Assembly: GCA_016209735.1 (NCBI GenBank) | Contig: JACQVN010000009.1 | Location: 30,381 to 94,380 of the forward strand | Origin: Candidatus Methylomirabilota bacterium | Lineage (GTDB): Bacteria > Methylomirabilota > Methylomirabilia > Methylomirabilales > 2-02-FULL-66-22 | Length of the DNA: 64,000 nucleotides | Direction of reading: 5' to 3' | Shown: piece after piece, positions 1 to 64,000 of the stretch | Layout: the number at the start of each line of letters is the position of its first letter | How positions within the stretch are numbered: position 1 is the first letter of the stretch | Notes under the pieces: generated by a model | The model's database searches: none | What the model saw: only the letters and a program-made list of their open reading frames with translations | Told to the model about the DNA's origin: nothing | Position numbers and translations under genes: made by a program

Positions 1-22
1 GAGGGAAGACACGAGGGAAGAG

Positions 23-391
23 ATGCCGCGCATCATGGTGGTGGACGACGAGCCGGATGCCGTGGAGTTGCTGCAGGAGTTCCTGGTGGCCAAGGGCTAC
101 GAGGTCCTGACGGCGACCGCGGGCGAGGAGGCCTTGCAGAAGGTCCGCGAGGAGCGACCGCACCTGATCCTGCTGGACGTGCGGATGCCCGGGATGAACG
201 GGCTGGAGGTTCTCCGCCGAGTGCGACAGATCGATCAGGAGGTCGGGGTCATCATGGTCACTGCGGTCAACGAAGAGGAAACCGGCCGGGAGGCTCTGGC
301 CCTCGGGGCCTTCGATTACGTGGTGAAACCTCTGGATCTTGCCTACCTGGAACGCAGCCTCTGGTACAAAATCACCACCATGCTGTTGTAA
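23..391 (+). CDS. Stand-alone response regulator receiver (CheY-like REC) protein
   Basis: 122-aa ORF. It has the MVVDDEP acidic pocket, the phospho-acceptor context LILLDVRMPGMNG and the conserved Lys in VVKPLD. There is no output domain. Confidence 0.9.
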   Translation: MPRIMVVDDEPDAVELLQEFLVAKGYEVLTATAGEEALQKVREERPHLILLDVRMPGMNGLEVLRRVRQIDQEVGVIMVTAVNEEETGREALALGAFDYVVKPLDLAYLERSLWYKITTMLL

Positions 392-415
392 GAGCAGTCA
401 GCATTCAGCAGTCAG

Positions 416-642
416 CTGGTTTTTGCGCTGAGCGCGCAAAAACCAAACTGGTGGGGCAAAGAACTTTTTGCACGGGGCTTCCGAACAGTCTCATCAAGGG
501 CACGCGTGATGGGAGGTGCCCCCTGCGATTCGGGTCGTGTTCCATTGTGCGTGAACCACGGGGGGACCTCCTTCTGGAATGGTCGGTGTTTACTCCCAGC
601 GAATCCCACAGGGGTTCCCTGAAGCCTTCGGCGAACACCAGG
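416..642 (+). mobile_element. MITE/PATE-like element, copy 1 (left-end hairpin GGTTTTTGCGC-N5-GCGCAAAAACC; right end degenerate)
   Basis: Aligns end to end with the reverse complement of 15537-15788 and with both ends of 33680-33818. It begins 25 nt after the REC gene stop. Confidence 0.7.
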
Positions 643-743
643 AGACGGTAGTGCTCTAGGCCGCCGGTGCCCTGGGAGCGGTGGGGCTGAGCGGGGATGC
701 CGTCGCGGGGCCTGTTTATCCCCCCGGCGACACGTGAAGCGGC

Positions 744-1118
744 TTGCGGCATGCCTATTGTGGGTTGACAATGGTGCGTGCTATCATCCGGGGTATCCAC
801 GACCACCCGCAGGGGCGGGAGTACCATGTTGCCGCTGGCTCGTCCGTTCTCCGGGTCCTCCTCACGTTCCACGCGCTAGACAGGATGGGAAGGTGGGGGT
901 TGACGGATCGCAAGGTGGTTCAGGCTCTGCTTGGCCCCGAGGAAGTTCTCCGCGGGCACCGGGGTCGGTTCATTGCCCACCGCCGATCCGGGGAACACGT
1001 CGTTCGGGTAGTCGATGAGTACCAGGCGCGGATGCCTGTGGTGATTACGGTGTACTGCCCCTACGCGGAGCGGTACTTCCGGGGGGGAGGGACCTATGAG
1101 GATCGCGTATGCTCCTGA
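744..1118 (+). CDS. DUF4258-like putative toxin (start uncertain; ATG at 771 is an alternative)
   Basis: Motifs TFHALDRM...GLTDRKVV and HVVRVV...VVITVYCP match the DUF4258 pattern. It overlaps the downstream DUF2283 gene by 23 nt. Confidence 0.6.
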   Translation: MRHAYCGLTMVRAIIRGIHDHPQGREYHVAAGSSVLRVLLTFHALDRMGRWGLTDRKVVQALLGPEEVLRGHRGRFIAHRRSGEHVVRVVDEYQARMPVVITVYCPYAERYFRGGGTYEDRVCS

Positions 1119-1305
1119 GGCGGATGTCATGACAATTCAGCTCCGCGAGGGAAAACCCGCCGACTCTCACGATCTGGCGGAGGGGATCATTGTGCATCTG
1201 TCGGCGAGTGGGCAACCACTAGAGATCGAGATTCTGGACGCGTCGAAGGTGGTGCAGAAGAAGGGAATCGAAATCTCCATGGAGGCCCTCTTCTCCGCGG
1301 CATAG
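1096..1305 (+). CDS. DUF2283 family protein (putative antitoxin partner)
   Basis: 69 aa. MRIAYAPEADVMTIQL...GIIVHL...GQPLEIEILDASK is the typical DUF2283 signature. [11 protein letters not shown] lies upstream. Confidence 0.75.
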   Translation: MRIAYAPEADVMTIQLREGKPADSHDLAEGIIVHLSASGQPLEIEILDASKVVQKKGIEISMEALFSAA

Positions 1306-1412
1306 ACTGCCTTCGTTCAATCCCGACCGGTCGCCGATAGCTCCGATTCATGCTTGTTTTGTACTCGTGGTTCCTGGAGCGTGGCGGTTCGAGGGGTGGG
1401 GGAATTGGCACT

Positions 1413-3266
1413 ATGATGCTGAACATGCGCTACAGAGTGGTCGGCTTGCTGGCACTCCTCTTGGCGCTCGGCCCGAGCATGGCCGGTGCGCAGGAGGCCG
1501 CGTACGGCAGCGCGGCGGCGGAGATCGCGGAGAAAGTCGCCCAGGCTTTCCCCAAGGTGGAGGGCCGGGTCATCGGCCTGGAGAAGGAGCGGGTCCTCCT
1601 CGACCTCGGCCAAAAAGAGCGGGTCATCCCCGGTCTGGAGCTGCAGGTCTTCCGGGAAGGGCAGGAGTTCAAGCATCCCTACACCGGCCAGGTGCTGGGG
1701 AAGTTGGATCGGGACGTCGGGCGGGTGCGCATCGTGGAGGTGCGGCCCAATTTCTCCCTGGCCGAGGTCATCCAGCAGTCCGAAGGGACCATGGTCCAGC
1801 AGGGGGATCACGTCCGCGTCACCTCGGCCCGGGTGATCCTGGCCCTGCCCAACGTGGACGTGAGCGACGTGGCCGGGGCCAACACGCGCGCGGTCACCCG
1901 CGACCTCACCAACGCCCTCGTCAAGACCAACCGCTTCGAGGTGATGACCGACCAGCGCATCCGGGGCGCCCTGCAGGAAGAGAAGGTGGCCGCCCCCGAC
2001 CAGTTCACGGATCCCGTTGCGCTCCAGGCCCTGTGGAAGCGGCTGCGAGTCTCGGCGGTCCTGCTGGGAAAGCTCAGCCTGATGGAGAAGGGAGTCCAGT
2101 GGGACGTCCAGGTGATCTCCACCGTGCGGGGGGATTCGGTCACGCTGGCCAGCGCCGAGGTGCGGGGGGCGGCTCCGCGACCGGCCCCCGAGCGGTCGGG
2201 GGCAATGGGCCCCGATCGACCCGCCGACCGGTTCGGGCAGGTCGTGATGCGCTCCCAGGATCTGCCGTATCGCGGGCAGGCCATGGCGGCGGGCGATCTG
2301 ACCGGCGACGGGTCGGTGACGCTGGCCATCTCCGACGGCCAGGACGTGTACCTCTATGCCATCGGGAAGGCGGGCCTGAAGGAGCTGGCCAAGATCTCCG
2401 GCTATCCGACTGACAGCATCATCGCGCTGGACGCCGCCGACATCAACAAGAATGGGGTGGCGGAGATCTTCGTCACCAACACCACCGACCAGGGCCTCCG
2501 GTCCTATGTGCTGGAGTATCTGCAGGGGAAGTTCACCAAGATTCTGACGGATCTCCCGCTCAATTTCCGGGTGCTGACGGGGACCGACGGGGTCCCGCGA
2601 CTCTACGGCCAGGAAGGAGCGCGGGACGAGCCGTTCCGCGGCGACGTGCGGGAGTACACGTGGCAGGGGAAGGCGTACGTGCCGGGCCAGGCGGCGGTCC
2701 GGCTTCCCAAGGAGCACAAGCTGCTGTACGGCTTCGCCGTGGCCGATCTGGACGGGGACGGCGTAGAGGAGATCCTGGTCCTGGACCAGCAAGATCGCCT
2801 CAGCATCTACGATCGCGGGGGGACCGAAGTGTACCGCACCACAGACCGCTACGGCGGCTCGGAGACCGTTGTGGAGTACTATCCACGGGGGACGGCACCG
2901 CACACCAGGAGCGGCCTGGAGCCCATCCGGATCATGGTGCAGGGACGGATCATGGTCCATGACATCTTCGGCGATGGCAAGCGCAGCATCGTGCTGCCGC
3001 AAAACACGGCGTCGACCGGCTACATGTTTCGTACCCGCCTGTACAACAAGGGGAAGGTTTTCGGCATCGCCTGGGACGGGGTCGGCGTGTTGCCGATGTG
3101 GGAAAGCCGGGAGTTCCCCGGCTACCTCGCCGACTTCGCCCTGGTGGATTTCGACGGGAGCGGACAATGGCGCCTGGTGGGGCTGTCCGTGAGGAACACG
3201 CTGTTCGGTGTCGCCCGGATCCAGAGCATGGTTGTCGTTTTCGACCTCAAGGCGCCAGGGAAGTAG
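1413..3266 (+). CDS. Secreted FG-GAP/VCBS-repeat protein with an N-terminal LpoB/CsgG-like domain
   Basis: Signal peptide MMLNMRYRVVGLLALLLALGPSMAGA. Repeated GDLTGDG, DINKNGVAEI, DLDGDGVEEI, FGDGKRS and DFDGSG motifs. The stop TAG is part of a GTAG REP element. Confidence 0.75.
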   Translation: MMLNMRYRVVGLLALLLALGPSMAGAQEAAYGSAAAEIAEKVAQAFPKVEGRVIGLEKERVLLDLGQKERVIPGLELQVFREGQEFKHPYTGQVLGKLDRDVGRVRIVEVRPNFSLAEVIQQSEGTMVQQGDHVRVTSARVILALPNVDVSDVAGANTRAVTRDLTNALVKTNRFEVMTDQRIRGALQEEKVAAPDQFTDPVALQALWKRLRVSAVLLGKLSLMEKGVQWDVQVISTVRGDSVTLASAEVRGAAPRPAPERSGAMGPDRPADRFGQVVMRSQDLPYRGQAMAAGDLTGDGSVTLAISDGQDVYLYAIGKAGLKELAKISGYPTDSIIALDAADINKNGVAEIFVTNTTDQGLRSYVLEYLQGKFTKILTDLPLNFRVLTGTDGVPRLYGQEGARDEPFRGDVREYTWQGKAYVPGQAAVRLPKEHKLLYGFAVADLDGDGVEEILVLDQQDRLSIYDRGGTEVYRTTDRYGGSETVVEYYPRGTAPHTRSGLEPIRIMVQGRIMVHDIFGDGKRSIVLPQNTASTGYMFRTRLYNKGKVFGIAWDGVGVLPMWESREFPGYLADFALVDFDGSGQWRLVGLSVRNTLFGVARIQSMVVVFDLKAPGK

Positions 3267-3290
3267 GGGCGGCCCTGTGTGGCCGCCCGG
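3263..3290 (+). repeat. GTAG-REP hairpin (GTAGGGGCGGCC-N6-GGCCGCCC), copy 1
   Basis: GTAG followed by the inverted repeat GGGCGGCC/GGCCGCCC. Its TAG is the stop codon of the upstream CDS. Confidence 0.8.
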
Positions 3291-3372
3291 CACAGGGCAC
3301 AGCGCACAGGGCACAGCGCACAGGGCACAGCGCACAGGGCACAGCGCACAGGGCACGGGGCACAGCGCACGG
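3290..3372 (+). repeat. Octamer tandem array (GCACAGSG)n
   Basis: About ten consecutive GCACAGGG/GCACAGCG units read directly. Confidence 0.9.
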
Positions 3373-3377
3373 GGTTG

Positions 3378-3408
3378 GGTGTAGGGGCGGCCCCATGTGG
3401 CCGCCCGG
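3378..3408 (+). repeat. GTAG-REP hairpin, copy 2
   Basis: GGTGTAGGGGCGGCCCCATGTGGCCGCCCGG. Confidence 0.85.
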
Positions 3409-3431
3409 CAGCAGGCAGAAGTCAGCGTTCG

Positions 3432-3462
3432 GGTGTAGGGGCGGCCCCATGTGGCCGCCCGG
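3432..3462 (+). repeat. GTAG-REP hairpin, copy 3
   Basis: Identical 31-mer to copy 2, in direct orientation 54 nt downstream. Confidence 0.85.
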
Positions 3463-3760
3463 CAGCAGGCTGGGGAACAGACTGTGGACCATGGACAATG
3501 GACAGCAGGGCGCGGTGAACGTGAAACGTGGAACGTTGAACGTGCGAAGGGCCCCGAACCCCCGAACCCGCCTGCGGCGGATCTCCGTCCCGCCACAGGC
3601 GGGACTCCGACCCGTACTGCCGTACCGTCGCACTCCCGAACCCGTTCCTGTTCCTGTATCGTCCTACCCCCGTACCCCCGTACGGTCTTTACCATGCGCT
3701 TTGCGCCATGCGCCTTGCGCTTTGCGCCACGCGCCACCTGTGGCGGGGGTGCGATAGGTG
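3463..3760. repeat. Composite spacer of short repeat modules
   Basis: Module order is GGACCAT units, AACGTGR units, a CCCGCC...GGCGGG hairpin, CCGTACC units, then CATGCGC/TTGCGCC units. The same order is seen at 6937-7215 and 34716-34810. Confidence 0.8.
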
Positions 3761-4252
3761 CTGTGGCGGGGAGGCCACGCGGGGGGCGGGTGACAGGGTG
3801 GGGCGCCTGCGGGATCCCTTGATTTGGCGCGATATTCCTGATTCCGATGGCCGTGGCATGGCCGGTGCATCTTGCTCGAAGGCCCAGGGAGACTACAGCC
3901 TGTTGACAACGGCAACTTGTTGGACGTTCCAACGGAAAAAAAGTGTTGACAAAGCCGCGGAGTAGTTGGTAAGGTCGCGCCCGTTATCGGGATTATCCCT
4001 GTCCGTGGATTTTCGGCAGGGGCTTTTCATACAGTCGCCGGGGCGGCGTCTGAGACTGTGAAGACAGGAAACACGGGCTTCTATTCGGTTCGTCGGAAGT
4101 GGGTAACGCCTCGGCTGTGGCGAGGGCGACAGCAACAGGGAAAAGGGGGGATGTGAAACCGCGAGAGACGATGAGAGACTTGCACAAGGGCTTTACCCAG
4201 AAGGTCCGCAAAACGTCCGAAAAGGGTTGACTTCTGAATGGAGGGTGACCTG

Positions 4253-5611
4253 ATGAGAAAGTTCTTGCAGGTAGTGGGCATCGCGGCTCTCGCGATCCTC
4301 GTTGCCGCACCGGCTATGGCGATCGATTTCCAGATGAGGGGGTCGTACCGGGTGCGCCTTTACAGTGCCGATGCGTACGGGACTGAGACGGCCACCGTGG
4401 CAACCAGCCCGTTCGTGAAGAGCACCCCGAACGCGCGGAACCAGGCCGATATCCGCTTCCGGCCGTGGTTCATTGCCCGGGATGACAAGGGGAACCTCGA
4501 GAGCGGCGTCCGCTTCGAGATCGGCGACATCAACTTCGGGTCAGCCGGCGGCGGCGGGACGGGCACTGACGGCATCAACGTCGAGACCAAGTGGGCCTAT
4601 ATCGACTTCCAGCTTCCCTTTGGCCTGCCGGCCCGGCTGCGCGGCGGCCTTCAGGGCTTCTACCTGCCCAAGGGCATGATCCTGGACGACGACGCGGGCG
4701 GCCTCCGGCTCTACGGCAAGTCCGGGATGGTCGGCTACGAGGCTTTCTGGTTTGTCGTCAACGATATCGTGAACGGCGGCACGCAGGCCGTCGGCGGGAC
4801 CCTCGTCGGTCCGGCCAACGACGACATCGATGTGTACGGGGCGAAGGTCGATCTGGCGCTGGGCCCGGCCTTCAACCCCTACGTCTATGGCGTCTATCGC
4901 CACGGTAGCGTGGTGCAGGCGGTGAATATCGGCACGACCCCGAATACCGCCTCGTCCGACGGCTACTGGCTTGGGGCCGGGGCCACGGGCAAGCTGGGCA
5001 TGGTTGTCTACGATATCGACGTGGTCTACGGCTACGACGAGCCGCACCTGGCGGATGGCGTCGGGGCTGCTGCCAAGCGCAGGGGCTGGCAGATGGACGG
5101 CGGCGTGGAGTTCCCGATCGGTCCGGCGGCGATCGGCCTCCGCGGCACGTATGCCAGCGGCGACAACGCCGCCACGGCGACCACGAACGAGGACCTCCCC
5201 AGCCTCCGGAACACGCCCGGCACCGGCAGCATGGGCAGCTACACGCCCAAGGGCGTCCAGGTCTTCTGGAACTCGAATGGCAGCGCCTACTGGCGCGGCG
5301 GCTACGCGTCCACCGCCGGCAACATCTGGGGTATCGGCGGCTACGTGCAGTACTACCCGGTGAAGGCGTTGCTGACGCGCATCGCCTACTTCTATGCGGG
5401 CGCATCGAAGTCGAACACCAACTTCTTCACCGGCAAGGCGACCTACGGCCAAGAGATCAACCTGCTGGGTGAATACACGATTTGGACCGGCATGAAGGTG
5501 TGGGGTTTTGCCGGCGTGTTCCTCGTCCCCAGCAAGGGCCGGGCGCCGGGTGCCGAAGTTGACCTGAAGGATGCGGTGGTATTCTCCACTGGTGTCCAGC
5601 ACGACTTCTAA
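4253..5611 (+). CDS. Outer-membrane porin-like beta-barrel protein
   Basis: Signal peptide MRKFLQVVGIAALAILVAAPAMA. Alternating Gly/aromatic-rich strands and a C-terminal ...GVQHDF ending in Phe. A GGAGGG RBS lies 7 nt upstream of ATG 4253. Confidence 0.7.
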   Translation: MRKFLQVVGIAALAILVAAPAMAIDFQMRGSYRVRLYSADAYGTETATVATSPFVKSTPNARNQADIRFRPWFIARDDKGNLESGVRFEIGDINFGSAGGGGTGTDGINVETKWAYIDFQLPFGLPARLRGGLQGFYLPKGMILDDDAGGLRLYGKSGMVGYEAFWFVVNDIVNGGTQAVGGTLVGPANDDIDVYGAKVDLALGPAFNPYVYGVYRHGSVVQAVNIGTTPNTASSDGYWLGAGATGKLGMVVYDIDVVYGYDEPHLADGVGAAAKRRGWQMDGGVEFPIGPAAIGLRGTYASGDNAATATTNEDLPSLRNTPGTGSMGSYTPKGVQVFWNSNGSAYWRGGYASTAGNIWGIGGYVQYYPVKALLTRIAYFYAGASKSNTNFFTGKATYGQEINLLGEYTIWTGMKVWGFAGVFLVPSKGRAPGAEVDLKDAVVFSTGVQHDF

Positions 5612-5640
5612 CCCAGGCCCGCGAGCTTCAGCCTTCAAGA

Positions 5641-5674
5641 GCCCCAGGGGAGCGATCCCCTGGGGCTTTCTTTT
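5641..5674 (+). terminator. Rho-independent terminator of the porin gene
   Basis: GCCCCAGGGG-agcgat-CCCCTGGGGC followed by TTTCTTTT. Confidence 0.85.
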
Positions 5675-5780
5675 ATTGGCGAGCGTTCACCAAAAATAGG
5701 GGACGTTGCGCTACAAGTTCTATAACTCCTCCCCCCTCACTCGAGGCATTGAGAACCTTCGGCTCGGGGCCTCATGGCCT

Positions 5781-5857
5781 TATCAGCGATCAGCGATCGG
5801 CTTTCAGCGAAGGGCTAGAGATGCGGGCTGATAGCTGAATACTGAACGCTGATAGCC
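5781..5857. repeat. Heptamer (ATCAGCG)n with a partially inverted partner (GCTGATA)n
   Basis: tatcagcgatcagcgatcgg ... gctgatagctgaatactgaacgctgatagcc. Confidence 0.6.
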
Positions 5858-5921
5858 TTCCTTTTCCCTTGCGGCGCCGTTTCGCGGCGTGGTAGACTCG
5901 CTTTGCGACGAGGGAAAAGGC

Positions 5922-6317
5922 ATGAGCGTTTACGATCAGATCAAGCAAGCCTTTCAGGATATCGTTGCGCCGGAAATCCGGACCCTCCAGTCCGAGATTC
6001 GGCGTCTCGACGAGAAGATCGACTCGGGGTTGAAGCATCTCGACGAGAAGATCGACTCGGGATTGAAGCGCCTCGATGAGAAGATGGACACAGGCTTCAA
6101 GGCGCTGGACGGAAAACTGGACGCCAGGTTTGCGCACCTCGACGAGAAGATCGGCATCACGTCCCAAAGCCTGGACGGCAAGCTCACTTCGTTTCGGGGG
6201 GAGATCCTCTCCGAGATTCGCCGATTGGACGGGCGGCTCGACTCGCTGGAGCGAGAACTGAAGCTGGCCATCGAGATTCGGGAGCGTCTGGCGCTGTTGG
6301 AGGGGAAGATTCGCTGA
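5922..6317 (+). CDS. Small coiled-coil protein built of 11-residue repeats (function unknown)
   Basis: LDEKIDSGLKH / LDEKIDSGLKR / LDEKMDTGFKA / LDGKLDARFAH / LDEKIGITSQS / LDGKLTSFRGE. ATG 5922 is preceded by GAGGGAAAAGG. Confidence 0.6.
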   Translation: MSVYDQIKQAFQDIVAPEIRTLQSEIRRLDEKIDSGLKHLDEKIDSGLKRLDEKMDTGFKALDGKLDARFAHLDEKIGITSQSLDGKLTSFRGEILSEIRRLDGRLDSLERELKLAIEIRERLALLEGKIR

Positions 6318-6340
6318 GGCCGGATATCGTTCGTCTCGTC

Positions 6341-6958
6341 TTGCGCGTTGGACTGTTCGGCGGCCTCCTCGTCCTGCCGTGGGTATCTTTGCTCGAATCG
6401 AGCCTTCCGGCTCTCCCACCCGCTTTCCGGCAATCGCCGGCCATCCAAACAGCCATGCAGGCGATCACCCATCTCGGCCTCGGGTGGGTGGACATCGGCC
6501 TGTTCGTAGCCCTCCTGACTGCTGGCTGGTGGCGGCGGTGGCCGGAAGGTCGCAGGATCGGCCTGTACGGCGCGCTGGCGGTGTCCGGCGCGGGGCTTCT
6601 GGATCAGCTTCTCAAACAGTTCTCCTGCCGCGCACGTCCCAACGCAGCCGAAGCCGGTCTTTTCTTCGCCAAGTTTCCGTGTGTTTTCGATGGCTATGCC
6701 TATTCCTCTTTTCCGTCCGGTCATGCGACCACGGCCTTCGCAGCAGCCGCGTTCCTGGCGCTCTGGAGGCCCCGGCTGGCGATCCCGGCCTTCCTGCTGG
6801 CCGCGCTGGTCGCCCTGTCCCGCGTCTATCTCGGCGCGCACTTCCCGTCCGACGTCCTGGCGGGGGCGCTCCTGGGGACCAGCGCGGCCATGGCGGGATG
6901 GCGGTGGGTCGAGCGGAAGGGAGGAGGGGAGCAGAGAACGTTGAACGTGGAACGTTGA
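6341..6958 (+). CDS. PAP2-family phosphatase (type 2 phosphatidic acid / undecaprenyl-diphosphate phosphatase family)
   Basis: Has the PAP2 motifs SFPSGHAT and SRVYLGAHFPSDV plus multiple TM segments. The C-terminal residues and the stop are encoded by the AACGTG repeat. Confidence 0.8.
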   Translation: MRVGLFGGLLVLPWVSLLESSLPALPPAFRQSPAIQTAMQAITHLGLGWVDIGLFVALLTAGWWRRWPEGRRIGLYGALAVSGAGLLDQLLKQFSCRARPNAAEAGLFFAKFPCVFDGYAYSSFPSGHATTAFAAAAFLALWRPRLAIPAFLLAALVALSRVYLGAHFPSDVLAGALLGTSAAMAGWRWVERKGGGEQRTLNVER

Positions 6959-7215
6959 ACGTGCGAAGGCCGCCGTACCGCCGTACCGCCGTACTGCTTT
7001 TACCATGAGCTATGAGCCATGAGCCCGGTCCAGGGAAGCAGGGAGCAGAGGGGCACGGGAGCTGGGGGAGCGGAGGGGCGAAGGAGCAGGGAGGGACGGA
7101 CCGTGGACCATGGACGATAGACCACGGACAATGGGAACGCATAGGGGCAGAGGGGCTCAGAGGAACGGATCATGGACCATAGACCATGGACCATGGATGA
7201 TGGACGATGGACCGC
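6937..7215. repeat. Composite spacer: AACGTGR units, CCGTACCG units, CATGAGC units, G-rich stretch, GGACCAT units
   Basis: Tandem units read directly. The module order matches 3516-3735. Confidence 0.8.
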
Positions 7216-7419
7216 CGGCGAACCTTTGGCCGCCCGCGGCGGTTATGCATTGAGAGGGACTGGCGAACCAGAGGCAATGCAAAACTGGCAACCGGCAGAG
7301 GAAGTGCCGACAACGGACCACTGACTGCTTAGAGGCTGTGGAAGAATCCCAGGAGCAACCAGTGGTGCGATGGCTCGCATCTGCCTGGACACGACATCGC
7401 CGTACAGCTAACCCGGGTT

Positions 7420-7583
7420 AAATCCCCCTAACCCCCCTTTACAAAAGGGGGGCGGAGGGGGGATTGCGAAAGGGGGGCGGAGGCCTGTGTGCGCCAAGCG
7501 AAGCGCCTGCCTGCCCCGCCCGCGGCGCAGGCAGATCGCACGCAGACAGGCGATGCAGACAGGCGGCAGGCAGGGGGGATTTC
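7420..7583. repeat. AATCCCCC...CCCCCTTT-N-AAAGGGGG...GGGGGATT palindrome carrying a nested CCTGCCTG/CAGGCAGG element (7484-7574)
   Basis: The right arm ...GCGGAGG / GGGGATTT is interrupted by about 90 nt. The same architecture occurs at 33535-33623. Confidence 0.75.
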
Positions 7584-7734
7584 GGGTGGTTGAGATGGTC
7601 TGAGCAACGAGCCTTTGCTTCCCACGGCTGCCGCAAGCGGTGACCGCCGGTCCAGCGATCGGTCTTGTCGTGCGGACGGGGGGAGTGGCTTTACCTGAAT
7701 CTTCCACCGCTGTCCGTTTTACCCCCCCAGATAG

Positions 7735-7939
7735 TGCAAAGATATCTTTCTACGGCGCTTTCGAGCAGTTCCACCGAGTGAACGCGTGGTGGGGCGCGAA
7801 ATTCGGGTCTCCTGCGGTCGCGCGTAACCGTCGGGGTTACCTGCTCTCGGGTTGGCCGTTGGTTGCTCCCGATCGATCTAACGGAGGTTCCCCGAGGTCT
7901 TTCACTCCTGATTTTTTGCGCGCTCAGCGCAAGAACCAG
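7735..7939 (+). mobile_element. MITE/PATE-like element, copy 4 (diverged; only the right-end hairpin is retained)
   Basis: Collinear similarity to the core of copy 1/2. Ends in TTTTTTGCGCGCTCAGCGCAAGAACCAG. Confidence 0.5.
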
Positions 7940-8010
7940 ATTTTTACATTTTGCATTCTCCGTTGTCTGTCTTTCCATAGGGCCGCATGCCATGCGGCTT
8001 GGAGGGTGAG

Positions 8011-8547
8011 ATGTCCACGAAGGTTCTCTCACTGGCGGCGGGGATCCTCCTTCTGGCGGGTTGCGCGGGGATGGGGGCGGGAGGGAGCAGTAGCTCTGTC
8101 TTTGCCCCGTATCCTCCGCCGGGCATGGACCATCAAGTGGGCGCAGAACACGTCGAGCTGTTCTGGCGCTGCCTTCGGCCGGAGCCGGGACTGCTCAGGC
8201 TGGACGGGCTGGCGATGAATCGCAGTTCGCCACATCCGGTGCAATTCTTCAAGGCGGAGCTCGTCGGCGTGGATGCTGGTGAGCGGACACGCTCCTCCGG
8301 CCGAGCGGAGGCGCGGGACATCGTGATCCGCACCTACGAGGCGTCCCCCTTCGAGATCGTGCTCAGGGAGGGTGGGGACGAGGTGCGCTTTGACCTTTAC
8401 TACGATTACCAGGCTCAGATCCCGGATCATATTATCCTCTCTGCTGGTGCGCGGTTTCGCATGTTCGCTTACTATCAGCGCTACCTAGCGAGGGATGCCT
8501 GCAATCCCGCAGCGCACCGGTCAGGTCCCAGTTCGATCACGCAGTGA
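8011..8547 (+). CDS. Lipoprotein of unknown function
   Basis: MSTKVLSLAAGILLLAGC lipobox. A GGAGGG RBS lies 5 nt upstream of ATG 8011. The stop overlaps the ATG of the PAP2 fragment. Confidence 0.6.
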   Translation: MSTKVLSLAAGILLLAGCAGMGAGGSSSSVFAPYPPPGMDHQVGAEHVELFWRCLRPEPGLLRLDGLAMNRSSPHPVQFFKAELVGVDAGERTRSSGRAEARDIVIRTYEASPFEIVLREGGDEVRFDLYYDYQAQIPDHIILSAGARFRMFAYYQRYLARDACNPAAHRSGPSSITQ

Positions 8548-8804
8548 TGCAGGCGATCACCCGGCTCGGCCTCGGCTGGGTGGACATCGGCCTGTTCGTA
8601 GCCCTCCTGACCGCTGGCTGGTGTCGGCGGTGGGCGGAAGGTCGCCGGATCGGCCTGTATGACGCGCTGGCGGTGTCGGGCGCGGGGCTTCTCGATCAGC
8701 TTCTCAAACAGCTCTCCTGCCACGCGCGTCCCAGCGCGCCCGAAGCCGGTCTCTTCCTCGCCAAGTTCCCTTGCGTCTTCGATGGCTATGCCCATTCCTC
8801 GTGA
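8544..8804 (+). pseudogene. Truncated paralogous copy of the PAP2 gene N-terminal half (lacks the catalytic motifs)
   Basis: 8547-8800 is about 90% identical at the nucleotide level to 6456-6712. The reading frame stops just before the SGH motif. Confidence 0.65.
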
Positions 8805-8847
8805 GTTGACCGCAGTGCCGGCAGAAGGGCACGGACCATGAACGACT

Positions 8848-9040
8848 GGCTCGTGGCTGATGGCTGATGGCTGATGGCTCATGGGGGACCGGTCTCTACC
8901 ATGAGCTATGAGCCATGAGCCCCATCCGGGGAAGTAGGGAGCAGGGGCGCAGGGGAGCGGAGGGTAACGGACGATGGATGGGGGACCAGGGACGATGGGC
9001 GATGGACCAGGGACGATGGACCGTGGACGTGGCAGCCTGG
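8848..9040. repeat. (GGCTGAT)n / (CATGAGC)n imperfect foldback, followed by GGACSAT-type units
   Basis: ggctgatggctgatggctgatggctcatgg ... ccatgagctatgagccatgagcc. The downstream flank parallels 7003-7215. Confidence 0.7.
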
Positions 9041-9334
9041 CACAACGGGAAACGGCTACCCTCGTGAGCCTGGCGGTAATCCTTCTCTTTTATTCTTCAG
9101 TTGATCCCACCGCCGCGGCGTTTGCGGTTGAACGCCCAGCCCCGCTGTGATAAGAAATGGACAGCTCCGCGAGCGACGAGGAATACGCCGAGGAGGGGCG
9201 GCCACTGCCACCGGACGTCTGAACCTTGGTCGATCATGCCAACCATGCGAAAGGTTGCCGCCATTCTTCAACAGGCCGGTATCGATGAAGAGGTATTTAG
9301 AAATCTGACTCGCCAGGAGGCTGGTGAAAAGCAT

Positions 9335-9470
9335 CCGCTCACCCTTCGACGGGCTCAGGGTGAACGGGTTCGGCTCTGACCAGGTCGAGGTGAGCGGGCC
9401 CCGACGGGCTCACCCTTCGATCCCGCCTGGGCGGGACTCAGGGTGAGCGGGTCGAGATTCGTCGCCGAGA
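9335..9470. repeat. GCTCACCCTTCGAC...CTCAGGGTGAGCGG palindromic repeat family
   Basis: Two to three copies here. The same family occurs at 11600-11915 and 17790-17860. Confidence 0.7.
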
Positions 9471-9627
9471 TCATGGCTCACCGTACCAAGCACTCTTGGT
9501 CGCAATTCCGGTGGCGTATTCTGAAGCGGAAGAGTCATGAGAGATCCGGTTTACCTCCCGCATTGTCCCTTACAGCATGGGGGGAGCAGTAACGTGACCT
9601 GTTGGCCGTTCAGACCCGTGGAACTCT

Positions 9628-11535
9628 TTGGCTGCTAAGCGCACGACCCTCATCCTGCTCGTCGTCTCGGGCACACTCTTCTTCACGCAACTGGGCGGGA
9701 CCGGCCTCTTTGACGCGGACGAGCCGGCCTACGCCCAGGCGGCGCGGGAGATGCTCGCACGCGGGGACTGGATCACGCCGACCTTCAACGGGGCCCCCCG
9801 CTTCGACAAGCCCGTCCTATTCTACTGGCTGATCATGGGAAGCTACGCGGGCTTCGGGGTGAGCGAGTTTGCCGTGCGCCTTTGGTCGGCGCTGGCCGGG
9901 ATGGCCCTGGTCCTGCTGACGGCCTGGGCGGCTCGGCGCTGGCTTCCGCCATCGGCGGACTTCTGGGCAGGCGTGGCCCTGGCCACCTGCTTTCTCACCG
10001 CGCTCCTGGCGCGGGCCGCGGTGACGGACATGCTCCTTGCCCTCTGCGTCACGGCAGCCATCCTGGCGGGAGTCGCGGCCCTGGAGGTGCCAGACCGCGC
10101 AGAGCGCATGGCGCACAGGGCACAGGGCACAGGGCATGGCGCACAGGGCATGGCGCACGGCGCAGAGCGCACGGCTTACGACGCACAGGGCACAGTGCTC
10201 GACGCACAGGGCACAGCGCTCGGCGCACAGCGCACGGCGCACGGTGCACAGCGCTCGGCGCGCGGCGCTGGAAGCTGGGCTCTCTTCGCCTGGGCCGCCA
10301 TGGCGTTGGCCGTCCTGGTGAAGGGCCCCATCGGTCTTGTGATCCCCGCGATCACCTTCGGCCTCTCCCTGCCGGCAACCCGGGAGGTCCGCTTCGGCCT
10401 CCGGCGGCTCGTCCCCTGGCAGGGTCTGTTGCTCTTCCTGTGTCTCACCTTGCCCTGGTACCTTCTGGTCCTCCGGGCCAACGGCTGGGCCTTCGTCGAG
10501 GGTTTCGTCATCAAGCACCATTTCACCAGGTACACGGGGGTGGTCTCCAGCCACGCGGGGCCGTTCTGGTTCTACCTTCCCGTGCTCCTGATCGGCTTCT
10601 TTCCGTGGAGCGGGTACCTGCCGTCGGCCGGCTGGCGGGCCTGGCAGATCCTGCGGCGGCGGAGGGCCGAGCGGCATGGAGATCGGTTGATCGTTGTCTG
10701 CGCCTGCTGGGCGGCGGCGGTGTTCGTCTTCTTCTCGCTGGCCGGGACCAAGCTTCCGAGCTACCTGTTCCCCGCCTTCCCCGCCCTCGCCCTGCTGGTT
10801 GCGGGGCTCGGAATTTCAAATGAAAAATGCAAAATGAAAAACCGGCCAACGGAACAGACGGTTGCCCGGTTTTCCATTCTCAATTTTTCGTTTTCCATTG
10901 ACCAGCCGCGCATCGACGCGCGCCTGGTTCGCCTGGCGCCGTGGCTCATCGGCGGCGTCGGCGCGGCGCTGGCCATCGGCTTCGCCCTGCTTCCGTGGAT
11001 CCTGGAATTGGCGCGACCGGCCGCCCGGGGGATCCTGGATGGAGTCGAGGCGCCCACCGCCCTGGCCTTCGGGCTGGCGGGGCTTCTGGGTGTGGGCACG
11101 ACTACAGGCCTTTGTGCGTCGGGCTGGCGGCGCCCGTCCATCCTGGCAGCCATGATGGTCGGAGTGATTCTGGCGGCCGCGCTGCTGGCGGCGCCCAAGG
11201 CGCATGCCATCTTGCAGGGTGCGCTCAGGGAGTTTAGCGACGATGCTCGCCGCCTGGTGCCGCCGGACGGCACGGTGGTCGCGTATGGACTGAATGCCCC
11301 AAGCATAGTATTCTACGCGGAACGCCGGGTTCTCCCGTTGGGGCCCGGCACCCCGGACGGTCTCGATCGGATCCAGCGCCTGCTCGCCGAAGGCCGGCCC
11401 ATCGTGGTCATCTCCCGCAGCGCGCACGCCCCGATCCTGGATCGCGTTCCCGGGCTGATTCGCGGGAAAGCCCGTAGCGGGTTCGCGATATATTGGCCTC
11501 GGGCGGCTAGTCAGATTTCCGCTGCCCCACGGTAA
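9628..11535 (+). CDS. GT39/ArnT-like (PMT_2) membrane glycosyltransferase with two in-frame repeat insertions
   Basis: N-terminal LFDADEPAYAQAAREM...GDWITPTFNG.PRFDKPVLFYWL is characteristic of ArnT/PMT-family enzymes, and the protein has many TM segments. At 635 aa it is about 85 aa longer than expected, matching the two inserts. Confidence 0.8.
   Translation: MAAKRTTLILLVVSGTLFFTQLGGTGLFDADEPAYAQAAREMLARGDWITPTFNGAPRFDKPVLFYWLIMGSYAGFGVSEFAVRLWSALAGMALVLLTAWAARRWLPPSADFWAGVALATCFLTALLARAAVTDMLLALCVTAAILAGVAALEVPDRAERMAHRAQGTGHGAQGMAHGAERTAYDAQGTVLDAQGTALGAQRTAHGAQRSARGAGSWALFAWAAMALAVLVKGPIGLVIPAITFGLSLPATREVRFGLRRLVPWQGLLLFLCLTLPWYLLVLRANGWAFVEGFVIKHHFTRYTGVVSSHAGPFWFYLPVLLIGFFPWSGYLPSAGWRAWQILRRRRAERHGDRLIVVCACWAAAVFVFFSLAGTKLPSYLFPAFPALALLVAGLGISNEKCKMKNRPTEQTVARFSILNFSFSIDQPRIDARLVRLAPWLIGGVGAALAIGFALLPWILELARPAARGILDGVEAPTALAFGLAGLLGVGTTTGLCASGWRRPSILAAMMVGVILAAALLAAPKAHAILQGALREFSDDARRLVPPDGTVVAYGLNAPSIVFYAERRVLPLGPGTPDGLDRIQRLLAEGRPIVVISRSAHAPILDRVPGLIRGKARSGFAIYWPRAASQISAAPR
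10096..10265 (+). repeat. (GCACAGSG)n-type array inside the ArnT-like CDS, in frame
   Basis: Encodes AHRAQGTGHGAQGMAHGAERTAYDAQGTVLDAQGTALGAQRTAHGAQRSARG. The units are the same as in the intergenic arrays at 3290-3372 and 34444-34650. Confidence 0.85.
10812..10900 (+). repeat. AT-rich AAATGCAAAA-type hairpin inside the ArnT-like CDS, in frame
   Basis: aaatgaaaaatgcaaaatgaaaaaccgg ... ccggttttccattctcaatttttcgttttccatt. Same family as 36141-36230 and 38596-38688. Confidence 0.85.
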
Positions 11536-11599
11536 GTGGAGAAGCGCCCCGTGACATGGATTGCTGGAATTGCGGTCGAGAACACTTGGCGGTCCGCTG

Positions 11600-11915
11600 A
11601 AGAGAGGTTGTCGATATTTCGACGGGCTCACGCTTCGACGGGCTCATGCTTCGACGGGCTCATGCTTCGACGGGCTCAGCATGAGCGGATGGTGCGTCAA
11701 GCCCGCTCACCCTGAGCCTGTCGAAGGGCGACGGGCTCATGCTTCGCCCCTTCGACCCTTCGACAAGCTCAGGACTCAGGGCTCAGCATGAGCGGAAATA
11801 CATCGGCGCAGTCAAGGTTTCCCCCGCTCACCCTTCGGCCCTTCGACGAGCTCAGGACTCAGGGCATGCCCTGAGTCTCGCGCAGGCGGGATCGAAGGGT
11901 GAGCGGAGGGTTTTC
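11600..11915. repeat. Cluster of GCTCA(C/T)GCTTCGACGGG / CTCAGGGTGAGCGG-type repeats
   Basis: Tandem cgacgggctca(c/t)gctt units are followed by inverted copies, filling the spacer between the ArnT-like gene and ispB. Confidence 0.75.
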
Positions 11916-11968
11916 GGCATCCTGCGAGGAACGCAGGGTGGCACCGGCAGCAGGTTCACACACACGCC

Positions 11969-12955
11969 ATGACCGAGCTTGCACAACAGAACGGTCTCTT
12001 CGGCCTCGTCGCCGAGGAGCTCCGGGCCGTCGAGACGTGCCTCCAGGCGCCGGTGGGGGGGAACGGTCTCCTGTCTAGCGTGGCCCGCTACGCCATCGCT
12101 TCCGGGGGCAAGCGAGTCCGCCCGGCCCTGGTCCTCCTGGCGGCCCGGGCCTGCGGCGCAAAGGAGGCCACCCGGATGGTGATGCTGGCCTCAGTGGCAG
12201 AGATGATGCATGCTGCCACGTTGATCCACGACGACATCGTGGATCGCTCCCCCACCCGCCGGGGCCGGCCGTCCACCATGGCCCGCTGGGGGGCGGAGGT
12301 GTCCGTGCTGGTCGGGGATTTCCTCTACTCCCGGGCCGTGCAGATGCTGGTGGCAGACGAGGACCTCCGGATCATGCGGGGTTTCGCGGATGCCACCGTG
12401 GCCATGACCGAGGCGGAGGTGCTCCAGTTACAGCACCTCTGGAACCTCACGATGCCCGAGCCGGACTACCTCAAGATCGTGCGCGGGAAGACGGCGGCCC
12501 TCATGTCCGCCTCCTGCCGCGGCGGGGCGCAGGTGGCGGGGGCCCCCGAGGCGGTCATCGAGGCCCTGGCCGCCTATGGCCTGCAGCTCGGCATCGGCTT
12601 TCAGTTGGTGGACGACGCCCTGGACTATGCCGCCCGGGAGGAGCGACTAGGCAAGCCCGTCGCCAGCGATTTCCGCGAGGGGAAGATCACGTACCCGATC
12701 CTTCACGTCATGGCCGTGGCCTCGGAGGCGGATCGTGCCGCCTTGGTGCGGCTGGCGGGACAGCAGTCGATCGAGGAGGGGGATGTGGCCTTCCTCCGCG
12801 CGCTGGTCGAGCGGTACGCTGCGATCCCGGCCACGATGCGCCTGGTGGATGGCTACCTGGCGCGGGCGCGGGCGTCCCTGGGAGCCCTCCCCGACTCCCC
12901 CGCCCGGGAGAGCCTGCTCCGACTGGTGGACTTTGTGCGGGAACGCGATTGGTGA
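11969..12955 (+). CDS. ispB: Long-chain polyprenyl diphosphate synthase (IspB-type)
   Basis: First DDxxD motif in LIHDDIVDRSPTRRGRPS and second in GFQLVDDALDY. 328 aa. Confidence 0.85.
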   Translation: MTELAQQNGLFGLVAEELRAVETCLQAPVGGNGLLSSVARYAIASGGKRVRPALVLLAARACGAKEATRMVMLASVAEMMHAATLIHDDIVDRSPTRRGRPSTMARWGAEVSVLVGDFLYSRAVQMLVADEDLRIMRGFADATVAMTEAEVLQLQHLWNLTMPEPDYLKIVRGKTAALMSASCRGGAQVAGAPEAVIEALAAYGLQLGIGFQLVDDALDYAAREERLGKPVASDFREGKITYPILHVMAVASEADRAALVRLAGQQSIEEGDVAFLRALVERYAAIPATMRLVDGYLARARASLGALPDSPARESLLRLVDFVRERDW

Positions 12956-12964
12956 ATGCTGTTG

Positions 12965-13148
12965 CGGTTCACGGTGCGGCGGTTCACGGTGCGGCGGTTG
13001 GGGCTCCAGCGGTTCACGGTGCGGCGGTTCAAGCCTCGAAGTGTCAACCTTGAACCTTGAACCTCGAACCGTCAGCCTCGAACCCTGAACCTCGAACCTT
13101 CAACCGTGAACCGTCAACCTCGAACCTTGAACCGGAAACCTTGAACCC
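12965..13148. repeat. (GGTTCACGGTGCGGC)n followed by (GAACCTYG)n arrays
   Basis: Three 15-mers, then about 12 GAACC-containing octamers, running up to the lepA start. Confidence 0.85.
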
Positions 13149-13152
13149 CCGT

Positions 13153-14955
13153 ATGGATCACATCCGCAACTTTTCCATCATCGCCCACATCGACCATGGC
13201 AAATCCACGCTGGCGGACCGCCTGCTGGAACAGACGGGGACCCTCAACTCCCGCCAGATGGCGGACCAGGTCCTGGACAGCATGGATCTGGAGCGGGAGC
13301 GGGGGATCACCATCAAGGCCAAGGCGGTCCGCCTGCACCACAGAGGATCCGACGGCCAGGAATACCTGCTGAACCTGATCGACACCCCGGGTCACGTGGA
13401 CTTCAGCTACGAGGTCTCCCGAAGTCTCTCGGCGTGCGAGGGGGCGCTGCTAGTGGTGGACGCCGCCCAGGGGGTGGAGGCGCAGACGCTGGCCAACGTC
13501 CACCTGGCCATGCAGAATAACCTGGCCATCCTCCCAGTCATCAACAAGATCGATCTCCCCAGCGCCGACGTGGAGCGGGTCAAGGGTCAACTGGAGGAGA
13601 TCCTGGCCCTAGACAGCCGGGAGGCCGTCCTGGTCAGCGCCAAGTACGGCACGGGCACGGCGGAGACGCTGGAGGCCATCGTCCGGCAGATCCCGCCGCC
13701 GAGGGGCTCCGTGGCCGCGCCGCTCAAGGGGCTGATCTTCGACTCCTGGTTCGACAGCTACCAGGGGGTCATCGTCTACGTGCGTCTCTTCGACGGCGTG
13801 GTGGCGCCGGGGATGCGAATCCTGTTGATGTCCAGCGGCGCCGTATACGAGGTGACGCAGGTCGGGGTATTCACGCCGGCGATGCGGCCGGTGGATCGCC
13901 TGTCGGCCGGCGAGGTGGGCTACGTCATCGCGGGGATCCGGGACGTCCGGCAGAGCCGGGTGGGCGACACTATCACCGAGGCGAATCGCGCCACGGCGCG
14001 ACCGCTGCCCGGGTTTCGGGAGGTGCTGCCCATGGTCTTCGCCGGCCTCTATCCGGTGGAGAGCGCCGACTATCTGAGCCTCAAGGGGGCCCTGGAGAAA
14101 CTCCAACTCAACGACGCCTCCTTCTCCTTCGAACCCGAGACGTCCCTGGCCCTGGGGTTCGGCTTCCGCTGCGGCTTCCTGGGCCTCCTGCACCTGGAGA
14201 TTGTCCAGGAGCGGCTGGAGCGGGAGTTCGGCCTGACGCTCCTCACCACGGCGCCCACCGTGGTCTACCGGGTCACCACGACGGACGGAAGGGTGCTGGA
14301 GGTGGAAAACCCCAGCAAGCTTCCGCCGCCCCAGGAGATGCTTCGCATCGAGGAGCCTTTCATCACGGCCTCCATCATGTCCCCGACCGAGTACGTCGGG
14401 CCGATCCTCTCCCTCTGCCAGGAGAAACGGGGGGTGCACAAGGGGATCGAATACCTGAAGGACGCCCGGGTCGTCGTCGCGTACGAGCTGCCCCTCAACG
14501 AAATCGTGCTGGATTTCTACGACCGGCTGAAGTCGGTGAGCCGCGGCTATGCCTCTTTCGACTACGACTTCCTGGAGTACCGGGAGAGCCCCCTGGTCAA
14601 GCTGGACATTCTGGTGAACGGGGAGCCGGTGGACGCCCTCTCCTTCATCGTCCATCACCATCACTCCCAGGCCCGCGGCCGTCTCCTGGCCGAGAAGATG
14701 CGGGAATTGATTCCGCGCCAGCTCTTTGAGGTGGTCATCCAGGCGGCGATCGGCAGCAAGGTGATTGCGCGCGAGCGCATCGCCCCGCTGCGCAAGGCGG
14801 TCACGGCCAAGTGCTACGGAGGGGACATCACGCGCAAGCGGAAACTTCTGGAGAAGCAGGCCGCGGGCAAACGGCGGATGAAACAGGTGGGTCGCGTCGA
14901 GATCCCCCAGGAAGCCTTCATGGCCGTCCTCGCGGTGGGGAAAGAGTCAAGTTAG
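13153..14955 (+). CDS. lepA: Translation elongation factor 4 (LepA)
   Basis: [25 protein letters not shown]..., [13 protein letters not shown] and the C-terminal LepA_C region. The annotated upstream 32 codons are encoded by the tandem repeat. Confidence 0.95.
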
Positions 14956-15092
14956 AATGCAAAACCGACAACCGACAAGTTAAAATGCAAAACGGACAAC
15001 CGGCAAGTTAAAATGCAAAACCGGCCTGCCTGCGCCGCGGGCGCGGCAGGCAGGCAACCGACAAGTTAAAACCGACAAGGGACGACCGGCGA
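14956..15092 (+). repeat. Left arm of an AT-rich foldback (AAAACCGACAACCGACAAGTTAAAA units, with an embedded CCTGCCTGCGCCGCGGGCGCGGCAGGCAGG palindrome)
   Basis: Starts at the lepA stop codon. A 25-nt identity to the reverse complement of 15787-15837. Confidence 0.85.
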
Positions 15093-15486
15093 ATGGTTGG
15101 ACGACAGCCGCTCGATGAGCAAGACAGGAAACGCGGGGACGAGCTTGCCGAGCGCTTGCTCGATTTCTCCGATCAAAATCATCGCCTTGGCGTCCCGCCT
15201 TCCCGGTGATCCAGTTGGCCGGCACATCTCCAACCAGATGGTCAGGGCCGGGACATCGGTCGGCGCTCACTACGAGGAAGCGCGGGGAGCCGAAAGCCGA
15301 GCCGATTTCGTCCACAAGCTTGGCGTGGCACTGAAAGAATGCCGGGAGGCGCGGTACTGGCTCAGGGTTGTCCACCGCGCCAAGATGATTCCGGACGATC
15401 TTCCCGGGGCCCTCATCTTGAAGGCCAACGAGCTGTGCGCGATCCTCGGACAGTGTATCCTCACCGCGAAGTCTCGACAGGACTGA
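15093..15486 (+). pseudogene. Four-helix-bundle protein (23S rRNA IVS protein / Avd-like, PF05635 type) with an apparent 1-nt frameshift near 15168-15176
   Basis: Frame A from ATG 15093 gives ...DELAERLLDFSDQ. The frame of ORF 15097 gives IIALASRLPGDPVGRHISNQMVRAGTSVGAHYEEARGAESRADFVHKLGVALKECREARYWL. Together they reproduce the family pattern ER.IDF..RII.L...LP. The shift lies in gatcaaaatcatc. Confidence 0.65.
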
Positions 15487-15536
15487 AGGTTCGCAGTGTG
15501 CCTGTGACTCCATCGCGCAGTCGGATATCGGTTTTA

Positions 15537-15788
15537 CCTGGTTTTTGTGCTGGCGCGCAAAAACCATAACTGAAAGGCATCAGGGAACCCCTCCGGGATT
15601 GGCTGGGAGGAAACAACGACCATCCCGGAAGGAGGTAACCCCGAGGGGTACGCGCCTTGGAACACGGGCCGAATCGCAGGGGCGACCTCTCATCACGCGT
15701 TCCCTTGATGAGACTCTACGGAAGCCCCGTGCAAAGAATTCTTTGCTCCACCAAGTTTGGTTTTTGCGCACCCAGCGCAAAAACCAGG
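15537..15788 (-). mobile_element. MITE/PATE-like element, copy 2 (full length, hairpins at both ends)
   Basis: CCTGGTTTTTGTGCtggcGCGCAAAAACC ... TGGTTTTTGCGCacccaGCGCAAAAACCAGG. The core is the reverse complement of 445-630. Confidence 0.75.
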
Positions 15789-15850
15789 TTTTAACTTGTC
15801 GGTTGTCGGTTTTGACTTTTAACTTGTCCGTTGTCTGTTTTTCGTTGACG
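15785..15850 (-). repeat. Right arm of the AT-rich foldback
   Basis: ggttttaacttgtcggttgtcggttttgacttttaacttgtccgttgtctg is the reverse complement of the left-arm units. Confidence 0.85.
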
Positions 15851-15883
15851 GGTGCGTTCAGGAAGCAGAGGATAAGCACGGAC

Positions 15884-16552
15884 ATGGCACCGAAGACAAA
15901 GGAAAACGAAGTAGCGGTTGGGACGCGGCCGGTGGCCACGCCGAAGTCGGTCCTCCGGGAGTACGCGGAGGCGCTGATCATCGCGGTCCTGCTGGCCTTG
16001 GTGATCCGGACCTTCGTGGTCCAGGCGTTCAAGATCCCCTCTGGGTCCATGCTCCCCACCCTCCAGATCGGCGATCACATCCTGGTCAACAAGTTCCTGT
16101 ATCACTTCCGCCCCATTCAGAGGGGCGACATCATCGTCTTCAAATTCCCGCAGGACGAGAGCCGAGATTTCATCAAGCGGGTGATCGGTCTGCCGGGGGA
16201 AACGCTGGAGGTGCGCGGGACGCAGATCCTCATCAACGGCCAGCCCGTGAAAGAGCCCTACGCGGTGTTCAGCGATGGAGCCTTGGGATCATCCGGCGAA
16301 CGGGACCGGATGGGGCCCATCACGATTCCGCCGAACCGACTGTTCATGATGGGGGACAACCGGGATCACAGCATGGACAGCAGGTACTGGGGTCTCTTGG
16401 ATGAGGCCAAGGTCAAAGGCAAGGCCTTCCTGATCTACTTCTCGGTGCGGAGTGATGATATTCCCACCGACTCCTCGCTGGGGAGCGTCGCCTACGTCCT
16501 TGTGCATCCATCCTTGATCCGCTGGGGACGGTTCGGCCACCTGGTGGAATGA
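15884..16552 (+). CDS. lepB: Signal peptidase I
   Basis: IPSGSMLPTL (catalytic Ser), GDHILVNKF, KRVIGLPGE (catalytic Lys box) and GDNRDHSMDSRYWG. Confidence 0.9.
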   Translation: MAPKTKENEVAVGTRPVATPKSVLREYAEALIIAVLLALVIRTFVVQAFKIPSGSMLPTLQIGDHILVNKFLYHFRPIQRGDIIVFKFPQDESRDFIKRVIGLPGETLEVRGTQILINGQPVKEPYAVFSDGALGSSGERDRMGPITIPPNRLFMMGDNRDHSMDSRYWGLLDEAKVKGKAFLIYFSVRSDDIPTDSSLGSVAYVLVHPSLIRWGRFGHLVE

Positions 16553-16554
16553 GA

Positions 16555-16628
16555 TCAATGCAAAACGGACAATGAAAAATGCAAAACCGGCCATTGACGG
16601 AGGGATGGCTGTCGCTTTTTCATTAGCC
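16555..16628. repeat. AAATGCAAAA-type AT-rich repeat directly after the lepB stop
   Basis: atcaatgcaaaacggacaatgaaaaatgcaaaaccggccattgacgg... Confidence 0.7.
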
Positions 16629-16658
16629 CTGCCCGCCGCGTTTTGGCGGGCAAGGCTG

Positions 16659-16687
16659 TTGACAACCCGAGGGCCCTTGATTATATT
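16659..16687 (+). promoter_or_regulatory. Sigma-70-like promoter of hrcA (TTGACA-17 nt-TATATT)
   Basis: The -35 TTGACA is at 16659-16664 and the -10 TATATT at 16682-16687. Confidence 0.6.
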
Positions 16688-16695
16688 GGAAGGAG

Positions 16696-16722
16696 TTAGC
16701 ACTCTGGGCATTGGAGTGCCAA
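16696..16722 (+). promoter_or_regulatory. CIRCE operator (HrcA binding site)
   Basis: TTAGCACTC-tgggcattg-GAGTGCcAA versus the consensus TTAGCACTC-N9-GAGTGCTAA. It lies between the promoter and the hrcA start. Confidence 0.85.
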
Positions 16723-17772
16723 GTGATTGAAGATATTGATCTTTTGTCGGGGAGACAGCGAAGCGTTCTGCGGGCCATTATTCAGGATTACATCCGGACG
16801 GCAGAACCGGTTGGCTCCCGGACGGTGGTAAAGCGGTACGGATTCTCGCTGAGTCCGGCCAGCATCCGGACTATCATGTCCGATTTGGAGGAGCTTGGCT
16901 ACGTGGCCCAGCCCCACACCTCGGCGGGGCGCATTCCCACGGATAAGGGGTATCGGGCTTTCGTGGATGCCCTCATGGAACGCGCCCCTCTGAGCCAGGA
17001 AGAGGTTGAGCGGATCGAGCAGGGGATGGCTCCCTCCACGGCGGATCCGGGGGATCTCTTGAAGGAGACGGGCAGGCTATTGGCCGCTCTGTCGGCCTAT
17101 GTTGCCGTGGCCCTGTCCCCGCGCTTTCAGACCATGCACTTCCGGCGGGTAGAATTGGTATCGCTCAGCCGGGAACGCGTCATGGTGATCCTCCTGGCGG
17201 ATTCGGGGTTGGTGCACCACAGGGCCGTGGCGGTTCGCGAGCCGATGAGCCAGGAGGATCTGGACCGCGGCGCCCGCTACCTCACGGAGTTGATGCGCGG
17301 CAAGACGCTGACCGAGGTGCGCGACCTCCTCATCGCCCAGATGGCCGAGGAGAAAGAGCAGTACGACCGGATGCTGGCAGAGGCATTGCGCCTTGGCGCC
17401 CAGGCCCTGGAGGGAGAGGCGGAAGCCGAGGTGGTGGTGACCGGCGCTGCCCACATCGCCGATCAGCCCGAGTTCGCCAACATCACCAAGATGAAGGCCC
17501 TCTTCTCCGCCTTCGAGGAGAAGTCGAAGCTCGTGCAGATCCTCAACGAGTGCCTGCGCGGGGAGGGCTGCCGGGTCTTCATCGGGCGCGAGCTGTCTCT
17601 CAGCGACATGCAGGACCTGAGCCTCATCGCCTCCCCGTATCGGCGCAAGGACCAGGTGCTGGGCGTGGTCGGGATCATGGGGCCGACCCGCATGGATTAC
17701 GGGCGGGCGCTGGCACTGGTGGAAACCACCGCCAGCCTGCTGACCCGAACGCTGACCGACCAAGCGGTTTAG
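16723..17772 (+). CDS. hrcA: Heat-inducible transcription repressor HrcA
   Basis: LSGRQRSVLRAIIQDYIRTAEPVGSRTVV...SPASIRTIMSDLEELGY...HTSAGRIPTDKGYR. GTG 16723 has a GGAG 7 nt upstream; the ORF track starts at TTG 16711, inside CIRCE. Confidence 0.9.
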   Translation: MIEDIDLLSGRQRSVLRAIIQDYIRTAEPVGSRTVVKRYGFSLSPASIRTIMSDLEELGYVAQPHTSAGRIPTDKGYRAFVDALMERAPLSQEEVERIEQGMAPSTADPGDLLKETGRLLAALSAYVAVALSPRFQTMHFRRVELVSLSRERVMVILLADSGLVHHRAVAVREPMSQEDLDRGARYLTELMRGKTLTEVRDLLIAQMAEEKEQYDRMLAEALRLGAQALEGEAEAEVVVTGAAHIADQPEFANITKMKALFSAFEEKSKLVQILNECLRGEGCRVFIGRELSLSDMQDLSLIASPYRRKDQVLGVVGIMGPTRMDYGRALALVETTASLLTRTLTDQAV

Positions 17773-17951
17773 TACTGCGTGGCACCAATAGGATGAGGCT
17801 TTCCCATCCGTTCGTGGTGAGCCTGTCGAACCATCCGCCGGTCCGCATCCCGCCGAGCGGGACGGACGCCTTCGGGGCGGCGGACCGTCATTGTCCCACA
17901 TCACGTGAACGGTACGAGGGCTAGACCCTCCCGTTCCGTCTGTCAGGAGCG

Positions 17952-18557
17952 ATGGAACCATATAGCGATTCGATCCCCGTCAAATCCGACACTGGGCCGG
18001 TGCAGCCCGGCGAAGCGGCCGCCACCGCTCCGGCTGCTTCTGGAGAGGCCCCGGCCGCCCCCCTGGAAGAGGCCCTGGCGGCCAAGGCCCTAGAGGTGGA
18101 GCGGCTGCAGGACCGCCTGCTGCGCCTTCAGGCCGAATTCGAGAATTACAAGCGGCGGACCGCCCGCGAGAAGGCGGAGTTCGTGAAGTTCGCCAACGAG
18201 GGGCTGCTGCTCAACGTCCTCCCCGTCCTCGACAGCCTGGAGCGTGCCCGCGCCTCGGCTCCAGCCGATCCGGCGATGCTCCCGTTCCTGGACGGGGTCG
18301 ACATGATCATCCGCCTGTTTCGGATGAGTTTGGAGAAGGTGGGAGTCACGCCCGTGGAGGCACTGGGCCAGCCCTTCGACCCCGATCTCCACCAGGCGGT
18401 GGCCCAGGTGGAAAGGCCGGACGGGGAGGACCATCAGGTCGTGGAAGTGGTGCAGCGCGGCTACCTCCTGGAGGGCCGCGTCCTGCGCCCGGCCATGGTC
18501 AAGGTGTCCCGCAAGCTGGCCGGGGTCGATCCGGCAGGTGAGGGCGAGCCGGCGTGA
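17952..18557 (+). CDS. grpE: Nucleotide exchange factor GrpE
   Basis: [18 protein letters not shown]..., [11 protein letters not shown] and the C-terminal ...[16 protein letters not shown]. Confidence 0.9.
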
Positions 18558-19663
18558 AGCAGAAGCGGGACTACTATCAGGTTCTCGGAGTCTCACGCGA
18601 GGCGACCCCTGAGGAGGTCAAGAAGGCCTACCGAAAGCTCGCCCACCAGTACCACCCGGACAAGAATCCCGGCGACCGGAACGCCGAGGAGCGCTTCAAG
18701 GACATCGGCGAGGCCTACGACGTCCTGAGCAATCCGGAGAAGCGGGAGGCCTACGACCGCTTCGGCACGGCCGGACCAGGGACGCGCTTCGAAGGCTTCG
18801 GCGATTTCGAGCCGGGATTCGGCAATATCTTCGACGACATCTTCGAAGGCTTCTTCGGTGGGCGCGCCGGACGCGGCGGGAGAACCAGCCACCGGGGCGC
18901 CGATCTCCGCTACAATCTGGAGATCGGGTTCGAGGAGGCGGCCACCGGCGTCGAGAAGGAGATCGTCATCCCGCGCCTGGAGCCGTGCGGCACCTGCCGG
19001 GGCAGCGGCGCTACGGCGGGGAGCCAGCCGGTGGTGTGCCGGGCCTGCCGCGGGACCGGCCAGGTCCGCTATTCCCAGGGCTTCCTGACCGTGAGTCAAA
19101 CCTGCGGCCAGTGCCGGGGAGAGGGGCGAACGATCGAGCATCCCTGCCAAGCCTGCCGCGGGCTCGGGCAGGTGAAGGCAGAGCGTACGCTCACGGTGAA
19201 GATTCCCGCGGGTGTCGAGACCGGAACGCGTCTCAGGCTGGGGGGCGAGGGCGAGGCCGGGGTGCGCGGGGGTCCGCCGGGCGACCTGTACGTGGTCGTG
19301 GCGGTGAAGGAACACCCCATCTTCGTTCGTCACGGTGACGACATCTACTGCGAGGTGCCGATCAATTTCACGCAAGCCGCCTTGGGGGCGCAAATCGAGA
19401 TTCCCACCATCGCGGCGCGGACGACCCTGAAGATCCCGGCAGGCTCGCAGACCGGAGCCGAGTTCCGAATGAAGGGGAAGGGCTTCCCGAATGCCCGCGG
19501 GTACGGGCAGGGGGATCTGGTCGCCCGGATCTTCGTTGAGGTTCCGACCCATCTCTCCGCCAAGCAGCGCGACCTGCTGGAGCAGTTCGCCCGACTCGAG
19601 GACGGGGCCGGCAGCCCGCTGGTCCAGGGGTTCTGGGACAAGGTCAAGTCTCTGTTCAACTGA
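18554..19663 (+). CDS. dnaJ: Molecular chaperone DnaJ
   Basis: J domain DYYQVLGV...YHPDKNP, a G/F region, and four CxxCxGxG zinc motifs ([32 protein letters not shown]). Confidence 0.95.
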
Positions 19664-19664
19664 C

Positions 19665-19700
19665 CTGGATTCTTCACGGACAAGACCGTGAAGAATCCAG
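19665..19700 (+). terminator. Strong hairpin after dnaJ (15-bp stem; no clear U tract)
   Basis: CTGGATTCTTCACGG-acaaga-CCGTGAAGAATCCAG. Confidence 0.5.
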
Positions 19701-19784
19701 AATTATCATACCAATTTCACGTTCCGAGCCTTGGAGACCTTTGGCCACAAGATGTCTTGGTCACTTTGCCCACCCGCGCCGCAT

Positions 19785-19840
19785 GAAAATCCCCCCTCGC
19801 CCCCGCGCCGGGGGAGAGGGCCAGGCTGAGGGGGATTTTC
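19785..19840. repeat. GAAAATCCCCCTC...GAGGGGGATTTTC palindromic repeat
   Basis: Inverted 13-mers flank gcccccgcgccgggggagagggccaggct. Related to 35948-36023. Confidence 0.65.
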
Positions 19841-20043
19841 TGAGCAGATGCACAAGAGGCGCGAATGTTCCGGAGTCACGAACTCATGGGGAAACACGGG
19901 TCTGAGCCCAGCGACTCCTTGTGCCTCTCTTGTGCTTTTTGTGGCTAATCCCGTTCCCAGCGGTGCCCAGGTGTCTTGGCGGTTAAGAGTTTTGGGTGGA
20001 GGTTAGGTCGCGATCCCCCCGGATCGCGATCCGGTAAAGGCGG

Positions 20044-20811
20044 ATGGGCCGGACGCACCACCACCGTTTCTTCGTTCCCCCGGCGGAGATCCGGGACGGC
20101 CTGGTGAGGTTCTCCCCGGCGCAGACGCACCAGATCGCGCGGGTCCTCCGCCTCCGTCCGGGAGATCCCGTGCAGGTCTTCGACGGGACGGGACGGGAGC
20201 TGTCGGGGGAGCTGGTGACGGTGGCGCCCATGCAGACCGCCGCCCGCGTGAAAGCGATGAGCCGGCGGCCGACCCAGAGGGTGCGCATCAGCCTGGCTCA
20301 GGTGGTGCCGCGAGGGCTCCACATGGACCTGATCGTGGCGAAGGCCACGGAGCTGGGCGTCGGCCGGATCGTGCTCCTGGAGAGCGGGCACAGCGTCCGC
20401 CGGGGGACGGAGGGCCTGGCGCGCTGGTGGAGAATCGCCGTCGAGGCCGCGGAGCAGAGCGGGCGCGGCGAGGTGCCGGAACTGGTGAGCCTGGGCGCGC
20501 TGGACGGCTTCCTGGCCGGCCACCCCCCGAACGAGCCGCTGATCCTCTGCCACGACGGGAGCGGGGCGGCTCCTCTCTCCGAGTTGTGCACGAGCTTCAC
20601 AGGGGTCAGCGCCCTCAGCCTGCTGGTCGGAGGCGAAGGGGGCTTCAGCCCGGACGAGGTGGCCCGTTGCCGGGCGGCGGGAAGCTGTCTGGCCTGGCTG
20701 GGGCCGCGCCGGCTCCGCGCTGAGACGGCGGCCCTGGCGGCACTGGCCGTCGTGCAGGCCTCCCTGGGGGATTGGCGGCGGCCGGACGAGCAGCAGGCAG
20801 CAGGCAGCTAG
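20044..20811 (+). CDS. rsmE: 16S rRNA (uracil1498-N3)-methyltransferase RsmE
   Basis: HRFFVPP...L..Q.HQIARVLRLRPGD.V.VFDG, and the C-terminal LLVGGEGGFSPDEV...LGPRRLRAETAALAAL. Confidence 0.85.
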   Translation: MGRTHHHRFFVPPAEIRDGLVRFSPAQTHQIARVLRLRPGDPVQVFDGTGRELSGELVTVAPMQTAARVKAMSRRPTQRVRISLAQVVPRGLHMDLIVAKATELGVGRIVLLESGHSVRRGTEGLARWWRIAVEAAEQSGRGEVPELVSLGALDGFLAGHPPNEPLILCHDGSGAAPLSELCTSFTGVSALSLLVGGEGGFSPDEVARCRAAGSCLAWLGPRRLRAETAALAALAVVQASLGDWRRPDEQQAAGS

Positions 20812-20841
20812 CAGCGGGCACAGGGCACAGGGCAGTGGTCG

Positions 20842-20872
20842 GGTGTAGGGGCGGCCCTATGTGGCCGACCGG
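20842..20872 (+). repeat. GTAG-REP hairpin, copy 4
   Basis: GGTGTAGGGGCGGCCCTATGTGGCCGACCGG. Confidence 0.8.
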
Positions 20873-20910
20873 GCAGAGGTCCAAGGTCAGAGGGCACAGG
20901 GCAGGGATTG

Positions 20911-20942
20911 GGTGTAGGGGCGGCCCCATGTGGCCGGCCCGG
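20911..20942 (+). repeat. GTAG-REP hairpin, copy 5
   Basis: GGTGTAGGGGCGGCCCCATGTGGCCGGCCCGG. Confidence 0.8.
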
Positions 20943-21329
20943 CGGGCGAGCTGGCAGCTGGCAACGGGCCGAGCCGCAGCGGGCAGGGGAACAGACCATG
21001 GACCGTGGACCATGGACCGTGGACCATGGACGATGGACCGTGGACCATGGACCACGGGAGAGCAGGGGAGCAGAGGAGCGGGGGGCCGAGGGGCGTAGCG
21101 CACAGGGCAGCGGGCAGAAAGCAGAAGGCAGCGGGCGACAGGTGATCCGGAGGCGGTGACGCGTAGCACGTAACGCGTAAGACGTAAAGCGTGAAACGTG
21201 AAACGTAATACGTAAAACGTAAATCGTAAAACGTGAGAGGCAGCGATGCTTCCTGCGGGTGTTCGTTCGCTGCCTGCTGCCCGCTGTATCGTGCTGCCGG
21301 CTGCCTGCTGATTTCCGCTGGGAGAACGG

Positions 21330-22445
21330 ATGCCGAGCATCTTGATCGTGGACGACGAAGAAGGCCTCCTGAACTCCCTGGCGGCGGCCTTCCGCTTCCA
21401 GGGCTATCGAGTGGAGGCCGCGGAGACGGCGCAGGCCGCCCTGGAGGTGCTGGGACGGGAACCCTTCGACGTTCTCTTGACGGACGTGGTCATGCCGGGC
21501 ATGGACGGCCTGGCGCTCATGGAGCGCAGCCAGTCCCGCTTCCCCCGCATGCCTGTGGTCCTGATGACCGGCGGCACCACAGTGGAGACGGCCGTCCAGG
21601 CCTTGAAGGGCGGGGCCGCGGATTACGTCCTCAAGCCGTTCACCCTCACGGAGATCTTCCATGTCGTCGAGCAGGCCCTGGAGCAGGACCGCCTGCGACG
21701 GGAAAACCTGGAGCTCAGTGAGCTGAACCGCCGCCTAGGGGAGCTGGACCAGGTCAAGTCGAACCTCCTGTCGGCGATGACGCACGAGTTTCGCACCCCC
21801 TTGACCGTCATCCAGGGCTGGCTGGACCATCTCATGGGGGCCGAGGCCGAGGCGCTGACCCAGGGGCAGCGGGAGAGCCTGACCGCCATCCGCCAGAGCG
21901 TGCTCCGGCTGAGCCGGCTCATCGCCAACCTGCTGGCCTTGGTGGAGAGCCATGCCGGGCAGGGAACCGAGGGGGCCGGCCCGGTCAGCCTCTGGGAGCT
22001 CCTGCGGTCCGCCGCGGAGTTGGTCTCCGCCGAAGCCGCGAAGCGCGGCGTGGCGGTTTCCATCGGCGAGGCGGAGGGGATGTACGCGGTGGTCGGTGAC
22101 GGGGCGCGGCTCGGCCTCCTCTTCCTGAACCTGCTGGAGAACGCGGTCAAGTTCAGCGAACGGGGCGGAGCCGTCCGGGTCGCCGTCTCGAAGAGCGAGC
22201 GGGAGCTGGAGGCCTGCATCACCAACACCTCGGGCGAGATCCCGGCGGACCAGATCCCGCGCCTCCTCCAGCCTTTCACCCAAGGAGATATGGGGCTCAC
22301 GCGGGCCGCGGGGGGCCTGGGTCTGGGTCTGGCCGTGGTGCGCGCCATTGTGCACCGTCACGGCGGGGCGCTCTTCGTCGAGACGGGAAAGGGGCGGGGG
22401 ACCACGGTCCGGGTGCGCCTCCCGAGGGCGCCCCGGGAGGGATGA
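21330..22445 (+). CDS. Hybrid response regulator / histidine kinase (REC-HisKA-HATPase_c)
   Basis: N-terminal ILIVDDEE...LLTDVVMPGMDG...LKPF. H-box SAMTHEFRTPLT. N, G1 and G2 boxes LLENAVKF, ...GLGLGLAVVRAIV. Confidence 0.85.
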   Translation: MPSILIVDDEEGLLNSLAAAFRFQGYRVEAAETAQAALEVLGREPFDVLLTDVVMPGMDGLALMERSQSRFPRMPVVLMTGGTTVETAVQALKGGAADYVLKPFTLTEIFHVVEQALEQDRLRRENLELSELNRRLGELDQVKSNLLSAMTHEFRTPLTVIQGWLDHLMGAEAEALTQGQRESLTAIRQSVLRLSRLIANLLALVESHAGQGTEGAGPVSLWELLRSAAELVSAEAAKRGVAVSIGEAEGMYAVVGDGARLGLLFLNLLENAVKFSERGGAVRVAVSKSERELEACITNTSGEIPADQIPRLLQPFTQGDMGLTRAAGGLGLGLAVVRAIVHRHGGALFVETGKGRGTTVRVRLPRAPREG

Positions 22446-23362
22446 CCGTGCCCCCGGCTTCCCGACTCGTGCTGGTGGACGGGACCGGCTCGGCCTACCG
22501 GGCCTTTTACGCCCTTCCGCCCCTGACAGCGTCGTCGGGAGTTCCGACCAATGCGGTGTTGGGGTTCGCCACCATGCTCCTCAAGCTTCTTCGGGAGGAG
22601 GCGCCGGAGGCGGTGGCCGTGGCCTTCGATGGCCCCGGCCCGACCACCCGCCACCGGGAGTTCGCGGCCTACAAGGCCAATCGTCCGGAGACGCCGGTGG
22701 CTTTGGTGGAGCAACTGCCCTACATCCTCCGCTTCCTGGAAGGGCTGCGCATCCCTGCCCTGCGCCTCCCGGGGGAGGAGGCGGACGACATCCTGGGCAG
22801 CGTGGCCGTCCAGGCCGCAGCCCAGGGAGTCCTCGTCACGCTGATCACCGGCGACAAGGACCTCCTGCAGTTGGTGGGCGAGCAGGTAACGGTGCGCGAT
22901 CCGGTCAAGGGTCGGCGCACCGGCCCGGCCGAGGTGCGGGAGAAGTTCGGCGTGCCTCCTGCGGGAGTCCCGGACTTCCTGGCCCTGATGGGGGACAGTG
23001 TGGACAACATCCCGGGGGTGCCGGGGGTCGGGGAGAAGACCGCTCGGGAGCTCCTGGAGCGGTTCGGGAGCCTGGAGGCCGTGCTGGACCGCGCCGCGGA
23101 GATCCCGAAGGCCAAGCTCCGCGAAGCCATTCGCTCCCACGCGGAGCAGGCCCGCCTCAGCAAGCGGCTGGCAGTGATCCGGACCGACTTGCCCTTGCCC
23201 TGGTCGCTGGCCGACTTCGCCCGCCGCGATCCGGACACCGGCCTCGTCCTGGACCTCTGCCGGGAGCTCACGCTCACGCGGCTGGCGGCGCAGTTCGTCC
23301 AGCCCTCGCTGGAGGAGGGGCGGCCAGCAAGCGGTCCGCCTTCTGCGGGGGGAAGCCCATGA
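22442..23362 (+). CDS. Stand-alone 5'-3' exonuclease (Pol I N-terminal-domain-like, FEN family)
   Basis: LVLVDG...YRAFYA, AFD....FRHE.F..YKA.R, GEEADD, TGDKDLLQLV, and the H3TH motif GDSVDNIPGVPGVGEKTA. Confidence 0.85.
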   Translation: MTVPPASRLVLVDGTGSAYRAFYALPPLTASSGVPTNAVLGFATMLLKLLREEAPEAVAVAFDGPGPTTRHREFAAYKANRPETPVALVEQLPYILRFLEGLRIPALRLPGEEADDILGSVAVQAAAQGVLVTLITGDKDLLQLVGEQVTVRDPVKGRRTGPAEVREKFGVPPAGVPDFLALMGDSVDNIPGVPGVGEKTARELLERFGSLEAVLDRAAEIPKAKLREAIRSHAEQARLSKRLAVIRTDLPLPWSLADFARRDPDTGLVLDLCRELTLTRLAAQFVQPSLEEGRPASGPPSAGGSP

Positions 23363-23991
23363 TCGTGGTCGGCCTCACCGGGGGCATCGCCACGGGGAAG
23401 TCCACGGTCGCCGCCATGCTCGCCGCCCGCGGTGCGGCCGTGGTGGACGCGGATCGGATCGCCCGCACGCTCCAGGAGCCCGGACAGCCTTGCCTCCGAC
23501 AGATAGTGGAGGCCTTCGGGACGGAGGTGGTGGGCGCCGACGGCCGGTTGGATCGCTTACGGCTGGCAGGCCTGGTCTTCGGCGACGCGGCTGCCCGGCG
23601 GCGACTGGAGGCCATCATGCACCCCGCCATCCGCCAGACGGTGTCCGCCGAGCTATGGCGGGCCGAGGCGGCGGGCGCGTCCGTCGGCGTGGTCGAGGCC
23701 GCGCTAATCCTGGAAGCAGGCCAGCGGGAGCGCTACGATTGCCTGGTGGTGGTGGCCGCGCCGGCCGAGGTGCAATTGGAGCGCCTGATGCGGCAGCGGG
23801 GCCTGGGGGAGGCGGAGGCGCGTCGGCGCATCGCGGCCCAGTGGACGACCGAGAGGAAGGCCGCCCTGGCCGATTATGTCATCGACAACGGCGGGGAGCC
23901 AGCGGCGACTGCTGCCCAGGTGGACGCCCTCCTGGCGGCGCTGGCCGGGCGGATGTCCGCCCCCGCCGACGGCGGGGCAAAAAGGGCTTGA
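23359..23991 (+). CDS. coaE: Dephospho-CoA kinase
   Basis: MIVVGLTGGIATGKSTV P-loop and DADRIAR. ATGA overlap with the upstream stop. Confidence 0.9.
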   Translation: MIVVGLTGGIATGKSTVAAMLAARGAAVVDADRIARTLQEPGQPCLRQIVEAFGTEVVGADGRLDRLRLAGLVFGDAAARRRLEAIMHPAIRQTVSAELWRAEAAGASVGVVEAALILEAGQRERYDCLVVVAAPAEVQLERLMRQRGLGEAEARRRIAAQWTTERKAALADYVIDNGGEPAATAAQVDALLAALAGRMSAPADGGAKRA

Positions 23992-24016
23992 CAACGAGTG
24001 GAGCCCTCTTTATGCT
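23988..24016 (+). promoter_or_regulatory. Candidate sigma-70 promoter upstream of rho (TTGACA-17 nt-TATGCT), giving a leader of about 215 nt
   Basis: The -35 is at 23988-23993 and the -10 at 24011-24016. Confidence 0.4.
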
Positions 24017-24231
24017 TTCCCCAACTTCGAGACGTCCTCGCATCACCCCACTGACGGTTTCCACTCTAGAGGCTTCGAAGGTCAAGAATAGCCGCAACAG
24101 TGTCGGTGCCCAGTCGTGAGTTTTGGACCGTCCGACAATCATTCGTGCATCCCATGACGTGCGGCCCCCGGCGGTTTCCCGGCGCGGGCCGGGGCCGGTG
24201 GGTCGCCTCTCAACCCTTAGAGTAGCCGAGG

Positions 24232-25563
24232 ATGGTTATGCCAGCCAATGGTGCGGAAAAGCCCTCCCGTGTCGTGCGCGAGCGTGAACAGCCGGAGGCC
24301 TCCTCCGGGTCGGCCATGAATCTGGCCGAGCTGAAAGAGAAGACCATCGCCGAGCTGAATGCCATTTCCAGGAACCTGGGCCTCACCGGCATGAGCGGCC
24401 TCCGGAAGCAAGAGGTCATCTTCAAGATCCTGGAGGGTCAGACCGAGAAGAACGGCCTGATCTTCGCCGAGGGGGTGCTGGAGATCCTGCCGGACGGCTT
24501 CGGGTTCCTGCGGGCCCCGAACTACAACTACCTGCCGGGCCCGGACGACATCTACGTCTCCCCGTCCCAGATCCGCCGGTTCGATCTGCGGACCGGCGAC
24601 ACGGTGTCGGGGCAGGTGCGACCGCCCAAGGAAGGGGAGCGTTACTTCGCCTTGCTCAAGGTGGAGGCGGTCAACTTCGAAAACCCGGAGTTGATCAAGG
24701 ACAAGGTCCTCTTCGACAATCTGACGCCGCTCTTCCCCAACCAGCGGTTCCACCTGGAGACCGCGGGGGACGAGATCTCCATGCGCATCATGGACCTCAT
24801 CACCCCCCTGGGGAAAGGGCAGCGCGGCCTCATCGTCTCGCCCCCCCGGACCGGAAAGACGGTGCTCCTGCAGAAGATCGCCAACAGCATCACCCGGAAC
24901 CACCCGGAAGTGATCCTGATCGTGCTCCTGATCGACGAGCGGCCGGAAGAGGTGACCGACTTCCAGCGCTCGGTCAAGGCGGAAGTGGTCAGCTCCACCT
25001 TCGACGAGCCGGCCACCCGCCACGTGCAGGTCGCCGAGATGGTCATCGAGAAGGCCAAGCGACTGACCGAGCACAAGCGGGACGTGGTCATCCTCCTGGA
25101 TTCCATCACCCGCTTGGGCCGGGCCTACAACACCATCGTTCCCCCCAGCGGCAAGGTCCTCTCGGGCGGCGTGGACAGCAACGCCCTGCAGCGGCCCAAG
25201 CGCTTCTTCGGGGCGGCGCGGAATATCGAGGAGGGCGGGAGCTTGACCATCATTGCCACCGCCCTGATCGATACCGGCAGCCGGATGGACGACGTGATCT
25301 TCGAGGAGTTCGAGGGCACCGGCAACATGGAACTCCACCTCGACCGGCGGCTGGTGGACAAGCGCCTCTTCCCGGCCATCGACATCTTCCGCTCCGGCAC
25401 CCGGCGGGAGGAGCTGCTGCTGAGCTCGACCGAGTTGAACAAGATGTGGGTTCTGCGCAAGGTCCTGGGGACCATGGGGGTGGTCGAGGCCATGGAGCTT
25501 TTGCAGGAGAAGATGAAAGAGACCAAGAGCAACGAGGACTTTCTGCGCGCCATGAACCAGTAG
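24232..25563 (+). CDS. rho: Transcription termination factor Rho
   Basis: N-terminal [15 protein letters not shown]-like GFGFLR, Walker [17 protein letters not shown] and the C-terminal [11 protein letters not shown]. Start could be ATG 24238 or 24316. Confidence 0.95.
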
Positions 25564-25668
25564 GTCCGCACCCCGGGCGCCGGCGGTGGTCCGCAGTTTT
25601 CTGTTGTGGGTTCCGGCCTGCTTGGCTATTATTTCCGGCTGATACCGTTGCATCATCGGAGGGCATCC

Positions 25669-25902
25669 ATGAAATCGGGAATCCACCCGCAGTACGGTCC
25701 GGCCACCGTCAGTTGCGCGTGCGGCGAGACGTTCCTCACCCGCTCGACGCTCCCGGTCCTCAAGGTCGAGATCTGCTCCAAGTGTCACCCGCTGTTCACC
25801 GGGCGCCAGAAGCTGATCGATCCCGAAGGTCGTGTCGAGCGGTTCCAGCGGAAGTATGGGCGAAAGCCACTGGTGACCGGCCCGACGCCGACCCAAGGGT
25901 AA
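25669..25902 (+). CDS. rpmE: 50S ribosomal protein L31
   Basis: MKSGIHPQY....V.CACG..F.T.ST......[21 protein letters not shown] upstream. Confidence 0.9.
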
Positions 25903-26105
25903 GCCGTAAGGGTCCACCCCCGCGCGGCGGCGTGGGGGTGGATCGGGAACACGCCAAGATGGTTGCCTCTGCCCTCGCCGTCGTCCTGCCCCGCCATCCC
26001 GCGCACCCCGACCCGGCCGCGCGCCGTCACCACCATTAGCGCGCAGGCTAAAGCGTCCCGTCTCTCGTCCGGCCGACTCCGTTCCCTGTATCGAAGGGTA
26101 GACCG

Positions 26106-27178
<1,073 letters not shown>

Positions 27179-27182
<4 letters not shown>

Positions 27183-28333
27183 AGGTGCGGGGCTATTTCT
27201 CCCGGAGGGCGGGCTTCGCTGCCGATCGCGTGACCCTGCCGTCGACCCCTCCGCCCACCGTGGAAGAGGCCCTCGGCAGCGGCGCGTTTCTCCTGGAGCA
27301 GGCCGGCATCGAGAGCGCTCGCCTGGATGCCGAGTGCCTGTTGGGGCATGCCCTCAGCCTGCCGCGCTGGAGGCTGGCCGCGGCCCCGCAGCGCCGCCTC
27401 AGCCCCGAGGCGTTCGTGGCCTACCTCAGCCTGCTGGAGCGGCGCGAGCGGCGGGAGCCCCTGGCCTACCTGGTGGGTGGGCGGGAGTTCTGGTCGTTGC
27501 CCCTGGCGGTGAGCCGGAATGTCCTGGTGCCGCGTCCGGAGACCGAAACCGTGGTGGAAGTCGCCCTGGCGGTCTGCTACGGGACAGACCCGCTGGGGCT
27601 CGAGCCGAGCGCCGAGCGCCGAGCGCCAAGCGCCAAGCGCCAAGCGCCGAGCGCCGAGCGCCGAGCGCCGGGGACCGGGGACGGCGGGCGGCCGTCACCC
27701 TCGAACCGCGAATCCCGCCTGGCGGCGGGATCTGCGTCCCGCCGAGGCGGGACTTCGACCGCGAACCTGGAACCTCGAACTTGGAACCTGAAACCTGAAA
27801 CCTCGAATCTCTTGATCGTGGACCTGTGCACGGGGAGCGGGGCCATCGCCATTGCCCTGGCCCGCGAGCTCCCCTCGGCCACGGTGCTGGCCTCCGATAT
27901 CTCCTGGCGGGCGCTCCGCGTGGCGCGCGCCAACGCCGCCGAGCAAGGGGTTGCGGAGCGGATCACGTTCCTGCGGGGGAGCGTCTGGCGGGCGGTGGCC
28001 GGGGCCCTGGGGGACCGGCAGGCAGACGTGGTGGCCGCCAATCCTCCCTACATTCCCAGCGGCCGGATCCCGGCCTTGATGCCCGAGGTGCGCTGGGAGC
28101 CGCGGCGGGCCCTGGACGGCGGCCCCGACGGCCTGGCGATCATCCGGGACATCGTGGCGGGGGCCCCGCAGCACCTCCGGCCGGGCGGCGTGCTGCTCCT
28201 GGAGGTCGGGGCAGATCAGGGGAACGCGGTCACCGCGATGCTGGGGATCGCGGGCGCGTTCGAGGCCTGGCGCGTCGTGCCGGACCTGGCAGGGCTTGAC
28301 CGCGTCGTCGTGGCGCGACGACGCGGCAAGTGA
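27179..28333 (+). CDS. prmC: Release-factor glutamine N5-methyltransferase PrmC, with a roughly 70-aa in-frame repeat insertion
   Basis: LAYL.GGREFW...L.V...VLVPRPETE, then the insertion, then [15 protein letters not shown] and ANPPY (NPPY motif). ATGA overlap with prfA. Confidence 0.85.
27601..27808 (+). repeat. Three repeat modules inside prmC: (GCCGAGC/GCCAAGC)n, a CCCGCC..GGCGGG hairpin, and (GAACCTSG)n
   Basis: Units identical to the intergenic families at 37551-37590, 3575-3615 and 13040-13148. Confidence 0.85.
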
Positions 28334-28680
28334 AAAGTTAAAACCGACAACCGACAAGTTAAAACCGACCTGCCGGCGCCGCTGGCGCGGCAGGCAGGCA
28401 ACCGACAAGTAAAGCCGACAACCGACGAGGCAAGAGTGACTAAAGACAAGGCAAGAGGCAAGATGGACAACCGATCCTGCGGTCCGCAAGGCAAACCGAT
28501 GAATGGATTGCTGTCGTAGATGCTCCCGCCTTCGCCGGACTGCTCTTACATTTTAACTTGTCGGTTGTCGGTTTTGCATTTTAACTTGTCCACCCGGGGC
28601 GGATCGGCTTTTCATTTTGCCTTGTCGGTTGTCGGTTTTAACTTTTGACTTGTCGGTAGTCCGTTTTGCATTCCGCCGGA
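28331..28680. repeat. AT-rich foldback filling the prmC-murA spacer
   Basis: 28331-28359 (gtgaaaagttaaaaccgacaaccgacaag) pairs with 28621-28649 (cttgtcggttgtcggttttaacttttgac) at 28 of 29 positions. Further inverted units lie inside, plus a CCTGCC..GGCAGG palindrome. Confidence 0.85.
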
Positions 28681-28687
28681 GGCGTGA

Positions 28688-29944
28688 GTGGATCAGCTAG
28701 TCATCCGCGGCGGGCGGCCCCTTGCCGGGACAGTGACGGCCAGCGGCGCAAAAAATGCGGCGCTGCCTTTGATGGCGTCCTGTCTCCTCACGTCCGAACC
28801 GCTCAGGCTGGAGAACGTTCCGCGCCTGATGGATGTGCGAACCATGGCCAGGCTGCTGCGCCATGTGGGGGCGGAGGTGACCGAGGAAGGGCCCGCCAGC
28901 CTGCGCCTGCAGGCTGAAGCCCCGGGCTGCCCGGAGGCGCCCTACGATCTGGTCAAGACCATGCGGGCCTCCGTGCTGGTCCTGGGGCCTCTGGTGGCAC
29001 GCCTGGGGCGGGCCCGGGTCTCGCTCCCGGGCGGCTGCGCCATCGGGCCCCGGCCCATCAATTTACACCTCATGGGTTTGGAGCGGCTGGGCGCGCGCAT
29101 CCGCCTTAGTCACGGCTACGTCGAGGCGGAGACGGACGGGCTGACGGGGGCGCGCATTGCCTTCGATCTCCAGACGGTCACGGGCACCGAGAATCTGATG
29201 ATGGCGGCAGCGCTGGCCCGCGGCACGACGACCCTGGAGCACGCGGCCTGCGAGCCGGAGGTGGCCGACCTGGCAAGCCTGCTCAACGCCATGGGAGCGA
29301 AGATCGAGGGGGCCGGCTCCGCCACCATCACGATCCACGGCGTCCCCGCGTTGCGGGGCGCGACGCACCGGACCATCCCCGACCGGATCGAGACGGGCAC
29401 CCTGGCCGTCGCCGCGGCCATCACCGGCGGCACGGTGACGATCGAGGAGTGCCGGCCCGTGCACCTGGAGGCGGTGCTGGTCAAACTGGAGGAGAGCGGC
29501 GCCGCCCTCACCACCGGCCCGGGGACGCTCACGGTGCGAGGGGCGAGCCGGTCCCGGGCGGTGAACGTGCGCACGCAGCCGTTCCCCGGATTCGCCACCG
29601 ACATGCAGGCCCAGATGATGGCCCTCATGGCCGTGGCCTCCGGGCGGAGCGTCATCACCGAGGCGGTCTTCGAGAATCGGTTCATGCACGTCAACGAACT
29701 GTTGCGCATGGGGGCGGACATCACGACCGCCGGCAACACGGCCGTAGTGCAAGGGGTGCCGGGGCTCCTGGGCGCCCCGGTGATGGCCACGGACCTTCGC
29801 GCCAGCGCCTCCTTGGTGCTGGCCGCCCTGGCGGCGCGCGGGACCACCACGGTCTCTCGAATCTACCACCTGGACCGCGGCTACGAGGCCCTCGAGGAGA
29901 AGCTGCGCCTCCTGGGCGCAGATATCGAGCGGGTGAAAGCGTGA
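28688..29944 (+). CDS. murA: UDP-N-acetylglucosamine 1-carboxyvinyltransferase
   Basis: L.IRGG.PL.G.V..SGAKNAALP, LPGGCAIG.RPI (active-site Cys), and the C-terminal IYHLDRGYE. Confidence 0.95.
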   Translation: MDQLVIRGGRPLAGTVTASGAKNAALPLMASCLLTSEPLRLENVPRLMDVRTMARLLRHVGAEVTEEGPASLRLQAEAPGCPEAPYDLVKTMRASVLVLGPLVARLGRARVSLPGGCAIGPRPINLHLMGLERLGARIRLSHGYVEAETDGLTGARIAFDLQTVTGTENLMMAAALARGTTTLEHAACEPEVADLASLLNAMGAKIEGAGSATITIHGVPALRGATHRTIPDRIETGTLAVAAAITGGTVTIEECRPVHLEAVLVKLEESGAALTTGPGTLTVRGASRSRAVNVRTQPFPGFATDMQAQMMALMAVASGRSVITEAVFENRFMHVNELLRMGADITTAGNTAVVQGVPGLLGAPVMATDLRASASLVLAALAARGTTTVSRIYHLDRGYEALEEKLRLLGADIERVKA

Positions 29945-30428
29945 CATGTTAAAATGCAAAACCGACAACGGACAAGTCAAAAGTTAAAACCGACAACCGA
30001 CAAGTGAAAAATTGAGGCCGCAACCGACAACGGACAAGTGAAAAGTTAAAGCCGAGAATGGACAGCGGTGTCGTGTCTCCCTGCAGAATTGCCCGACATA
30101 TCCAGGGCGTATCCTCCCGGCGTCATTCCCGCGCAAGCGGGAATCCAGATTTGGGCCATCCCCGAGTGAGGCATTCGGAGACGGGTGGGCTTCCGCTCCC
30201 CGATAGGGGCTTTCTGGGACAGGCTTCACGGGAGCGATGAGAGTTTTCATGACCGCACTCGTGCAAACGCAGAGATGTTGCCGGATATATCGAGGAGTGC
30301 TGCTATCAGACACCAGTCCTACTCCTTCGGCTGGTATCACTTTTGACTTGTCGGTTGTCGGTTTGAACTTGTCGGTTCGCACTTGTCGGATTTGACTTGT
30401 CGGTTGTCGGTTTTGCATTTTAACTTGA
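29945..30428. repeat. AT-rich foldback filling the murA-hisG spacer, with a unique core of about 270 bp
   Basis: 29948-29978 (gttaaaatgcaaaaccgacaacggacaagtc) pairs with 30394-30424 at 30 of 31 positions. The core contains a GTCATTCCCGCGCAAGCGGGAATCCAG hairpin. Confidence 0.85.
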
Positions 30429-30437
30429 GTGCTGTCC

Positions 30438-31097
30438 ATGACTTCTGATCGGATTGCCATTGCCCTCCCCAAGGGCCGCCTGTTCGACGAGACGACCGGT
30501 CTCTTCATTCGCCTGGGGATAGGCGGGGTGGAGACCTTGGCGGATACGCGGCGGTTGACCTACGAGGATGCCGACGGCCGGTTTCGCTTCCTGAACTTGA
30601 AGCCCGTGGACATCCCGGTTTACGTGGAGCACGGCGCAGCGGATCTGGGGATCGTGGGCAAGGACCTTTTGCTGGAACAGGGGCGAGACGTGTACGAGCC
30701 GCTGGACCTGGGCTTCGGCCGCTGCCGGTTGGTGGTGGCGGAGCCGGTGGATCTCTCCCGACGGGACGACCCCGCCTCCTGGGCCTGCCTCCGGGTGGCC
30801 ACCAAGTACCCCCGGCTGGCCGAGCGGCACTTCAACCAGAAGGGAGTTCAGGTGGAAATCGTCCACCTCTCCGGCTCCGTAGAGCTGGCCCCGGCCATGG
30901 GGCTGGCCGAGCGGATCGTGGATCTGGTGGACAGCGGGCGGACCCTCCGGGAAAACGGCCTGGTGGAGGTGGAAGAGATCCTCAGGACCTCGGCCCGGCT
31001 CATCGTGAACCGGGCCAGCCTGAAGACCCGCTATGGCGCGGTGCAGGAGCTGATCGACGGCCTGCGGAAAGAGACGGCGGGGAGGATGGCGGCATGA
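30438..31097 (+). CDS. hisG: ATP phosphoribosyltransferase, short form
   Basis: IAIALPKGRL..., DIPVYVEHGAADLGIVGKD, and LVDSGRTLRENGL. Confidence 0.9.
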   Translation: MTSDRIAIALPKGRLFDETTGLFIRLGIGGVETLADTRRLTYEDADGRFRFLNLKPVDIPVYVEHGAADLGIVGKDLLLEQGRDVYEPLDLGFGRCRLVVAEPVDLSRRDDPASWACLRVATKYPRLAERHFNQKGVQVEIVHLSGSVELAPAMGLAERIVDLVDSGRTLRENGLVEVEEILRTSARLIVNRASLKTRYGAVQELIDGLRKETAGRMAA

Positions 31098-32389
31098 GGC
31101 TTCTGATGGCGGATTCGGAGGATTGCCGGAGATTCCTGGCCGCCCTGGCCGCCCGCGCCCAGGCGCCGGATCCCGAGGTGGAGGCGTCGGTCCGGCGCAT
31201 CCTGGAGGCTGTGCGGCAGCGGGGGGATGCCGCCCTCTTCGAGTACTGCGAGAAGTTCGACGGCCTGCGCCTGACCGCCGAGACCGTTCGCGTGCCAGAC
31301 GCGGAGATGACGGCCGCGGCGGCGGCCCAGCCGGCGCCGCTCCTCGCGGCCCTGCGCCTGGCGGCGGATCGCATCGCGGCCTTCCACCGGCGGCAGCTCC
31401 GGCAGTCCTGGCTTTCCGAGGAGGGCGGGATCGGTCTCACCGGCCAACTGGTCCGGCCCCTGGCGCGCGTCGGTCTCTACGTTCCCGGCGGCACCGCGGC
31501 CTATCCCTCGTCGGTGCTCATGAACGCCATCCCCGCGGTCGTGGCGGGTGTCGCCGAGATTGCCGTGTGCACACCGGCCGGCCGAGACGGGCGCATCCCG
31601 AGCGCGGTCCTGGCGGCGGCCCAGCTTGCCGGGATCCGCGAGGTCTACCGCGTCGGCGGGGCGCAGGCCATCGCGGCGCTGGCCTTCGGAACGAGAAGCA
31701 TCCCGCGCGTGGACAAGATCGTCGGCCCGGGGAACATCTACGTGGTGACGGCCAAGCGTCTGCTCTTCGGGGTGGTGGGCATCGACATGGTGGCCGGGCC
31801 GAGTGAGGTGCTGGTCATCGCCGACGAGACGGCCGTCCCCTCCTTCGTGGCTGCGGACCTCCTGGCGCAGGCCGAGCACGACCCGCTGGCCTCCGCGGTC
31901 TGTCTGACCCCGTCCCGCAGGCAGGCCGAGGCGGTGCGGGCCGAAGTCCTCCGCCAGCTTGCGGACTTGCCTCGACGCGAGACGGCGCAGCGCGCCCTGG
32001 CGCAGTACGGGGCGGTGGTGCTGGTGCCCGATCTCCCGGCGGCGGCGGCGCTGGCCAACCGCATCGCTCCCGAGCACCTGGAGCTCTTGGTGGCGGATCC
32101 GTGGGGGCTCCTCCCCGCGCTGCGCGCGGCCGGCGCCCTGTTCCTGGGGGCCCATAGCCCGGAGGTGGCCGGCGACTATCTGGCGGGACCCAACCACGTG
32201 CTGCCCACGGCCGGCTCCGCCCGCTGGGGCTCGCCCCTGTCGGCGGAGGATTTCCAGAAGCGCTCCTCGCTGGTCTGCCTCCGGCCCGAGGCGCTCAGGG
32301 ACTGGCGGGAGCCGCTCCTCCAACTGGCGCGACAGGAAGGGCTGGAGGCCCACGCCCGCTCCATCGCGATCCGGACGGAAGCCCCATGA
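31094..32389 (+). CDS. hisD: Histidinol dehydrogenase
   Basis: YVPGG.AAYPSSVLM, AGPSEVLVIAD, AQAEHD, and GDY.AGPNHVLPT. Confidence 0.95.
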   Translation: MRLLMADSEDCRRFLAALAARAQAPDPEVEASVRRILEAVRQRGDAALFEYCEKFDGLRLTAETVRVPDAEMTAAAAAQPAPLLAALRLAADRIAAFHRRQLRQSWLSEEGGIGLTGQLVRPLARVGLYVPGGTAAYPSSVLMNAIPAVVAGVAEIAVCTPAGRDGRIPSAVLAAAQLAGIREVYRVGGAQAIAALAFGTRSIPRVDKIVGPGNIYVVTAKRLLFGVVGIDMVAGPSEVLVIADETAVPSFVAADLLAQAEHDPLASAVCLTPSRRQAEAVRAEVLRQLADLPRRETAQRALAQYGAVVLVPDLPAAAALANRIAPEHLELLVADPWGLLPALRAAGALFLGAHSPEVAGDYLAGPNHVLPTAGSARWGSPLSAEDFQKRSSLVCLRPEALRDWREPLLQLARQEGLEAHARSIAIRTEAP

Positions 32390-33486
32390 GCTTCGATCTC
32401 ACGCGCGCCCTCCGCCCGGAGGTGCGGGCCCTGACGGCCTACCACGCGGGTCCGGGTCCGAGCGGGCGGCCGGTGAAGCTGGACGCCAACGAGAGCCCGT
32501 TCCTCCTGGGGGAGGCCATCCGCGGCGAGCTGGCGGCGGAGCTGGCGGCGGCCCTGGGAAGCGTCGAGCTGCACCGCTACCCGGATCCCGAGGCGCGCGA
32601 GCTGAAGGCGCTGCTCGCCCGCGAGCTCCGCGTCCCCGCGGAACAGCTCCTGGCGACGAACGGCTCGGACGAAGGGATCCATCTCCTCCTCTCGGCGGCG
32701 GTGGGACCGGTGCTGGCGCCGGTGCCGACCTTCGTCATGTACGAGCTGGGGGCGCGGGCCCTGGCCCGGGGTTTCGTGGGGGTGCCGCTCATGGCGGACT
32801 TCCGCTTCGATCTGCCGGGCTTCCTGAAGGGGCTGGAACAGGCGCGGCCCACGCTGGTCTTCCTGGCCTGGCCCAACAACCCCACGGGGGGGCTCATCGA
32901 GGAGGAGGCGCTGGAGGCCATCTTGCGGGCCTGCGCCGGATCCGTCTGCCACGCCCTGGTGGTGGTGGACGAGGCCTACACAGAGTATTCCGGGCGGACC
33001 GTCCTCTCCTGGCTCGGCCGCCATCCCAATCTGGTCATCCTGCGGACCCTCTCGAAGATCGGACTGGCGGGGATTCGCCTCGGCATGCTGATCGCCGCGC
33101 CGGCCCTGGTGGTGGAGATCGACAAGATTCGCCCGCCATACAACGTCAACGCCCTCAGCCAGGCGGCGGCACGCGTGGTGCTGGCCTATGGGGAGGTGGT
33201 GGCCCGCCATGCCGCCACCATCGTTGCCGAGCGGGAGCGCATTCTTGCCGCCCTGGCGGAATTGGCGGGCGCCACGGCCTTCCCCAGCCGCGCCAATTTC
33301 TTTCTCCTGCGCACGGCTCGGCCGGGCGATCGCGTCTTTCAGGGGCTCTTGGAGCGCGGGATCCTGGTGCGGAACTTTTCCCGGGCGCCCTACCTGGCAG
33401 ACTGCCTCCGCGTGACCGTCGGCACGCCCGAAGAGAACGACGCCTTCCTGGCGGCGCTTCGCGCCGTGCTGGAAGCGGAGAGGTGA
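32386..33486 (+). CDS. hisC: Histidinol-phosphate aminotransferase
   Basis: KLDANESP, NNPTG, VVDEAY.EY, and TLSKIGLAGIRLG (PLP Lys). Confidence 0.9.
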   Translation: MSFDLTRALRPEVRALTAYHAGPGPSGRPVKLDANESPFLLGEAIRGELAAELAAALGSVELHRYPDPEARELKALLARELRVPAEQLLATNGSDEGIHLLLSAAVGPVLAPVPTFVMYELGARALARGFVGVPLMADFRFDLPGFLKGLEQARPTLVFLAWPNNPTGGLIEEEALEAILRACAGSVCHALVVVDEAYTEYSGRTVLSWLGRHPNLVILRTLSKIGLAGIRLGMLIAAPALVVEIDKIRPPYNVNALSQAAARVVLAYGEVVARHAATIVAERERILAALAELAGATAFPSRANFFLLRTARPGDRVFQGLLERGILVRNFSRAPYLADCLRVTVGTPEENDAFLAALRAVLEAER

Positions 33487-33534
33487 TCTCAATACGGTTT
33501 CCTTTACCGCACGGCACGACGCCACCGTTAGAGC

Positions 33535-33623
33535 AAATCCCCCCAACCCCCCTTTGCCAAAGGGGGGCGAGGCCTGCCTGCGCCAGGCGAAGCGCCTGCC
33601 TGTGCGTGCCGCACGCAGCCAGG
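33535..33623. repeat. AAATCCCCCC...GGGGGGATTT palindrome with a nested CCTGCCTG...CAGGCAGG element (33573-33614)
   Basis: The interruption is at the same position (GCGAGG / GGGGATTT) as in 7420-7583. Confidence 0.75.
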
Positions 33624-33679
33624 CGGCAGGCAGGGGGGATTTCGCCGGGTGATGGCCTACGCGAGCTGAATTGGGGGTA

Positions 33680-33818
33680 CCTGGTTTTTGCGCTCGGCGC
33701 GCAAGAACCAAACAGGGTGGAGCAGAGAATTTTGGTCGGTGTTCACTGCCGGCGAGTCCCCCAAGGGTTCCCTGATGTGTTTCAATTATGGTTTTTGCGT
33801 GCCAGCGCAAAAACCAGG
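33680..33818 (+). mobile_element. MITE/PATE-like element, copy 3 (internal-deletion derivative, both terminal hairpins intact)
   Basis: Shares the first 55 nt and the last 70 nt with copy 1/2 and lacks about 115 nt of core. Its right end ...AAAACCAGG runs into AGGTAGC-ATG of hisB. Confidence 0.75.
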
Positions 33819-33825
33819 AGGTAGC

Positions 33826-34422
33826 ATGGGCCGCTCCGCGAGTATCGTCCGGACCACCTCGGAAACCGACATTCGCATCCAGCTCGAGCTCGACGGCCGC
33901 GGAGAGCACCAGATCGCCACGGGCATCCCCTTCCTGGATCACATGCTGGCCCAGGTGGCGCGCCACGGCCGGTTCGACCTTCGGGTGCAGGCGGCCGGCG
34001 ATCTGCCCGTGGACCTGCACCACACCGTGGAGGACGTGGGGATCGCCCTGGGCGACGCCTTCACCTCTGCGCTGGGGGACAAGGCGGGCATCGTCCGCTA
34101 CGGCGCCGCGCGCGTTCCCATGGACGAGGCTTTGGCCGGCTGCGTCCTCGACCTGTCCGGCCGGCCCTACCTGGCGTTCCAGGCTCCCCAGATCCGGGGC
34201 GGCCGCATCGGGGGGTTCGACGCCGACCTGGTGCGGGAATTTTTTCAGGGGCTGACCAATCACCTGCGGGCCAACCTGCATCTCCAGGTAGAGTACGGGG
34301 GCAACCTCCACCACATGGTGGAGGCGGCCTTCAAGGCGCTGGGCCGGGCCCTGGACCAGGCCACCCGGCTGGATCCGCGGATGGAGGGGGTTGTTCCCTC
34401 TACCAAAGGGAGCCTCGGGTAA
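33826..34422 (+). CDS. hisB: Imidazoleglycerol-phosphate dehydratase
   Basis: R.T.ETDI...L.LDG......[23 protein letters not shown], and HHMVEA.FKA. Confidence 0.9.
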
Positions 34423-34531
34423 GGATTTGCGATTGCCGATTGGGGCACAGCGCAAAGCGCACGGAGCACAGCGCACAGCGCGCGGGGCACAGAGCACAGG
34501 GCAGCGATTACGGGGCAGCGAGCAGCTGGCA

Positions 34532-34562
34532 GGTGTAGGGGCGGCCCTGTGTGGCCGCCCGA
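34532..34562 (+). repeat. GTAG-REP hairpin, copy 6
   Basis: GGTGTAGGGGCGGCCCTGTGTGGCCGCCCGA. Confidence 0.8.
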
Positions 34563-34949
34563 CACCGGGCGCGGGGGACGGGGCAGCGGTTAGCTGGCAG
34601 CGGGTAGCGGGCACAGCGCACGGGGCACGGCGCACAGCGCACAGGGCATAGGGTAGCTGGCAGAAGTCAGGGGTCAGTAGTCAGCGGGCAGCGGGCGGTG
34701 GAGCGGGGGGAACGGACCATGGACCATGGATAGCAGGGCGCGTTGAACGTGGAACGTGGAACGTTGAACGTTTAACGTGCGAAGCAGGCCGTACCGTTCT
34801 TATCATGAGTGGGCGGGCATGAAGCCCACCCCTACGCAACCACAACCGATCACGGCCCACGGGAGTCGTCGTAGGGGAGGAGTGTATCCCCTCCCGACGG
34901 GTTGCGCGTTCATGGCGTAGGGATGTGGGTGGAAGCCGGCAGCGGGCCA

Positions 34950-34981
34950 GGTGTAGGGGCGGCCCCATGTGGCCGGCCCGG
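34950..34981 (+). repeat. GTAG-REP hairpin, copy 7
   Basis: GGTGTAGGGGCGGCCCCATGTGGCCGGCCCGG. Confidence 0.8.
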
Positions 34982-35267
34982 CACAGGGCACGGGGCAGCG
35001 GGCAGGAGGGCGAGCCGCAGCGAGATCCCGCCGGGAGGCGGGACAGCGGGCAGCCGGCAGGAAGGCAGGGGGCAATCGGGTAACCCATGATCCGAAGGCG
35101 GCGATGCGTAACGCGTAACACGTAACACGTGAAACGTGAAGCGGTAAAACGGGAAAGGCGGAGATACTGCCTGCGGTTATTCGTTCGCTGCCTGTTGCGA
35201 GCTGCCTGTTGCCTGCTGGAACGGATGCCCCTCTTGCGACTCTGGTTGTTTTCGTGCGAGGTATTTG

Positions 35268-35903
35268 ATGATCGCTATCATCGACTCGGGGATCGCCAAC
35301 CTGCGGAGCGTGGAGAAGGGCTTCGCCCGGCTGGGCGTACCGGCGGAGATCGTGGAGGCGCCCGAGCGTCTGGCGGAGGCTGCCGGGATCGTCCTCCCCG
35401 GCGTGGGGGCCTTCGCCGACGGGATCGCCAAGCTCCGCGGCCACGGCTTCATCGAGCCCCTCCAGCGCGCCATCGAAAAGGGGACGCCGGTCTTGGGAAT
35501 CTGCCTCGGCCTCCACTTCCTCTTCTCCGAGAGCGAGGAGTTCGGCCGGCACCGGGGCCTCGACCTACTGTCGGGACGGGTGCGTCGCTTCGGCGACGCC
35601 ATGCCCGACCCGCGCGTGCCGGCAGCGCGGCTCAAGGTGCCCCACATGGGCTGGAACCGGGTGCGGATCGAGCGAGACGCTCCCATTTTCCGGGGGCTGC
35701 CCGAGGAGCCGTTCTTTTACTTTGTTCACTCCTACTATGTCGAGCCGGCGGATCCGGAGGTCACGGCGGCGACCGCCGAGTACGGGCTGCGCTTCACCGC
35801 GGCGATCTGGCGGGACAACCTCTTCGCCACGCAGTTCCATCCGGAGAAGAGCCAGGCGCTGGGCCTCAAGCTGCTGGAGAACTTCGCGGCGCTGGCCCGG
35901 TAG
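35268..35903 (+). CDS. hisH: Imidazole glycerol phosphate synthase, glutamine amidotransferase subunit
   Basis: IAIIDSG.ANLRSV, LPGVGAF, GICLGLH (catalytic Cys), and QFHPEKS. Confidence 0.9.
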   Translation: MIAIIDSGIANLRSVEKGFARLGVPAEIVEAPERLAEAAGIVLPGVGAFADGIAKLRGHGFIEPLQRAIEKGTPVLGICLGLHFLFSESEEFGRHRGLDLLSGRVRRFGDAMPDPRVPAARLKVPHMGWNRVRIERDAPIFRGLPEEPFFYFVHSYYVEPADPEVTAATAEYGLRFTAAIWRDNLFATQFHPEKSQALGLKLLENFAALAR

Positions 35904-35947
35904 TGTCGTGCTGCGCGATGGCCTTGCCGGTCTCCCGCCGGCCGGTT

Positions 35948-36023
35948 TCCCCTCACCCCAGCCCTCTCCCCCGCCCCGCCTCTGGCGGGGTACCCGGCGG
36001 GGAGAGGGAGAGAGGGTGAGGGG
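35948..36023. repeat. CCCCTCACCCC...CTCTCCCC-N-GGGGAGAG...GGGTGAGGGG palindromic repeat
   Basis: Inverted arms around gccccgcctctggcggggtacccggc. Confidence 0.65.
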
Positions 36024-36140
36024 CGAAGAACGAGCGGAAAGCTCCTTGGGGCACACTATTTTACTGGGCCACGGGAATCCGGCGATTCGGCAATTCGCCC
36101 GGGCCCGAGGGAACCGGTTCATCGCTTCGGATCGTGGCAA

Positions 36141-36230
36141 TGTAAAATTGAGAATGCAAAATGGAAAACCGGCCAACGGAGGCCGGCCATTGGACGGTTT
36201 TGAATTGTCAGTTTTACCTTTTGCATTTCG
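36141..36230. repeat. AAATGCAAAA-type AT-rich hairpin
   Basis: tgtaaaattgagaatgcaaaatggaaaaccggcc ... ggccattggacggttttgaattgtcagttttaccttttgcatt. Confidence 0.75.
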
Positions 36231-36332
36231 CATGGGTGGCGTCCTGGCGGTTTCGCCGTGTTGAATCGGAGTCAGCGCCAATACTGTTCACATAGCTCGC
36301 ATAGCGTCGGACACTGGCGCTTGCGTTCGAGC

Positions 36333-36380
36333 AAATCCCCCTGTCCCCCCCTTTGTCAAAGGGGGGCGAGGGGGGATTTC
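36333..36380. repeat. AAATCCCCC...CCCCCTTTGTCAAAGGGGGG...GGGGGGATTT palindrome, uninterrupted copy
   Basis: Compare 7420-7583, 33535-33623 and 40400-40446. Confidence 0.75.
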
Positions 36381-36422
36381 ATCCGGCGGACGTGTTAAGT
36401 AAACCGCGTTGGGGTTAGCGCC

Positions 36423-37148
36423 ATGGAGATCATCCCGGCGATCGATGTCAGGGGTGGGCGGGTTGTTCGCCTCGTGCAGGGCGATCCCGCCCGGGAAACC
36501 CGCTACGGCGATGACGCGGCGGCCGCGGCTTGCGAGTGGGAGCGGCGCGGGGCCAGGCGGCTCCACGTGGTGGACCTGGACGGGGCCTTGGCCGGGGCGC
36601 CGGCGAATCGCCAGGCCGTGCGGGCCATCCTGGCGTCGGTGCAGATTCCCATCCAGGTCGGCGGCGGCCTGCGCAGTCTCGAGGCAGTACGGGATCTTCT
36701 GGGATCGGGCGTGACGACGGCTGTCCTGGGAACGGCGGCAATACGGGACCCCGCATTTCTGGCGGCGGCCTGCGCCGCCTTTCCGGGGCGGGTCGCCCTG
36801 GGGCTGGACGCCCGTGCCGGCATCGTGGCCGTGTCGGGCTGGGCCGAGACAACCTCCGTCCTGGCGGCCGACCTGGCGCGGCAGGCCAGCGGGCTTCCCC
36901 TGGCGGCCATCATCTATACCGACATCAGCCGCGACGGCATGCTCTCGGGGCCGGACCTGGACGGGCTCCGTGCCATCGCGGAGGCGGCCCGGCTCCCGGT
37001 CATCGCCTCCGGCGGAATCGCTTCCGCGGCAGACATTGCCGCGCTCCGCAGCCTGGTGCCCTTGGGGCTCCGCGGGGCTATCATCGGCAAGGCCCTGTAC
37101 GACGGCCGCCTGAGTCTGGAGGCGGCGCTGGCGGCGGGAGGGGGCTGA
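36423..37148 (+). CDS. hisA: 1-(5-phosphoribosyl)-5-[(5-phosphoribosylamino)methylideneamino]imidazole-4-carboxamide isomerase
   Basis: [31 protein letters not shown], and ASGGI. Confidence 0.9.
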
Positions 37149-37972
37149 TGCTGGCCAAGCGAATCATTCCGTGTCTGGATGTGAAGGATGGCCGGGTGGT
37201 GAAGGGTACTCGCTTCGTGAACCTGCGGGATGCGGGCGACCCGGTCGAGGTGGCGGCGCTCTACGATGCGCAGGGGGCCGACGAGCTGGTCTTCCTGGAC
37301 ATCACGGCCTCCCACGAGCGCCGCCGGATCATGATCGACGTAGTCGCGCGGACGGCCGACCAGGCTTTCATGCCCCTCACGGTGGGGGGCGGGATTCGCT
37401 CCCTGGAGGACATCCGGGATCTCCTGAAGGCCGGCGCCGACAAGGTGTCGCTGAACACGGCGGCGGTGGAGCAGCGGGAGCTGATCCGACGGGCCGCCGA
37501 GCGGTTCGGCAGCCAGTGCATCGTTCTGGCCATCGACGCCAAGCGGCGCGGAGAGCCGAGAGCCGAGCGCCGAGCGCCGAGCGCCGGGGAGGAGTCTCGG
37601 CGCCCGGTGCCCGGTGCCCGGTGCTCGTGGGAGGTGTTCGTTCACGGGGGGCGGACGCCCACGGGAAAGGATGCCGTGGCCTGGGCCGTGGAAGGGGAGC
37701 GGTTCGGCGCGGGGGAGATCCTCCTGACCAGCATGGATCGGGACGGGACCAAGAGCGGATACGACCTGGATCTCACCCGTGCCATTGCCGAGGCCGTGGG
37801 CATTCCCGTGATCGCCTCGGGCGGGGCGGGGACGCTGGCCCACCTCTACGACGGCCTGACGGCAGGCAAGGCGGACGCGGCGCTGGCGGCATCTATGTTC
37901 CACTATCGCGAGGTCACGGTCGCGGAGGTGAAGCGGTATCTGGCAGAACGCGGCGTGCCGGTGAGGCTCTGA
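37148..37972 (+). CDS. hisF: Imidazole glycerol phosphate synthase cyclase subunit, with a roughly 25-aa in-frame repeat insertion
   Basis: [54 protein letters not shown], and IASGGAG. ATGA-type overlap with hisA. Confidence 0.9.
37551..37627 (+). repeat. (GCCGAGM)4 plus (GCCCGGT)3 heptamers inside hisF
   Basis: gagagccgagagccgagcgccgagcgccgagcgccgg...cgcccggtgcccggtgcccggtgctcg. Encodes [24 protein letters not shown]. Confidence 0.85.
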
Positions 37973-37983
37973 CCACGGACGGC

Positions 37984-38089
37984 AGACCATGGACCATGGA
38001 CGATGGACCATGGACGGGGGACCGCGGACCATGGGACCCGCGGTTAATCCGATGTGCTCCTATGGTCCATCGTCCATGGTCCATGGTCG
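37984..38089. repeat. Long hairpin whose arms are (GGACCAT)n tandem repeats
   Basis: 37984-38013 (agaccatggaccatggacgatggaccatgg) matches the reverse complement of 38060-38089 at 28 of 30 positions. The loop is about 46 nt. It lies directly after the hisF stop. Confidence 0.85.
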
Positions 38090-38110
38090 CTTCTCGGAAG
38101 GAGGTCGCTC

Positions 38111-38593
38111 ATGGAATTCCAGGCGGTGAAGATCGAGACTCCGGAGGGGGCCAACGTCATCCTGGGGCACAGCCACTTCATCAAGACCGTCGAGGACCTT
38201 TACGAGATCCTTGTCACCACGCTGCCCGGGGGCAAGTTCGGCCTGGCTTTTTCCGAGGCCTCGAGTCCCTGTCTCATCCGATCTGCGGGAAACGACGAGA
38301 CCCTGCGCGAAGTCGCGGTGCGCAACACCCAAGCGGTTGCGGCAGGCCACTTCTTCGCGGTGGTTCTCAAGCAGGCCTTCCCCATCAACGTGCTGAACGC
38401 TCTCAAACAGTGTCAGGAGGTCTGCAGTATCTTCTGTGCATCGGCCAATCCGGTGGAGGTCATCGTGGCGGTCACGTCCCAGGGACGGGGGGTCATGGGG
38501 GTGGTGGACGGCTTCCCGCCGAAGGGGGCAGAGTCCCCCGCGGATGTCGCGGCTCGGAAGGAGTTCTTGCGGAAGATCGGATACAAGATGTAA
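38111..38593 (+). CDS. Adenosine-specific kinase family protein (PF04008-like)
   Basis: GHSHFIKTVEDLYE, FGLAFSEAS.P.LIR..GND, AFPINVLNALK, NPVEVIV...QGRGVMGVVDG, and FLRKIGYKM match the archaeal/bacterial PF04008 pattern as I recall it. Confidence 0.7.
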   Translation: MEFQAVKIETPEGANVILGHSHFIKTVEDLYEILVTTLPGGKFGLAFSEASSPCLIRSAGNDETLREVAVRNTQAVAAGHFFAVVLKQAFPINVLNALKQCQEVCSIFCASANPVEVIVAVTSQGRGVMGVVDGFPPKGAESPADVAARKEFLRKIGYKM

Positions 38594-38595
38594 GA

Positions 38596-38688
38596 GCAAT
38601 GCAAAATGAAAAATGCAAAATGAAAAACCGGTCAATGCTGCTGGCCATTGCTCGGTTTGCAATTTTTCATTGTCCGTTTTGCATTGAT
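38596..38688. repeat. AAATGCAAAA-type AT-rich hairpin directly after the stop codon
   Basis: gcaatgcaaaatgaaaaatgcaaaatgaaaaaccgg ... ggtttgcaatttttcattgtccgttttgcattg. Confidence 0.8.
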
Positions 38689-38708
38689 TGTCTTGCCCAG
38701 AGGGGCAG

Positions 38709-39440
38709 ATGGAGAGCGCTGTGAGCGTACAACTGTCGGAGGTGCTCAAGTATGACGCGAATGGGCTCATCCCGGCCATTGCCCAGGATGCGGAGAATGG
38801 GGACGTCTTGATGCATGCCTACATGAACGCCGAAGCGGTCGCGCGCACGCTGGAGACCGGCCTGGCGCATTACTACAGCCGGTCCCGCGGCCGCATCTGG
38901 CGCAAGGGGGAGGAGTCAGGCCACGTGCAGCGCATCCGGGAAATCCGCTACGACTGCGATGCGGACACGCTCCTCCTCCGCGTGGACCAGGAGGTCGCCG
39001 CCTGCCACACCGGAAACCGCTCGTGCTTCTACCGATCGCTCGGCTCGGAGAGGCGCGACGGGACCGGGCCGGCGGACCGGCGTTTCGATCCCGCGGAGGT
39101 CTATCGCGGCCTCGGCATCCTGGCGAGCCTCTTCGCCGTCATCGAGGAGCGCCGCCGGGAGCGGCCGGCCGGATCCTACGTGGCCTCGCTCTTCGCCAAA
39201 GGCGGGGATCAGGTCATGAAAAAGGTGGCGGAAGAAGCCGCCGAGGTGCTGCTGGCGGCAAAAGGCGGGGATCGGACGCAGGTGGTTTACGAGATGGCAG
39301 ACCTCTGGTTTCACTGCCTGGTCCTCCTGGCGCAACACGGCATTCGCCCGGAGGAGATTGCCGGCGAGCTGGGCCACCGCTACGGAAAGCAGAAGGCGGA
39401 CTACGGAGGACCACCGCCTCGGGATGAGACCGGCCACTGA
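38709..39440 (+). CDS. hisIE: Bifunctional phosphoribosyl-AMP cyclohydrolase / phosphoribosyl-ATP pyrophosphatase
   Basis: GLIPAIAQD...G.VLM.AYMN, YYSRSR...W.KGE.SG, DCD.D.LL..V.....ACHTG..SCF, then the HisE part SY...L...G.D.V.KK..EEA.E. Confidence 0.9.
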
Positions 39441-39446
39441 GTTTGC

Positions 39447-39476
39447 TTGACAGAGGGTTACGGGCTGAAGTAATAT
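39447..39476 (+). promoter_or_regulatory. Sigma-70-like promoter of the rpsU operon (TTGACA-18 nt-TAATAT)
   Basis: The -35 is at 39447-39452 and the -10 at 39471-39476. Confidence 0.6.
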
Positions 39477-39560
39477 CAAAGCTTAATTTTCAGCTAATTA
39501 CCGCTCTCCCGGCGGCAGGGAGCGGGGGGACTCTTGCGGCGTAAAGGGGGTGTAGAGCTC

Positions 39561-39761
39561 ATGCCGAGCGTAACCATCAAGGAGGACGAATCCTTCGAGA
39601 GCGCGTTGCGCCGTTTCAAGAAGCAGTGTGAGAAGGCAGGCATCCTGTCCGAGCTGCGCAAGCGGGAGCACTACGAGAAGCCCAGCGTCCGGCGGAAGAA
39701 GAAGATGCTGGCGGCCCGGAAGAAGGCCATGAAGCGGCTGCGAATTCACTCGCGGGACTAG
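39561..39761 (+). CDS. rpsU: 30S ribosomal protein S21
   Basis: [48 protein letters not shown]. Confidence 0.9.
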
Positions 39762-39762
39762 G

Positions 39763-40215
39763 ATGGGCGACCTCAGGAGCCAACTGAACGACGACCTGAA
39801 GTCGGCGCTCCGCTCCGGGGACAAGCTCCGGCTGTCGGTAGTGCGGCTCCTCTCCGCCGTGATCAAGAACCGTGAGGTGGAGAAGCGTGGCCCGCTCAGC
39901 GATGCGGAGGTGCTCCAGGCCATCGTTGCCTCCTGCAAGCAGCGGCAGGAATCCATCGAGCAATTCCAGCAGGGAGGACGTGCGGATCTGGTCGAGAAGG
40001 AGAGCGCCGAGCTCAGCATCCTGCGATCCTACCTCCCGACGCCGCTCACGGGGGAGGAATTGCGGGCACTGATCGGGCAGACGATCCGGGACGTCCAGGC
40101 CGCCTCACCCAAGGACATGGGGAAGGTCATGGCGGCTCTCATGCCCAAGGTAACCGGACGGGCCGATGGCAAGGCGGTGAGCGCCTTGGTGCGGGAAATG
40201 CTGGCTGCGACCTGA
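39763..40215 (+). CDS. yqeY: GatB/YqeY domain protein
   Basis: L..DLK.A.R.GDK.RL.V.RLL.A.IKN.E, with LSILRSYLP and PKDMGKVM..L. Confidence 0.85.
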   Translation: MGDLRSQLNDDLKSALRSGDKLRLSVVRLLSAVIKNREVEKRGPLSDAEVLQAIVASCKQRQESIEQFQQGGRADLVEKESAELSILRSYLPTPLTGEELRALIGQTIRDVQAASPKDMGKVMAALMPKVTGRADGKAVSALVREMLAAT

Positions 40216-40399
40216 GTGGCGGTGAGGCAGGGGGGATGGCCGCCGGCAGCGACCGGGACCCATCGGGACGGCGGCGCGAGCAGTCGTGGCAAGGGACTCG
40301 ATGCACGGGTCCCTTGCTTTTTTCTTCTGGAACACCGCGCGGGGCAAGGCCCCCGACATTTCACCACGGAGGCACGGAGGCCACGGTGCGATGCTTTGG

Positions 40400-40446
40400 A
40401 AATTCCCCCTCCGCCCCCTTTGACAAAGGGGGGGACGGGGGGATTT
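40400..40446. repeat. AATTCCCCC...CCCCCTTTGACAAAGGGGG...GGGGGGATTT palindrome
   Basis: Same family as 36333-36380. Confidence 0.7.
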
Positions 40447-40521
40447 GGTGGACAGACTCCTTCGGAGAGGCGCACCACCATTGTCCAACGTGATGTGAAC
40501 GGTACTCGGGTTACGTAGCAC

Positions 40522-42945
40522 ATGGATGGGCATTCGTTAGGGGTGTTGGAGTTTCCGGCTGTCTTGGACCTCTTGGCGGCCGAGGCGGCCTCGGTCCTGG
40601 GGCGACAGCGTGCCGCCTCCCTCCGACCGACGAGCGTCGCGGAGGAGGTCGGTCGTCGGCTGGCCGAAACTCGCGAGTGCCGGAGCCTTCTCCGGCGCGG
40701 ACCTTTCGCCGGCCTGGAGCGGGCCGCCGACATCCGGCCGGCCTTGGCCCGGGCGGCCATCGCCGGGGCGCGGCTCGCCCCCGCGGATCTTCTGGCCATC
40801 GCCGACACGGTGGAGGCCGCCGTGACGCTCCGCCGGCAACTCCGTCAGGGAGACCTGCCGCTTCCGACGCTCCTGCGATACGCGGAGCGTCTGCGCCCGC
40901 CCGCCGAGGTGGGTGGGCGGATTCGCCAGTGCATCCTCCCGGACGGGACGGTGGCGGATGCGGCCAGCCCCACGCTTCTCCGGCTGCGCGGTCGGGCCCG
41001 GCAGCTCAGGGAGGGGGCGCGGGAGATCCTGCAGGGGCTTCTTTCGGCCCCGCGCCTCGCCGGGGTCATCGCGGAGCCCGTGATCACCTTGCGGAACGAC
41101 CGCTACGTCATCCCGGTGACGCCCGCCTACCATGGGCTCCTGCCGGGGGTGGTGCAGGATCAGTCGGGCAGCGGGCAGACTCTCTTCCTGGAGCCGATGG
41201 CGGTCGTGGAGGCGAACAACCTCATCCGGCGAGTGGAGCGGGAGGCCGAGGCGGAGGTGGATCGGCTCTTGGCCGAGCTGACGGAGCTGGTGCGGTCCCA
41301 CGGGGAGGCCGTGGCAGAAACGGTAGAAGCCGTGGCCGACCTCGATCTGGCCCAGGCCAAGGCGCGACTGGCCGAGCGCTGGGACGCGGCGGAGCCGACG
41401 GTGGCTCCCGGCGCCCGGCTGCAACTCTTCCGGATCCGCCACCCGCTCTTGCTGGAGGCCCGGCGGGCCAAGGGAGCGCTGGCAGAGCCGGTCGTTCCCA
41501 TCGATGTGGTGTTGCCGCCGGATGTGCGGGTCCTGGTGATCACCGGGCCGAATACGGGGGGCAAGACCGTGACCCTCAAGACCGTGGGGCTGACCGCCCT
41601 CATGGCCCAGGCAGGGATGCACCTTCCGGCTTCTGCCGATTCCGTCCTCCCGCTCGTCTCGGCGGTGTACGCCGATATCGGCGACGAGCAGAGCATTGCC
41701 CAGGACCTCAGCACCTTCTCGGCGCACGTCCTGCGGCTTAAGAGCGTGCTCGCGCAGTCGGATGCCACCAGCCTGGTGTTGATGGACGAACTGGGGGCGG
41801 GCACGGATCCCGGGGAGGGCGCGGCCCTGGGGGCCGCGGTGCTGGAGGAATTGGCCGAACAGGGATGCCATGTGCTGGCCACCACCCACCTGGACGGCCT
41901 CAAGCTTTTCGTGACCCAGGACCCCCGCATGGTCAATGGGGCGGTGGAATTCGATCTTGACAGGTTCCAACCAGGGTATAAATTACATATAGGGATCCCG
42001 GGTCGCAGTTTTGCCTTGGACATCGCCTCCCGCCTCGGCATTTCTCCCACGACCATCGCGCGCGCCCGACAACTGGTGGGAGAAACCTCTGCGGGGATCG
42101 CCGCGCTCTTGGATCGCCTGCACGTCTTGGAGCGAGAGCGATCGGCAGATGCCGAGGCGGCGGCGCGGGAACGGGAGGCCTCGCAGGCGTCCCGATTGGC
42201 GGTGGAGGCACTGCTGGCCGACCTGCGGGACCAGCGGGATAGTCTCAAGACCCGGGCGGAGCGGCTGGTGGCGCAAATCGCCGCGGAGGCCAGGCGGCGG
42301 GCGGAGGCGGCCGTGGCCGGGCTCAGGCAGGGGCAGCCCATCCAAGCGGCTCGCCAAGCCATTGCGGACATTCGTGGGGTGGCGGAAGAAATCCTCGCCG
42401 ATCTCCCCGAACTGTCCGAGGCGCCGGAAAAGGGGGGGAGCCTCGACGCCGTGGTGTCTGGGCAGCGGGTTTGGGTCCGCCACCTCAACCAAGCGGGGAC
42501 CGTGCTCACGCCGCCCGGTCCGCAGGGCCTGGTCGAAGTCCAATTGGGCGTGGGGCGAACCCGCGTGCCCCTGGAGAAGCTCGCCTCTGCTTCTCCGTCC
42601 CCTGTCAAGCGCGAGACGGTGATCAGTTGGAGAGCGGGGGCGGGTGATGCCCTCCAGGCCGAGATCAATGTGATCGGTTGCACCGTCGAGGAGGCCTCGG
42701 GGCGCGTGGGCCGCTATCTCGAGGACGCGATGCTGGGGGGGCTCACGCGGGTACGGATCATTCACGGCAAGGGCACCGGGCGGCTGCGGCGCGGGCTGGC
42801 TGCATTCTTGCACACGCACCCCCTGGTAGCGAGTTTCCAGTTGGCCTCCTTCGAAGCAGGGGGTGCCGGGGCCACCGTCGTGGATTTGGGGAGCAAGCCG
42901 GCCCCGGCCGGGGAGGCCGCGACCGGCGAGGCGGGGGTCGCATGA
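40522..42945 (+). CDS. mutS2: Endonuclease MutS2 (MutS ATPase domain plus C-terminal Smr domain)
   Basis: Walker A ITGPNTGGKTV, DELGAGTDP.EGAAL, coiled-coil middle region, and the C-terminal Smr domain (IIHGKGTGRLR). Confidence 0.9.
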   Translation: MDGHSLGVLEFPAVLDLLAAEAASVLGRQRAASLRPTSVAEEVGRRLAETRECRSLLRRGPFAGLERAADIRPALARAAIAGARLAPADLLAIADTVEAAVTLRRQLRQGDLPLPTLLRYAERLRPPAEVGGRIRQCILPDGTVADAASPTLLRLRGRARQLREGAREILQGLLSAPRLAGVIAEPVITLRNDRYVIPVTPAYHGLLPGVVQDQSGSGQTLFLEPMAVVEANNLIRRVEREAEAEVDRLLAELTELVRSHGEAVAETVEAVADLDLAQAKARLAERWDAAEPTVAPGARLQLFRIRHPLLLEARRAKGALAEPVVPIDVVLPPDVRVLVITGPNTGGKTVTLKTVGLTALMAQAGMHLPASADSVLPLVSAVYADIGDEQSIAQDLSTFSAHVLRLKSVLAQSDATSLVLMDELGAGTDPGEGAALGAAVLEELAEQGCHVLATTHLDGLKLFVTQDPRMVNGAVEFDLDRFQPGYKLHIGIPGRSFALDIASRLGISPTTIARARQLVGETSAGIAALLDRLHVLERERSADAEAAAREREASQASRLAVEALLADLRDQRDSLKTRAERLVAQIAAEARRRAEAAVAGLRQGQPIQAARQAIADIRGVAEEILADLPELSEAPEKGGSLDAVVSGQRVWVRHLNQAGTVLTPPGPQGLVEVQLGVGRTRVPLEKLASASPSPVKRETVISWRAGAGDALQAEINVIGCTVEEASGRVGRYLEDAMLGGLTRVRIIHGKGTGRLRRGLAAFLHTHPLVASFQLASFEAGGAGATVVDLGSKPAPAGEAATGEAGVA

Positions 42946-44897
42946 TCCCGGAAGACGTGGTCGCCGAGATCCTCCAGCGCACCGATATCGTGGAGCTGAT
43001 CGGGAGCTACTTGCCCCTGCGGGCGGCCGGGAAGGCCCACAAGGCGCTCTGCCCATTCCACACCGAGAAGACGCCGTCCTTCGTCGTGAACCCGGAGCGG
43101 CAGATCTTCCATTGCTTCGGCTGTGGAGAGGGGGGGGACGCCATCGCCTTCCTGGTCAAGCACGAGCGATTCACCTTCCCCGATGCGGTACGTTTCCTGG
43201 CGGAGCGGGCCGGCGTGCCCCTCCGGCTCGAGCGGGGAGCGGCGGGACCGGACCGGGACGGCCGGCTCTTGCTCTTCGAGGTCCAGCGGGAAGCCGCCGC
43301 CCATTTCCGGGCGAACTTGCTGGGTTCCGAGGGCGCCGGGGCTCGCAACTATCTGGCCAACCGTGGCCTCACGCCGGAGGTGGCCGACCGGTTCCAGTTG
43401 GGCTATGCTCTGCCGCGCTGGGACGGGCTGCTTCGCGCCCTGCGCTCCCGGACCTACTCGGAGAAGGTTCTCGAGGCCGCCGGCCTGATCGTGCCCCGGC
43501 AGAACGGCTCCGGCCATTATGACCGGTTTCGACACCGGGTCATGATTCCCATCTGGGATGTGAGCGGGAAGGTGGTGGCCTTCGGGGGTCGGGCGCTGCC
43601 GCCTGCCGCCACCCTGTCGCCGGGCCAGCCTGGCGCGGGGCAGACCGGCGACCTGTCTGCGCCTGCCTGTCCCGCTCCGGAGCGGGACGCAGACAGGTGC
43701 AATGCACAGGCAGGCGGCAGACAGGAGGCGCGGGCAGGCCTGCCTGGCCGCGGGACGCAGGCAGGGGACGTCCAGGAGGTCAAGTACCTCAACTCCCCCG
43801 AGACGGCCATCTACCGGAAGGGGACGCACCTGTACGGCTTGAACCTGGCCGCCCGCGCCATCCGCGAGCGCAAGCAGGCGATCGTGGTGGAGGGCTACTT
43901 CGACGCCATCGCGCTGCATGCCGCGGGCGTCGAACAGGCCGTGGCAACCCTCGGCACCGCGCTGACGCCGGAGCAGGCGCGCCTCTTGGGCCGCTACACG
44001 GGGACGATCATCCTGCTCTTCGATCCCGACGCGCCGGGCATTGGCGCGGCCCGCCGGAACCTGGAGCAATTGATCAACGTCGAGTTGGACTGGCGGATTG
44101 TCCTCCTGCCGGACGGGCTCGACCCGGACGAATTCATCCGCAGAAACGGCGCGGAATCCTTCGCGGAGGCGCTAGGGCACGGGCAGGATCTGGTGGAGTT
44201 CTTCCTGGACCAACGCGTGTCCGGTTTGGATCTCAAAGATCCGGTCCAGCGGGCACGGGCCACCGACCGGTTGATCGAGGTCGTGGCCCTCATCGACAAC
44301 CCGATCCGCCGCCAGGGGTATCTCCAGCGCATTGCGCAGAAGACCGGCATGCCCGATCGGGTGCTGGGCGAGGCCGTGGGGCGGCAGCGAGGACGGGCCG
44401 GCCGCCAAGATGCGGCACTGCCCCCGGCTCCGCCGCCGGCCATGCCGCCGACGGCGGAGGAACAGTTGATCTTCATCGCGCTTAGTTATCCGGAGTGGCG
44501 AGCCCGGATCGCCGCGGCTCTCAAGCCGGAGGACGTGGAGGAGCCGATGCTGCGGCGGATCTTCACCGAGTATGTGCTGCAGCCTGCCACCGGAGCGGGG
44601 CCGCGCCCCACCAGCCTCCTGCCGCCGGAGGTGGAGCGTCGGCTGGCCTCGTTGTGGCTCCGCGACGCGCACCTGGGCGGAGAGGAGCCGCCCCAGGAGG
44701 CGGCGGAAACGACCGTTGCCCGCACCGTCGGGGACTGCATGGCCAAGATAGCCCAACGCTCGATCCGGGCTGCGCAACAGTCGCGCCAGCAAGCGCTGCA
44801 GGCGGCGGCCCGTGCTGGGGACAACGAGCGCGCGCTCGCCTTGCTACAAGAGCAACTTTCGGCTCGAAGCCGCGACAAGACCCAAGAGGGGGGATGA
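42942..44897 (+). CDS. dnaG: DNA primase DnaG, with a roughly 57-aa in-frame repeat insertion
   Basis: Zinc ribbon CPFH.EKTPSF.V......FHCFGCG..GD, DRFR.R.M.PI.D..G.V.AFGGR, then the insertion, then [14 protein letters not shown] and the TOPRIM motif VVEGY.D. Confidence 0.9.
43598..43772 (+). repeat. CCTGCCTG/CAGGCAGG-type palindromic repeats inside dnaG
   Basis: gcgcctgcctgtcccgctccggagcgggacgcagacagg...cacaggcaggcggcagacagg...gggcaggcctgcctggccgcgggacgcaggcagg. Same family as 15020-15055, 28365-28400, 7484-7574 and 33573-33614. Confidence 0.8.
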
Positions 44898-44901
44898 CCA
44901 T

Positions 44902-46974
<2,073 letters not shown>

Positions 46975-46984
46975 CGGTACAATC

Positions 46985-47069
46985 ACCAAGGACCAAGGAC
47001 CAAGGACCAAGGACCAAGAACAGGGGCACCTTCGGGTCCGTCTCCATTGGGATTTGGTCATTGGTCATT
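46985..47069. repeat. (CAAGGAC)n and (TTGGTCA)n heptamers after the rpoD stop, forming an imperfect foldback
   Basis: caaggaccaaggaccaaggaccaaggaccaag ... gatttggtcattggtcattg. Confidence 0.7.
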
Positions 47070-47088
47070 GAGAATTCGCACAGCGATT

Positions 47089-47165
47089 GGGCCCATAGCT
47101 CAGTTGGTTAGAGCCACCGGCTCATAACCGGACGGTCGCAGGTTCGAGTCCTGCTGGGCCCACCA
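47089..47165 (+). tRNA. tRNA with CAT anticodon (elongator Met, or Ile2 if lysidine-modified), CCA encoded
   Basis: Hand-folded cloverleaf: acceptor GGGCCCA/TGGGCCC, D arm GCTC-AGTTGGTTA-GAGC, anticodon arm CCGG-CTCATAA-CCGG, T arm GCAGG-TTCGAGT-CCTGC, then A-CCA. Confidence 0.9.
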
Positions 47166-47179
47166 CCAAAATCCCCAAG

Positions 47180-47214
47180 AAAAGCCCGTCTGACGCCATG
47201 TTAGACGGGCTTTT
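47180..47214 (+). terminator. Rho-independent terminator just after the tRNA
   Basis: AAAAGCCCGTCT-gacgccatgtt-AGACGGGCTTTT. Confidence 0.8.
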
Positions 47215-47421
47215 GCATTCAGGAGAAGTGGGGTGCCGTTATGCGCGTTCTTGCACTTTCTTGCCGTTTTTCTGTAGCGAACCGGCACCTGTACCGGCAC
47301 TTGAGGCCATACCCCTGGGGAGTATACATGGGGGCACCTACCCCCCCGGCAAGGCCAGGGGGGCATAGGCAGGGACAGGTGGTCTTCGGTATCGAAAGGC
47401 TGAAACGCCTGGAGGTGTAAC

Positions 47422-47658
47422 GTGCGGCTATTCGGGCGGGTTGCCATCATGCGGTATCTCGGCTACAGCGGGACTTGCCATCACACCTGGGCGAGCATCC
47501 GCCAGCGGTTCTCCGGCGCGATCTACCGTGACGTGGACAATGGCCGGGTGTGGGCAGAGGGGGAACATCTAGATGCTTTGCGGTCTGCCGGCGATCCTGC
47601 GGCGGCCCTGCGGCGACTCCAGCGCCAAGTTGAGCGGTTCGAGACGCGGAGATCGTGA
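47422..47658 (+). CDS. Hypothetical small protein (island-borne)
   Basis: 78-aa ORF with a GTG start. No recognisable motif. Confidence 0.3.
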   Translation: MRLFGRVAIMRYLGYSGTCHHTWASIRQRFSGAIYRDVDNGRVWAEGEHLDALRSAGDPAAALRRLQRQVERFETRRS

Positions 47659-47832
47659 CGGGGACCTGTTTACGCCGTCTTGCGGACTATCGAAACGCCA
47701 CGGGCTTGCAAGCATCGCAGACAAAGTGTAGCGTGTGAAGCACTCCCCTGGCCTAGGGTAGCTCCCGAAAAGCCGCTTCCCGAGCGGCCTGGCCGGGGAA
47801 CCTCTCGGGGCTCTGCATCAGGGAGGAGCATC

Positions 47833-48453
47833 ATGCCACGTCGCCCTGACCGGCCGCTGCCCCCGCCACACTTGGTTTTCCCCGCGCTTTTTGGTGAAGC
47901 TGCTCAAGATGAGCGGCCGATGGATGCAGGCACGCGTGAAAGATTCTCCGACGCCTGCATAGAGGGCCTGCTGTCCCGCCTGGAAGCCAAGGATGACAAG
48001 GAGAAATTCCTCCGGGAGCTGATACCTGAGTTGCAACGGAGATTTGAACGGGGAATCACCGGGGGGGCGGTTTACCGTATTCTTCGACACGCAAAGCCCG
48101 CCCGCAAGAACGAACGCCCTAGCTGCAAGCCTGGCCTGCTACTCTATCACTACGCCCTAGCGGAGAAATTGCTGAGGGGCATTCTCGTTTCAAATCGGCA
48201 AGCAGCAAAACGCGCAGACGCTCTAGTGAAATACGCCGATGCACTCAATACACGCCTGAATGAGGAGTATCGCTGCGACGACTGCGGACGCAAAACCATT
48301 CCTCCAGACGACTTCAGAGAATGGGCTCTCAGGAAACATACAGAGCGGGAGATAATCCTGAAGCTCTTGGCCTACCACCACCACGGCTTTTCTCCCGACA
48401 GCCTGCGCCGGCTACTCGACAAGGCCGCTCAACAGAATCGGCCTCTCCGCTGA
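47833..48453 (+). CDS. Hypothetical protein (island-borne)
   Basis: ATG preceded by GGGAGGAG. 206 aa, with a CDDCGRK motif. GC is lower than the chromosome in its 3' half. Confidence 0.4.
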   Translation: MPRRPDRPLPPPHLVFPALFGEAAQDERPMDAGTRERFSDACIEGLLSRLEAKDDKEKFLRELIPELQRRFERGITGGAVYRILRHAKPARKNERPSCKPGLLLYHYALAEKLLRGILVSNRQAAKRADALVKYADALNTRLNEEYRCDDCGRKTIPPDDFREWALRKHTEREIILKLLAYHHHGFSPDSLRRLLDKAAQQNRPLR

Positions 48454-48582
48454 CAATCTCGCTACTTATTTGATACGCGAAGCTTCCTGAAAAAGTCGCC
48501 AAACCTGGTTTGTGCGCCACGTACCCTTCGTGCAGGCACCATTTGCAGATTATCACGGTTTGCCGCATGGAGGAGACAAGCG

Positions 48583-48783
48583 ATGGATTACATCACGGTT
48601 GACGAGGCTGCTGAACTGACGGGATGGACACGGGCCACATTGTATTCGAAAGCGAGCAGAAGGCAGATCCCGAGCTACCGGATAGGACGGTCCTTGCGTT
48701 TTCGTCGGCAGGACATGCTAAACCTGTTCAGGCCCCGCCCCGCCCTGCGCCCGCTGGCCGACAAGGAAGGGGGCGAGTCATGA
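48583..48783 (+). CDS. Excisionase-family / MerR-like helix-turn-helix DNA-binding protein
   Basis: ITVDEAAELTGWTRATLYSKASRRQIPSYRIGRSLRFRRQDM matches the excisionase-type HTH pattern. GGAGGAG RBS. The stop overlaps the next start. Confidence 0.7.
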   Translation: MDYITVDEAAELTGWTRATLYSKASRRQIPSYRIGRSLRFRRQDMLNLFRPRPALRPLADKEGGES

Positions 48784-50843
48784 GCGCCCCCACCATTGCC
48801 CCCACGAAGACCAAGACGCACCTTGACGCGGCTCTTGACTATCATGCACTCGACTGGACCGTCATTCCGGTGAGTGCCGACAAGAAACCCCTAGACTTCA
48901 TAAAGTGGGGACGCTGGCGCAACCAGCGCCAAACCGAGGCCGAGGTGCGGGCCCTGCCGTGGCATCGGGCCTATGGTATCGCCCTACTTACCTGGCCCGT
49001 CTCCGACTTGGTGGTGGCGGACTTCGACGGTCCGCACGCCGAGGAAGCGTGGCAGGTGAAAGGCAAGCCGCTCCCCGACACGGCGCGGACCCGCACTAGG
49101 AGCGGGGGGAAGCACCTGGTTTATCATCCCCCCGCTGGCATCGAGCAGTTCACGGACGACAACGGCGGAAAGCCCAAGCGCAAAATACGACTGATCGAGG
49201 CCGACTGCGACTGCATGAAGGACGGCCACCCGAAACCGTGCGGGGTGGATGTTCTGGTCAACGGCTATTTCATTGTTCCGCCGTCTCCGGGGTATGTGGA
49301 GGACCCTGACTGGCCCCTTGAACCCACGAACATTGTCACCATCCCGCACGAAGTCTTAGACCTTGCCCGTGGGACTCAGGGTTCGCCCAGGAAAGCGGAG
49401 GTGTCATCCGAGCCTAATTGGTACGGGGAGGCCATGCGGGGGCCCGTCCCGCAGGGTCAGCGGAACGAAACTGCCACCCGGCTGGCAGGACTGCTACTTG
49501 CGAAGGGGTTGAGCGCCGACTATGTGACGGACACCTTGACCCCGTGGGCTGAGCGAACATGCGCCCCGCCGATGGACCTGCGCGAGCTGCGGGCCACGGT
49601 GCAGAGCGTGGCGCGGCGGGAAGCCACCAAGCCCACGTTTGCCGATGAGCCCGACCCGGAGCCGAGCGACACGGTGCTAGGGCGGTTCCCTGAGAAAGCA
49701 TGGCGCGGCATCTTTGCCACCTACCGCGAGGCCATGCGGGAGGCCACCCACGCGCCCGAGGTGGCGATCTTCACCGGGTTGTGGGCAGCGGCAGCGGCAA
49801 GCCTGGCCCGCCGTGTCCACTTCTACCTCGGCATGGAGATATTTCCCAATGTGGCCCTCGCGGTGTACGGCGACACAGGCGACGGCAAGACGACCGGGAC
49901 ACGCCACGGGGTAGACCGGCTGCGCCTCCTGGGCGATCACGTCGGCGTGCTGCGTGGAAGCGGTAGCGGCGAGGCGGTGGTGGACTGGCTGCGCGGCGAA
50001 AAGGACGCTCACTTGTGGTACGCCGAAGAATACTCCGAGATCCTGATCCGGGCCGGGTGGGACGGGGCCACGATCAAGAGCACGATCACCACCCTGTACG
50101 ACTGCCCTGAGACGTTCGAGTTGAAATTCCGGCGCGACAAAGACGCTACGCCACTCACTAGGCCGACGCTCAACCTGTTGGTCTGCACGACGCCGGCGAC
50201 GTTCTGGAAATACCTGCGGGACGACGATATAGAAAGCGGGTTCGGCAACCGCTGGCTGTACCTGGCAGGGGACCAGCGCCCGACCATCCCACGGCCCGCC
50301 CGCCCGGATGAAAAATTGCTGGCCGTGGTGGAAGAGGCCCTGGCGCGGCTCACCGGGTTGACCCCGACCGAGTGCGCCCTGGCGCCCGACGCGGAACCGC
50401 TTTGGGATGAATTCTACCGGGCGTGGGAAGCGGAGAAGCTGCAACCATTGACCCGCATGGCAGCCAAGCGGGTGCCGCAGTATGTCCTGAAACTGGCCAT
50501 GCTGTACGCGGCCCTTGAGGGGACGGTGCCCACCCTGACGGCCGAGCAATTGGTGGCGGCGATCATGGTAGGGAAGTATGCGACCGACTGCGCGGACCGG
50601 CTCATGCGGGACCTAAAGCCTGGGGGGTTTCGGAACCGGCTGGAGATCCGCGTTCAGGAGATCCTGAAACACGATCCACTGCCCATGTACAAGATCCAGC
50701 GTCAGGTGGGGGGCAACGTGGCGGTGGAAGATCTTGACCGGACGATCCGGGCGCTGGACCGGGCGGGAATGATCGAGGTGATAGGCAAAACACCGAAGCA
50801 ACTGCCCGTCTGGGGCCGGGTGGGGGTGGACTATGGGAAATAG
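48780..50843 (+). CDS. Bifunctional primase-polymerase (Prim-Pol) with PriCT-like and P-loop helicase (DUF3987-like) domains
   Basis: W.VIPV...KKP...W, VVADFDG (DxD), SGGKHLVY, GQRNETATRLAGLLLAKG (PriCT-like), and the Walker A-like GDTGDGKTT. Confidence 0.8.
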   Translation: MSAPTIAPTKTKTHLDAALDYHALDWTVIPVSADKKPLDFIKWGRWRNQRQTEAEVRALPWHRAYGIALLTWPVSDLVVADFDGPHAEEAWQVKGKPLPDTARTRTRSGGKHLVYHPPAGIEQFTDDNGGKPKRKIRLIEADCDCMKDGHPKPCGVDVLVNGYFIVPPSPGYVEDPDWPLEPTNIVTIPHEVLDLARGTQGSPRKAEVSSEPNWYGEAMRGPVPQGQRNETATRLAGLLLAKGLSADYVTDTLTPWAERTCAPPMDLRELRATVQSVARREATKPTFADEPDPEPSDTVLGRFPEKAWRGIFATYREAMREATHAPEVAIFTGLWAAAAASLARRVHFYLGMEIFPNVALAVYGDTGDGKTTGTRHGVDRLRLLGDHVGVLRGSGSGEAVVDWLRGEKDAHLWYAEEYSEILIRAGWDGATIKSTITTLYDCPETFELKFRRDKDATPLTRPTLNLLVCTTPATFWKYLRDDDIESGFGNRWLYLAGDQRPTIPRPARPDEKLLAVVEEALARLTGLTPTECALAPDAEPLWDEFYRAWEAEKLQPLTRMAAKRVPQYVLKLAMLYAALEGTVPTLTAEQLVAAIMVGKYATDCADRLMRDLKPGGFRNRLEIRVQEILKHDPLPMYKIQRQVGGNVAVEDLDRTIRALDRAGMIEVIGKTPKQLPVWGRVGVDYGK

Positions 50844-51255
50844 GCTACCAACCTACCAACCTGTAAGTGTGGTTGCCAACCGGGGTTCCGGGGTTGGCAG
50901 GTTGGCAACCATATCTCCGTTGCAAGCCCTGGTGGACCGATTGGAGAATGCGCCACCACCGGAAAGAGGATCGGGCGACCCCCTGGCCCTTCTCCTGGTG
51001 ACCCGACTTGACCATTTGGCCGAGCCGCTGGCGGTGGTGTCGTCTGTCCTGCGTGAGACCATATACCTGGTGGCGAATGATCGGCAGGCAGCGGCGGTCA
51101 GGGCGAAGGGCGGGACCCCGTACACCCCGCCCGAGGTGGCGATCCTGCGGGACCTGTACGCGGCGGTACGCCCCGAGGTGTGGGCCGAACGGTTGCGGCT
51201 GATCCACCAGGCCAAGCGCACATTTGATGGCGACGTGCGCGGGAGCGCGGCATGA
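50833..51255 (+). CDS. Hypothetical protein (start uncertain; the 5' end overlaps a cluster of CCAACC iterons)
   Basis: 140-aa ORF with no motif recognised. Confidence 0.3.
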   Translation: MGNRLPTYQPVSVVANRGSGVGRLATISPLQALVDRLENAPPPERGSGDPLALLLVTRLDHLAEPLAVVSSVLRETIYLVANDRQAAAVRAKGGTPYTPPEVAILRDLYAAVRPEVWAERLRLIHQAKRTFDGDVRGSAA

Positions 51256-51301
51256 GAAGCGAGGCGCGTCCACCCCCTCCGGGAGCGAAATGGTGAGCAA
51301 C

Positions 51302-52363
51302 CTACCTCAGAAGGTTTGGGAAAAAGCGGATGAGCAGCAACAAAAGGACACCCATTCCAATTGTGATGACCCAGACCCGAAGCGAGCGGAGAGCCCATGA
51401 CACGCTTTGAAGCTCACTCTGCACTTCGTCTCGAAACTCTACGAGGTTCTCATCTGCTGGAGGCTTTCGTGGCTCCCGCGACGTGGAAATAGCGGCTTCA
51501 CGGCATGCACTATCAGAATCTTCCCTCCCCAGTTTTAGGGTTTCCTTGTCGCGGAAGTCGCAGCTATAAAGGATTACCTGCCGGAGATCGGGGTCTTTCT
51601 GGGCTCGGTAGACCTTGGCCTTTGTCGAATCGGGCGCAACAACGGTTTCATAAATCGCACATGGTATCCCACTCTTGGCCGGCCACGTTCCGGCAAGCTC
51701 CCAGAGGCGCAAGAGGTATTGTTCGACCCCCCCGGCATAATCAATCAGGTGCTCGTCATAGCCGGTCTCGTCAATGAGCGTTTTCCTTCTTCGTTGAAAC
51801 TTGTTCTGTTTCACCAGGCTCTCGTTCGTGAGGTAGGCAACAATCAACCCCGTACGCTCTTTAGTGCTGATGCCAAGCTCTTTCTTCTGGTAGTCAAAGA
51901 GTTTCTCGATGAATAGTTCAGGTACTTCTGGATTCCGAACTAACGCGAGACGTTCCAAGGGGCTGGATCTCTGAAACCGCTCCCCGAAGTCCGACCAGAG
52001 CGCTGACAGGCCAGGGCAAATGACTTTGTTCTCAAGCAAACAAGCACGAACGAATGGGTCCGGATCGTTCTGAAGACGCCCCTCTAGGTTCCGTTCCGGG
52101 AGGCTGTATGTCAGCTTATCACCGTCGGAGTGACACTCACGGAAATCGAGGATCTTGCCATGGCGGGCGATCCATGCCCTAAGCTGTGGGTTTGGATCTT
52201 CGACGGCACGGAGCACGATCTCGTAAGGGGGCCCAATCAGAGGAGTTCTGTAGACCTTTCGTAACAGACGAATGCGGCCCACAACGTCAGACGCTTCGTA
52301 CTCCCGCCGCACTTCCTCCAGAGTGTAGGCATCATAGATTGAGTACCTCGTCAGCCTGTTCAT
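51302..52363 (-). CDS. HEAT/LRV-like repeat protein with a C-terminal transmembrane anchor (island cargo)
   Basis: Repeats EDPNPQLRAWIARH, NDPDPFVRACLLEN, VRNPEVPELFIE and KDPDLRQVILYS. C-terminal VWVITIGMGVLLLLLIRFF. Visibly lower GC than its surroundings. It is the only intact minus-strand gene in the window. Confidence 0.6.
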   Translation of the reverse strand: MNRLTRYSIYDAYTLEEVRREYEASDVVGRIRLLRKVYRTPLIGPPYEIVLRAVEDPNPQLRAWIARHGKILDFRECHSDGDKLTYSLPERNLEGRLQNDPDPFVRACLLENKVICPGLSALWSDFGERFQRSSPLERLALVRNPEVPELFIEKLFDYQKKELGISTKERTGLIVAYLTNESLVKQNKFQRRRKTLIDETGYDEHLIDYAGGVEQYLLRLWELAGTWPAKSGIPCAIYETVVAPDSTKAKVYRAQKDPDLRQVILYSCDFRDKETLKLGREDSDSACREAAISTSREPRKPPADENLVEFRDEVQSELQSVSWALRSLRVWVITIGMGVLLLLLIRFFPNLLR

Positions 52364-52519
52364 GGTCGCACCTCTCGGTGGATGGGAGTGAAGATGCGGC
52401 AGGTAATTCGGACCACGGTTACGGCCGGGACGTTATCAGGAGGCGGATGCCATGTCAAATATCCCCCTGGGGCAAGTTACCCCTTGACAGCGCAATAGAG
52501 AGTGCTTATGATAATAATC

Positions 52520-52771
52520 ATGCCACTCAAGACGATAGCGCAGCAAGTGCAAACCTGGCGGGAACACCGAGAGTTGAGTCAGCGGGCGCTGGCGAAAGCG
52601 GCGGGCGTGGCCCCGGTGTTGGTGCAGAAGATCGAGGCCGGGGCCATCGTTGACCCCCGCCTGTCCAGCCTGCGCAAGCTGGCGGGGGCCCTGGGCGTGA
52701 CGGTGGGCGAGTTGGTGGACGGGAGCCCGGCGAAGGCCAAGAAGCGGCCCACGAAGCGGGCCGGGAGGTAG
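52520..52771 (+). CDS. XRE-family helix-turn-helix transcriptional regulator
   Basis: WREHRELSQRALAKAAGVAPVLVQKIEAG...PRLSSLRKLAGALGVTVGELV. Lies immediately upstream of int and diverges from the cargo gene. Confidence 0.75.
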   Translation: MPLKTIAQQVQTWREHRELSQRALAKAAGVAPVLVQKIEAGAIVDPRLSSLRKLAGALGVTVGELVDGSPAKAKKRPTKRAGR

Positions 52772-54040
52772 GTGAACATGGACGCGAAGGCCGAGCACGT
52801 GATCGTGATCCCGGAAGCGTGGGCCGAGGCCCAAGTCAACGCCGTCGCCGTCGAAGTGGAGAAGCGGACGAAGCGGAAGGGGAAGAAGGAGGAGCCCCCC
52901 GCCAAGGTGCGCGGGGTGTTCTTCCGACCGAACGCGAACGGCCAAGTCAAGGACCATCTCGGCCGACTCGGAGACTGGTGGTGCCGCTACACCGACCTGG
53001 CTGGCATGGAGCATCGGGAGAAGGCCGGAAGCCGACCTGCAGCCATTGACTTGTACGGGCGGCGACGGTCGGAGGTACGCCAGGGGAAGCAATTCCCCGA
53101 GAGCCTGCGGAACCTGCGGAAAGCCTCACTGGCCGAAGTCTGCCACGACTACCTTGTGTCGCTGGCGGCGAACGGGCGGGACGCCAGGGGCCAAGCGGCG
53201 TTTCGACTATCCGAGGTGCAGAGCATTCTCGGTGCGGTTGCGGCGGAGACGGTGACGCCCCAGGAGATCGAGAAGCTGAAGGCGAAGTTGGCCGAGACTC
53301 CGGCCCGTGGGCGGAAGGATCCCCAGGACCCGAAGAAAGAGCGCCCCCGAGCCCCAGGCAGCGCAAACCGCTACCTGCAAGACCTCCGGGCGGCGTTCAA
53401 CGTGGCCCGACGCAACGGGAAGGTGGAGAAGAACCCCGTGGGTGACGTGCGGCTGCTGCGGGAGAACAACAAGCGCGTGCGGGAGATCACAGCCGACGAA
53501 GAAAAGGCCATCCTGACGGCGCTGGACCCCCAAGAGCGGCGGTTTCATACCGATCTGCGCCCGATGGTAAAGCTTCTGCTGGAGACCGGCCTACGGGCCG
53601 GCGAGGCGTGCCGCCTGCGCTGGCCTGACGTGGACTGGCGGGCCGAGGTGGCGACCCTGCCCAAGACGAAGGCCGGGGCGGCGCAGCATGCGGCCCTGAA
53701 CGCCGCTGCCCTGGCGATCCTCCGGGCCCTCGGCCCCCAGGGTGACGGTTACGTGTTCGCGTGGAAGGGCGGGCGGCCGTGGACGGTGGGCTACCTGACT
53801 CACGCCTTCCACAAGGCGGCCCTCAAGGCGGCCGTGGTGGACGTTCACCCTCACGACTGCCGCCACACGTTCGCCTGTCGGCGTCTGCGGGCCGGCGTGG
53901 ACATCTTCGCCGTGTCGAAGCTGCTCCGGCATGCATCGGTGACGATGAGTGAGCGGTACGCGCACCTTTCGCAAGCGGACCTGAAGGCGGCGGTTGAGCG
54001 TGCATCTCCGACGCCGACCGGCACTCCAACCGGCACCTGA
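52772..54040 (+). CDS. int: Tyrosine-type site-specific recombinase / integrase
   Basis: C-terminal catalytic region ...LLLETGLRAGEA (Arg I), HDCRHTFA (HxxR), and LLRHASVTMSERYAHL (catalytic Tyr). ATG 52778 is the more likely start. Confidence 0.9.
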   Translation: MNMDAKAEHVIVIPEAWAEAQVNAVAVEVEKRTKRKGKKEEPPAKVRGVFFRPNANGQVKDHLGRLGDWWCRYTDLAGMEHREKAGSRPAAIDLYGRRRSEVRQGKQFPESLRNLRKASLAEVCHDYLVSLAANGRDARGQAAFRLSEVQSILGAVAAETVTPQEIEKLKAKLAETPARGRKDPQDPKKERPRAPGSANRYLQDLRAAFNVARRNGKVEKNPVGDVRLLRENNKRVREITADEEKAILTALDPQERRFHTDLRPMVKLLLETGLRAGEACRLRWPDVDWRAEVATLPKTKAGAAQHAALNAAALAILRALGPQGDGYVFAWKGGRPWTVGYLTHAFHKAALKAAVVDVHPHDCRHTFACRRLRAGVDIFAVSKLLRHASVTMSERYAHLSQADLKAAVERASPTPTGTPTGT

Positions 54041-54094
54041 AAAACGGGGCGGCTGTAAATGCTTGCCATTGCGACGGTTCAAGAGATAGACCAT

Positions 54095-54143
54095 CCGGCT
54101 CATAACCGGACGGTCCCAGGTTCGAGTCCTGGTGGACCCACCA
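54095..54143 (+). repeat. attR: duplicated 3' half of tRNA(CAT)
   Basis: CCGGCTCATAACCGGACGGTCcCAGGTTCGAGTCCTGgTGGaCCCACCA. It has three differences from the tRNA, two of which are a compensatory T-stem pair swap. Confidence 0.85.
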
Positions 54144-54203
54144 CAGTCGCGTAAAATATGTACTTATGCTACCTTGCTCCTCAACGAACAAGTGGAGGTG
54201 CGT

Positions 54204-55208
54204 ATGCCCCGTGGCCCGCGACTGGATGCCCCCGGCGTTCTGCACCATGTCATGGTGCGAGGCCTGGATCGGCAGGTCATTTTCCGAGATGACCGGGACC
54301 GGGACGACTTTGTCGCGCGCCTCGCCGGTCTTGTTGAGGCAGGCGCGTGGACGATTTATGCCTGGACGCTTCTCCCAAATCACGCCCACCTGCTCGTGCG
54401 GACGGCCCGGCGTCCACTGGCACGTACCATGCGCTCGCTCCTCACCGGGTATGCGGGCACCTTCAATCGGCGGCATAAGCGGAGCGGACACCTCTTCCAG
54501 AACCGCTACAGATCCATCGTGGTCGAGGAAGATCCATACTTTCTCGAACTCGTCCGCTACCTCCACCTCAATCCATTGCGGGCCGCTATCGTCACTGACT
54601 GGCGGGCATTGGAGCGTTATCCGTATTGTGGGCACGGAGCGATCCTCGGGAAGCAGGAGGTTGACTGGCAGGAAACAAGTGCGGTCCTCCGCCAGTTCGC
54701 AGAGCGCCTGCCCACCGCGCGGGCACGATACCGGACCTTCGTGGCGGAGGGTGTCTCTCGCGGGCGACGGCATGATCTGATGGGGGGCGGCCTCATTCGT
54801 AGCGCTGGAGGGTGGGCCGCCGTAGCCGTCCTTCGCCGCGGGCGTGAGCGGTATGCAGGCGACGAACGGATTCTGGGCAGCAGTGAATTCGTCGAGACGT
54901 TGCGTGGGGAGATCGAGCGGACGGAAGCCGGGCGCCTGCACGCGAGGTGGCGCAAGCTCACCGCAGCTGCTCTGATAGCACGGATAGCTACTGCCGAGAA
55001 GGTCCCTGTGGAGCGTCTTCTGGGCTCGGGCAGGCCCCGGACAGTCTCTCGGATCCGTCGGGGCCTCGCCTACCTTTGGGTCGAGGAACTGGGCAGGAGC
55101 GGCCGGGCCCTTGCCCGGGAGCTTGGAATCTGTCCGGAAGCAATCTACCACGCGGCAGTGCGGGGACGGAAGGAAGCCGTGTATTGGCAAGCAATGCTGG
55201 AATCGTAA
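54204..55208 (+). CDS. IS200-like Y1/HUH transposase of the REP-associated (RAYT) type, with a C-terminal DnaA_C-like HTH
   Basis: HVM.RG..R..IF.DD.DR..F, the HUH motif LLPNHAHLLV, GHLFQNRY.S, and the catalytic Tyr region YFLELVRYLHLNP. The C-terminal RIRRGLAYLWVEELGRSGRALARELGI is HTH-like. GGAGG RBS. Confidence 0.75.
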   Translation: MPRGPRLDAPGVLHHVMVRGLDRQVIFRDDRDRDDFVARLAGLVEAGAWTIYAWTLLPNHAHLLVRTARRPLARTMRSLLTGYAGTFNRRHKRSGHLFQNRYRSIVVEEDPYFLELVRYLHLNPLRAAIVTDWRALERYPYCGHGAILGKQEVDWQETSAVLRQFAERLPTARARYRTFVAEGVSRGRRHDLMGGGLIRSAGGWAAVAVLRRGRERYAGDERILGSSEFVETLRGEIERTEAGRLHARWRKLTAAALIARIATAEKVPVERLLGSGRPRTVSRIRRGLAYLWVEELGRSGRALARELGICPEAIYHAAVRGRKEAVYWQAMLES

Positions 55209-55233
55209 AAGTACACATTGTACGCAACGTCCC

Positions 55234-55800
55234 CTATCCTCTGGCCGGCGCTCCGACTCGACTCCGGGGTCCGCGCCGCTCCCCGTACGTTCCCCAGCGC
55301 GGTTCCCGCACGAACGCGCGCTGCCACCTCTTGCAGGTCGCGCCGTCACCGAGGTGGTCCAACTCCTGCGCGGCGGCCACCTTGGGCTTGAGGTCGGCCG
55401 GGGGCGGCGCCGCCCTAGGCGGATGGCCCTGCGGCAGGATGCGGGCGCCGCGCACGGCGAGATCTTCTCGCCTGCGGGTTGGGGCCGCCGTGTACCGATC
55501 CGCGATGCCGCGGCCGCGGGTGTCGGTCGTTCCCACCGCTGGACCGTTCGAGCCAGGCGCCGTCCGGCCGTTCCCGGAAGACCCACGGGCTGGAGTTCTC
55601 GCCCCGGGGAAAGTCGAAGGCGTCGTCCGTCACCTCCGGGCCGGTCAACGCGGATTGGCACTCGACGGCCGCCTTGACGCCCCGGCCGCCGACGTGGTCG
55701 CCGGCGAATGCGGCGACACCCATTGCGGTCCCCTCGCGGGCGGAGGCGTATTCGCGATCGGCGGCGACGCGCCCCGAGCCGCGCACGATGACCGTCGCCG
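55234..55800 (-). pseudogene. Possible frameshifted remnant of a minus-strand gene (unknown family)
   Basis: Two abutting minus-strand frames (55415-55786 and 55234-55536) both show the high third-position GC typical of coding sequence here, and they switch near 55530. Confidence 0.3.
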
Positions 55801-55931
55801 GCTGGCGACCCGGGATTCCTCATGGCGCGATCGGCTTGACAGCTCTCACCGCGGATGGTAGCGTCCCCGCCGACATGCCATCGCGCGCCGCTGCTGGCCC
55901 CGTTTTTCGGACACCGGTGAGGGAGTGTGCT

Positions 55932-56909
55932 ATGCAACAGGCTGCCAGGTGTTTCGCTTCCGTCGCGTGCGCCATCCTCGTGTGGGTTCCGGCCGCCGCT
56001 TCCGCGCAGGGAACCGACGAGCTCTGGCAGATCACCACCAAGGTAGAGATGCCGGGCATGCCCATGGCCATGCCGGAGCAGATGCAGACCGTCTGCCTGC
56101 CCAGGGGCCACCAGGGAGAGGCGGAGAGGGTCCCGAAGGACAAGAACTGCCGGATGACCGATGTCAAGCAATCCGGAAACCAGATGACGTTCACCATCGT
56201 CTGCGAGGGGAAGGACCGGATGACGGGCACGGGTGACATCGTCTCCACGCCCGACAGCTACCGGGGCAGCATGCGGCTGCAAGGCACCATGGAGGGCCAG
56301 CCTGTGAGCATGACCCAGGCTTTTTCCGGCCGGCGCACAGGCACCTGTACCTACGAGGCGCCCGAGAAGCGAGTGCAGCAGCAGATGGCCGCCACCTGTC
56401 AGCAGGGATTGGACCAACTCGCCAGCGCGATGTTCGTCGGCGACCAGGCCATCTGCAAGGACAGGCGAGAGGCGTTCTGCGGGCGCGTGAGCGGCCTGGC
56501 CCAGGAGATGCGCGAGCCGGCCCGCTACCAGGAGACGGTGAGCCGGCGGGGCGACTGGCGGCAACTCCTGGGGGCCTGCGGCCAGGACGCGCAGGCCGTC
56601 ACGCGGGACGCCTGCAGCCGAGCCATCGGCGGGAAGTCCTGGGATTTCGCCGTGCGGTACTGCGAGGAAGAGGCCAAGGCCGTGGCCAGGCAGCAGTGCG
56701 AGGGCCGGACCTACACGGCTGCCCTGTCGGCCGAGTACGGCCCGCTCTGCCAACGCTACGCCGCGAGACCGGGCCGGGAGTATACCGCCTCGCCGGCGAT
56801 CCGGGCCACCACGCCGGCTCCCCCTGCGGCCACCGCGCCCCCGCCGCCGACGGCAACCGATGTGCTCAAGGAGGGCACGCAGAAGCTCCGGAAGTTCCTG
56901 GGCTTCTGA
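55932..56909 (+). CDS. DUF3617-like secreted protein with a Cys-rich C-terminal extension
   Basis: Signal peptide ...VWVPAAASAQG. LWQITTKVEMPGMPMAMPEQMQTVCL, KNCRMTDVKQSGNQMTFTIVCEG and G.G......Y.G match the DUF3617 pattern. Confidence 0.65.
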   Translation: MQQAARCFASVACAILVWVPAAASAQGTDELWQITTKVEMPGMPMAMPEQMQTVCLPRGHQGEAERVPKDKNCRMTDVKQSGNQMTFTIVCEGKDRMTGTGDIVSTPDSYRGSMRLQGTMEGQPVSMTQAFSGRRTGTCTYEAPEKRVQQQMAATCQQGLDQLASAMFVGDQAICKDRREAFCGRVSGLAQEMREPARYQETVSRRGDWRQLLGACGQDAQAVTRDACSRAIGGKSWDFAVRYCEEEAKAVARQQCEGRTYTAALSAEYGPLCQRYAARPGREYTASPAIRATTPAPPAATAPPPPTATDVLKEGTQKLRKFLGF

Positions 56910-56911
56910 GC

Positions 56912-57730
56912 GTGCGGTGGTTGCAGGTGGTTCCGGTTCGGTTGCTGGCGGCATTCCTCTTGGCGGGCGCGACAGCGCATGCCGCCGAGGACCGCTTTCC
57001 CGACGTCGCCTCCGCCTATCTGGTGCGCGTCCGGGAGCAGGTCCTGTGGGCGGGCCATCCCACGAAACGCCTCCCGCCCGCCAGCCTCACCAAGCTCATG
57101 ACGGCCCTCCTCGTCCTGGAAAACTACCGGCCCGAGGCGGTGGTCAGCGTCGGCAGGGCGGCGGCCGCCGAGACCGGCGCCCGCCTCGGGCTCAAGGCGG
57201 GCGAGCGGATGCGGGTGAAGGATCTGCTCGCCGCAACCCTTGTGCGCTCCGCCAACGACGCCTGCCACGCCCTCGCGGCCTGGCGGGCGGGGAGCCAGGC
57301 CCGCTTCGTGACGTGGATGAATCGCCGCGCGGCCGAGCTTGGTCTCACGGATACCTGGTTCGCCAACGCCTGCGGCCTGGACGCGCCGGGCCACTACTCC
57401 TCCGTCCAGGACCTGGCCGTTCTCGCCGACGCCGCCATGCGCCATGCCACGCTCGCCGACCTGGTCGCCCGGACGGAGGCCGTGGTCCGGACCGCGGATG
57501 GCCGGCGCACGTTCCGGTTCAAGAATCGGAACGCGCTCATCGGCCGGCTTCCCGGCGCCATCGGGGTGAAATCCGGATACACCCGAAAGGCGGGGCCTTG
57601 TGTGGTGGCCCTGGCGGAGCGGGAGGGGGTCCGGGTGCTCTTGATCATGCTCAACGCGTCGAACCGCTGGTGGGACGCCCACGGGATGATCGAGCGGGCC
57701 TTCGCCGAGGCGGGGCGGCGGCGTGAGTGA
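56912..57730 (+). CDS. D-alanyl-D-alanine carboxypeptidase (S11, DacA-like)
   Basis: SxxK motif PPASLTKLMT, SxN motif VRSANDA, and KTG-like KSGYT. Signal peptide after GTG 56912. Confidence 0.85.
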   Translation: MRWLQVVPVRLLAAFLLAGATAHAAEDRFPDVASAYLVRVREQVLWAGHPTKRLPPASLTKLMTALLVLENYRPEAVVSVGRAAAAETGARLGLKAGERMRVKDLLAATLVRSANDACHALAAWRAGSQARFVTWMNRRAAELGLTDTWFANACGLDAPGHYSSVQDLAVLADAAMRHATLADLVARTEAVVRTADGRRTFRFKNRNALIGRLPGAIGVKSGYTRKAGPCVVALAEREGVRVLLIMLNASNRWWDAHGMIERAFAEAGRRRE

Positions 57731-57793
57731 CCGCGGGGGCTGAGCCATCCTCCTGATTTTCGACAGGATGAACAGGAGGGGCAGGATTATCGC

Positions 57794-59128
57794 GTGAGTG
57801 ACCGCCGGGCCGTCGCCATCCTCCTGACCGCGGTCGGCATCGCCTACCTGAATGCGCTTCGCGGCGTCTTCCAGTTCGACGACTTCAACGTCATCGTGCA
57901 CAATCCCGCGGTGCATTCCTGGGGGGCCTGGCTCCACTCCATGCCGGGCATCCGGCCGCTGCTCAAGTTGTCGTACACGCTGAGCTGGACGCTGGACCGC
58001 GGCGCCGCAGGGTTCCTGCTGGTGAATGTGCTCTGCCACGGAACAAACACGCTCCTGGTGTACGCGCTGGCCGTGCGCTGGGCGGGGGCGCAGGCTCCGC
58101 GAAGCGCCGCCCCCCACGCCGTGGGTCTCGCCGCCGCGCTCCTCTTTGCCCTGCACCCTGCCAACAGCGAGGCAGTGACCTACATCTCGGGACGATCGGT
58201 GTCCCTGATGGCCACGTGCTACCTCGGCAGCCTGCTGGCCTACCTCCGGGGGTGGGAGCGCGAATCGCATGCCCTGACGAACCTGGCCTCACCGGTCTTG
58301 TTCCTGGCCGCCCTGGCCGTGAAGGAGACCGCCTGGACGCTGCCGCTTGCCCTCCTGCTCTGGGAGGCGGGCCGACCCGGCGGCGGATGGGAGGCGGGAC
58401 TTCGCCGGACATGGCTGCACTGGGCGGCGCTCGGCCTGGGAGCGACCGCCATCCTGGCTCTGCCGGTCTATCGCAGGCTCCTGGAGGTGAGCCTCGCCAC
58501 GCGCAGTCTGACGGAGAATCTGCTCACCCAGATCGGAGGGCAATTCTATCTGTTGACGCGGCCCCTCCTCCTGCTCTGGCTCAACATCGACCCGGACCTC
58601 CCCGTCCACACGGCCCCCAGCGCCGGACTGATCTTGCAGGGAACGGTCCTGGCAGGGCTGGTCGCCCTGGGATTGGCACAGCTCCGCCGCCGGTCCTGGT
58701 TCGGGGTCGGACTGCTCTGGTTCTTCCTCCACCTGCTCCCCACCAATGCCATCCTCCCGCGGCTGGACGTGGCCAACGACCGGCAGCTCTACCTGGCGAT
58801 GATCGGCCCGGGATTCCTCGTCGCTGCGGCCCTGGTCCGCCTCCCGGGATGGTATGCGCGAGTGGCCGTAGCCGCCCTGGTGGTTGTCCTCGGCGGGGCG
58901 ACGGTCCTACGCAACCACGAATATCGCAGCGAGGTGGCGCTCTGGGAGGCAACGGTCAAGGCTTCCCCGGGAAAGGCTCGGGCCTGGAACAACCTGGGCT
59001 ATGCCCACCAGCTCGCCGGCAATCCCGAGCTGGCGCGCCAGGGGTACCTGAGGGCCCTGGCCCTCCAGCCCGACCACCCCAAGGCGCGCGCCAATCTGGA
59101 GGCCCTTCCACCGCAACAGGCCCCCTGA
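57794..59128 (+). CDS. Polytopic membrane protein with C-terminal TPR repeats (TMTC/PMT-like putative glycosyltransferase)
   Basis: N-terminal YLNALRGVFQFDDFNVIV.NP, about 9 TM segments, and the C-terminal AWNNLGYAHQLAGNPELARQGYLRALALQPDH.KA. Confidence 0.7.
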   Translation: MSDRRAVAILLTAVGIAYLNALRGVFQFDDFNVIVHNPAVHSWGAWLHSMPGIRPLLKLSYTLSWTLDRGAAGFLLVNVLCHGTNTLLVYALAVRWAGAQAPRSAAPHAVGLAAALLFALHPANSEAVTYISGRSVSLMATCYLGSLLAYLRGWERESHALTNLASPVLFLAALAVKETAWTLPLALLLWEAGRPGGGWEAGLRRTWLHWAALGLGATAILALPVYRRLLEVSLATRSLTENLLTQIGGQFYLLTRPLLLLWLNIDPDLPVHTAPSAGLILQGTVLAGLVALGLAQLRRRSWFGVGLLWFFLHLLPTNAILPRLDVANDRQLYLAMIGPGFLVAAALVRLPGWYARVAVAALVVVLGGATVLRNHEYRSEVALWEATVKASPGKARAWNNLGYAHQLAGNPELARQGYLRALALQPDHPKARANLEALPPQQAP

Positions 59129-59317
59129 GGCGCGGGGGAGGGGGCCGCGAGCGATCGCCCTCGGAGCGCGATTTCTCCCATGGCTCTCCCGACAATATCC
59201 CTCCTCGCAGACACGCTTCGCCTTGTCCTTGACAGGTCTGTCGCGGTCTGGGTAATCTGCCGAGGACTCCCCACAGGCTACACGCCTTTCACCCGTCACG
59301 TACAGGAGGAGGCTCCC

Positions 59318-60331
59318 ATGGAGTACCGGCCGTTCGGCCGAACCGGGGTCATGGTCTCGCCGTTTTGCCTGGGGACGCTGAACTTCGGCGGGCCCACCGA
59401 CGAAGGGGCGTCGATGGCCATCATCGAGCGGGCCGTTGCAGGTGGCATCAATTTCATCGACGTGGCCAATTCGTACAACAAAGGGGAGAGCGAGCGGATT
59501 GTCGGCCGCGCCCTCAAGCAGATGGGGAACAGGGATCAGATCTTCCTGGCCACCAAGGTGTTCAATGCCATGGGGGGCGGGCCCAACGACCGAGGCCTCT
59601 CGCGGCTCCACATCCTGCGCGAGTGCGAGAACTCGCTCCGCCGCCTCCAGGTGGACCACGTGGATCTCTACCAGCTCCATCGCGTAAGCTTCGAAGTGCC
59701 CCAGGACGAGACACTCCGCGCCCTGGACGACTTGGTCCGCGCCGGCAAAGTGCGCTACTTCGGGAGCTCCACCTTTCCCGCCTGGAAGGTGATGGAAGGC
59801 CTTGCCATCAGCGAGCGGCTGGGACTCAACCGCTACGTGTCGGAGCAGCCTCCCTACAACCTGCTGGATCGCCGGATCGAGAACGAGCTGATCCCGCTGG
59901 CCCAGGCCCATGGGCTGGCGATCATGAGCTGGTCGCCCCTGGCCGCCGGCGTCCTGACCGGCCGCTACCCGGTCGAAGGGCCGATGCCCGAGGACAGCCG
60001 GGGCGCCCGAGGTGCCCGGGTCTGGGTGGAGCGCATCAGCCGCTCCGGCAGGCAGGTGGGAGAGAAGCTGGCGGAGCATGCCGAACGCCGCGGCATGACG
60101 GCAGCCCAGCTCGCGCTCCTCTGGGTCAAGGAGCAGCCGGGGATCACCGCGCCCATCATCGGGCCACGGACCCAGGAGCACCTGGAGGCGGCGCTGTCGG
60201 TGATCGACAAGAAGCTGGAGCACGAGGACGCCGCCTTCTGCGACAGCCTGGTGCCGCCCGGCTCCGCCGTGGTGGACTACCACAACACCTCTCGCTGGAT
60301 GAAGATGCGACTGGGCGGGGAGGAAAGCTGA
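59318..60331 (+). CDS. Aldo/keto reductase
   Basis: MEYRPFGRTG..VS.FCLGT..FGG, INFIDVANSYN.GESE, VDLYQLHR, VRYFG.S, and IIGPRT.EHL. Confidence 0.9.
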   Translation: MEYRPFGRTGVMVSPFCLGTLNFGGPTDEGASMAIIERAVAGGINFIDVANSYNKGESERIVGRALKQMGNRDQIFLATKVFNAMGGGPNDRGLSRLHILRECENSLRRLQVDHVDLYQLHRVSFEVPQDETLRALDDLVRAGKVRYFGSSTFPAWKVMEGLAISERLGLNRYVSEQPPYNLLDRRIENELIPLAQAHGLAIMSWSPLAAGVLTGRYPVEGPMPEDSRGARGARVWVERISRSGRQVGEKLAEHAERRGMTAAQLALLWVKEQPGITAPIIGPRTQEHLEAALSVIDKKLEHEDAAFCDSLVPPGSAVVDYHNTSRWMKMRLGGEES

Positions 60332-60659
60332 GTTTGAGGCTGTTCACTGCTGCAACGGTGGCGCCGTGTCGTGCGGTGCGGTGAACAGATTGTAGCCGAA
60401 GGCCGCCGAGATCGGACGCCCGGCGGGTCGTGGACAGACCCGTCCTGCCGAGCGCGGCGCGGCCAGGGGCCCCCGGGCTTTTGGCTTGACAAGACGAAAG
60501 GCGTCCGGCTAGCGTGATCCCGTCGGCGAGATGCGAGCCGGCTTCGCATGGTGTCTGGCAGTCCTCTCGTTCAGTGAATGCCTTGGAGGTGTCGGTCCGG
60601 ACGGACTCCGTTAGGACGTGGGACGATCGAGGCAGCCCACGGAGGCGAAGGAGGGGATC

Positions 60660-61058
60660 GTGGCGGGAGAGAAGGCACGGATCGAGGTTGTCAAAACGGA
60701 CAAGGCGGGACCGCCGGTGGGGCCGTACAATCAGGGGATCAGGGCCGGCGGGTTTGTCTTCGTGGCGGGGGAGAAGGGGATCGATCCGGCAACCGGGAGG
60801 ATCGTGTCGGGGGGGATCGAGGCCGAGACCCGGCGCACGCTGGAGAACATCAAGGCCATCCTGGAGGCGGCCGGCTCCAGGATGGATCTGGTGGTGAGCA
60901 CGTTCGTCTTCATGACGGACCTGGCCGAGTTTCCCCGCATGAACGCCATCTACGCCGAGTATTTCACCGCCAATCCGCCGGGCCGGACGACCGTGGAAGT
61001 GAAGGCGCTCCCCGCCGGAGCCCACATCGAGATCACCGGTACCGCGCTGGCCGGATAG
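60660..61058 (+). CDS. ridA: RidA/YjgF-family reactive-intermediate deaminase
   Basis: PVGPYNQGIRAG.FVFVAGE.G.DP.TG, ET...L.NIKAILEAAG, F..D...F..MN.IY.EYF...PPGRTTVEV..LP.GA.IEI. GTG 60660 follows an AGGAGGGG RBS. Confidence 0.85.
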   Translation: MAGEKARIEVVKTDKAGPPVGPYNQGIRAGGFVFVAGEKGIDPATGRIVSGGIEAETRRTLENIKAILEAAGSRMDLVVSTFVFMTDLAEFPRMNAIYAEYFTANPPGRTTVEVKALPAGAHIEITGTALAG

Positions 61059-61070
61059 GCGAGGCACCCC

Positions 61071-61418
61071 GTGAGGCGCCTGCGGCGACTGCGGGACCTG
61101 GATGCGAGCCTGGCCCAGGGTATCGCGGTGTGGGTGGGCTGGATCCTGTTCGGCATCACGTTGCTGAATACCCTGGCCCTGGCGTTTAGCGGCTGGGCGG
61201 TGAGCGCCCGGGCGCTGGGCGTCCGGGACATGGGACGCGGCCTCTTCTTTGCCGGCTTTTATGCAGCAACTCTGACCGCCTCCGTCAACCTCGCTCTCTT
61301 CTGCACGGTCCTGGCCGCGGGAGCCTGGTTCTTCAGCGGCCGGGCTGCCCTGTGGCTCCTCGCCGCCGCCCTGATGAGCGGCCTTCCCCTCGGCCTCCTG
61401 ACCCTGCTGGGGCGCTGA
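61071..61418 (+). CDS. Hypothetical small membrane protein (3-4 TM segments)
   Basis: Hydrophobic stretches WVGWILFGITLLNTLALAF, LFFAGFYAATLTASVNLALF and AALWLLAAALMSGLPLGLL. Confidence 0.45.
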   Translation: MRRLRRLRDLDASLAQGIAVWVGWILFGITLLNTLALAFSGWAVSARALGVRDMGRGLFFAGFYAATLTASVNLALFCTVLAAGAWFFSGRAALWLLAAALMSGLPLGLLTLLGR

Positions 61419-61534
61419 CCCGGATCATTCGCGAAGGCGTTCGCGTACGATAACAGGAATGTCGGTGGGCGCGTGGAACGCCCCGTTAGGGGACTCGTCA
61501 GGCAATCCCCTCAACCCCCCTTGTCGGGGTTGCA

Positions 61535-62566
61535 ATGGAAAAGGAGCTGGCCATGTCCGAGCCGCTGAAGCCCTCCGCTCCTCCGTTTCAGCGCATTCTG
61601 GAGACAGCCTCGGCCTTCCAGGCCAGCCGGGTATTGCTCACCGCCGTCGAACTTGACCTCTTCACGCTGCTGGATGTGGCGCCCCGCGCCTCGGCCGAGG
61701 CGGCCCCCGTCATCAACGCAGACCCCCGGGGGCTGGATCGTCTCATGAACGCCCTCGCCGCTCTGGGATTCTTGGTGAAGCGGGAGGGGCGATTCGCCAA
61801 CGCCCCCGAGGCCTCCCGGTTCCTGGTCCGCGGGAAACCCGGCTACATCGCGAGCCTGATGCACTGGGTGCACCTGTGGGAGACGTGGGGCACGCTCACG
61901 GCGGCCGTGCGCAGGGGGGGGCCCGTCGACCGGGCGGCCGTGGGCGAGCGGGGAGAGGCCTGGCTGGAGGCCTTCATCGCGGCCATGCACTGGCGGGGGA
62001 CGCAGCACGCTCCCGGGGTCGTGGGCAGCCTGGACCTCACGGGGGTTGCCCGTGTGCTGGACGTGGGCGGAGGATCCGGCGCCTACGCCATGGCATTCGT
62101 CCGGGCAAAGGCGGGGCTCCGGGCCACTGTCTTCGACCTGCCGGGCGTCCTTCCCCTCACACGACGCTATGTCGCCGAGGCGAACCTGACGGGGGCCATC
62201 GAGTTCGCGGCGGGCGATTACGGCACGGATCCCTTCGGCCCGGGCTTCGACCTCGTCTTCCTGTCGGCGATCGTGCACAGCAACTCGCCGGACGAGAACC
62301 GGCACCTCCTGCGACGCTGTGCGGCAGCCCTGGCACCCGGCGGGCAGATGGTGATCCAGGACTTCCTCATCGACGAGGCCCGATCCGGGCCGGTCTTTCC
62401 CGCCCTCTTCGCCCTCAACATGCTGGTCGGCACACTGGCCGGGGACACCTACACGGAGACCGAGATCCGGACGTGGATGGCGGAGGCCTCCATCGAGGCG
62501 ATCAGCCGCCGCGACACGCCCTTCGGGACGAGCCTGCTGGTCGGACGCAGAGGCAGAAGTGCTTAG
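61535..62566 (+). CDS. Class I SAM-dependent O-methyltransferase (PF00891-like, with N-terminal dimerisation/winged-helix domain)
   Basis: A..VLL.AVELDLFT.L, the SAM motif VLDVGGGSGAYA, and DL.FLS.I.H. An alternative start is ATG 61553, after AAGGAG. Confidence 0.8.
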   Translation: MEKELAMSEPLKPSAPPFQRILETASAFQASRVLLTAVELDLFTLLDVAPRASAEAAPVINADPRGLDRLMNALAALGFLVKREGRFANAPEASRFLVRGKPGYIASLMHWVHLWETWGTLTAAVRRGGPVDRAAVGERGEAWLEAFIAAMHWRGTQHAPGVVGSLDLTGVARVLDVGGGSGAYAMAFVRAKAGLRATVFDLPGVLPLTRRYVAEANLTGAIEFAAGDYGTDPFGPGFDLVFLSAIVHSNSPDENRHLLRRCAAALAPGGQMVIQDFLIDEARSGPVFPALFALNMLVGTLAGDTYTETEIRTWMAEASIEAISRRDTPFGTSLLVGRRGRSA

Positions 62567-62604
62567 GTCTGCTTTTCGCAATTACGGTCACGTGAGCCGG
62601 ATAA

Positions 62605-62640
62605 CCGTTCGCCCTCAGTAGGGGCGACGCATGCGTCGCC
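62605..62640. repeat. Perfect palindrome GTAGGGGCGACGCATGCGTCGCCCCTAC (GTAG-REP variant)
   Basis: 28-nt perfect inverted repeat with GTAG/CTAC at both ends. Confidence 0.8.
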
Positions 62641-62786
62641 CCTACATGTCGAAGGGCGACGCGACGTTCGTGGTTCGATCCCGCCCGGGCGGGGCTCGCC
62701 ACGAACGGGTGGAATACCTTAGCGTAATAACGACCGAGAGCGCTTACTGCTCCCGGACGAAACCTGCGGCGAACCGCACGGGGAAA

Positions 62787-62815
62787 TTGACCCGACCGCC
62801 GAGCTGTGCGATACT
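62787..62815 (+). promoter_or_regulatory. Candidate sigma-70 promoter (TTGACC-17 nt-GATACT)
   Basis: The -35 is at 62787-62792 and the -10 at 62810-62815, about 40 nt upstream of ATG 62854. Confidence 0.45.
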
Positions 62816-62853
62816 CACACCCCTCGGCCTCGTCGTAGCCCTGGAATGGTGGA

Positions 62854-63555
62854 ATGTGGAACGGATTCGACAAACTGCTTGAACTCCAGAAGCTGGACGT
62901 GGCCATCGCCAAGCTGGAGGCGGAAGCTCAGGCCCTCCCCCGAGCCATCCAGGCGCTGGAGGCGAGGCTCACCCAGGCCCGATCCGGATTGGACGCCGCC
63001 ACGGCCAGCGCCGACCAGCTCCAGAAGGAGCGGCGGAGCAAGGAACGGGAGCTGGAGGAGGCCGCCCAGGGTGTCAGAAAGAAGCAAGCGCGCCTCTACG
63101 AGATCAAGACCAACGAGGAATACAGCGCCGTCCTGAAGGAGATCGCGGTCCTCAAGGAGAAGTCCTCCGGCCTGGAGACCGAGATCCTCGAGCTCCTGGA
63201 GAAGAGCGACGGGGTTGCCAAGGTTGTGGGCCAGGCCGAGACCGTGTTCCAGTCTGCCGAGGCCTTGCACCGGAAGGAGCGCGGCGAAAAGCAGGCCCAG
63301 CTCGACGGCGTCAAGCGCGAGCTGGAGCGGATCCGGGAGGCGCGCAAGGGCCAGGCCAGTCGGCTGGATGCCGAACAGCTGCAACAGTACACCCGCCTGA
63401 TGCGATCGCGGGGCCTCGTCGTGGTGCCCGTGAAGGATGGCTCGTGCGGAGGCTGCGGCGTGTCCCTGCCTCCCCAGACGTTCGTCGAGGTCCGCCGGAA
63501 CGACCGCATGTACACTTGCCCCTCCTGCAGCCGCATTCTGTTTTACGCCGGATAG
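62854..63555 (+). CDS. Zinc-ribbon coiled-coil protein (COG1579 / DUF164 family)
   Basis: LLELQ.LD..I..LE......P..I..LE at the N-terminus, a long coiled coil, and the C-terminal V.DG.CGGCGV.LPPQ.....R......CP.C.RILFY. Confidence 0.8.
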   Translation: MWNGFDKLLELQKLDVAIAKLEAEAQALPRAIQALEARLTQARSGLDAATASADQLQKERRSKERELEEAAQGVRKKQARLYEIKTNEEYSAVLKEIAVLKEKSSGLETEILELLEKSDGVAKVVGQAETVFQSAEALHRKERGEKQAQLDGVKRELERIREARKGQASRLDAEQLQQYTRLMRSRGLVVVPVKDGSCGGCGVSLPPQTFVEVRRNDRMYTCPSCSRILFYAG

Positions 63556-63558
63556 CTC

Positions 63559-64000
63559 ATGGAGTCCACGGAACTGCTCTCCCGCCTACGCCGCCTCGTC
63601 GAGGCCGAGGCCGGCGCCGGGGTGCTGCGCCTTCCCCTGGATCTGCCGGCCGACGCCGCGCTGGAGGCGGCGCGAGCGGCCCTGGCCGCCCTGGAGGATC
63701 GAGCGGTCCGTCCGCCGCCGACGCGCCGGGGAGCGGGGAGCCGCTCGGCGATCCGCATCCACATCGACGGGGCGGCTCGGGGAAATCCGGGGCCGGCCGG
63801 TCTGGGCGTGGCCATTTTCCGGGCGGACGGCGAGGTGCTGGAGCGGCTCTCGCGATACATCGGCCGGGCCACGAACAACGTGGCGGAGTACCGGGCGCTT
63901 CTCCTGGCGCTGGAGCGGGCCGAAGCCCTCGGCCTGACGGATGTGGAGATCTACTCGGATTCGGAGTTGCTGGTCCGCCAGCTCCACGGGCGCTACCAGG
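63559..64000 (+). CDS. RNase H-domain protein (RNase HI-like), 3' end truncated by the window
   Basis: Translated by hand from ATG 63559: ...IRIHIDGAARGNPGPAGLGVAIF....GEVL...S.YIG.ATNNVAEYRALLLALERA..LG...VEIYSDSELLVRQL.G.Y. No stop before the window end, and not present in the ORF track. Confidence 0.75.
   Translation, partial: MESTELLSRLRRLVEAEAGAGVLRLPLDLPADAALEAARAALAALEDRAVRPPPTRRGAGSRSAIRIHIDGAARGNPGPAGLGVAIFRADGEVLERLSRYIGRATNNVAEYRALLLALERAEALGLTDVEIYSDSELLVRQLHGRYQ

Follow-up and report, generated by a model that had tools for sequence, protein, structure and literature searches.

A degenerate heptamer array read in frame through a predicted cytoplasmic loop of an ArnT-like glycosyltransferase from a Methylomirabilales genome bin

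A degenerate tandem array of 24 heptamer units (GCAC[AG]G[GC]) was found in frame within an ArnT-like membrane glycosyltransferase gene, in a 64,000-nucleotide stretch of DNA (the window, meaning the whole stretch that was analysed) from an uncultured NC10/Methylomirabilales genome bin. The array is probably a dispersed heptamer SSR that expanded in frame and was tolerated there, in a permissive loop between TM4 and TM5 of a functional enzyme. It is most likely tolerated junk and not a switch. The features that carry this reading are as follows.

9628 to 11535, + strand: ArnT-like GT-C (GT39/GT83-type) membrane glycosyltransferase, an open reading frame of 635 aa with a TTG start
10021 to 10086, + strand: TM4, aa 132-153 (AF2 helix 132-153 and 5ezm alignment), beginning just past D134 (the counterpart of ArnT D158, periplasmic loop 2)
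10099 to 10266, + strand: degenerate heptamer array, the main finding, 24 units, 168 nt, 56 codons
10264 to 10323, + strand: TM5, about aa 213-232, ending at K232 of VKGP (the counterpart of ArnT K203, periplasmic loop 3)

The array and its host gene

TRF placed a tandem array at 10097-10268, where the original prediction had put it, with a period of 7 (23.6 copies) and a period of 21 (8.2 copies, score 155). The 168 nt of the array equal 8 x 21 nt, and its consensus may also be written GCACRGS. The unit had been read as an octamer, GCACAGSG; the array itself was confirmed, and the unit size was corrected to 7 (from TRF and from the sequence), the supposed octamer being one heptamer together with the G that opens the following unit. 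The accompanying argument that each copy shifts the frame still stands: 7 is no multiple of 3, and it takes three units to reach 21 nt, or seven residues. The array is in frame in the open reading frame 9628-11535, between two predicted TM helices, and its translation consists of roughly eight copies of A-H-G-A-Q-G-T (full peptide AERMAHRAQGTGHGAQGMAHGAERTAYDAQGTVLDAQGTALGAQRTAHGAQRSARG, identical to the peptide quoted in that prediction). It is presumably translated in the cell; AQGTGHGAQGMAHGAER is an example of a peptide that would be diagnostic of this.

Identity at a lag of 7 nt was about 0.70 in the array vs 0.265 ± 0.039 (sd) in 49,793 coding windows of the host genome, which puts the array more than 11 sd above the coding background; only four genes genome-wide reached a lag-7 identity of 0.65 or more. 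The tract is now decayed, with a lag-7 identity of 0.65-0.71 and a longest perfect run of 3 units. Identities at lags of 7, 14, 21, and 28 nt were 0.65, 0.67, 0.73, and 0.65; the excess of lag 21 over lag 7 (0.73 v 0.65) hints at 21-nt growth steps but is smaller than 2 sd. The idea that in-gene arrays generally carry a 21-nt super-period was also considered and was rejected, as only this array does so, weakly, and the others do not. Departures from the unit consensus were distributed 15/9/9 over the three codon positions (p=0.34). Since they are even, the frame alone is constrained in the array, and no selection on the peptide was seen. The frame must be under selection, and the selection on total length that had been proposed is upheld only as an ordinary survivorship filter against frameshifts.

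The host had been taken for a GT39/ArnT-like glycosyltransferase, and this was borne out. Pfam matches were above cut-off for PMT (PF02366, 1.9e-10, 41.2 bits, cut-off 22.7) and PMT_2 (PF13231, 3e-9, 37.7 bits, cut-off 26.1), which place the protein among the PMT/ArnT-type (GT39/GT83) GT-C enzymes. The AF2 model of the protein had a pLDDT of 78 and a pTM of 0.80. The ArnT fold was recovered by Foldseek, with ArnT (5f15/5ezm) as best match (5f15: E 4e-19, TM 0.65/0.75), and a phmmer comparison to ArnT 5ezm gave an E of 6e-41, with the match broken exactly at the insert. The NCBIfam ArnT equivalog model (NF009784) scored 179.2 bits, below its cut-off of 567. An arn operon was looked for nearby and none was found, the neighbours being PAP2, polyprenyl synthetase, and LepA. 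The start codon of the host gene had been put in the wrong place by the gene caller.

Homologues numbered 1015, the closest named ones being from NC10/Methylomirabilales. By alignment, D31/E32, K61, D134, K232, R301, and Y379 are the counterparts of ArnT D55/E56, K85, D158, K203, R270, and Y345. The protein thereby has both the acidic position of the first periplasmic loop (D31/E32) and a D158-K203-type pair (D134 and K232), as expected of a GT-C enzyme of this type. More than 150 invariant columns lie on both flanks of the insert, K232, G233, and P234 (the VKGP motif) are invariant, and the frame is open over 635 aa, with 420 codons 3' of the insert retaining invariant residues. From these alignments, the glycosyltransferase is apparently working. 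The original prediction had entertained a pseudogene in which other conserved motifs are lost; this reading was rejected with motifs and fold intact, since every ArnT residue checked has its counterpart and the invariant positions 3' of the insert are kept.

A related explanation is that the repeat was mis-assembled into the gene, or that the gene is decaying. The genome is a 62-contig bin that is 69% complete, and repeats are error-prone in short-read assemblies. Against this, an independent assembly from another sample (L001) has GCACRGS repeats at the matching codon position, the units have diverged far enough from one another to contain unique words, and the frame is kept over 168 nt and through the 420 downstream codons. 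We consider an assembly artefact or a dead gene extremely improbable.

Placement of the insert and its distribution among orthologues

Topology was predicted, as had been suggested for identifying the loop that hosts the insert. In ArnT, D158 lies in EL2, N-terminal to TM4, and K203 lies in EL3, C-terminal to TM5 (PMC7801869). In the AF2 model a helix spans residues 186-232, with pLDDT climbing to 87-95 from residue 211. The insert is accordingly modelled as the TM4-TM5 cytoplasmic loop, far from and opposite the periplasmic active site. This placement fits the positive-inside rule, given that the insert contains 6 R and 4 H. A periplasmic location was rejected on the positions of D158 and K203 (PMC7801869) and with residues 63-76 recognised as juxtamembrane helix JM2, not a TM helix.

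The suggested comparison with orthologues found the insert missing from most of them. The base loop measured 34-37 residues between anchors in 93 of 104 homologues (89%) and 91 residues in the window gene. The two nearest lineages carry units of the GCACRGS family at the site: about 9 in L001 (67% identity) and a vestige of ~4-5 in L002. The array is in frame in all three. Of the three, L001 and L002 form the closest pair. Exact flank searches of metagenome and genome collections for strain-level comparators returned none, and no close strain turned up in the protein or contig collections. Comparison of units between lineages gave 70-81% identity in several registers, without a one-to-one match. 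As units could not be matched in this way, two independent gains, instead of one ancestral tract, are possible from the sequences.

The same gene holds a second repeat element.

10818 to 10893, + strand: AT-richer hairpin, in frame, with AAATGAA/AAATGCA heptamer arms, peptide ISNEKCKMKNRPTEQTVARFSILNFSFSI, in the predicted TM10-TM11 cytoplasmic loop

It consists of an inverted repeat of 33 nt, 82% complementary, whose folding z-score was -3.76 (0/200 shuffles as good). Residues 398-425 had a pLDDT below 50 in the AF2 model, and orthologues hold hairpins of varying size at this site. Both repeat inserts of the host gene occupy predicted cytoplasmic loops.

The hairpin bears on an alternative in which the array came as an arm or fragment of a mobile hairpin element (RPE/MITE-like, with tandem-heptamer arms) inserted in frame, with no growth in situ. 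A true hairpin with heptamer arms in another cytoplasmic loop of the same gene speaks for it, as do the unrelated small hairpins that orthologues hold in the TM4-TM5 loop itself, such as CCTCTCCCCCAC-CAG-TGGGGGAGAGG in L016. The array, however, folded no better than shuffles (z -1.26, 26/200 equally good), a search for its inverted partner found none, and neither a target-site duplication nor terminal repeats could be seen. The graded series of ~4-5, 9, and 24 units at one site also suits expansion and contraction. Arrival as part of a mobile hairpin is thus considered unlikely.

Heptamer repeats across the genome and growth of the array

A genome-wide census of arrays inside vs outside genes, along the lines that had been proposed, was also carried out, using a gene caller trained on a GC1>GC2 criterion. 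The host genome contains 160 heptamer arrays, 115 of them intergenic. Arrays are ~47-fold rarer per kb in coding DNA, a figure that compares the 115 intergenic arrays with 10 counted well inside genes. One of those 10, C4, turned out to precede the probable start of its gene and was dropped as an in-gene case. Apparent in-gene arrays C17, C27, C3:9563, C53, and C54 fell in antisense ORFs and were rejected as false. At least five other real genes carry in-frame heptamer arrays (E2 acyltransferase, CopA, a histidine kinase, PrmC, and HisF), placed between or inside Pfam domains. Period 7 was the commonest TRF period, with at least 49 different heptamer units, plus octamers, and the arrays of this genome belong to the STRR-like class of heptameric SSRs.

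The GCACRGS family has 11 loci, 9 of which are intergenic, and the shared unit family that had been noted for two intergenic stretches of the window was confirmed:

3289 to 3374, + strand: intergenic array of the GCACRGS family, (GGCACAG)12, with TRF period 14 dominant (95% matches)
34445 to 34653, + strand: intergenic arrays of the GCACRGS family, GCACAGC / GGGCACA (from TRF, sequence, and census)

The array in the glycosyltransferase is an in-frame dispersed repeat: its family occurs at many non-coding sites, and it occupies a permissive site at which most orthologues have no insert.

Under the preferred reading of a tolerated SSR expansion, a short GCACRGS tract was probably present at the site in the ancestor of the three related lineages. 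It would then have been lengthened and shortened via replication slippage or unequal exchange, with only length changes in multiples of 3 nt kept, since any allele one or two units longer or shorter ends short of the catalytic half of the enzyme (stops were computed at aa 229-401). GCACAGG is free of stop codons in every phase, and a heptamer array encodes one cyclic heptapeptide (AQGTGHR) in all three frames, so that the product would be a polar, mildly basic, low-complexity cytoplasmic loop. The array peptide may since have drifted neutrally; we infer both this neutrality and slippage as the mechanism of growth.

The same arithmetic could make the array a contingency locus, in which one-unit slippage toggles an envelope glycosyltransferase between silent and active states, the mechanism known from NeuO in E. 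coli K1. NeuO, the O-acetyltransferase of E. coli K1 phage CUS-3, is full length only when its unit number is divisible by 3, three units making one heptapeptide, and it runs on exactly such arithmetic (PMC13001214). The array here likewise has a heptamer unit within coding sequence, of a length not divisible by 3, changes of one or two units lead to the computed stops, and surface-modifying enzymes are typical among phase-variable genes. Three findings oppose this. The tract is degenerate, with no more than 3 identical consecutive units, whereas known phase-variation switches have perfect tracts. The same repeat families occur in the housekeeping genes HisF, PrmC, and E2, where switching would harm, and all three lineages examined are in frame. 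A switch is therefore judged very unlikely.

It was also considered that the insert is a selected functional module, for instance a spacer, a cytoplasmic tether rich in His and Arg, or an extension of the TM5 helix with a partner-binding or metal-binding role. The frame has been kept long enough for ~30% unit decay, AF2 makes part of the insert a helix continuous with TM5, and the activity of NeuO is reported to increase with repeat number (PMC13001214). In addition, arrays are read in one orientation across genes (GCACAGG as AQGTGHR in 3, GCGCCGA as APSAERR in 4). The orientation bias is present outside genes too, where intergenic arrays were 47 v 18 by strand; as proof of selection on the peptide it is confounded and was set aside. 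The insert is furthermore missing in 89% of homologues, its length varies 5-fold in the three nearest lineages, its pLDDT was just 52-69, and substitutions showed no third-position excess. Selection for such a module is regarded as highly improbable.

A broader proposal is that NC10 has an active, strand-biased heptamer-array process that feeds genes new loop and linker peptides, and that perhaps acts as a slow on/off or tuning switch at envelope enzymes. If so, the array would be an evolvable module and not junk. This proposal is considered improbable.

Significance and comparison with known systems

The gene indicates the extent of non-coding repeat DNA that a working polytopic membrane enzyme may tolerate, one glycosyltransferase having apparently absorbed repeats into two cytoplasmic loops (a 56-residue direct heptamer array and a hairpin). 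Because a heptamer array yields the same heptapeptide in all three frames, its acceptance in a gene should depend only on orientation, a stop-free unit, and a unit number divisible by 3. The ~4-5, 9, and 24 units of the three lineages offer a case in which the growth of a loop by microsatellite expansion can readily be followed. For annotation, it matters that such inserts split homology matches. Heptamer repeats are dense in the host phylum, and no description of NC10 repeats was found in the papers searched.

Structurally, the host protein resembles ArnT (5ezm/5f15, the lipid A 4-amino-4-deoxy-L-arabinose transferase) in its 13-TM GT-C fold and C-terminal periplasmic domain. It differs in having only 22% identity to ArnT and in falling below the ArnT equivalog cut-off. 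The loop at the insert site measures ~6 residues in ArnT and ~62 in the host protein.

Like the poly-psi heptanucleotide VNTR of NeuO, the array is a 7-nt tandem unit inside a coding sequence. NeuO is a proven switch with a perfect tract at the 5' end, 3 to 53 units among strains, and mostly out-of-frame alleles, whereas the array described here is decayed, lies in an internal membrane loop, represents one of many dispersed families, and is in frame in the lineages seen. Like Rickettsia RPEs, it is a dispersed, normally non-coding repeat read in frame within a conserved gene, where the structure permits an insert and the gene is not destroyed by it (PMC10969869). RPEs, however, are palindromic, about 150 bp long, and encode a conserved peptide; the array repeats its heptamer in direct orientation, as a single arm that forms no hairpin, and its peptide drifts, and only the element at 10818-10893 is palindromic in the RPE-like sense.

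Parallels in genomic distribution are the over-represented heptameric SSRs known as cyanobacterial STRR, Nostoc GGGGA(C/T)T, and Xanthomonas GGGAATC, which are likewise dispersed heptamer arrays that are mostly intergenic, depleted in coding DNA, of differing length among relatives, and in some cases intragenic (PMC4692102). In those genomes a single G-rich unit, or a small number of them, predominates and has G-quadruplex potential, whereas the NC10 genome has its at least 49 different heptamer units, plus octamers. Unlike those cases, a long array is here apparently translated inside a polytopic membrane enzyme.

Host gene and location of the insert

The array (window 10099-10266) was found within an open reading frame with Pfam PMT and PMT_2 matches above cut-offs, in a 1.69-Mb bin (62 contigs, 69% complete). 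The solved ArnT of Cupriavidus metallidurans was matched in two pieces (E 6e-41), the break falling exactly at the insert. An AlphaFold model of the window protein (pLDDT 78, pTM 0.80) was structurally closest to ArnT 5f15/5ezm (E 4e-19, TM 0.65/0.75). Given that the NCBIfam ArnT equivalog model scored 179 against a cut-off of 567, the protein is described as ArnT-like and not as ArnT. Neighboring genes encode a PAP2 phosphatase, a hypothetical protein, a polyprenyl synthetase, and LepA, in an order kept in a related contig, and homologues carry NC10/Methylomirabilales names.

Host gene and alignment to C. metallidurans ArnT (residue equivalents read from the alignment; chain numbering is UniProt + 3)
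9628-11535 (+): ArnT-like glycosyltransferase gene, 635 aa, TTG start
Query 7-155: aligned to ArnT chain 34-181
Query 213-396: aligned to ArnT chain 187-364
D31/E32: ArnT D55/E56
K61: ArnT K85
D134: ArnT D158
K232: ArnT K203
R301: ArnT R270
Y379: ArnT Y345

R270 and Y345 reportedly have functional roles, according to the ArnT structure paper. Functional roles have been described for D55/E56, K85, D158, and K203 (PMC7801869). A pseudogene was ruled out by these kept residues together with more than 150 invariant columns on both flanks of the insert in an 18-sequence alignment. The TTG at 9628 agrees with the orthologue alignment as the start (window 9628-9750); the public gene call (P0001, 594 aa) begins 41 codons downstream, which would cut off TM1 together with the invariant catalytic loop DADEP.

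The prediction that the insert lies between two TM segments was upheld, and its host loop was determined from the model and the ArnT residue positions. In 5ezm, D158 sits immediately before TM4, within periplasmic loop 2, and K203 immediately after TM5, within periplasmic loop 3 (PMC7801869). In the model, helix 132-153 begins at D134 and another helix ends at K232, which places the insert (aa ~157-214) in the cytoplasmic TM4-TM5 connection, across the membrane from the active site. This connection is only about six residues long in ArnT. The insert contains 6 Arg, 4 His, 2 Glu, and 2 Asp, in keeping with the positive-inside rule, and model pLDDT across it was 52-69.

Unit, reading frame, and constraint

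TRF placed the tract at 10097-10268 and reported two periods for it, 7 (23.6 copies) and 21 (8.2 copies, score 155). The original prediction had described octamers (GCACAGSG); the real unit is a heptamer, and the eighth base is the first G of the next copy. The proposed kinship with intergenic arrays was confirmed, as TRF and sequence placed one unit family at all three sites (3289-3374 and 34445-34653 being the intergenic ones). Genome-wide, strict GCRCRGS units were found at 11 loci, of which 9 are intergenic. Starting with the in-frame codon at 10099, the tract as assembled consists of 24 heptamers (GCAGAGC, GCATGGC, GCACAGG three times, GCATGGC, GCACAGG, GCATGGC, GCACGGC ... GCGCGGC) with the consensus GCAC[AG]G[GC], and 23/24 units begin with GC. 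Its 24 x 7 = 168 nt equal 56 codons or 8 x 21 nt and encode roughly eight copies of the heptapeptide AHGAQGT. Lag-7 identity over the 168-nt window was 0.70, compared with 0.265 +/- 0.039 in 49,793 windows taken from coding DNA of this genome, and reached 0.65 or more in four genes only, genome-wide. Compared by lag, identity within the array was 0.73 at 21 nt, 0.65 at 7 nt, and 0.67 at 14 nt. The lag-21 excess, absent from other in-gene arrays, hints weakly at accepted 21-nt steps.

Since 7 and 3 share no common factor, each frame of a perfect heptamer array runs through all seven codon phases, and the same cyclic heptapeptide is thus obtained from all three frames of one strand. GCACAGG is translated as A-Q-G-T-G-H-R and its complement as P-V-P-C-A-L-C; since neither strand contains a stop, ORFs are open in all six frames at the array. 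The gene therefore needs only to have the array in the right orientation and with a multiple of three units. When one or two units were added or removed in simulation, stops appeared at aa 229-401, and such alleles would be null. No more than three perfect units occur in a row, so slippage is expected to be slow.

Deviations from the unit consensus at codon positions 1/2/3 numbered 15/9/9 (p=0.34), or 4/8/3 against a looser consensus (p=0.25). With no third-position excess, nothing points to a conserved amino-acid sequence.

History of the loop and a second repeat element

Comparison with orthologues bore out the tract as an insert: 93 of 104 homologues have 34-37 residues between AAVTDMLL and VLVKGP and ten have 40-54, against 91 in the window protein. 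In the independently assembled contig of homologue P0003 (L001, 67% identity), the same site holds roughly nine units of the array's family (TCGCACG, GCGCACA, GCGCACG, GCGCACA ..., read as SHGAQRTAHSAGGSAESARG). In the contig of P0002 (L002, 72% identity), the site encodes only GSAHAGRN, from DNA that looks like a vestige of 4-5 units. Among the three proteins, P0002 and P0003 form the closest pair (451/559 aligned positions), the window protein being more distant from both. Searches of the sequence collections turned up no strain-level relatives. Units have no one-to-one match between lineages (several registers give 70-81% identity), which would also fit two independent gains, a possible history. 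Given the shared-site units and the mutual closeness of P0002 and P0003, the simplest history would be one in which the common ancestor of the three already had an array, followed by expansion in the window and contraction in L002.

Other lineages carry unrelated small inserts in the TM4-TM5 loop, including a different perfect in-frame hairpin in L016 (G018:C46; CCTCTCCCCCAC CAG TGGGGGAGAGG) and short inserts in L008 and L006. Inserts of many kinds thus collect in this loop, a general sink for them.

No inverted partner of the array was found, and the array folded no better than shuffles (z -1.26). A true hairpin was located elsewhere in the same gene.

10818-10893 (aa 396-434): second repeat element, in-frame hairpin with AAATGAA-type arms, z -3.76

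This element occupies the TM10-TM11 cytoplasmic loop, modelled as disordered. At this site the hairpins of orthologues vary widely in size and in their inner units, between outer arms (CAAATGAAAA / TTTTCAATTG, read as ISNEK...FSI) kept across the genus (L001:7097-7238, L008, L009, L011, L016). Inner arms are AAATGAA in the window and AACCGAC (read as TTDNR / SVVG) in most others; L001 has a 200-nt AACCGAC-armed element and L016 almost nothing, its arms being just AATGGAAAA/TTTTCCATT. The peptide signature was present in ~40-50% of 112 homologues. The element looks like growth from the hairpin center at one ancient site.

Heptamer arrays in the genome and in known systems

The commonest TRF period in the genome was 7, followed by 8, with at least 49 distinct heptamer units. 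In a census inside and outside CDSs, using a retrained, ORF-based gene map, 160 heptamer arrays were assigned to intergenic regions (115), gene boundaries (24), gene edges or weak ORFs (11), and deep positions in strong genes (10). Array density was ~0.35 per kb in non-coding and 0.007 per kb in coding DNA. A GGTTCCC array (C4:11410-11455, read as LEPETLNLEPGTGNL) was dropped as an in-gene case, because a heptosyltransferase-like gene probably has its true start just downstream of it; a first-start-codon ORF caller would wrongly translate the array. The remaining deep arrays fall in six real genes, each with Pfam domains flanking or spanning the array.

Genes other than the ArnT-like gene with deep heptamer arrays
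PrmC: in-gene array
HisF: in-gene array
C3:290-1690 (-): 2-oxoacid dehydrogenase E2, arrays in both inter-domain linkers
C36:49496-52096 (-): CopA-type P-type ATPase, in-frame array in N-domain region
C61:11955-13655 (-): histidine kinase, in-frame array inside HATPase_c

The kinase and E2 carry the GCACAGG family of the ArnT-like gene, read as the same peptide (TAHGAQG / RAQGT), and each unit family has one reading orientation in genes. Strand bias is also seen in intergenic arrays that lie between co-directional genes: of the two strand forms of the unit, the one that comes first in the alphabet (mostly the A-richer one) is on the sense strand in 47 cases and opposite in 18, so orientation within genes is no proof of peptide-level selection. 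The bias suggests that the origin or persistence of arrays is asymmetric in a way linked to transcription or replication.

Spacers of ~0.8-1 kb (6958-7987 and 8804-9628) flank the hypothetical gene upstream of the transferase and are dense in heptamer and octamer arrays (GAACGTT, CCGCCGTA, GGACCAT, TGGCTGA ...); the matching spacers in L001 are 8-50 nt. TTGGTCA and ACCAAGG arrays occur at window 47054-47070 and 46985-47018 in this non-cyanobacterial genome of 66% G+C. TTGGTCA is presumably the unit of cyanobacterial STRR2.

Judged from sequence, the array is real, well-defined, and lineage-specific, and it is presumably translated as part of a live ArnT-like enzyme, in one of its cytoplasmic loops. 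It is quite probably a tolerated expansion of dispersed repeat DNA. A literature search found no paper on such repeats in NC10. The same unit-number arithmetic is seen in E. coli K1 NeuO, whose perfect AAGACTC tract turns the gene on only when the unit count is a multiple of three (PMC13001214). The read-through habit is that of Rickettsia palindromic elements, dispersed repeats read through in conserved genes (PMC10969869), and as a genomic background the heptamer arrays are comparable to the heptameric repeats over-represented in Nostoc and Xanthomonas (PMC4692102). The array is a further instance of a phenomenon with known analogues, somewhat unusual in being one-armed, long, and located in a membrane protein.

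Follow-up and report, generated by a model that had tools for sequence, protein, structure and literature searches.

Cyanobacterial STRR sequences and other intergenic heptamer arrays consist of 7-nt units in tandem, homogenised within each array. The same holds for the arms of a hairpin at positions 10812-10900 of the window (i.e. the whole stretch of 64,000 nucleotides that was analysed), but here two arrays face each other in inverted orientation across a conserved core, the genome is that of an uncultured member of the NC10 group with a GC content of 66%, and one copy is coding. In that last respect the locus resembles the Rickettsia palindromic elements (RPEs), dispersed palindromic repeats that can lie open and in frame within a conserved gene and then presumably add a surface or loop segment to the protein without destroying it (PMC10969869): here too the element interrupts a conserved ORF in frame and leaves it open. 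RPEs, however, measure about 100-150 bp, encode a conserved peptide and are intragenic in nearly half of the copies, whereas our family has one intragenic copy in about 44 and consists of tandem 7-nt words of changing identity, with no conserved peptide beyond the words. The peptide varies freely, no Rfam or other family matches the site, and the element appears unrelated to RPEs in sequence.

The Correia/nemis elements and bacterial MITEs are alike in that they are short, non-autonomous inverted repeats, located chiefly at the borders of genes and now and then within them, and in the case of Correia/nemis the mRNA hairpin is, as here, a potential RNase III substrate; the present element, however, appears to lack IS-type terminal inverted repeats, shows no target-site duplication at its junctions, and could be assigned no cognate DDE transposase. 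REP and REPIN sequences, which RAYT (Y1 HUH) transposases mobilise, are likewise short palindromes outside genes, many of them immediately 3' of a stop codon, and they too have a conserved hairpin open to recognition by a protein acting in trans. Three Y1_Tnp proteins are encoded in the genome; none of their genes is flanked by family hairpins, the element ends carry neither a GTAG nor a CGTC tag, and no mobilising enzyme was identified for the element. A RAYT link was therefore rejected. Closer at hand are the ORF-bearing 23S rRNA intervening sequences (PF05635, 'S23p'), as words of this family also flank a PF05635 gene (14957-15486). The genome has six PF05635 genes, each enclosed between inverted arrays of 7-8-nt words, and the hairpin thus looks like a cargo-less form of such a cassette. 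It differs from these intervening sequences in lying outside the rRNA and in having no ORF, and the conserved frame makes its excision from RNA unlikely. Finally, replication template switching creates and maintains hairpins (PMC8794818) and thereby offers a selection-free route to joint change of both arms, as seen here between distant lineages, which makes it a candidate mechanism. A literature search on repeats of Methylomirabilota returned nothing.

The hairpin and its parts are the following.

10812-10900, + strand: in-frame heptamer-armed hairpin repeat (codons I-S-N ... F-S-I; the first Ile codon, ATT, begins at 10813)
10818-10850, + strand: left (A-rich) arm, units AAATGAA / AAATGCA / AAATGAA / AAACCGG
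10838-10873, + strand: family core and central stem-loop, AAAACCGGCCAACGG-AACAGA-CGGTTGCCCGGTTTT, of A4-stem-U4 shape
10861-10893, + strand: right (T-rich) arm, encoding the hydrophobic half FSILNFSFSI

The element is an AT-rich, imperfect repeat of 89 bases, the 101-nt interval around it having 44% GC as compared to 66.4% for the genome. Its inverted-repeat arms measure 33 nt, are 82% complementary and are spaced by 10 nt, the units TTTTCCA / TTCTCAA / TTTTTCG / TTTTCCA standing opposite those of the left arm; no two adjacent units are identical in this genome, where the hairpin is partly decayed. The minimum free energy of the RNA of 10805-10905 is -30.9 kcal/mol, against -19.9 +/- 2.9 kcal/mol for 200 dinucleotide shuffles (z = -3.76; none of the 200 equally good), and the core hairpin (ACCGGTCAATG...CATTGACCGGT) folds at -15.3 kcal/mol. 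One of the three forward frames is stop-free across the hairpin, namely that of the ORF 9628-11535, in which the hairpin reads as ISNEKCKMKNRPTEQTVARFSILNFSFSI (in the fuller reading GISNEKCKMKNRPTEQTVARFSILNFSFSID). The ends, AATTTCAAATG and CATTGA, are imperfectly inverted and no direct repeat flanks the junctions; since the insertion is old, a target-site duplication could have eroded.

An earlier note on this DNA had pointed out an AT-rich, terminator-like hairpin in frame in an ArnT-like gene of a GC-rich genome, of a type otherwise found directly after stop codons. Position, base composition, fold and frame agree with that description, and the hairpin does belong to the intergenic family (heptamer arms plus core). 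The term 'terminator-like' applies loosely, i.e. to the A4-stem-U4 shape of the core, but an intrinsic terminator scan (GC-rich stem, loop of 3-8 nt, then at least 5 T in 8) does not call the hairpin, the core stem having internal mismatches and being followed by UUUUCCAU. Searches with Rfam covariance models at gathering score gave chance-level matches only (20 bits vs 128 and 40). The expected impediment to elongation is not to be anticipated in any strong form either, because the 101-nt hairpin interval (about -30 kcal/mol) folds less stably than the other intervals of the gene (-42.4 +/- 6.6 kcal/mol).

Two further features concern the host gene.

9628-11535, + strand: host gene, an ArnT/PMT-like (GT39/GT83-type) membrane glycosyltransferase of GT-C fold
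10096-10265, + strand: second, unrelated in-frame insert of the host gene, made of GC-rich 7-8-nt words with a 21-nt period (peptide AHGAQGT...)

The ORF comprises 635 aa; the source gene call, with a start 41 codons later, has 594 aa. The protein matches Pfam PMT/PMT_2 and finds its best PDB match in ArnT (5EZM, E = 6e-41), but scores 179 bits against the NCBIfam ArnT equivalog, under the cut-off of 567 bits, and it may thus be called ArnT-like by fold and Pfam only. Full-length orthologues are 52-79% identical. Both halves of the gene diverge most at third, less at first and least at second codon positions (pos3 > pos1 > pos2), which indicates purifying selection on each; the half downstream of the hairpin is accordingly not decaying, and together with the 86 of 87 orthologous loci that are open this refutes a pseudogene. 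In the AlphaFold2 model residues 359-384 (594-aa numbering; add 41 for the ORF) form a coil with pLDDT < 50 between helices 335-354 and 390-412.

Members of the same repeat family occur at several other places in the window.

14957-15486, + strand: array of the same word family (AATGCAA / AACCGAC / AAGTTAA), then a PF05635 (23S rRNA IVS protein) ORF
16555-16620, + strand: partial family copy directly 3' of the lepB stop
36141-36232, + strand: family copy in the spacer upstream of hisA, core again ACCGGCCAACG
38597-38690, + strand: intergenic family copy in the spacer between a PF04008 gene and hisIE, its 28-nt left arm identical to that of the in-gene copy

The family consists of 44 AA-N5 heptamer hairpins in the assembly of 1.69 Mb, of which 14 have the core, and its architecture is that of two inverted arms of tandem 7-nt units beginning with AA (TT opposite) around the core AAACCGGYCAAYG. 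The in-gene element has both the AA- and TT-starting units on inverted arms and the core (AAACCGGCCAACG at 10839-10851). The core AAACCGGYCAAYG has 31 matches in the genome, as compared to about one for permuted motifs, and was found in 16 of 20 same-genus genomes, while the motif AAATGCAAAATGAAAAA (at most 3 mismatches) occurs 14 times in the 64-kb window with none expected. Positions 10818-10845 of the left arm are identical over 28 nt to 38604-38631, in the intergenic copy 28 kb away; a close relative of the right arm was not found elsewhere in the genome. The array at 14957-15486 is a cargo-bearing relative of the family.

Three of these copies had been said to follow stop codons immediately. 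For two this is correct: the copy at 38597 follows the stop of the PF04008 gene (38591-38593) and the one at 16555 that of lepB (16550-16552). The copy at 36141, in the spacer upstream of hisA, has no identifiable ORF whose stop directly precedes it. Some ORF spans 20 of the 44 hairpins; these were judged by translating the eight longest ORFs and by the GC3 of all. Only the ORF that spans 10812-10900 has GC3 values of the coding type on either side of the hairpin (0.91 and 0.84), and that hairpin is the sole copy found inside a real gene (1/44), a far smaller intragenic share than that of RPEs. The other spanning ORFs were discarded as antisense nonsense or gene ends (e.g. the lysS 5' leader), and only some 25% of the frame-orientations of the other copies are stop-free.

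Comparison with orthologues shows that the hairpin is not a recent insertion. Of 15 same-genus orthologues covering the site, 13 have a hairpin there; two of these are strongly changed, G018 having a remnant of 24 nt and G017 a GC-rich derivative. Methylomirabilota (NC10) as a whole yielded 67 distinct orthologous DNA loci, about 42 of which have a hairpin at exactly this position, always in frame; with dozens of independent assemblies having the element at this site, an assembly artefact is excluded. Outgroup families have a loop of 11-12 aa instead and some same-genus genomes are also without the hairpin. Left-end remnants or mini-palindromes persist in L116, L014 and L093. The insert ranges from 24 nt to about 190 nt and the loop from about 9 aa (loci without the element) to 71 aa. 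Nevertheless, nearly all lineages agree in reading frame and in where the insert starts and stops (GG|AATTTCAAAT ... TTTTCAATTG), and the only frameshift among the 87 loci falls outside the repeat. As the basal within-genus nodes of the gene tree are unresolved, one gain and several are not strictly separable. The hairpin had also been taken for a second independent insertion in the gene; independent it is, since only this genome has the array at 10096-10265 while the hairpin is common to dozens of relatives, but it was inherited and is not new. It is an old, tolerated passenger, neither a fresh insertion nor a proven regulator.

The way in which the element changes differs from that of the surrounding gene. 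Substitutions inside it are spread evenly over the three codon positions and are mostly non-synonymous. Together with the low-confidence coil and the normal selection downstream, this implies that the peptide is tolerated and that it is the DNA that is conserved. Compared with 4-fold sites, divergence within the element is two to four times slower (0.09 vs 0.34, 0.07 vs 0.31 and 0.25 vs 0.51). Units are homogenised within an arm, for instance GTTGTCA x4 in L124 against GTTGTCC x4 in L125. Across 22 lineages 85.9% of the cells are paired and both sides have changed in 32 cells, versus 14.5 +/- 3.9 in shuffles, a signal that is inflated by relatedness and by the choice of arms, which were placed relative to the core and retained only with 16 or more of 21 positions paired. 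Pairs of close relatives show pair-breaking changes only, without compensatory double changes. The covariation between distant lineages and the 28-nt arm identity point to repeat-type DNA dynamics; slow divergence and arm covariation also fit selection on a functional structure.

Taking these observations together, we consider it probable that the hairpin is an old, cargo-less copy of a foldback repeat in a permissive loop of a functional glycosyltransferase, renewed by DNA processes of the repeat type. A word-armed foldback repeat of NC10 would have entered the loop between two transmembrane helices early in the genus-level clade and would since have formed part of the gene's mRNA and, as a disordered loop of 29 residues, of the encoded protein. 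Host selection would act on the open frame only, while the DNA would change as repeats do, with units being turned over and homogenised, insertions nesting inside it, its central part being deleted and short patches probably being copied from the opposite arm or another copy; the effect on expression would presumably be small. More tentatively, the hairpin could be continually rewritten, by template switching from arm to arm or by copying from family members recognised via their conserved AAACCGGYCAAYG core, which would keep a translated loop of a housekeeping membrane enzyme palindromic and AT-rich past synonymous saturation; the family would then be the cargo-less form of the PF05635 word-armed cassettes and an undescribed mobile or self-renewing element, an extension that we hold possible rather than probable.

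The slow, position-independent divergence, the covarying arms and the A4-stem-U4 core could instead mean that the hairpin is kept for a cis action on the mRNA, be it as partial terminator or attenuator, as RNase III entry site of the Correia/nemis kind (cleavage of Correia-containing transcripts by RNase III is documented; PMC10969869), or as a ribosome-pausing structure just after a transmembrane helix, and would thereby tune the level or membrane insertion of the glycosyltransferase. The hairpin indeed folds at z <= -3 in 17 of the roughly 42 loci. In at least 9 lineages, however, it is no better than shuffled sequence (z > -1), in several it has been deleted to footprints and in others it contains nested inserts; if one adds the pair-breaking changes of close relatives, the outgroups and same-genus genomes that do without the element, and a hairpin that is no called terminator, has no Rfam match and is less stable than the rest of the gene, a cis function appears unlikely. 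Quite unlikely, in our view, is also a hot spot at which the loop or its small palindrome repeatedly attracts new hairpin copies, so that not all copies share one descent. Very close relatives do have very different inserts (G003 vs G011, G016 vs G019), the same loop holds other repeat families in P0057, P0115, L013, L089 and L144, a 24-nt mini-palindrome is seen in G018 and L093, and the left arm in this genome is identical to that of another copy; but with equal outer boundaries and frame in nearly all lineages, and no lineage having two different junctions, it is more parsimonious to assume a single ancestral insertion that later turned over internally.

Two further readings would have the host profit from the insert itself. 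Since 7 is not a multiple of 3, slippage of units might switch a surface-glycan enzyme on and off, as in the phase-variable glycosyltransferases of host-associated bacteria, and four perfect tandem heptamers do lie inside the ORF in L124 and L125, as does a second array of 7-8-nt words in the same gene of this genome (G000). Such a contingency locus is very improbable given that 86 of 87 assemblies are in frame, that the lone frameshift is not in the repeat and that the arms in this genome are without identical adjacent units. Hardly to be expected, too, is recruitment of the peptide as a useful segment, e.g. an amphipathic linker or interaction loop: the recurrent hydrophilic-then-hydrophobic pattern (KPTTDNR...RLSVVGCQFSI) follows directly from an A-rich arm and then a T-rich one, and the long retention of the translated frame is set against evenly distributed, mostly non-synonymous substitutions and a loop of pLDDT < 50 that varies widely in length and in some lineages is a footprint.

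On the reading as an old, tolerated foldback repeat, intergenic heptamer-armed hairpins of NC10 can persist very long inside a working gene. One locus by itself adds little, but the site, orthologous throughout and constrained in frame, offers over 40 copies that evolve independently, and these amount to a natural experiment that could separate the ways in which palindromes persist, i.e. structure selection, template switching and gene conversion. The site can also reveal insertion-tolerant loops of GT-C glycosyltransferases, and it holds a warning for annotation, in that an AT-rich island of this kind in a GC-rich gene should be taken neither for a frameshift nor for the scar of a pseudogene. 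The tryptic peptides predicted from the insert are NRPTEQTVAR and FSILNFSFSIDQPR.

The AT-rich insert at 10812-10900 is best read as an old and tolerated member, translated by inference, of a class of heptamer-armed hairpin repeats that appears to be undescribed. The earlier note had placed a hairpin here in frame within an ArnT-like gene, and this proved real with respect to the arms, the fold and the open reading frame. The element, AATTTCAAATGAAAAATGCAAAATGAAAAACCGGCCAACGGAACAGACGGTTGCCCGGTTTTCCATTCTCAATTTTTCGTTTTCCATTG, encodes the peptide ISNEKCKMKNRPTEQTVARFSILNFSFSI within an ORF of 635 codons, and each of the two remaining forward frames across it is interrupted by TGA. The source assembly (1.69 Mb, 62 contigs, ~69% complete) has a GC content of 66.4%.

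Features of the window considered in the text
9628-11535, + strand: host ORF, ArnT/PMT-like glycosyltransferase (594 aa in the source's gene call)
10096-10265: first insert, a separate in-frame array in the same gene
10812-10900: in-gene hairpin
10818-10850 and 10861-10893: inverted-repeat arms of the hairpin, 33 nt each, 82% complementary, 10-nt spacing (repeat finder)
14957-15090: array of the word family of the in-gene hairpin (AATGCAA, AACCGAC, AAGTTAA), preceding a PF05635 ORF
15178-15447: PF05635 gene (C55:45558)
54243-54566: Y1_Tnp (PF01797) gene (C55:84623-84946)

As RNA, the stretch 10805-10905 folds at -30.9 kcal/mol, against -19.9 +/- 2.9 in dinucleotide shuffles (z = -3.76), none of the 200 shuffles matching it, and a 17-mer motif occurs 14 times in the window at up to 3 mismatches where 0 are expected. 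The host gene is predicted to encode an ArnT/PMT-like GT-C glycosyltransferase, in view of its Pfam matches (PMT and PMT_2), a score of 179 bits to the NCBIfam ArnT equivalog that stays under the 567-bit cut-off, and its sole PDB relative by sequence, ArnT 5EZM (E = 6e-41), the alignment with which ends exactly at the start of the hairpin. Its closest named orthologues (52-59% identity) all derive from Candidatus Methylomirabilota / NC10 MAGs. AlphaFold2, supplied with a 30-sequence alignment (mean pLDDT 78, pTM 0.79), models the insert as a coil with a pLDDT below 50 (residues 359-384 in the 594-aa numbering, to which 41 is added for the ORF), placed between helices 335-354 and 390-412. The earlier note had also considered that the downstream half of the gene might be decaying as a pseudogene. 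Relative to L086, the closest relative with DNA (77% aa identity) and our reference for both halves, the divergence at codon positions 1/2/3 is 0.17/0.14/0.33 upstream and 0.16/0.11/0.31 downstream of the element, so that the downstream half is not decaying.

In a search for A-rich arrays of 7-nt periodicity with a T-rich counterpart no more than 70 nt downstream, the assembly yielded 44 hairpins. Tandem heptamers make up their arms (AATGCAA, AATGAAA, AATGGAA, AACCGAC, AACGGAC, AAGTTAA and others); CAATGAC and ACGTAAA are the words of separate sub-families, and a type built on CAGATTT came from a broader AT-island screen. The core AAACCGGYCAAYG is common to 14 hairpins, including the in-gene copy, has 31 genome matches at no more than one mismatch (0-3 for permuted motifs) and occurs in 16 of 20 same-genus genomes in 1-8 exact copies (0-2 for the reversed control). 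Of the copies previously cited as lying immediately after stop codons, three in number, two do so, i.e. after a PF04008 gene and after lepB, and the third is located in the spacer upstream of hisA. Intragenic status was judged by ORF and GC3 rather than by gene caller: some ORF spans 20 hairpins, the GC3 on the two sides of the in-gene copy is 0.91 and 0.84, and the other spanning ORFs are antisense nonsense ORFs or gene ends (eight longest translated; GC3 of all). By this criterion the ArnT-like copy is the only convincingly intragenic one among the 44. At lepA (13057-13150) the longest ORF opens with a repeat-derived stretch (32 letters) before the conserved 19 letters; the ORF finder has probably run through a word array of the intergenic spacer here, so that this start would not be the true N-terminus.

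An alignment of same-genus orthologues has an insert at the exact position of the element in almost all sequences. The insert peptides are alike, not identical (e.g. ISNEKPTTRNRSIE..RLSVVSCRFSI), and lacking in the most distant orthologue; at the DNA level each same-genus insert is a heptamer-unit hairpin, mostly AACCGAC / GTCGGTT, with a constant reading frame and constant outer ends (AATTTCAAAT ... TTTTCAATTG). Addition of 79 metagenome loci and one ENA contig yielded 67 distinct site sequences. Around 42 of these carry the element (loops of 26-71 aa), three or four loci have only a footprint (the left end AATTTCACATGAGGA in L116, a 24-nt mini-palindrome in G018 and L093), and a GC-rich loop of 8-12 aa takes its place in several same-genus sequences and in all those from outgroup families. 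The gene tree leaves the base of the genus without resolved branching, and one early gain followed by losses is the parsimonious reading, short of proof. The first insert, composed of GC-rich 7-8-nt words with a 21-nt period (peptide AHGAQGT...), is present in the source genome alone and absent from all 29 other aligned orthologues, a 79%-identical one included, and is therefore recent, unlike the hairpin. The two inserts thus represent independent events of very different ages. Their independence, as claimed earlier, is thereby upheld, and the orthologue comparison makes the hairpin itself a feature common to relatives at the exact site.

The site is open in 86 of the 87 loci that possess the upstream KLPSY motif. 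The exception (L015, G012:C8) has a 1-nt frameshift ~10 codons downstream of the element and outside it, caused by one additional T (GGGTTCATGG in place of GGGTCATGG); either this orthologue is a pseudogene or its assembly is in error. Insert lengths range from 24 to ~190 nt, all length changes being multiples of three despite the 7-nt units, and among other family members just 25% of the frame-orientations lack stop codons. Together these observations favour an insert that ribosomes read and that is not removed from RNA or protein. Within the element, substitutions are spread evenly over the three codon positions (e.g. 5/1/3, 4/4/2 and 9/11/14; twelve pairs) and changed codons are mostly non-synonymous (synonymous vs non-synonymous 2 vs 7, 1 vs 9, 5 vs 17). 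In the more divergent pairs its total divergence is nevertheless below that of 4-fold sites of the same genes (0.09 vs 0.34, p = 8e-7; 0.07 vs 0.31, 0.23 vs 0.45, 0.25 vs 0.51, 0.32 vs 0.62, 0.34 vs 0.64), a 2-4-fold gap that alone is no proof of selection, as AT-rich sites and GC-rich third positions may mutate unequally. The peptide is thus under no protein-type constraint, and there is some nucleotide-level conservatism.

Between close relatives, each stem difference disrupts pairing in one of the two sequences, and no compensatory double changes were found between their stems. The source copy has four pair-breaking changes relative to L086, and the same 102 nt fold at -30 kcal/mol in the former vs -43 kcal/mol in the latter. 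Of the ~42 element-bearing loci, 17 retain a fold with z <= -3, and in at least 9 the fold does not surpass that of shuffled sequence. In distant lineages the arms are wholly different (AATGGAA / TTCCATT vs AACCGAC / GTCGGTT), with pairing retained. Over 22 lineages 85.9% of arm cells pair (18-49% with the register slid), and both-side changes occur in 9 of 21 pairs. The cells changed on both sides number 32 vs 14.5 +/- 3.9 in shuffles (a value reached by 0 of 500), a test that is indicative only since the 21 nt per arm were core-anchored by choice, only arms with at least 16/21 paired were admitted and the sequences are related. Together with the unit and arm changes described below, this suggests that the hairpin decays slowly by point mutation and is occasionally renewed by processes that affect entire units or arms. 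The locus owes its value to its many orthologous copies, which show both the shallow decay and the deep covariation. Replication template switching is a documented process that changes both arms together without selection (PMC8794818). Very close relatives (G003 vs G011, G016 vs G019) differ by nested GC-rich palindromes or a replaced centre, and units are uniform within an arm (GTTGTCA x4 in L124 vs GTTGTCC x4 in L125). The latter two loci (contigs Ga0209182_10014751 and Ga0182010_10036896) hold four perfect in-ORF tandem heptamers with the same base differing in every unit, a case of concerted evolution of a coding microsatellite. The 28-nt left arm at 10818-10845 is identical to 38604-38631, the left arm of the intergenic copy that separates hisIE from the PF04008 gene, and the two right arms are unrelated; the next-nearest family members are off by 2-4 or more positions, and the source genome holds no right-arm relative within 7 mismatches. 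Two of the changes relative to L086 both disrupt pairing and produce identity with 38604-38631, so that a short conversion patch between dispersed copies may be involved, two sites being too few to establish it.

An effect on elongation had been expected of the hairpin. The core folds as AAAA-stem-UUUU (-15.3 kcal/mol), which is the shape of a weak bidirectional terminator, and termination may well occur at the intergenic copies. The in-gene copy was not called in a consensus terminator scan and lacks the defining features of canonical intrinsic terminators, its core stem having internal mismatches and only four U following. The folding-energy comparison with the flanks ran counter to the expectation: 101-nt windows over the element reach -30 to -36 kcal/mol, weaker than the average of -42.4 +/- 6.6 for other windows of the gene. 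The element is unusual as a single long regular hairpin, not by stability. Throttling of the host gene is not favoured by the comparative data. RNase III cleavage has been demonstrated for Correia elements (PMC10969869), and by analogy the enzyme could act on the long imperfect duplex here.

The element behaves most like the Rickettsia palindromic elements, dispersed palindromes that lie in frame within conserved genes, where they are tolerated as additional loops (PMC10969869). In contrast, the hairpin studied here has no conserved peptide, its arms are tandem words around a core, and only 1 of 44 copies is intragenic, differences that place it outside that family. The GTAG or CGTC tag that defines REP/RAYT elements is missing, no target-site duplication as in IS-derived MITEs is seen, and no Rfam family matches the element. 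We found no paper on repeats of Methylomirabilota.

The ORF following the array at 14957-15090 matches PF05635 (23S rRNA intervening-sequence protein; E = 4e-16). Six PF05635 genes are present in the source genome (C25:64540, C61:18841, C55:113292, C55:137046, C55:45558 and C31:44798), each between inverted arrays of a different 7-8-nt word (GGGGGAG, CGGCAGTA, GGCACTCT, GGAGACG, AACCGAC/AAGTTAA and GTGGACG). Given the shared word family, the hairpin looks like a cargo-less form of these cassettes, an association for which a mechanism is not demonstrated. The three Y1_Tnp genes of the genome (that in the window, C61:39211 and C60:40869), two of which carry a long extension at the C-terminus, are not flanked by heptamer hairpins.

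The glycosyltransferase loop is a general sink for repeats: in P0057, P0115, L013, L089 and L144 the orthologous loop hosts other families, i.e. arrays of the AQSAE type, resembling the first insert in the source genome, and nested GC-rich palindromes encoding SRLRASREPQPNASTQAD. The repeat is also a place where assemblies tend to break, three metagenome contigs (L130, L131 and L132) terminating within the hairpin.

Follow-up and report, generated by a model that had tools for sequence, protein, structure and literature searches.

The spacer between lepA and lepB

The window, by which we mean the whole stretch of 64,000 nucleotides that was analysed, comes from an NC10 bacterium and includes lepA, identified by the Pfam domains GTP_EFTU and LepA_C, followed by lepB, identified by Peptidase_S26. 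The 123-aa four-helix-bundle protein P0001 and LepB (P0121) encoded here are both 100% identical to NCBI entries from an NC10 contig of 177,985 bp. The two genes are separated by 928 bp (from the lepA end at 14955 to the lepB start at 15884), and this spacer holds a four-helix-bundle gene of the PF05635/TIGR02436 family, a 254-bp MITE and inverted AT-rich arms (Table 1). Concerning lepA, a longer ORF can be read from a TTG at 13057, the start region of which is translated from a heptamer array; translation probably begins at 13153, with the ATG of MDHIRNF. The lepA stop codon is overlapped by the distal part of the 5' arm. On the other side of the spacer, 38 nt separate the end of the 3' arm from the lepB start, and the lepB Shine-Dalgarno sequence lies within this interval. 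When positions 14800-16000 were scanned, neither a promoter nor a + strand terminator was predicted.

Table 1. Features of the lepA-lepB spacer and of two hairpins of the same arm family in the window
Feature	Position	Strand	Remarks
lepA	13153..14955	+	Pfam match
Whole 5' arm	14948-15092		tandem units of 28 nt (4 x 7); nested GC hairpin within
5' arm, distal part	14948..15023	+	2.7 copies of the 28-nt unit CAAGTTAAAATGCAAAACCGACAACCGA (4 x 7 nt)
GC-rich hairpin nested in 5' arm	15024..15055	none
5' arm, proximal part	15055..15092	+	CAACCGACAAGTTAAAACCGACAAGGGACGACCG
Four-helix-bundle gene, original start and helix 1	15093..15209	+	MVGRQPLDEQDRKRGDELAERLLDFS...
Annotated PF05635/TIGR02436 ORF (P0001, 123 aa)	15115..15486	+	family frame from about residue 20
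3' arm, proximal remnant	15520..15537	+	GTCGGATATCGGTTTTA
MITE, 254 bp	15536..15789	+	hairpin ends CCTGGTTTTTGYGC...GCGCAAAAACCAGG; TTTTA on either side
3' arm, distal part	15789..15846	+	reverse complement of 5' arm units
lepB (signal peptidase I)	15884..16552	+	GAGGA Shine-Dalgarno sequence 3' of the arm
prmC-murA hairpin	28324..28672	none	same arm family, without four-helix-bundle gene
murA-hisG hairpin	29945..30427	none	same arm family, without four-helix-bundle gene; loop of ~270 nt unrelated

The complementarity of the arms was examined at the levels of sequence and predicted fold. The 25-mer AAAACCGACAACCGACAAGTTAAAA is found without a mismatch at 14961-14985 on the + strand and at 15789-15813 on the - strand. 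Allowing up to three mismatches, it has 12 matches in the window and none in 100 shuffles. The best inverted pair, 14956-15013 with 15789-15846, extends over 58 nt with 86% complementarity. Pairing of the arms yields -71.2 kcal/mol and that of shuffled arms -27.4±4.3 kcal/mol, and the arms are paired with each other in the minimum-free-energy fold of 14930-15880 (z = -9.1). Given the exact 25-mer, the 58-nt arm pair, the duplex energy and the pairing in the fold, the presence of inverted arms and a gene between lepA and lepB is real and lies far beyond chance. The arms have a period of 28 nt, corresponding to four units of 7 nt in a tandem array. The heptamers of the 5' arm read ...AAAACCG ACAACCG ACAAGTT AAAATGC..., and those of the 3' arm are the complement.

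Much of the original prediction for this spacer was confirmed. A distance of about 930 bp had been given, a PF05635-type gene had been placed within it, and the right arm had been described as the reverse complement of the left-arm units with a 25-nt identity; all three agree with our results. Three further points had to be corrected. The arms, described as long, inverted and AT-rich, are indeed inverted and complementary, and are tandem arrays of 7-nt units. The left arm is present, and what had been taken for one stretch harbours the nested GC-rich hairpin, a related copy of which is found at 28369-28400 in the prmC-murA hairpin. The MITE, predicted to lie beside the right arm, sits inside the 3' arm. 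Its ends are inverted repeats of 18 nt, two more copies of it occur in the window, and its insertion has left the short proximal remnant of the arm listed in Table 1. An alignment with three homologous loci indicates that the 3' arm was formerly continuous and was broken by the MITE.

The ORF at 15097-15486 matched PF05635 with 59.7 bits (cut-off 33.8) and TIGR02436 with 75 bits (cut-off 24). By these curated thresholds the encoded protein is a member of the family, and as sequenced it is not intact. A profile built from 37 homologues matched PDB entry 2RLD (E = 1e-27 over 117 residues), a non-DGR Bacteroides protein deposited with five chains, which is the closest solved structure by sequence. 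The Pfam match begins only at profile position 16. Aligning the locus with the homologous loci L009, L006 and L012 revealed a 1-nt insertion near 15172 (TCCGATCAAAATC here, TCCG-TCAAGATC in the homologous loci). Because of this insertion, helix 1 (RGDELAERLLDFS) is in the frame of the ATG at 15093, which meets a stop codon at 15207, and the remainder of the protein follows the frame set by the ATG at 15115, that of the annotated ORF. With helix 1 out of frame, no intact ORF covers all four helices. The family profile matched both of these frames and nothing else in the six-frame translation of the window, and in searches of the same translation with tblastn and the profile, gene-less hairpins included, no further or degenerate four-helix-bundle copies were found. 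The frameshift could be an assembly error of this metagenome-assembled genome. Judged from its sequence, the lepA-lepB copy is decaying: its 3' arm is broken by the MITE, and its reading frame shifts within helix 1. The locus also calls for caution in annotation, in that N-terminal extensions such as 'MENRQPRT...' in PF05635 proteins are translated arm repeats.

Occurrence of the gene and its arms at other loci

Close homologues of the gene (64-77% identity) were found in two other intercistronic spacers, surrounded by the same arm type. One lies between a polyprenyl synthase gene and lepA (ispB|lepA; locus L009 with P0002 at 73%, L006-8 with P0021 at 69%, and L016-18), and the other between the genes for biotin carboxylase and its carrier protein (accC|BCCP; L010-15, L019 and L020, and P0030 at 68%). 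At every one of these loci the ORF is contained within (AACCGAC)n and (GTCGGTT)n arms. The possibility that such arms never flank other genes of this kind, which would have spoken against a cassette, is contradicted by these homologues.

We extended the comparison to 80 metagenomic loci harbouring relatives at 39-77% identity, 66 of which could be tested for complementarity of their flanks, with 173 positions on the same contigs serving as controls. Inverted heptamer arrays, defined by a flank alignment score of at least 30, were present at 56 of the 66 loci and at 2 of the 173 control positions. The median score was 40 at the loci and 19 at the controls (Mann-Whitney p = 5e-29). Self-identity of the arms at these loci was 0.69 at a lag of 7 and about 0.2 at other lags, and the A-rich arm was the upstream one in 60 out of 62 cases. 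The density of heptamer arrays was 2.41 per kb beside the gene, 11-fold that of the remaining contig sequence (0.22 per kb). Neighbouring genes were mostly co-oriented with the ORF, at ratios of 22:3 upstream and 25:6 downstream. The arm units vary widely from locus to locus (AATGCAAAATGAAAA, CAAAAGGCAAAGTGC, ATCAATGGCCAATT, AACCGAGAACCGAG and others), with a conserved core (CAA/AAA) recurring every 7 nt between variable spacers, and the similarity of the arms tracks the identity of the proteins (Mantel rho = 0.26, p = 0.001). The order of the heptamer variants was mirrored between the two arms in 44 of 46 loci in a unit-shuffle test, a count inflated by the prior selection of the best alignment; the mirrored order could equally be a product of inverted duplication.

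The same layout was also found on plasmids of named organisms in culture. In Nostoc punctiforme the arms consist of AGTCGGA/GGTCGGA units (z = 19), and in N. flagelliforme of 4.4 copies of AATTCAA with perfect complementarity over 31 of 31 positions; the plasmids of Candidatus Chlorohelix allophototropha and Treponema saccharophilum provide two more examples.

Taking together the close homologues, the metagenomic loci, the plasmids and the co-divergence of arms and protein, we conclude that the gene and its arms form one inherited, site-changing cassette. Comparison of the loci showed that ORF and arms are inherited together, and that the unit occupies different intercistronic sites in relatives, in the orientation of its neighbours. 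Relatives have the cassette at other sites, which supports its mobility, or its gain and loss. The IVS-like geometry that had been proposed, with a stem and the ORF in its loop, is in agreement both with the pairing of the arms in the predicted fold and with the recurrence of the layout in the metagenomic set.

Hairpins without the gene and the role of the arms

Arms of the same family also occur without a four-helix-bundle gene. In the window they bracket the prmC|murA and murA|hisG spacers, and the heptamer-periodic segments number 42 in all, belonging to over 10 sequence types. Several of these segments fold into hairpins in spacers elsewhere, and some are part of genes, in frame. In the closest relatives, whose LepB proteins are 81-82% identical, the lepA|lepB spacer measures 165-200 bp. 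Loci L096 and L099 have at this site an empty hairpin with arms and outer flanks as in the window copy, and a version of 118 bp, again with these arms and with its outer flanks conserved, occupies the site in L006. The comparison thus showed the same lepA|lepB hairpin to be present and empty in the closest relatives. A scan of genome contigs with an arm 19-mer returned one true relative, a short empty hairpin between two unrelated genes in another NC10 genome.

These results bear on three elements of the original prediction. lepA and lepB, described as normally adjacent, are not strictly so: in the closest relatives 118-200 bp of hairpin lie between them. The idea of a mobile cassette stands in so far as gene and arms recur as a unit whose site varies. 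The attribution of the arms to the cassette is correct in that they bracket related genes, and has to be given up as an exclusive one: because arms of this family, like many other heptamer arrays, also exist apart from the gene, they are neither gene-specific nor purely a feature of the cassette.

We therefore considered the possibility that the arms are generic host hairpins that fill intercistronic spacers, serving mRNA processing, stability or some other purpose, and that the gene is a mere passenger. The abundance and diversity of heptamer-periodic segments in the window, together with the empty hairpins of the same family in the window, at the lepA|lepB site of relatives and in the other NC10 genome, are what this explanation would lead one to expect, and the loops and arms do accept foreign material, as seen from the unrelated sequence in the murA|hisG loop and the MITE in the lepA|lepB arm. 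On the other hand, a passenger would not account for the enrichment of arrays beside PF05635 genes, which is seen across unrelated contigs and phyla, for the bracketing of most of these genes and hardly any control position, for an arm type that follows the protein phylogeny, or for the same arm type around the gene at three different sites in NC10 relatives. We regard this explanation as unlikely.

On balance, we lean towards the reading that the locus is a decaying cassette of the IVS type, in which a four-helix-bundle ORF is enclosed by mirror-image A-rich heptamer arrays and occupies the loop of an intercistronic hairpin. With no promoter or + strand terminator predicted inside it, the cassette would be transcribed as part of the lepA-lepB message, and the arms in the transcript would pair imperfectly over a long stretch. 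From the S23p-bearing IVS of 23S rRNA we infer, by analogy, that RNase III would process the arms, cutting the duplex and freeing the ORF segment. After such a cut, lepA would end just past its stop codon, and lepB would keep its ribosome-binding site; a cut of this kind had originally been suggested as a way to uncouple the two transcripts. The ORF may have arrived through recombination with like arms, for instance those of the ispB|lepA cassette that relatives have one gene upstream, or may instead have been lost from the relatives.

Mismatches between the arms were then counted by type. There were 117 G.U and 120 A.C mismatches in addition to 242 transversions. As there is no excess of wobble pairs, the counts give no sign of selection on RNA pairing and are neutral with regard to an RNA stem. 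The same counts, with their many transversions, would suit arms that act at the level of DNA only, either as terminal inverted repeats or homology for transposition or recombination, as in a MITE, or as cruciform or slippage structures, with no role for RNA pairing or RNase III. The presence or absence of the gene at two neighbouring sites with common arm types also fits such a role, and arrays of this kind are prone to slippage. Several observations argue in the other direction. The family is a 118-aa helical bundle that encodes no DNA-moving enzyme; no transposase match was obtained, and the PADLOC defence models gave no match to the protein. Comparison with the empty sites revealed no recognisable target-site duplication at the arm boundaries. 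The gene is intercistronic and strongly co-oriented with its neighbours, and the stem of the rRNA version is a substrate of RNase III (PMC4990558). We consider a purely DNA-level role quite improbable.

In a further alternative, the heptamer arrays would be multi-site platforms for a ring-shaped oligomer of the four-helix-bundle protein on single-stranded RNA or DNA, used in autoregulation or packaging, and the symmetry of the arms would be secondary. Such a platform may be likened to the target of the TRAP protein, which binds spaced triplets. The conserved core in every 7 nt with variable spacers between, a period that fits no helical repeat, and the co-variation of arm type with the protein are all compatible with binding of this kind, and Avd, another member of the family, binds nucleic acid. 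In terms of the ring, 2RLD comprises five chains and S23p has been reported to be a homopentameric toroid (PMC4990558). A pure binding array, however, would have no need of the mirrored order of variants, which goes beyond that obtained by shuffling units, and arrays remain at sites that lack the gene or have a broken copy of it. We judge this alternative very unlikely, and retain the IVS-type cassette as our working interpretation.

Comparison with known systems

The arm-bounded unit shares with MITEs and REP/BIME palindromes that it is a short palindromic element of intergenic DNA, repeated many times and carrying cargo in some copies only; its inverted arms and multiple copies were both observed here. 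In place of unique terminal repeats, however, its arms consist of heptamer arrays, and neither a target-site duplication nor a matching transposase or RAYT was identified.

Avd, the accessory variability determinant of DGRs, shares PF05635 membership and the form of a small four-helix-bundle oligomer. The neighbours here are lepA and lepB, and a DGR/Avd locus was considered and rejected because no reverse transcriptase and no template/variable repeat pair adjoin the gene; the nearest solved structure by sequence is the non-DGR 2RLD. The connection with Avd and DGRs is one of family resemblance only.

A second group of comparable sequences is formed by intergenic heptameric repeats. In Xanthomonas, GGGAATC arrays are often arranged in convergent pairs capable of forming stem-loops (PMC4692102), and the GGGGAYT and STRR arrays of Nostoc and Calothrix and the TAACTGA repeats of Beggiatoaceae are intergenic heptameric simple-sequence repeats as well. 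The arms described here resemble them as tandem 7-nt units concentrated in spacers and arranged in convergent pairs, and in the present analysis heptamer arrays were found on both flanks of four-helix-bundle genes on Nostoc plasmids. The published units are G-rich and form G-quadruplexes, in contrast to the A-rich units here, and no link to PF05635 genes was drawn for the published arrays (PMC4692102).

The closest parallel is the IVS of 23S rRNA. ORFs for S23p (PF05635) are carried by such IVSs in Coxiella burnetii, Leptospira, Xanthomonas and Brucella. In the Coxiella IVS, terminal inverted repeats form a stem that is cleaved internally by RNase III; the S23p ORF lies in its loop, is decaying, and is directly preceded by three tandem heptamers, GACAGAT (PMC4990558). 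The ORF of such IVSs is often decaying, and the element is considered selfish or mobile (PMC4990558). The lepA|lepB element agrees with this in protein family, in the stem-loop geometry around the ORF, in the heptamers 5' of the ORF and in the decay of the ORF. There are three differences: it lies between two protein-coding cistrons and not in rRNA, its arms are arrays of ~60-140 nt rather than a 28-bp stem, and excision by RNase III, shown for the IVS, is inferred here. A search of the window and 20 long related loci with Rfam detected no rRNA, and nothing at the cassette. We accordingly rejected its assignment as a 23S IVS proper since it is located outside rRNA, and every other sequence feature tested resembles an IVS.

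In a full-text search of the openly accessible literature, we found no paper linking PF05635 genes to inverted heptamer arms outside rRNA. The lepA|lepB copy is itself a decaying example, and its interest is in the general pattern that it reveals. The very large PF05635/TIGR02436 family is not known to have an assigned function outside DGRs, and bacterial heptamer repeats such as STRR are not known to have received an explanation in decades of study. A broader and quite speculative proposal, to which we assign little probability, is that PF05635 genes and intergenic heptamer arrays constitute a single system. Cassettes with an ORF would be its complete form. The abundant hairpins and arrays without an ORF, including those of NC10 described here and perhaps the cyanobacterial STRR and the convergent repeats of Xanthomonas, would then be non-autonomous or decayed derivatives. 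They would be maintained or spread by the ring-shaped protein, which would act in trans on a motif recurring every 7 nt, in RNA or in single-stranded DNA. The 23S rRNA IVS would be the rRNA-resident branch of a far larger family of elements embedded in operons. If the gene and its inverted arrays are one operon-embedded unit, the S23p-bearing 23S IVS would be one case of a widespread element that resides on host transcripts, and both puzzles, the function of PF05635 proteins and the heptamer repeats, would become experimentally approachable.

Heptamer arrays and other repeats in the window

In the 64-kb window, 42 heptamer-periodic segments were found, made up of more than ten unit types including GGCACAG, GACCATG, GAACGTG, ACGTAAA and AATGCAA. 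Part of the segments were arranged as inverted pairs and part as single direct arrays. In the GACCATG/ATGGTCC inverted pair at 37985-38088, complementarity was 27/27.

Arrays were also present inside reading frames. In hisF, a GCCGAGC array was followed by a CGGTGCC array partially complementary to it, and in prmC, GCCGAGC/GCCAAGC arrays were followed by GAACCTG arrays. We observed that hisF, prmC, the ORF at 9598-11535 and the reading frame upstream of the lepA start remained unbroken despite these internal arrays, which look like hairpin-forming insertions tolerated in protein loops.

Several other elements were repeated. Each end of the MITE family is itself a hairpin, CCTGGTTTTTGCGC-N4-5-GCGCAAAAACCAGG, and of its three copies one was full length (254 bp), one lacked an end and one had an internal deletion of ~115 nt. 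The GC-rich palindrome CCTGCCTGCGCCGC...GCGGCAGGCAGG was nested at an identical relative position in two arm arrays (15024-15055 and 28369-28400), and palindromes resembling it occurred in other spacers (7470-7513 and 33559-33635). An element of ~35 nt, GGTGTAGGGGCGGCCCCATGTGGCCGCCCGGCA, also a hairpin, was present in seven copies, invariably adjoining GGCACAG-type arrays. A 259-bp direct repeat with 90% identity (6450-6708 and 8542-8800) lay in two long non-coding spacers, each copy with a similar heptamer array downstream (7001-7068 and 8897-8964).

Positions of repeats, RNA genes and four-helix-bundle genes
Feature	Position	Remark
Heptamer arrays in hisF	37543-37632	
Heptamer arrays in prmC	27595-27813	
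Heptamer array in ORF 9598-11535	10097-10278	
Heptamer array upstream of lepA start	13039-13147	
Heptamer-periodic segments (examples)	3282-3374, 7164-7214, 20990-21061, 34449-34782, 37978-38096, 38594-38690	
MITE copies	15536-15789 (+), ~413-650 (-), ~33680-33800 (-)	
GGTGTAGGGGCGGCCCCATGTGGCCGCCCGGCA element	3352-3464, 20816-20943, 34506-34564, 34924-35037	
tRNA gene	47089-47162	
int-alpA RNA	47746-47810	after tRNA gene; Rfam RF02996, 51.7 bits
Second tRNA	54076-54140	weak; seven kb beyond
Four-helix-bundle gene, Anabaena cylindrica pANACY.01 (L101)	1504-1851	
Four-helix-bundle gene, Chlorohelix (L102)	1495-1860	
Four-helix-bundle gene, Nostoc punctiforme pNPUN01 (L100)	1483-1938	

A putative integrated island

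The 58-nt 3' part of the second tRNA was 90% identical to the first. A tRNA, an int-alpA RNA and a partial tRNA copy in this arrangement are the hallmark of an island that has integrated and lies between duplicated att sites.

Four-helix-bundle proteins and their gene contexts

In alignment A1 of related four-helix-bundle proteins, the annotated N-terminal extensions 'MENRQPRT...', 'MANRQPTT...' and 'MRNFKPTTDNR' were translated 5' arm repeats (ATGGAAAACCGACAACCGAG...). Proteins with such arm-derived extensions were P0005, P0008, P0010, P0011, P0020, P0021, P0024, P0027 and P0056, and their real start is probably the Met immediately preceding (K/R)GDELA.

The four-helix-bundle genes of L101, L102 and L100 were all embedded in other gene clusters. 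The L101 gene separated cas2 from cas1 (opposite strand), the L102 gene had a helicase gene on one side and an N6-DNA-methylase gene on the other, and the L100 gene adjoined tnsA and xisH/xisI.

Follow-up and report, generated by a model that had tools for sequence, protein, structure and literature searches.

The 250-bp repeat that lies between lepB and the open reading frame (ORF) of a 23S_rRNA_IVP four-helix-bundle protein very probably belongs to a family of non-autonomous MITEs that is specific to NC10/Methylomirabilota. Members of the family are short (near-full copies measure 202–254 bp), have no coding capacity, end in terminal inverted repeats (TIRs), are flanked by a duplication of fixed length, and occur in multiple copies at unrelated loci. 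Together, the inverted-repeat ends and the 7-bp duplication constitute the signature of DDE-type cut-and-paste or copy-and-paste transposition. A transposase supplied in trans would bind both TIRs and excise or copy the element, which would then be joined to target DNA whose strands had been cut 7 bp apart; repair of this staggered cut would leave the 7-bp direct repeats. A repeat family specific to the Methylomirabilota, which are nitrite-dependent methane oxidisers, is thereby documented, and it is one that can fragment assemblies and cause errors in gene calling.

The window, by which we mean the whole 64-kb stretch of DNA that was analysed, contains four copies of the element (Table 1), as a preliminary description of this DNA had stated with nearly the same coordinates. 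The copies were established by reading the four places, by a repeat search and by a four-way alignment. The complete copy, c2, consists of a left TIR hairpin, a core of ~190 nt and a right TIR hairpin. Copy c1 is located directly downstream of a response-regulator gene, and its right hairpin lacks the 5′ arm. Copy c3 sits directly upstream of the hisB ribosome-binding site and ATG (33826), and its flanks, GGGGTAC and GAGGTAG, match at 5 of 7 positions. The diverged copy c4, with 60–71% identity to the other three, is an old copy. The hairpin pattern GGTTTTTGCGC-N5-GCGCAAAAACC was matched four times in the window at up to three mismatches, compared to 0.00 matches expected, and the two remaining window hairpins have loops of 4 nt, not 5. 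The same hairpin with a 5-nt loop had been described at both ends of the element; the hairpin is indeed present at both, but the loop measures 4 or 5 nt, and the lower hairpin of c2 (15540-15565) combines a 4-nt loop with a single T.G mismatch.

Table 1. Positions of the element copies, their ends and other repeats and features in the 64-kb window
Feature	Position	Strand	Details
Copy c2, complete 250-bp MITE	15538-15787	-	nhmmer 269 bits, profile positions 1-249
c2 left TIR	15755-15787	-	outer end CTGG; hairpin GGTTTTTGCGC-ACCCA-GCGCAAAAACC (+ strand of window 15759-15785)
c2 right TIR	15538-15570	-	hairpin GGTTTTTGTGC-TGGC-GCGCAAAAACC, one T.G mismatch
c2 target-site duplication, lower copy	15531-15537		GTTTTAC, 6/7 same as upper copy
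c2 target-site duplication, upper copy	15788-15794		GTTTTAA
Copy c1	416-641	+	left TIR hairpin intact, core complete, right TIR reduced to GCGAACACCAG
Copy c3	33681-33817	+	two TIR hairpins, core deletion of ~115 nt
Copy c4	~7695-7939	+	right TIR hairpin recognisable, left TIR degenerate (CTGAATCTTCCACC...)
End pair as it reads across an element			CTGGTTTTTGCGC...GCGCAAAAACCAG
Heptamer arrays	3289-3374, 10104-10268, 13046-13147, 20994-21054, 21168-21234, 27604-27670, 34445-34503, 37985-38034, 46985-47018, 47054-47070		~40 more
Inverted array pairs	14948-15091 / 15789-15857; 28314-28377 / 28546-28673; 29943-30064 / 30341-30430		
~59-nt repeat	3352-3464, 20816-20943, 34506-34564, 34924-34982		
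Probable integrated island	47089-54140		
Island, intact tRNA	47089-47162		
Island, int-alpA RNA	47746-47810		51.7 bits
Island, Prim-Pol/PriCT/DUF3987 protein	48624-50843		
Island, tyrosine integrase	52772-54040		

Copies beyond the window were collected with two hairpin scans. The first, run on one-genome-per-species contigs, used a loose pattern, and most of its matches were hairpins of other phyla with no relation to the element; the matches listed also included nine loci from NC10/Methylomirabilota MAGs. A tighter pattern that included the CTGG terminus returned at least 120 metagenome contigs. Since both scans gave lower bounds, the copy set is a sample. An nhmmer profile search of all loci collected identified at least 18 near-full copies of 202–254 bp with pairwise identities of 60–97%, together with dozens of copies that are truncated or carry internal deletions; at least ~70 hairpins in these loci have no recognisable partner and are referred to as solo hairpins. 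All copies in the loci collected are intergenic, and the family is confined to NC10/Methylomirabilota as far as sampled. The designation as MITE-like, that is, short, non-coding, multicopy, intergenic and with defined termini, was therefore appropriate. Our literature searches found no paper on MITEs in Methylomirabilis, and the query for MITEs with a 7-bp duplication matched only papers on arachnid mites.

The ends of the element are TIRs of ~33 nt each, with the form CTGGTTTTTGCGC-loop-GCGCAAAAACCA[A/T], and each TIR is itself palindromic with a stem of 11–13 bp. When read from the outside in, all ends, whether left or right, can be aligned as members of a single family with the shared loop consensus TGRGC. 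Because this alignment includes the loop, the right end is an inverted copy of the left. The element termini read CTGG...CCAG, and 149 of 163 hairpins in the loci collected have exactly one such outer CTGG/CCAG side. To score the duplication, we compared the heptamers that directly adjoin CTGG and CCAG on their outer sides. Flanking direct repeats were identical at 7 of 7 positions in eight elements (L007, L101, L105, L129, L155, L198, L224 and L214) and at 6 of 7 in another eight (c2, L095, L111, L167, L171, L211, L210 and L218), compared to a chance expectation for 6 or more of 7 among ~35 elements of 0.05, or ~0.34–0.35 if target bias is allowed for. The duplicated heptamers differ between elements (GTCATAC, GTGGCAC, GAGGGAT, GTAGTCT, GTCCTCC and others). 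As the non-consensus bases at positions 6 and 7 are duplicated too, for example in GAGGGAT, GTAGTCT and GTCCTCC, the pattern cannot be explained by longer TIRs next to a duplication of fewer than 7 bp. Duplication identity is no longer recognisable in about half of the two-ended elements, which we assume reflects old age or recombination between copies. The logo of 154 outer flanks is dominated by C at -1 (80%), T at -6 (67%) and A at -2 (55%) and reads G/C-T-N-N-N-A-C beside CTGG, giving a palindromic GTNNNAC-like target consensus. Such a palindromic preference is as expected of a symmetric transposase complex.

Movement of the element is visible in the comparison of the copies in L224 and L129, which are 96% identical, have unrelated flanks and carry different duplications (GTACGAC vs GTGGCAC); typical identity between copies is ~78%. 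At the c2 locus, the lepA-lepB spacer of two related genomes is 170 nt long and contains neither the element nor the four-helix-bundle gene, with a GTTCAAC heptamer at the place of GTTTTAA in the window. The LepB proteins of these nearest available relatives are 77–81% identical to that of the window. Exact-protein look-ups of the window LepB, HisB and response regulator matched no record, so this empty-site comparison was made with relatives ~80% identical instead of strain-level pairs. The insertion polymorphism at lepA-lepB is thus one seen between relatives that are only ~80% identical. Insertion polymorphisms of this kind could serve for strain tracking.

Orthologous sites also show how copies decay: L112 retains 157 nt where L170 has 55 nt, and the 88 nt of L136 correspond to a solo hairpin of 34 nt in L169. 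The short inverted doublets L007, L095, L111 and L167 are still flanked by the 7-bp duplication, and the single hairpin L218 bears both outer ends as well as a 7-bp duplication. Since the duplication is kept in the doublets and in L218, the solo and doublet hairpins are remnants of the element and do not represent an independent repeat. The body decays neutrally after insertion and is often lost by internal deletion, which leaves hairpin doublets, single hairpins with both outer ends, or solo hairpins. A variant family of ~85 nt (L150:1452, L195:3662, L197:285 and L200:2099) was also observed, in which one standard TIR hairpin is followed by AAAAATTCCTTGCAC..CGGCAAGGTCAA.CAGAGGGGGTGCAAAATTCAGG and a degenerate, non-hairpin right end.

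Neither the window nor the 226 loci listed contain an autonomous element or transposase with the same ends. Convergent TIR pairs 420–6000 bp apart in the loci collected, with or without matching 7-mers, enclose no transposase. The recurrent ORF families of these loci are housekeeping paralogues only (SDR, histidine kinase and parts of ABC transporters), with no tnpA, tnpB or iscB among them. Clustering the inner flanks of solo TIRs revealed no common inner sequence, and the same was true of inner sequences at contig ends. A search for outer-arm-only matches in the loci collected returned none of note, and a scan of viral contigs yielded nothing. The window ORFs that we scanned encode a response regulator, a DUF4258 protein, the 23S_rRNA_IVP four-helix-bundle protein, LepB, HisB, a Prim-Pol protein and a tyrosine integrase. 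As no parent was found, we infer a DDE mechanism only from the TIR and duplication signature.

The Correia elements of Neisseria are an example of bacterial MITEs. MITEs are treated as non-autonomous IS derivatives (PMC3852290). The family described here resembles DDE-derived bacterial MITEs in its length of ~250 bp, its lack of coding sequence, its TIRs, fixed-length duplication, copy number and intergenic location, and its internal-deletion derivatives, and it is presumably mobilised in trans as they are. It differs from them in that its TIR is a palindrome in which compensated changes preserve base pairing, in its 7-bp duplication with a GTNNNAC preference, in having no known parent IS, and in its confinement to NC10 as far as sampled. 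Judged by sequence features, the 5′-CT termini, the 7-bp duplication and the symmetric target may point, weakly, to IS4-like DDE enzymes. IS4-family transposases are DDE enzymes with a YREK motif, and the target consensus of IS10 is likewise symmetric. Duplications in the IS4 family measure 7–8 bp for ISPepr1, 8–9 bp for IS50 and 9 bp for IS10 (PMC2266710), and the element shares the 5′-CT termini of these subgroups and has a duplication within or near their range. Its TIR matches the ISPepr1 end consensus YT-AA-YTT---A at only 5 of the 8 specified positions, and ISPepr1 prefers AT-rich targets. We therefore regard the likeness to IS4 as a possible lead and not as an assignment. The element opens no new class of system; what is mildly unusual is the combination of palindromic, covarying TIRs with long-lived hairpin remnants.

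The terminal hairpin is the only constrained part of the element. Among 70 distinct TIR hairpins, compensated double changes were found in 6 of the 14 stem pairs (14 cells), whereas shuffles gave 1.1 pairs and 1.2 cells, and the observed level was reached in none of 500. This alignment includes six hairpins added by hand, without which there are 7 compensated cells in 5 pairs, compared to ~1 expected. At the stem position that our search pattern left free, we counted C-G 126, C-A 12, T-G 2 and T-A 3 times (Fisher p = 0.008). The pairing also changes in place at orthologous loci, where stem position 2 differs on both arms and reads GA...TC in L112 and GC...GC in L136. Such compensated substitutions, found even in situ, indicate that the hairpin arms pair with themselves at some stage. 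In L211 and L187 a variant right TIR is combined with a consensus left TIR, and because hairpin changes are local to one end of these elements, they cannot be put down to a variant transposase with which the ends co-evolved.

The pairing would be kept either by selection, for end recognition or as a REP-like RNA hairpin, or by templated quasi-palindrome correction during replication; the REP-like option concerns intercistronic and 3′ regions. A hairpin adjacent to a stop codon was retained in two orthologous comparisons in which the flanks are only ~75% identical, and this persistence hints at exaptation or templated repair. We give a low probability to a further reading, which has two forms. 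In one, the hairpins may be maintained as self-paired single strands that persist as REP-like modules once the element itself is gone, for instance as RNA hairpins behind stop codons or in intercistronic gaps, where they would shield or punctuate transcripts; in the other, the transposase may recognise folded or cruciform ends and nonetheless insert with a 7-bp stagger. We know of no bacterial IS family that combines folded or cruciform end recognition with 7-bp staggered insertion. REP-mediated mRNA stabilisation is established for E. coli REPs, and by analogy a role as RNA 3′-end hairpins is possible for the hairpins of the element.

The element resembles REP, BIME and REPIN sequences in having palindromic units of ~30 nt, alone or paired in inverted orientation, in the DNA between genes and between cistrons. 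Some of these units persist across species. It is nevertheless very unlikely that the hairpin is a repeat spread by a RAYT (Y1) transposase and that the 250-bp unit is merely two inverted REPs enclosing a spacer by chance. In favor of this reading, hairpins are found alone (at least ~70 solos), as the close inverted doublets listed above and around a body, and they are intergenic, often situated directly behind a stop codon or ahead of a ribosome-binding site, and conserved at orthologous sites. The 7-bp duplications, however, flank the doublets and the single hairpin L218 as well, solo hairpins share the outer-flank target logo, and wherever orthologues are available the solos are deletion remnants of longer elements; the units originate as termini of such an element. 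A conserved tetranucleotide of the GTAG type is lacking, and neither the loci collected nor the window revealed a RAYT. REP/REPIN sequences spread without target duplication, through a RAYT gene that REPs themselves flank.

The interior of the element is not a conserved RNA structure, and the core is neutral. The preliminary description had read one core helix as showing compensatory changes and a second as keeping its stem, and had proposed covariation across more copies as a check. For an alignment of 18 copies, RNAalifold predicts a core fold of -15.8 kcal/mol, in which the covariation term amounts to +0.13. In the consensus-derived structure of 85 pairs, 86.8% of cells are paired compared to 86.6% in shuffles, double changes affect 6 pairs (5.8 in shuffles), and the covariation score is 0.102 in both, so that the core lies at the shuffle level. 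The departures from consensus Watson-Crick pairing comprise G-T 52, A-C 52, other mismatches 86 and compensated changes 5. Equal numbers of G-T and A-C departures leave no trace of the strand-specific wobble tolerance that had been claimed. The base changes described for the first helix (TCTCATCA/TGATGAGA, .../TGATGGGA and TTCCACCG/TGGTGGGG) do exist, but they are not compensatory beyond chance, as the two helices together contain 2 double changes compared to 1.6 in shuffles (18 copies). The T-A to C-G double change in c4 is likewise real, yet at chance level. The GCAAAG/CTTTGC stem, described as kept, is lost in c4 (CTTTCT), L105, L078, L225 and L153. The proposed function as a base-paired single strand thus holds for the terminal hairpins, with their compensated changes, and fails for the core. 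This provides a worked example of how compensatory changes seen in a few copies vanish once enough copies are compared.

We consider it very unlikely that the core is a structured ncRNA gene or cis-regulatory RNA, duplicated or carried along with its helices under selection. That the consensus folds into several helices with 86.8% of cells paired, the single double change in c4 and the fold of c1, which is somewhat better than its shuffles (z = -2.5), would suit such an RNA. These points are outweighed by the covariation values given above, in which only 5 departures are compensated, and by the loss of helix halves, which are deleted in several copies, and of the core itself, which is often missing inside otherwise intact elements. 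The opposite strand folds equally well: z is -6.8 and -8.0 for the two strands of c2, a stability that comes mostly from TIR-TIR pairing, and -2.5 and -3.0 for those of c1. Body orientation relative to the downstream gene is unbiased (15 same, 13 opposite). Within the element we found no promoter-like site, and terminator-like sites occurred at chance level only. Searching Rfam 15 over the window gave no match to the element at the gathering score, and searches with c2 and c1 returned noise only up to E = 10, in agreement with the earlier remark that the element was not recognised as any known RNA family.

Hairpins at both ends had also led to the proposal that the element has the layout of an IS200/IS605-derived PATE, in which subterminal hairpins are recognised by a Y1 (HUH) TnpA. 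On this reading the hairpins would be bound as single-stranded DNA, and the body might be an omega or guide-RNA scaffold for TnpB/IscB. Like PATEs, the element is a small non-autonomous repeat with a hairpin at each end, the covarying stems would suit recognition of folded single strands, and whole copies have stable folds. Transposition by the Y1 enzymes of IS200/IS605 produces no target duplication, involves non-inverted ends and takes place 3′ of a fixed tetra- or pentanucleotide. PATEs accordingly have no inverted-repeat ends, no duplication and a fixed short motif, and the element is the opposite on all three counts: its ends are inverted copies of each other, loop included, instead of same-strand LE and RE hairpins, 7-bp target-site duplications that vary in sequence adjoin it on both sides, and its target is the degenerate palindrome GTNNNAC. 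Because Y1/HUH transposition makes neither 7-bp duplications nor inverted ends, these features contradict a PATE origin and refute the proposed layout. Furthermore, tnpA, tnpB and iscB are absent from the recurrent locus ORFs and from the window ORFs scanned, the core lacks covariation and has no match in Rfam, whose omega-RNA-type families were included in the search, and the two strands of c2 are equally stable. A PATE origin is consequently highly improbable.

Next to no chance is left for the reading, which we rejected, that the element is a small-protein gene or a translatable insertion of the kind represented by the Rickettsia palindromic elements. In 13 of 18 copies one or more frames are free of stop codons from end to end (in 12 on the strand opposite to c1), and that of c2 is in frame with lepB. 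A frame is also open in 24% of c2 shuffles, however, and the frames are not conserved: the copies (lengths 250, 251, 253 and 254) differ by indels whose sizes are not divisible by three, which puts their translations out of step with one another. Start codons and ribosome-binding sites are lacking, the copies are all intergenic, and internal deletions are common. The stop-free frame of c2 does present an annotation hazard, as it runs into lepB and creates a spurious 335-aa ORF (15545-16552); the real start of LepB (222 aa, Peptidase_S26) is at 15884.

The intergenic DNA of the window is densely filled with tandem 7-nt units, whose arrays often have super-periods of 14 or 21 nt (Table 1). Their signal covers ~2.5% of window positions; in the remaining NC10 loci the figure is 0.3%. 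They show no association with the MITE. We rejected them as preferred targets or excision footprints, since a period-7 signal was present in only 1 of 153 TIR outer flanks. The arrays recall the STRR repeats of cyanobacteria. They also resemble the TAACTGA repeats of Beggiatoaceae (PMC4679880) and the GGACCGG elements of Geobacter (PMC2700814). Arrays of the AACCGAC/AAGTTAA type form inverted pairs that bracket short segments, and one such pair, between lepA and lepB, brackets the 23S_rRNA_IVP four-helix-bundle ORF (15097-15486) together with c2. In the relative L227 the inverted array pair is present and the ORF and MITE are absent; L228 has neither the array pair nor the ORF and MITE.

Several further features were observed. 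The segment 47089-54140 is a probable integrated, tRNA-linked island, whose other attachment site is probably marked by a repeat of the tRNA 3′ half at 54076-54140. A second palindromic repeat family of ~54 nt (AAATCCCCCT...CCCCCCTTTGTCAAAGGGGGG...AGGGGGGATTT) has three copies in the window (7420-7472, 36327-36380 and 40394-40452), and a ~59-nt repeat containing GGGTGTAGGGGCGGCCCCATGTGGCCGCCCGGC has seven copies, always beside heptamer arrays. The region of c4 is bracketed by a 259-nt direct repeat, 90% identical and 2.1 kb apart (6450-6708 and 8542-8800). Among the loci collected, L014, L015, L019, L020, L030, L040, L048, L067 and L076 contain a nearly identical repeat unit of ~70 nt (…GATTGGCGTGGTTTTTGCGTSATCTTCTCGCAAAAACCATGACAAAAGG…) every 1–5 kb. 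This unit was found in two MAGs, one of Treponemataceae and one of Oscillospiraceae, whose accession prefixes are similar (CAXXHO and CAXXEM), and it could be a shared mobile element or an artefact of binning or contamination.
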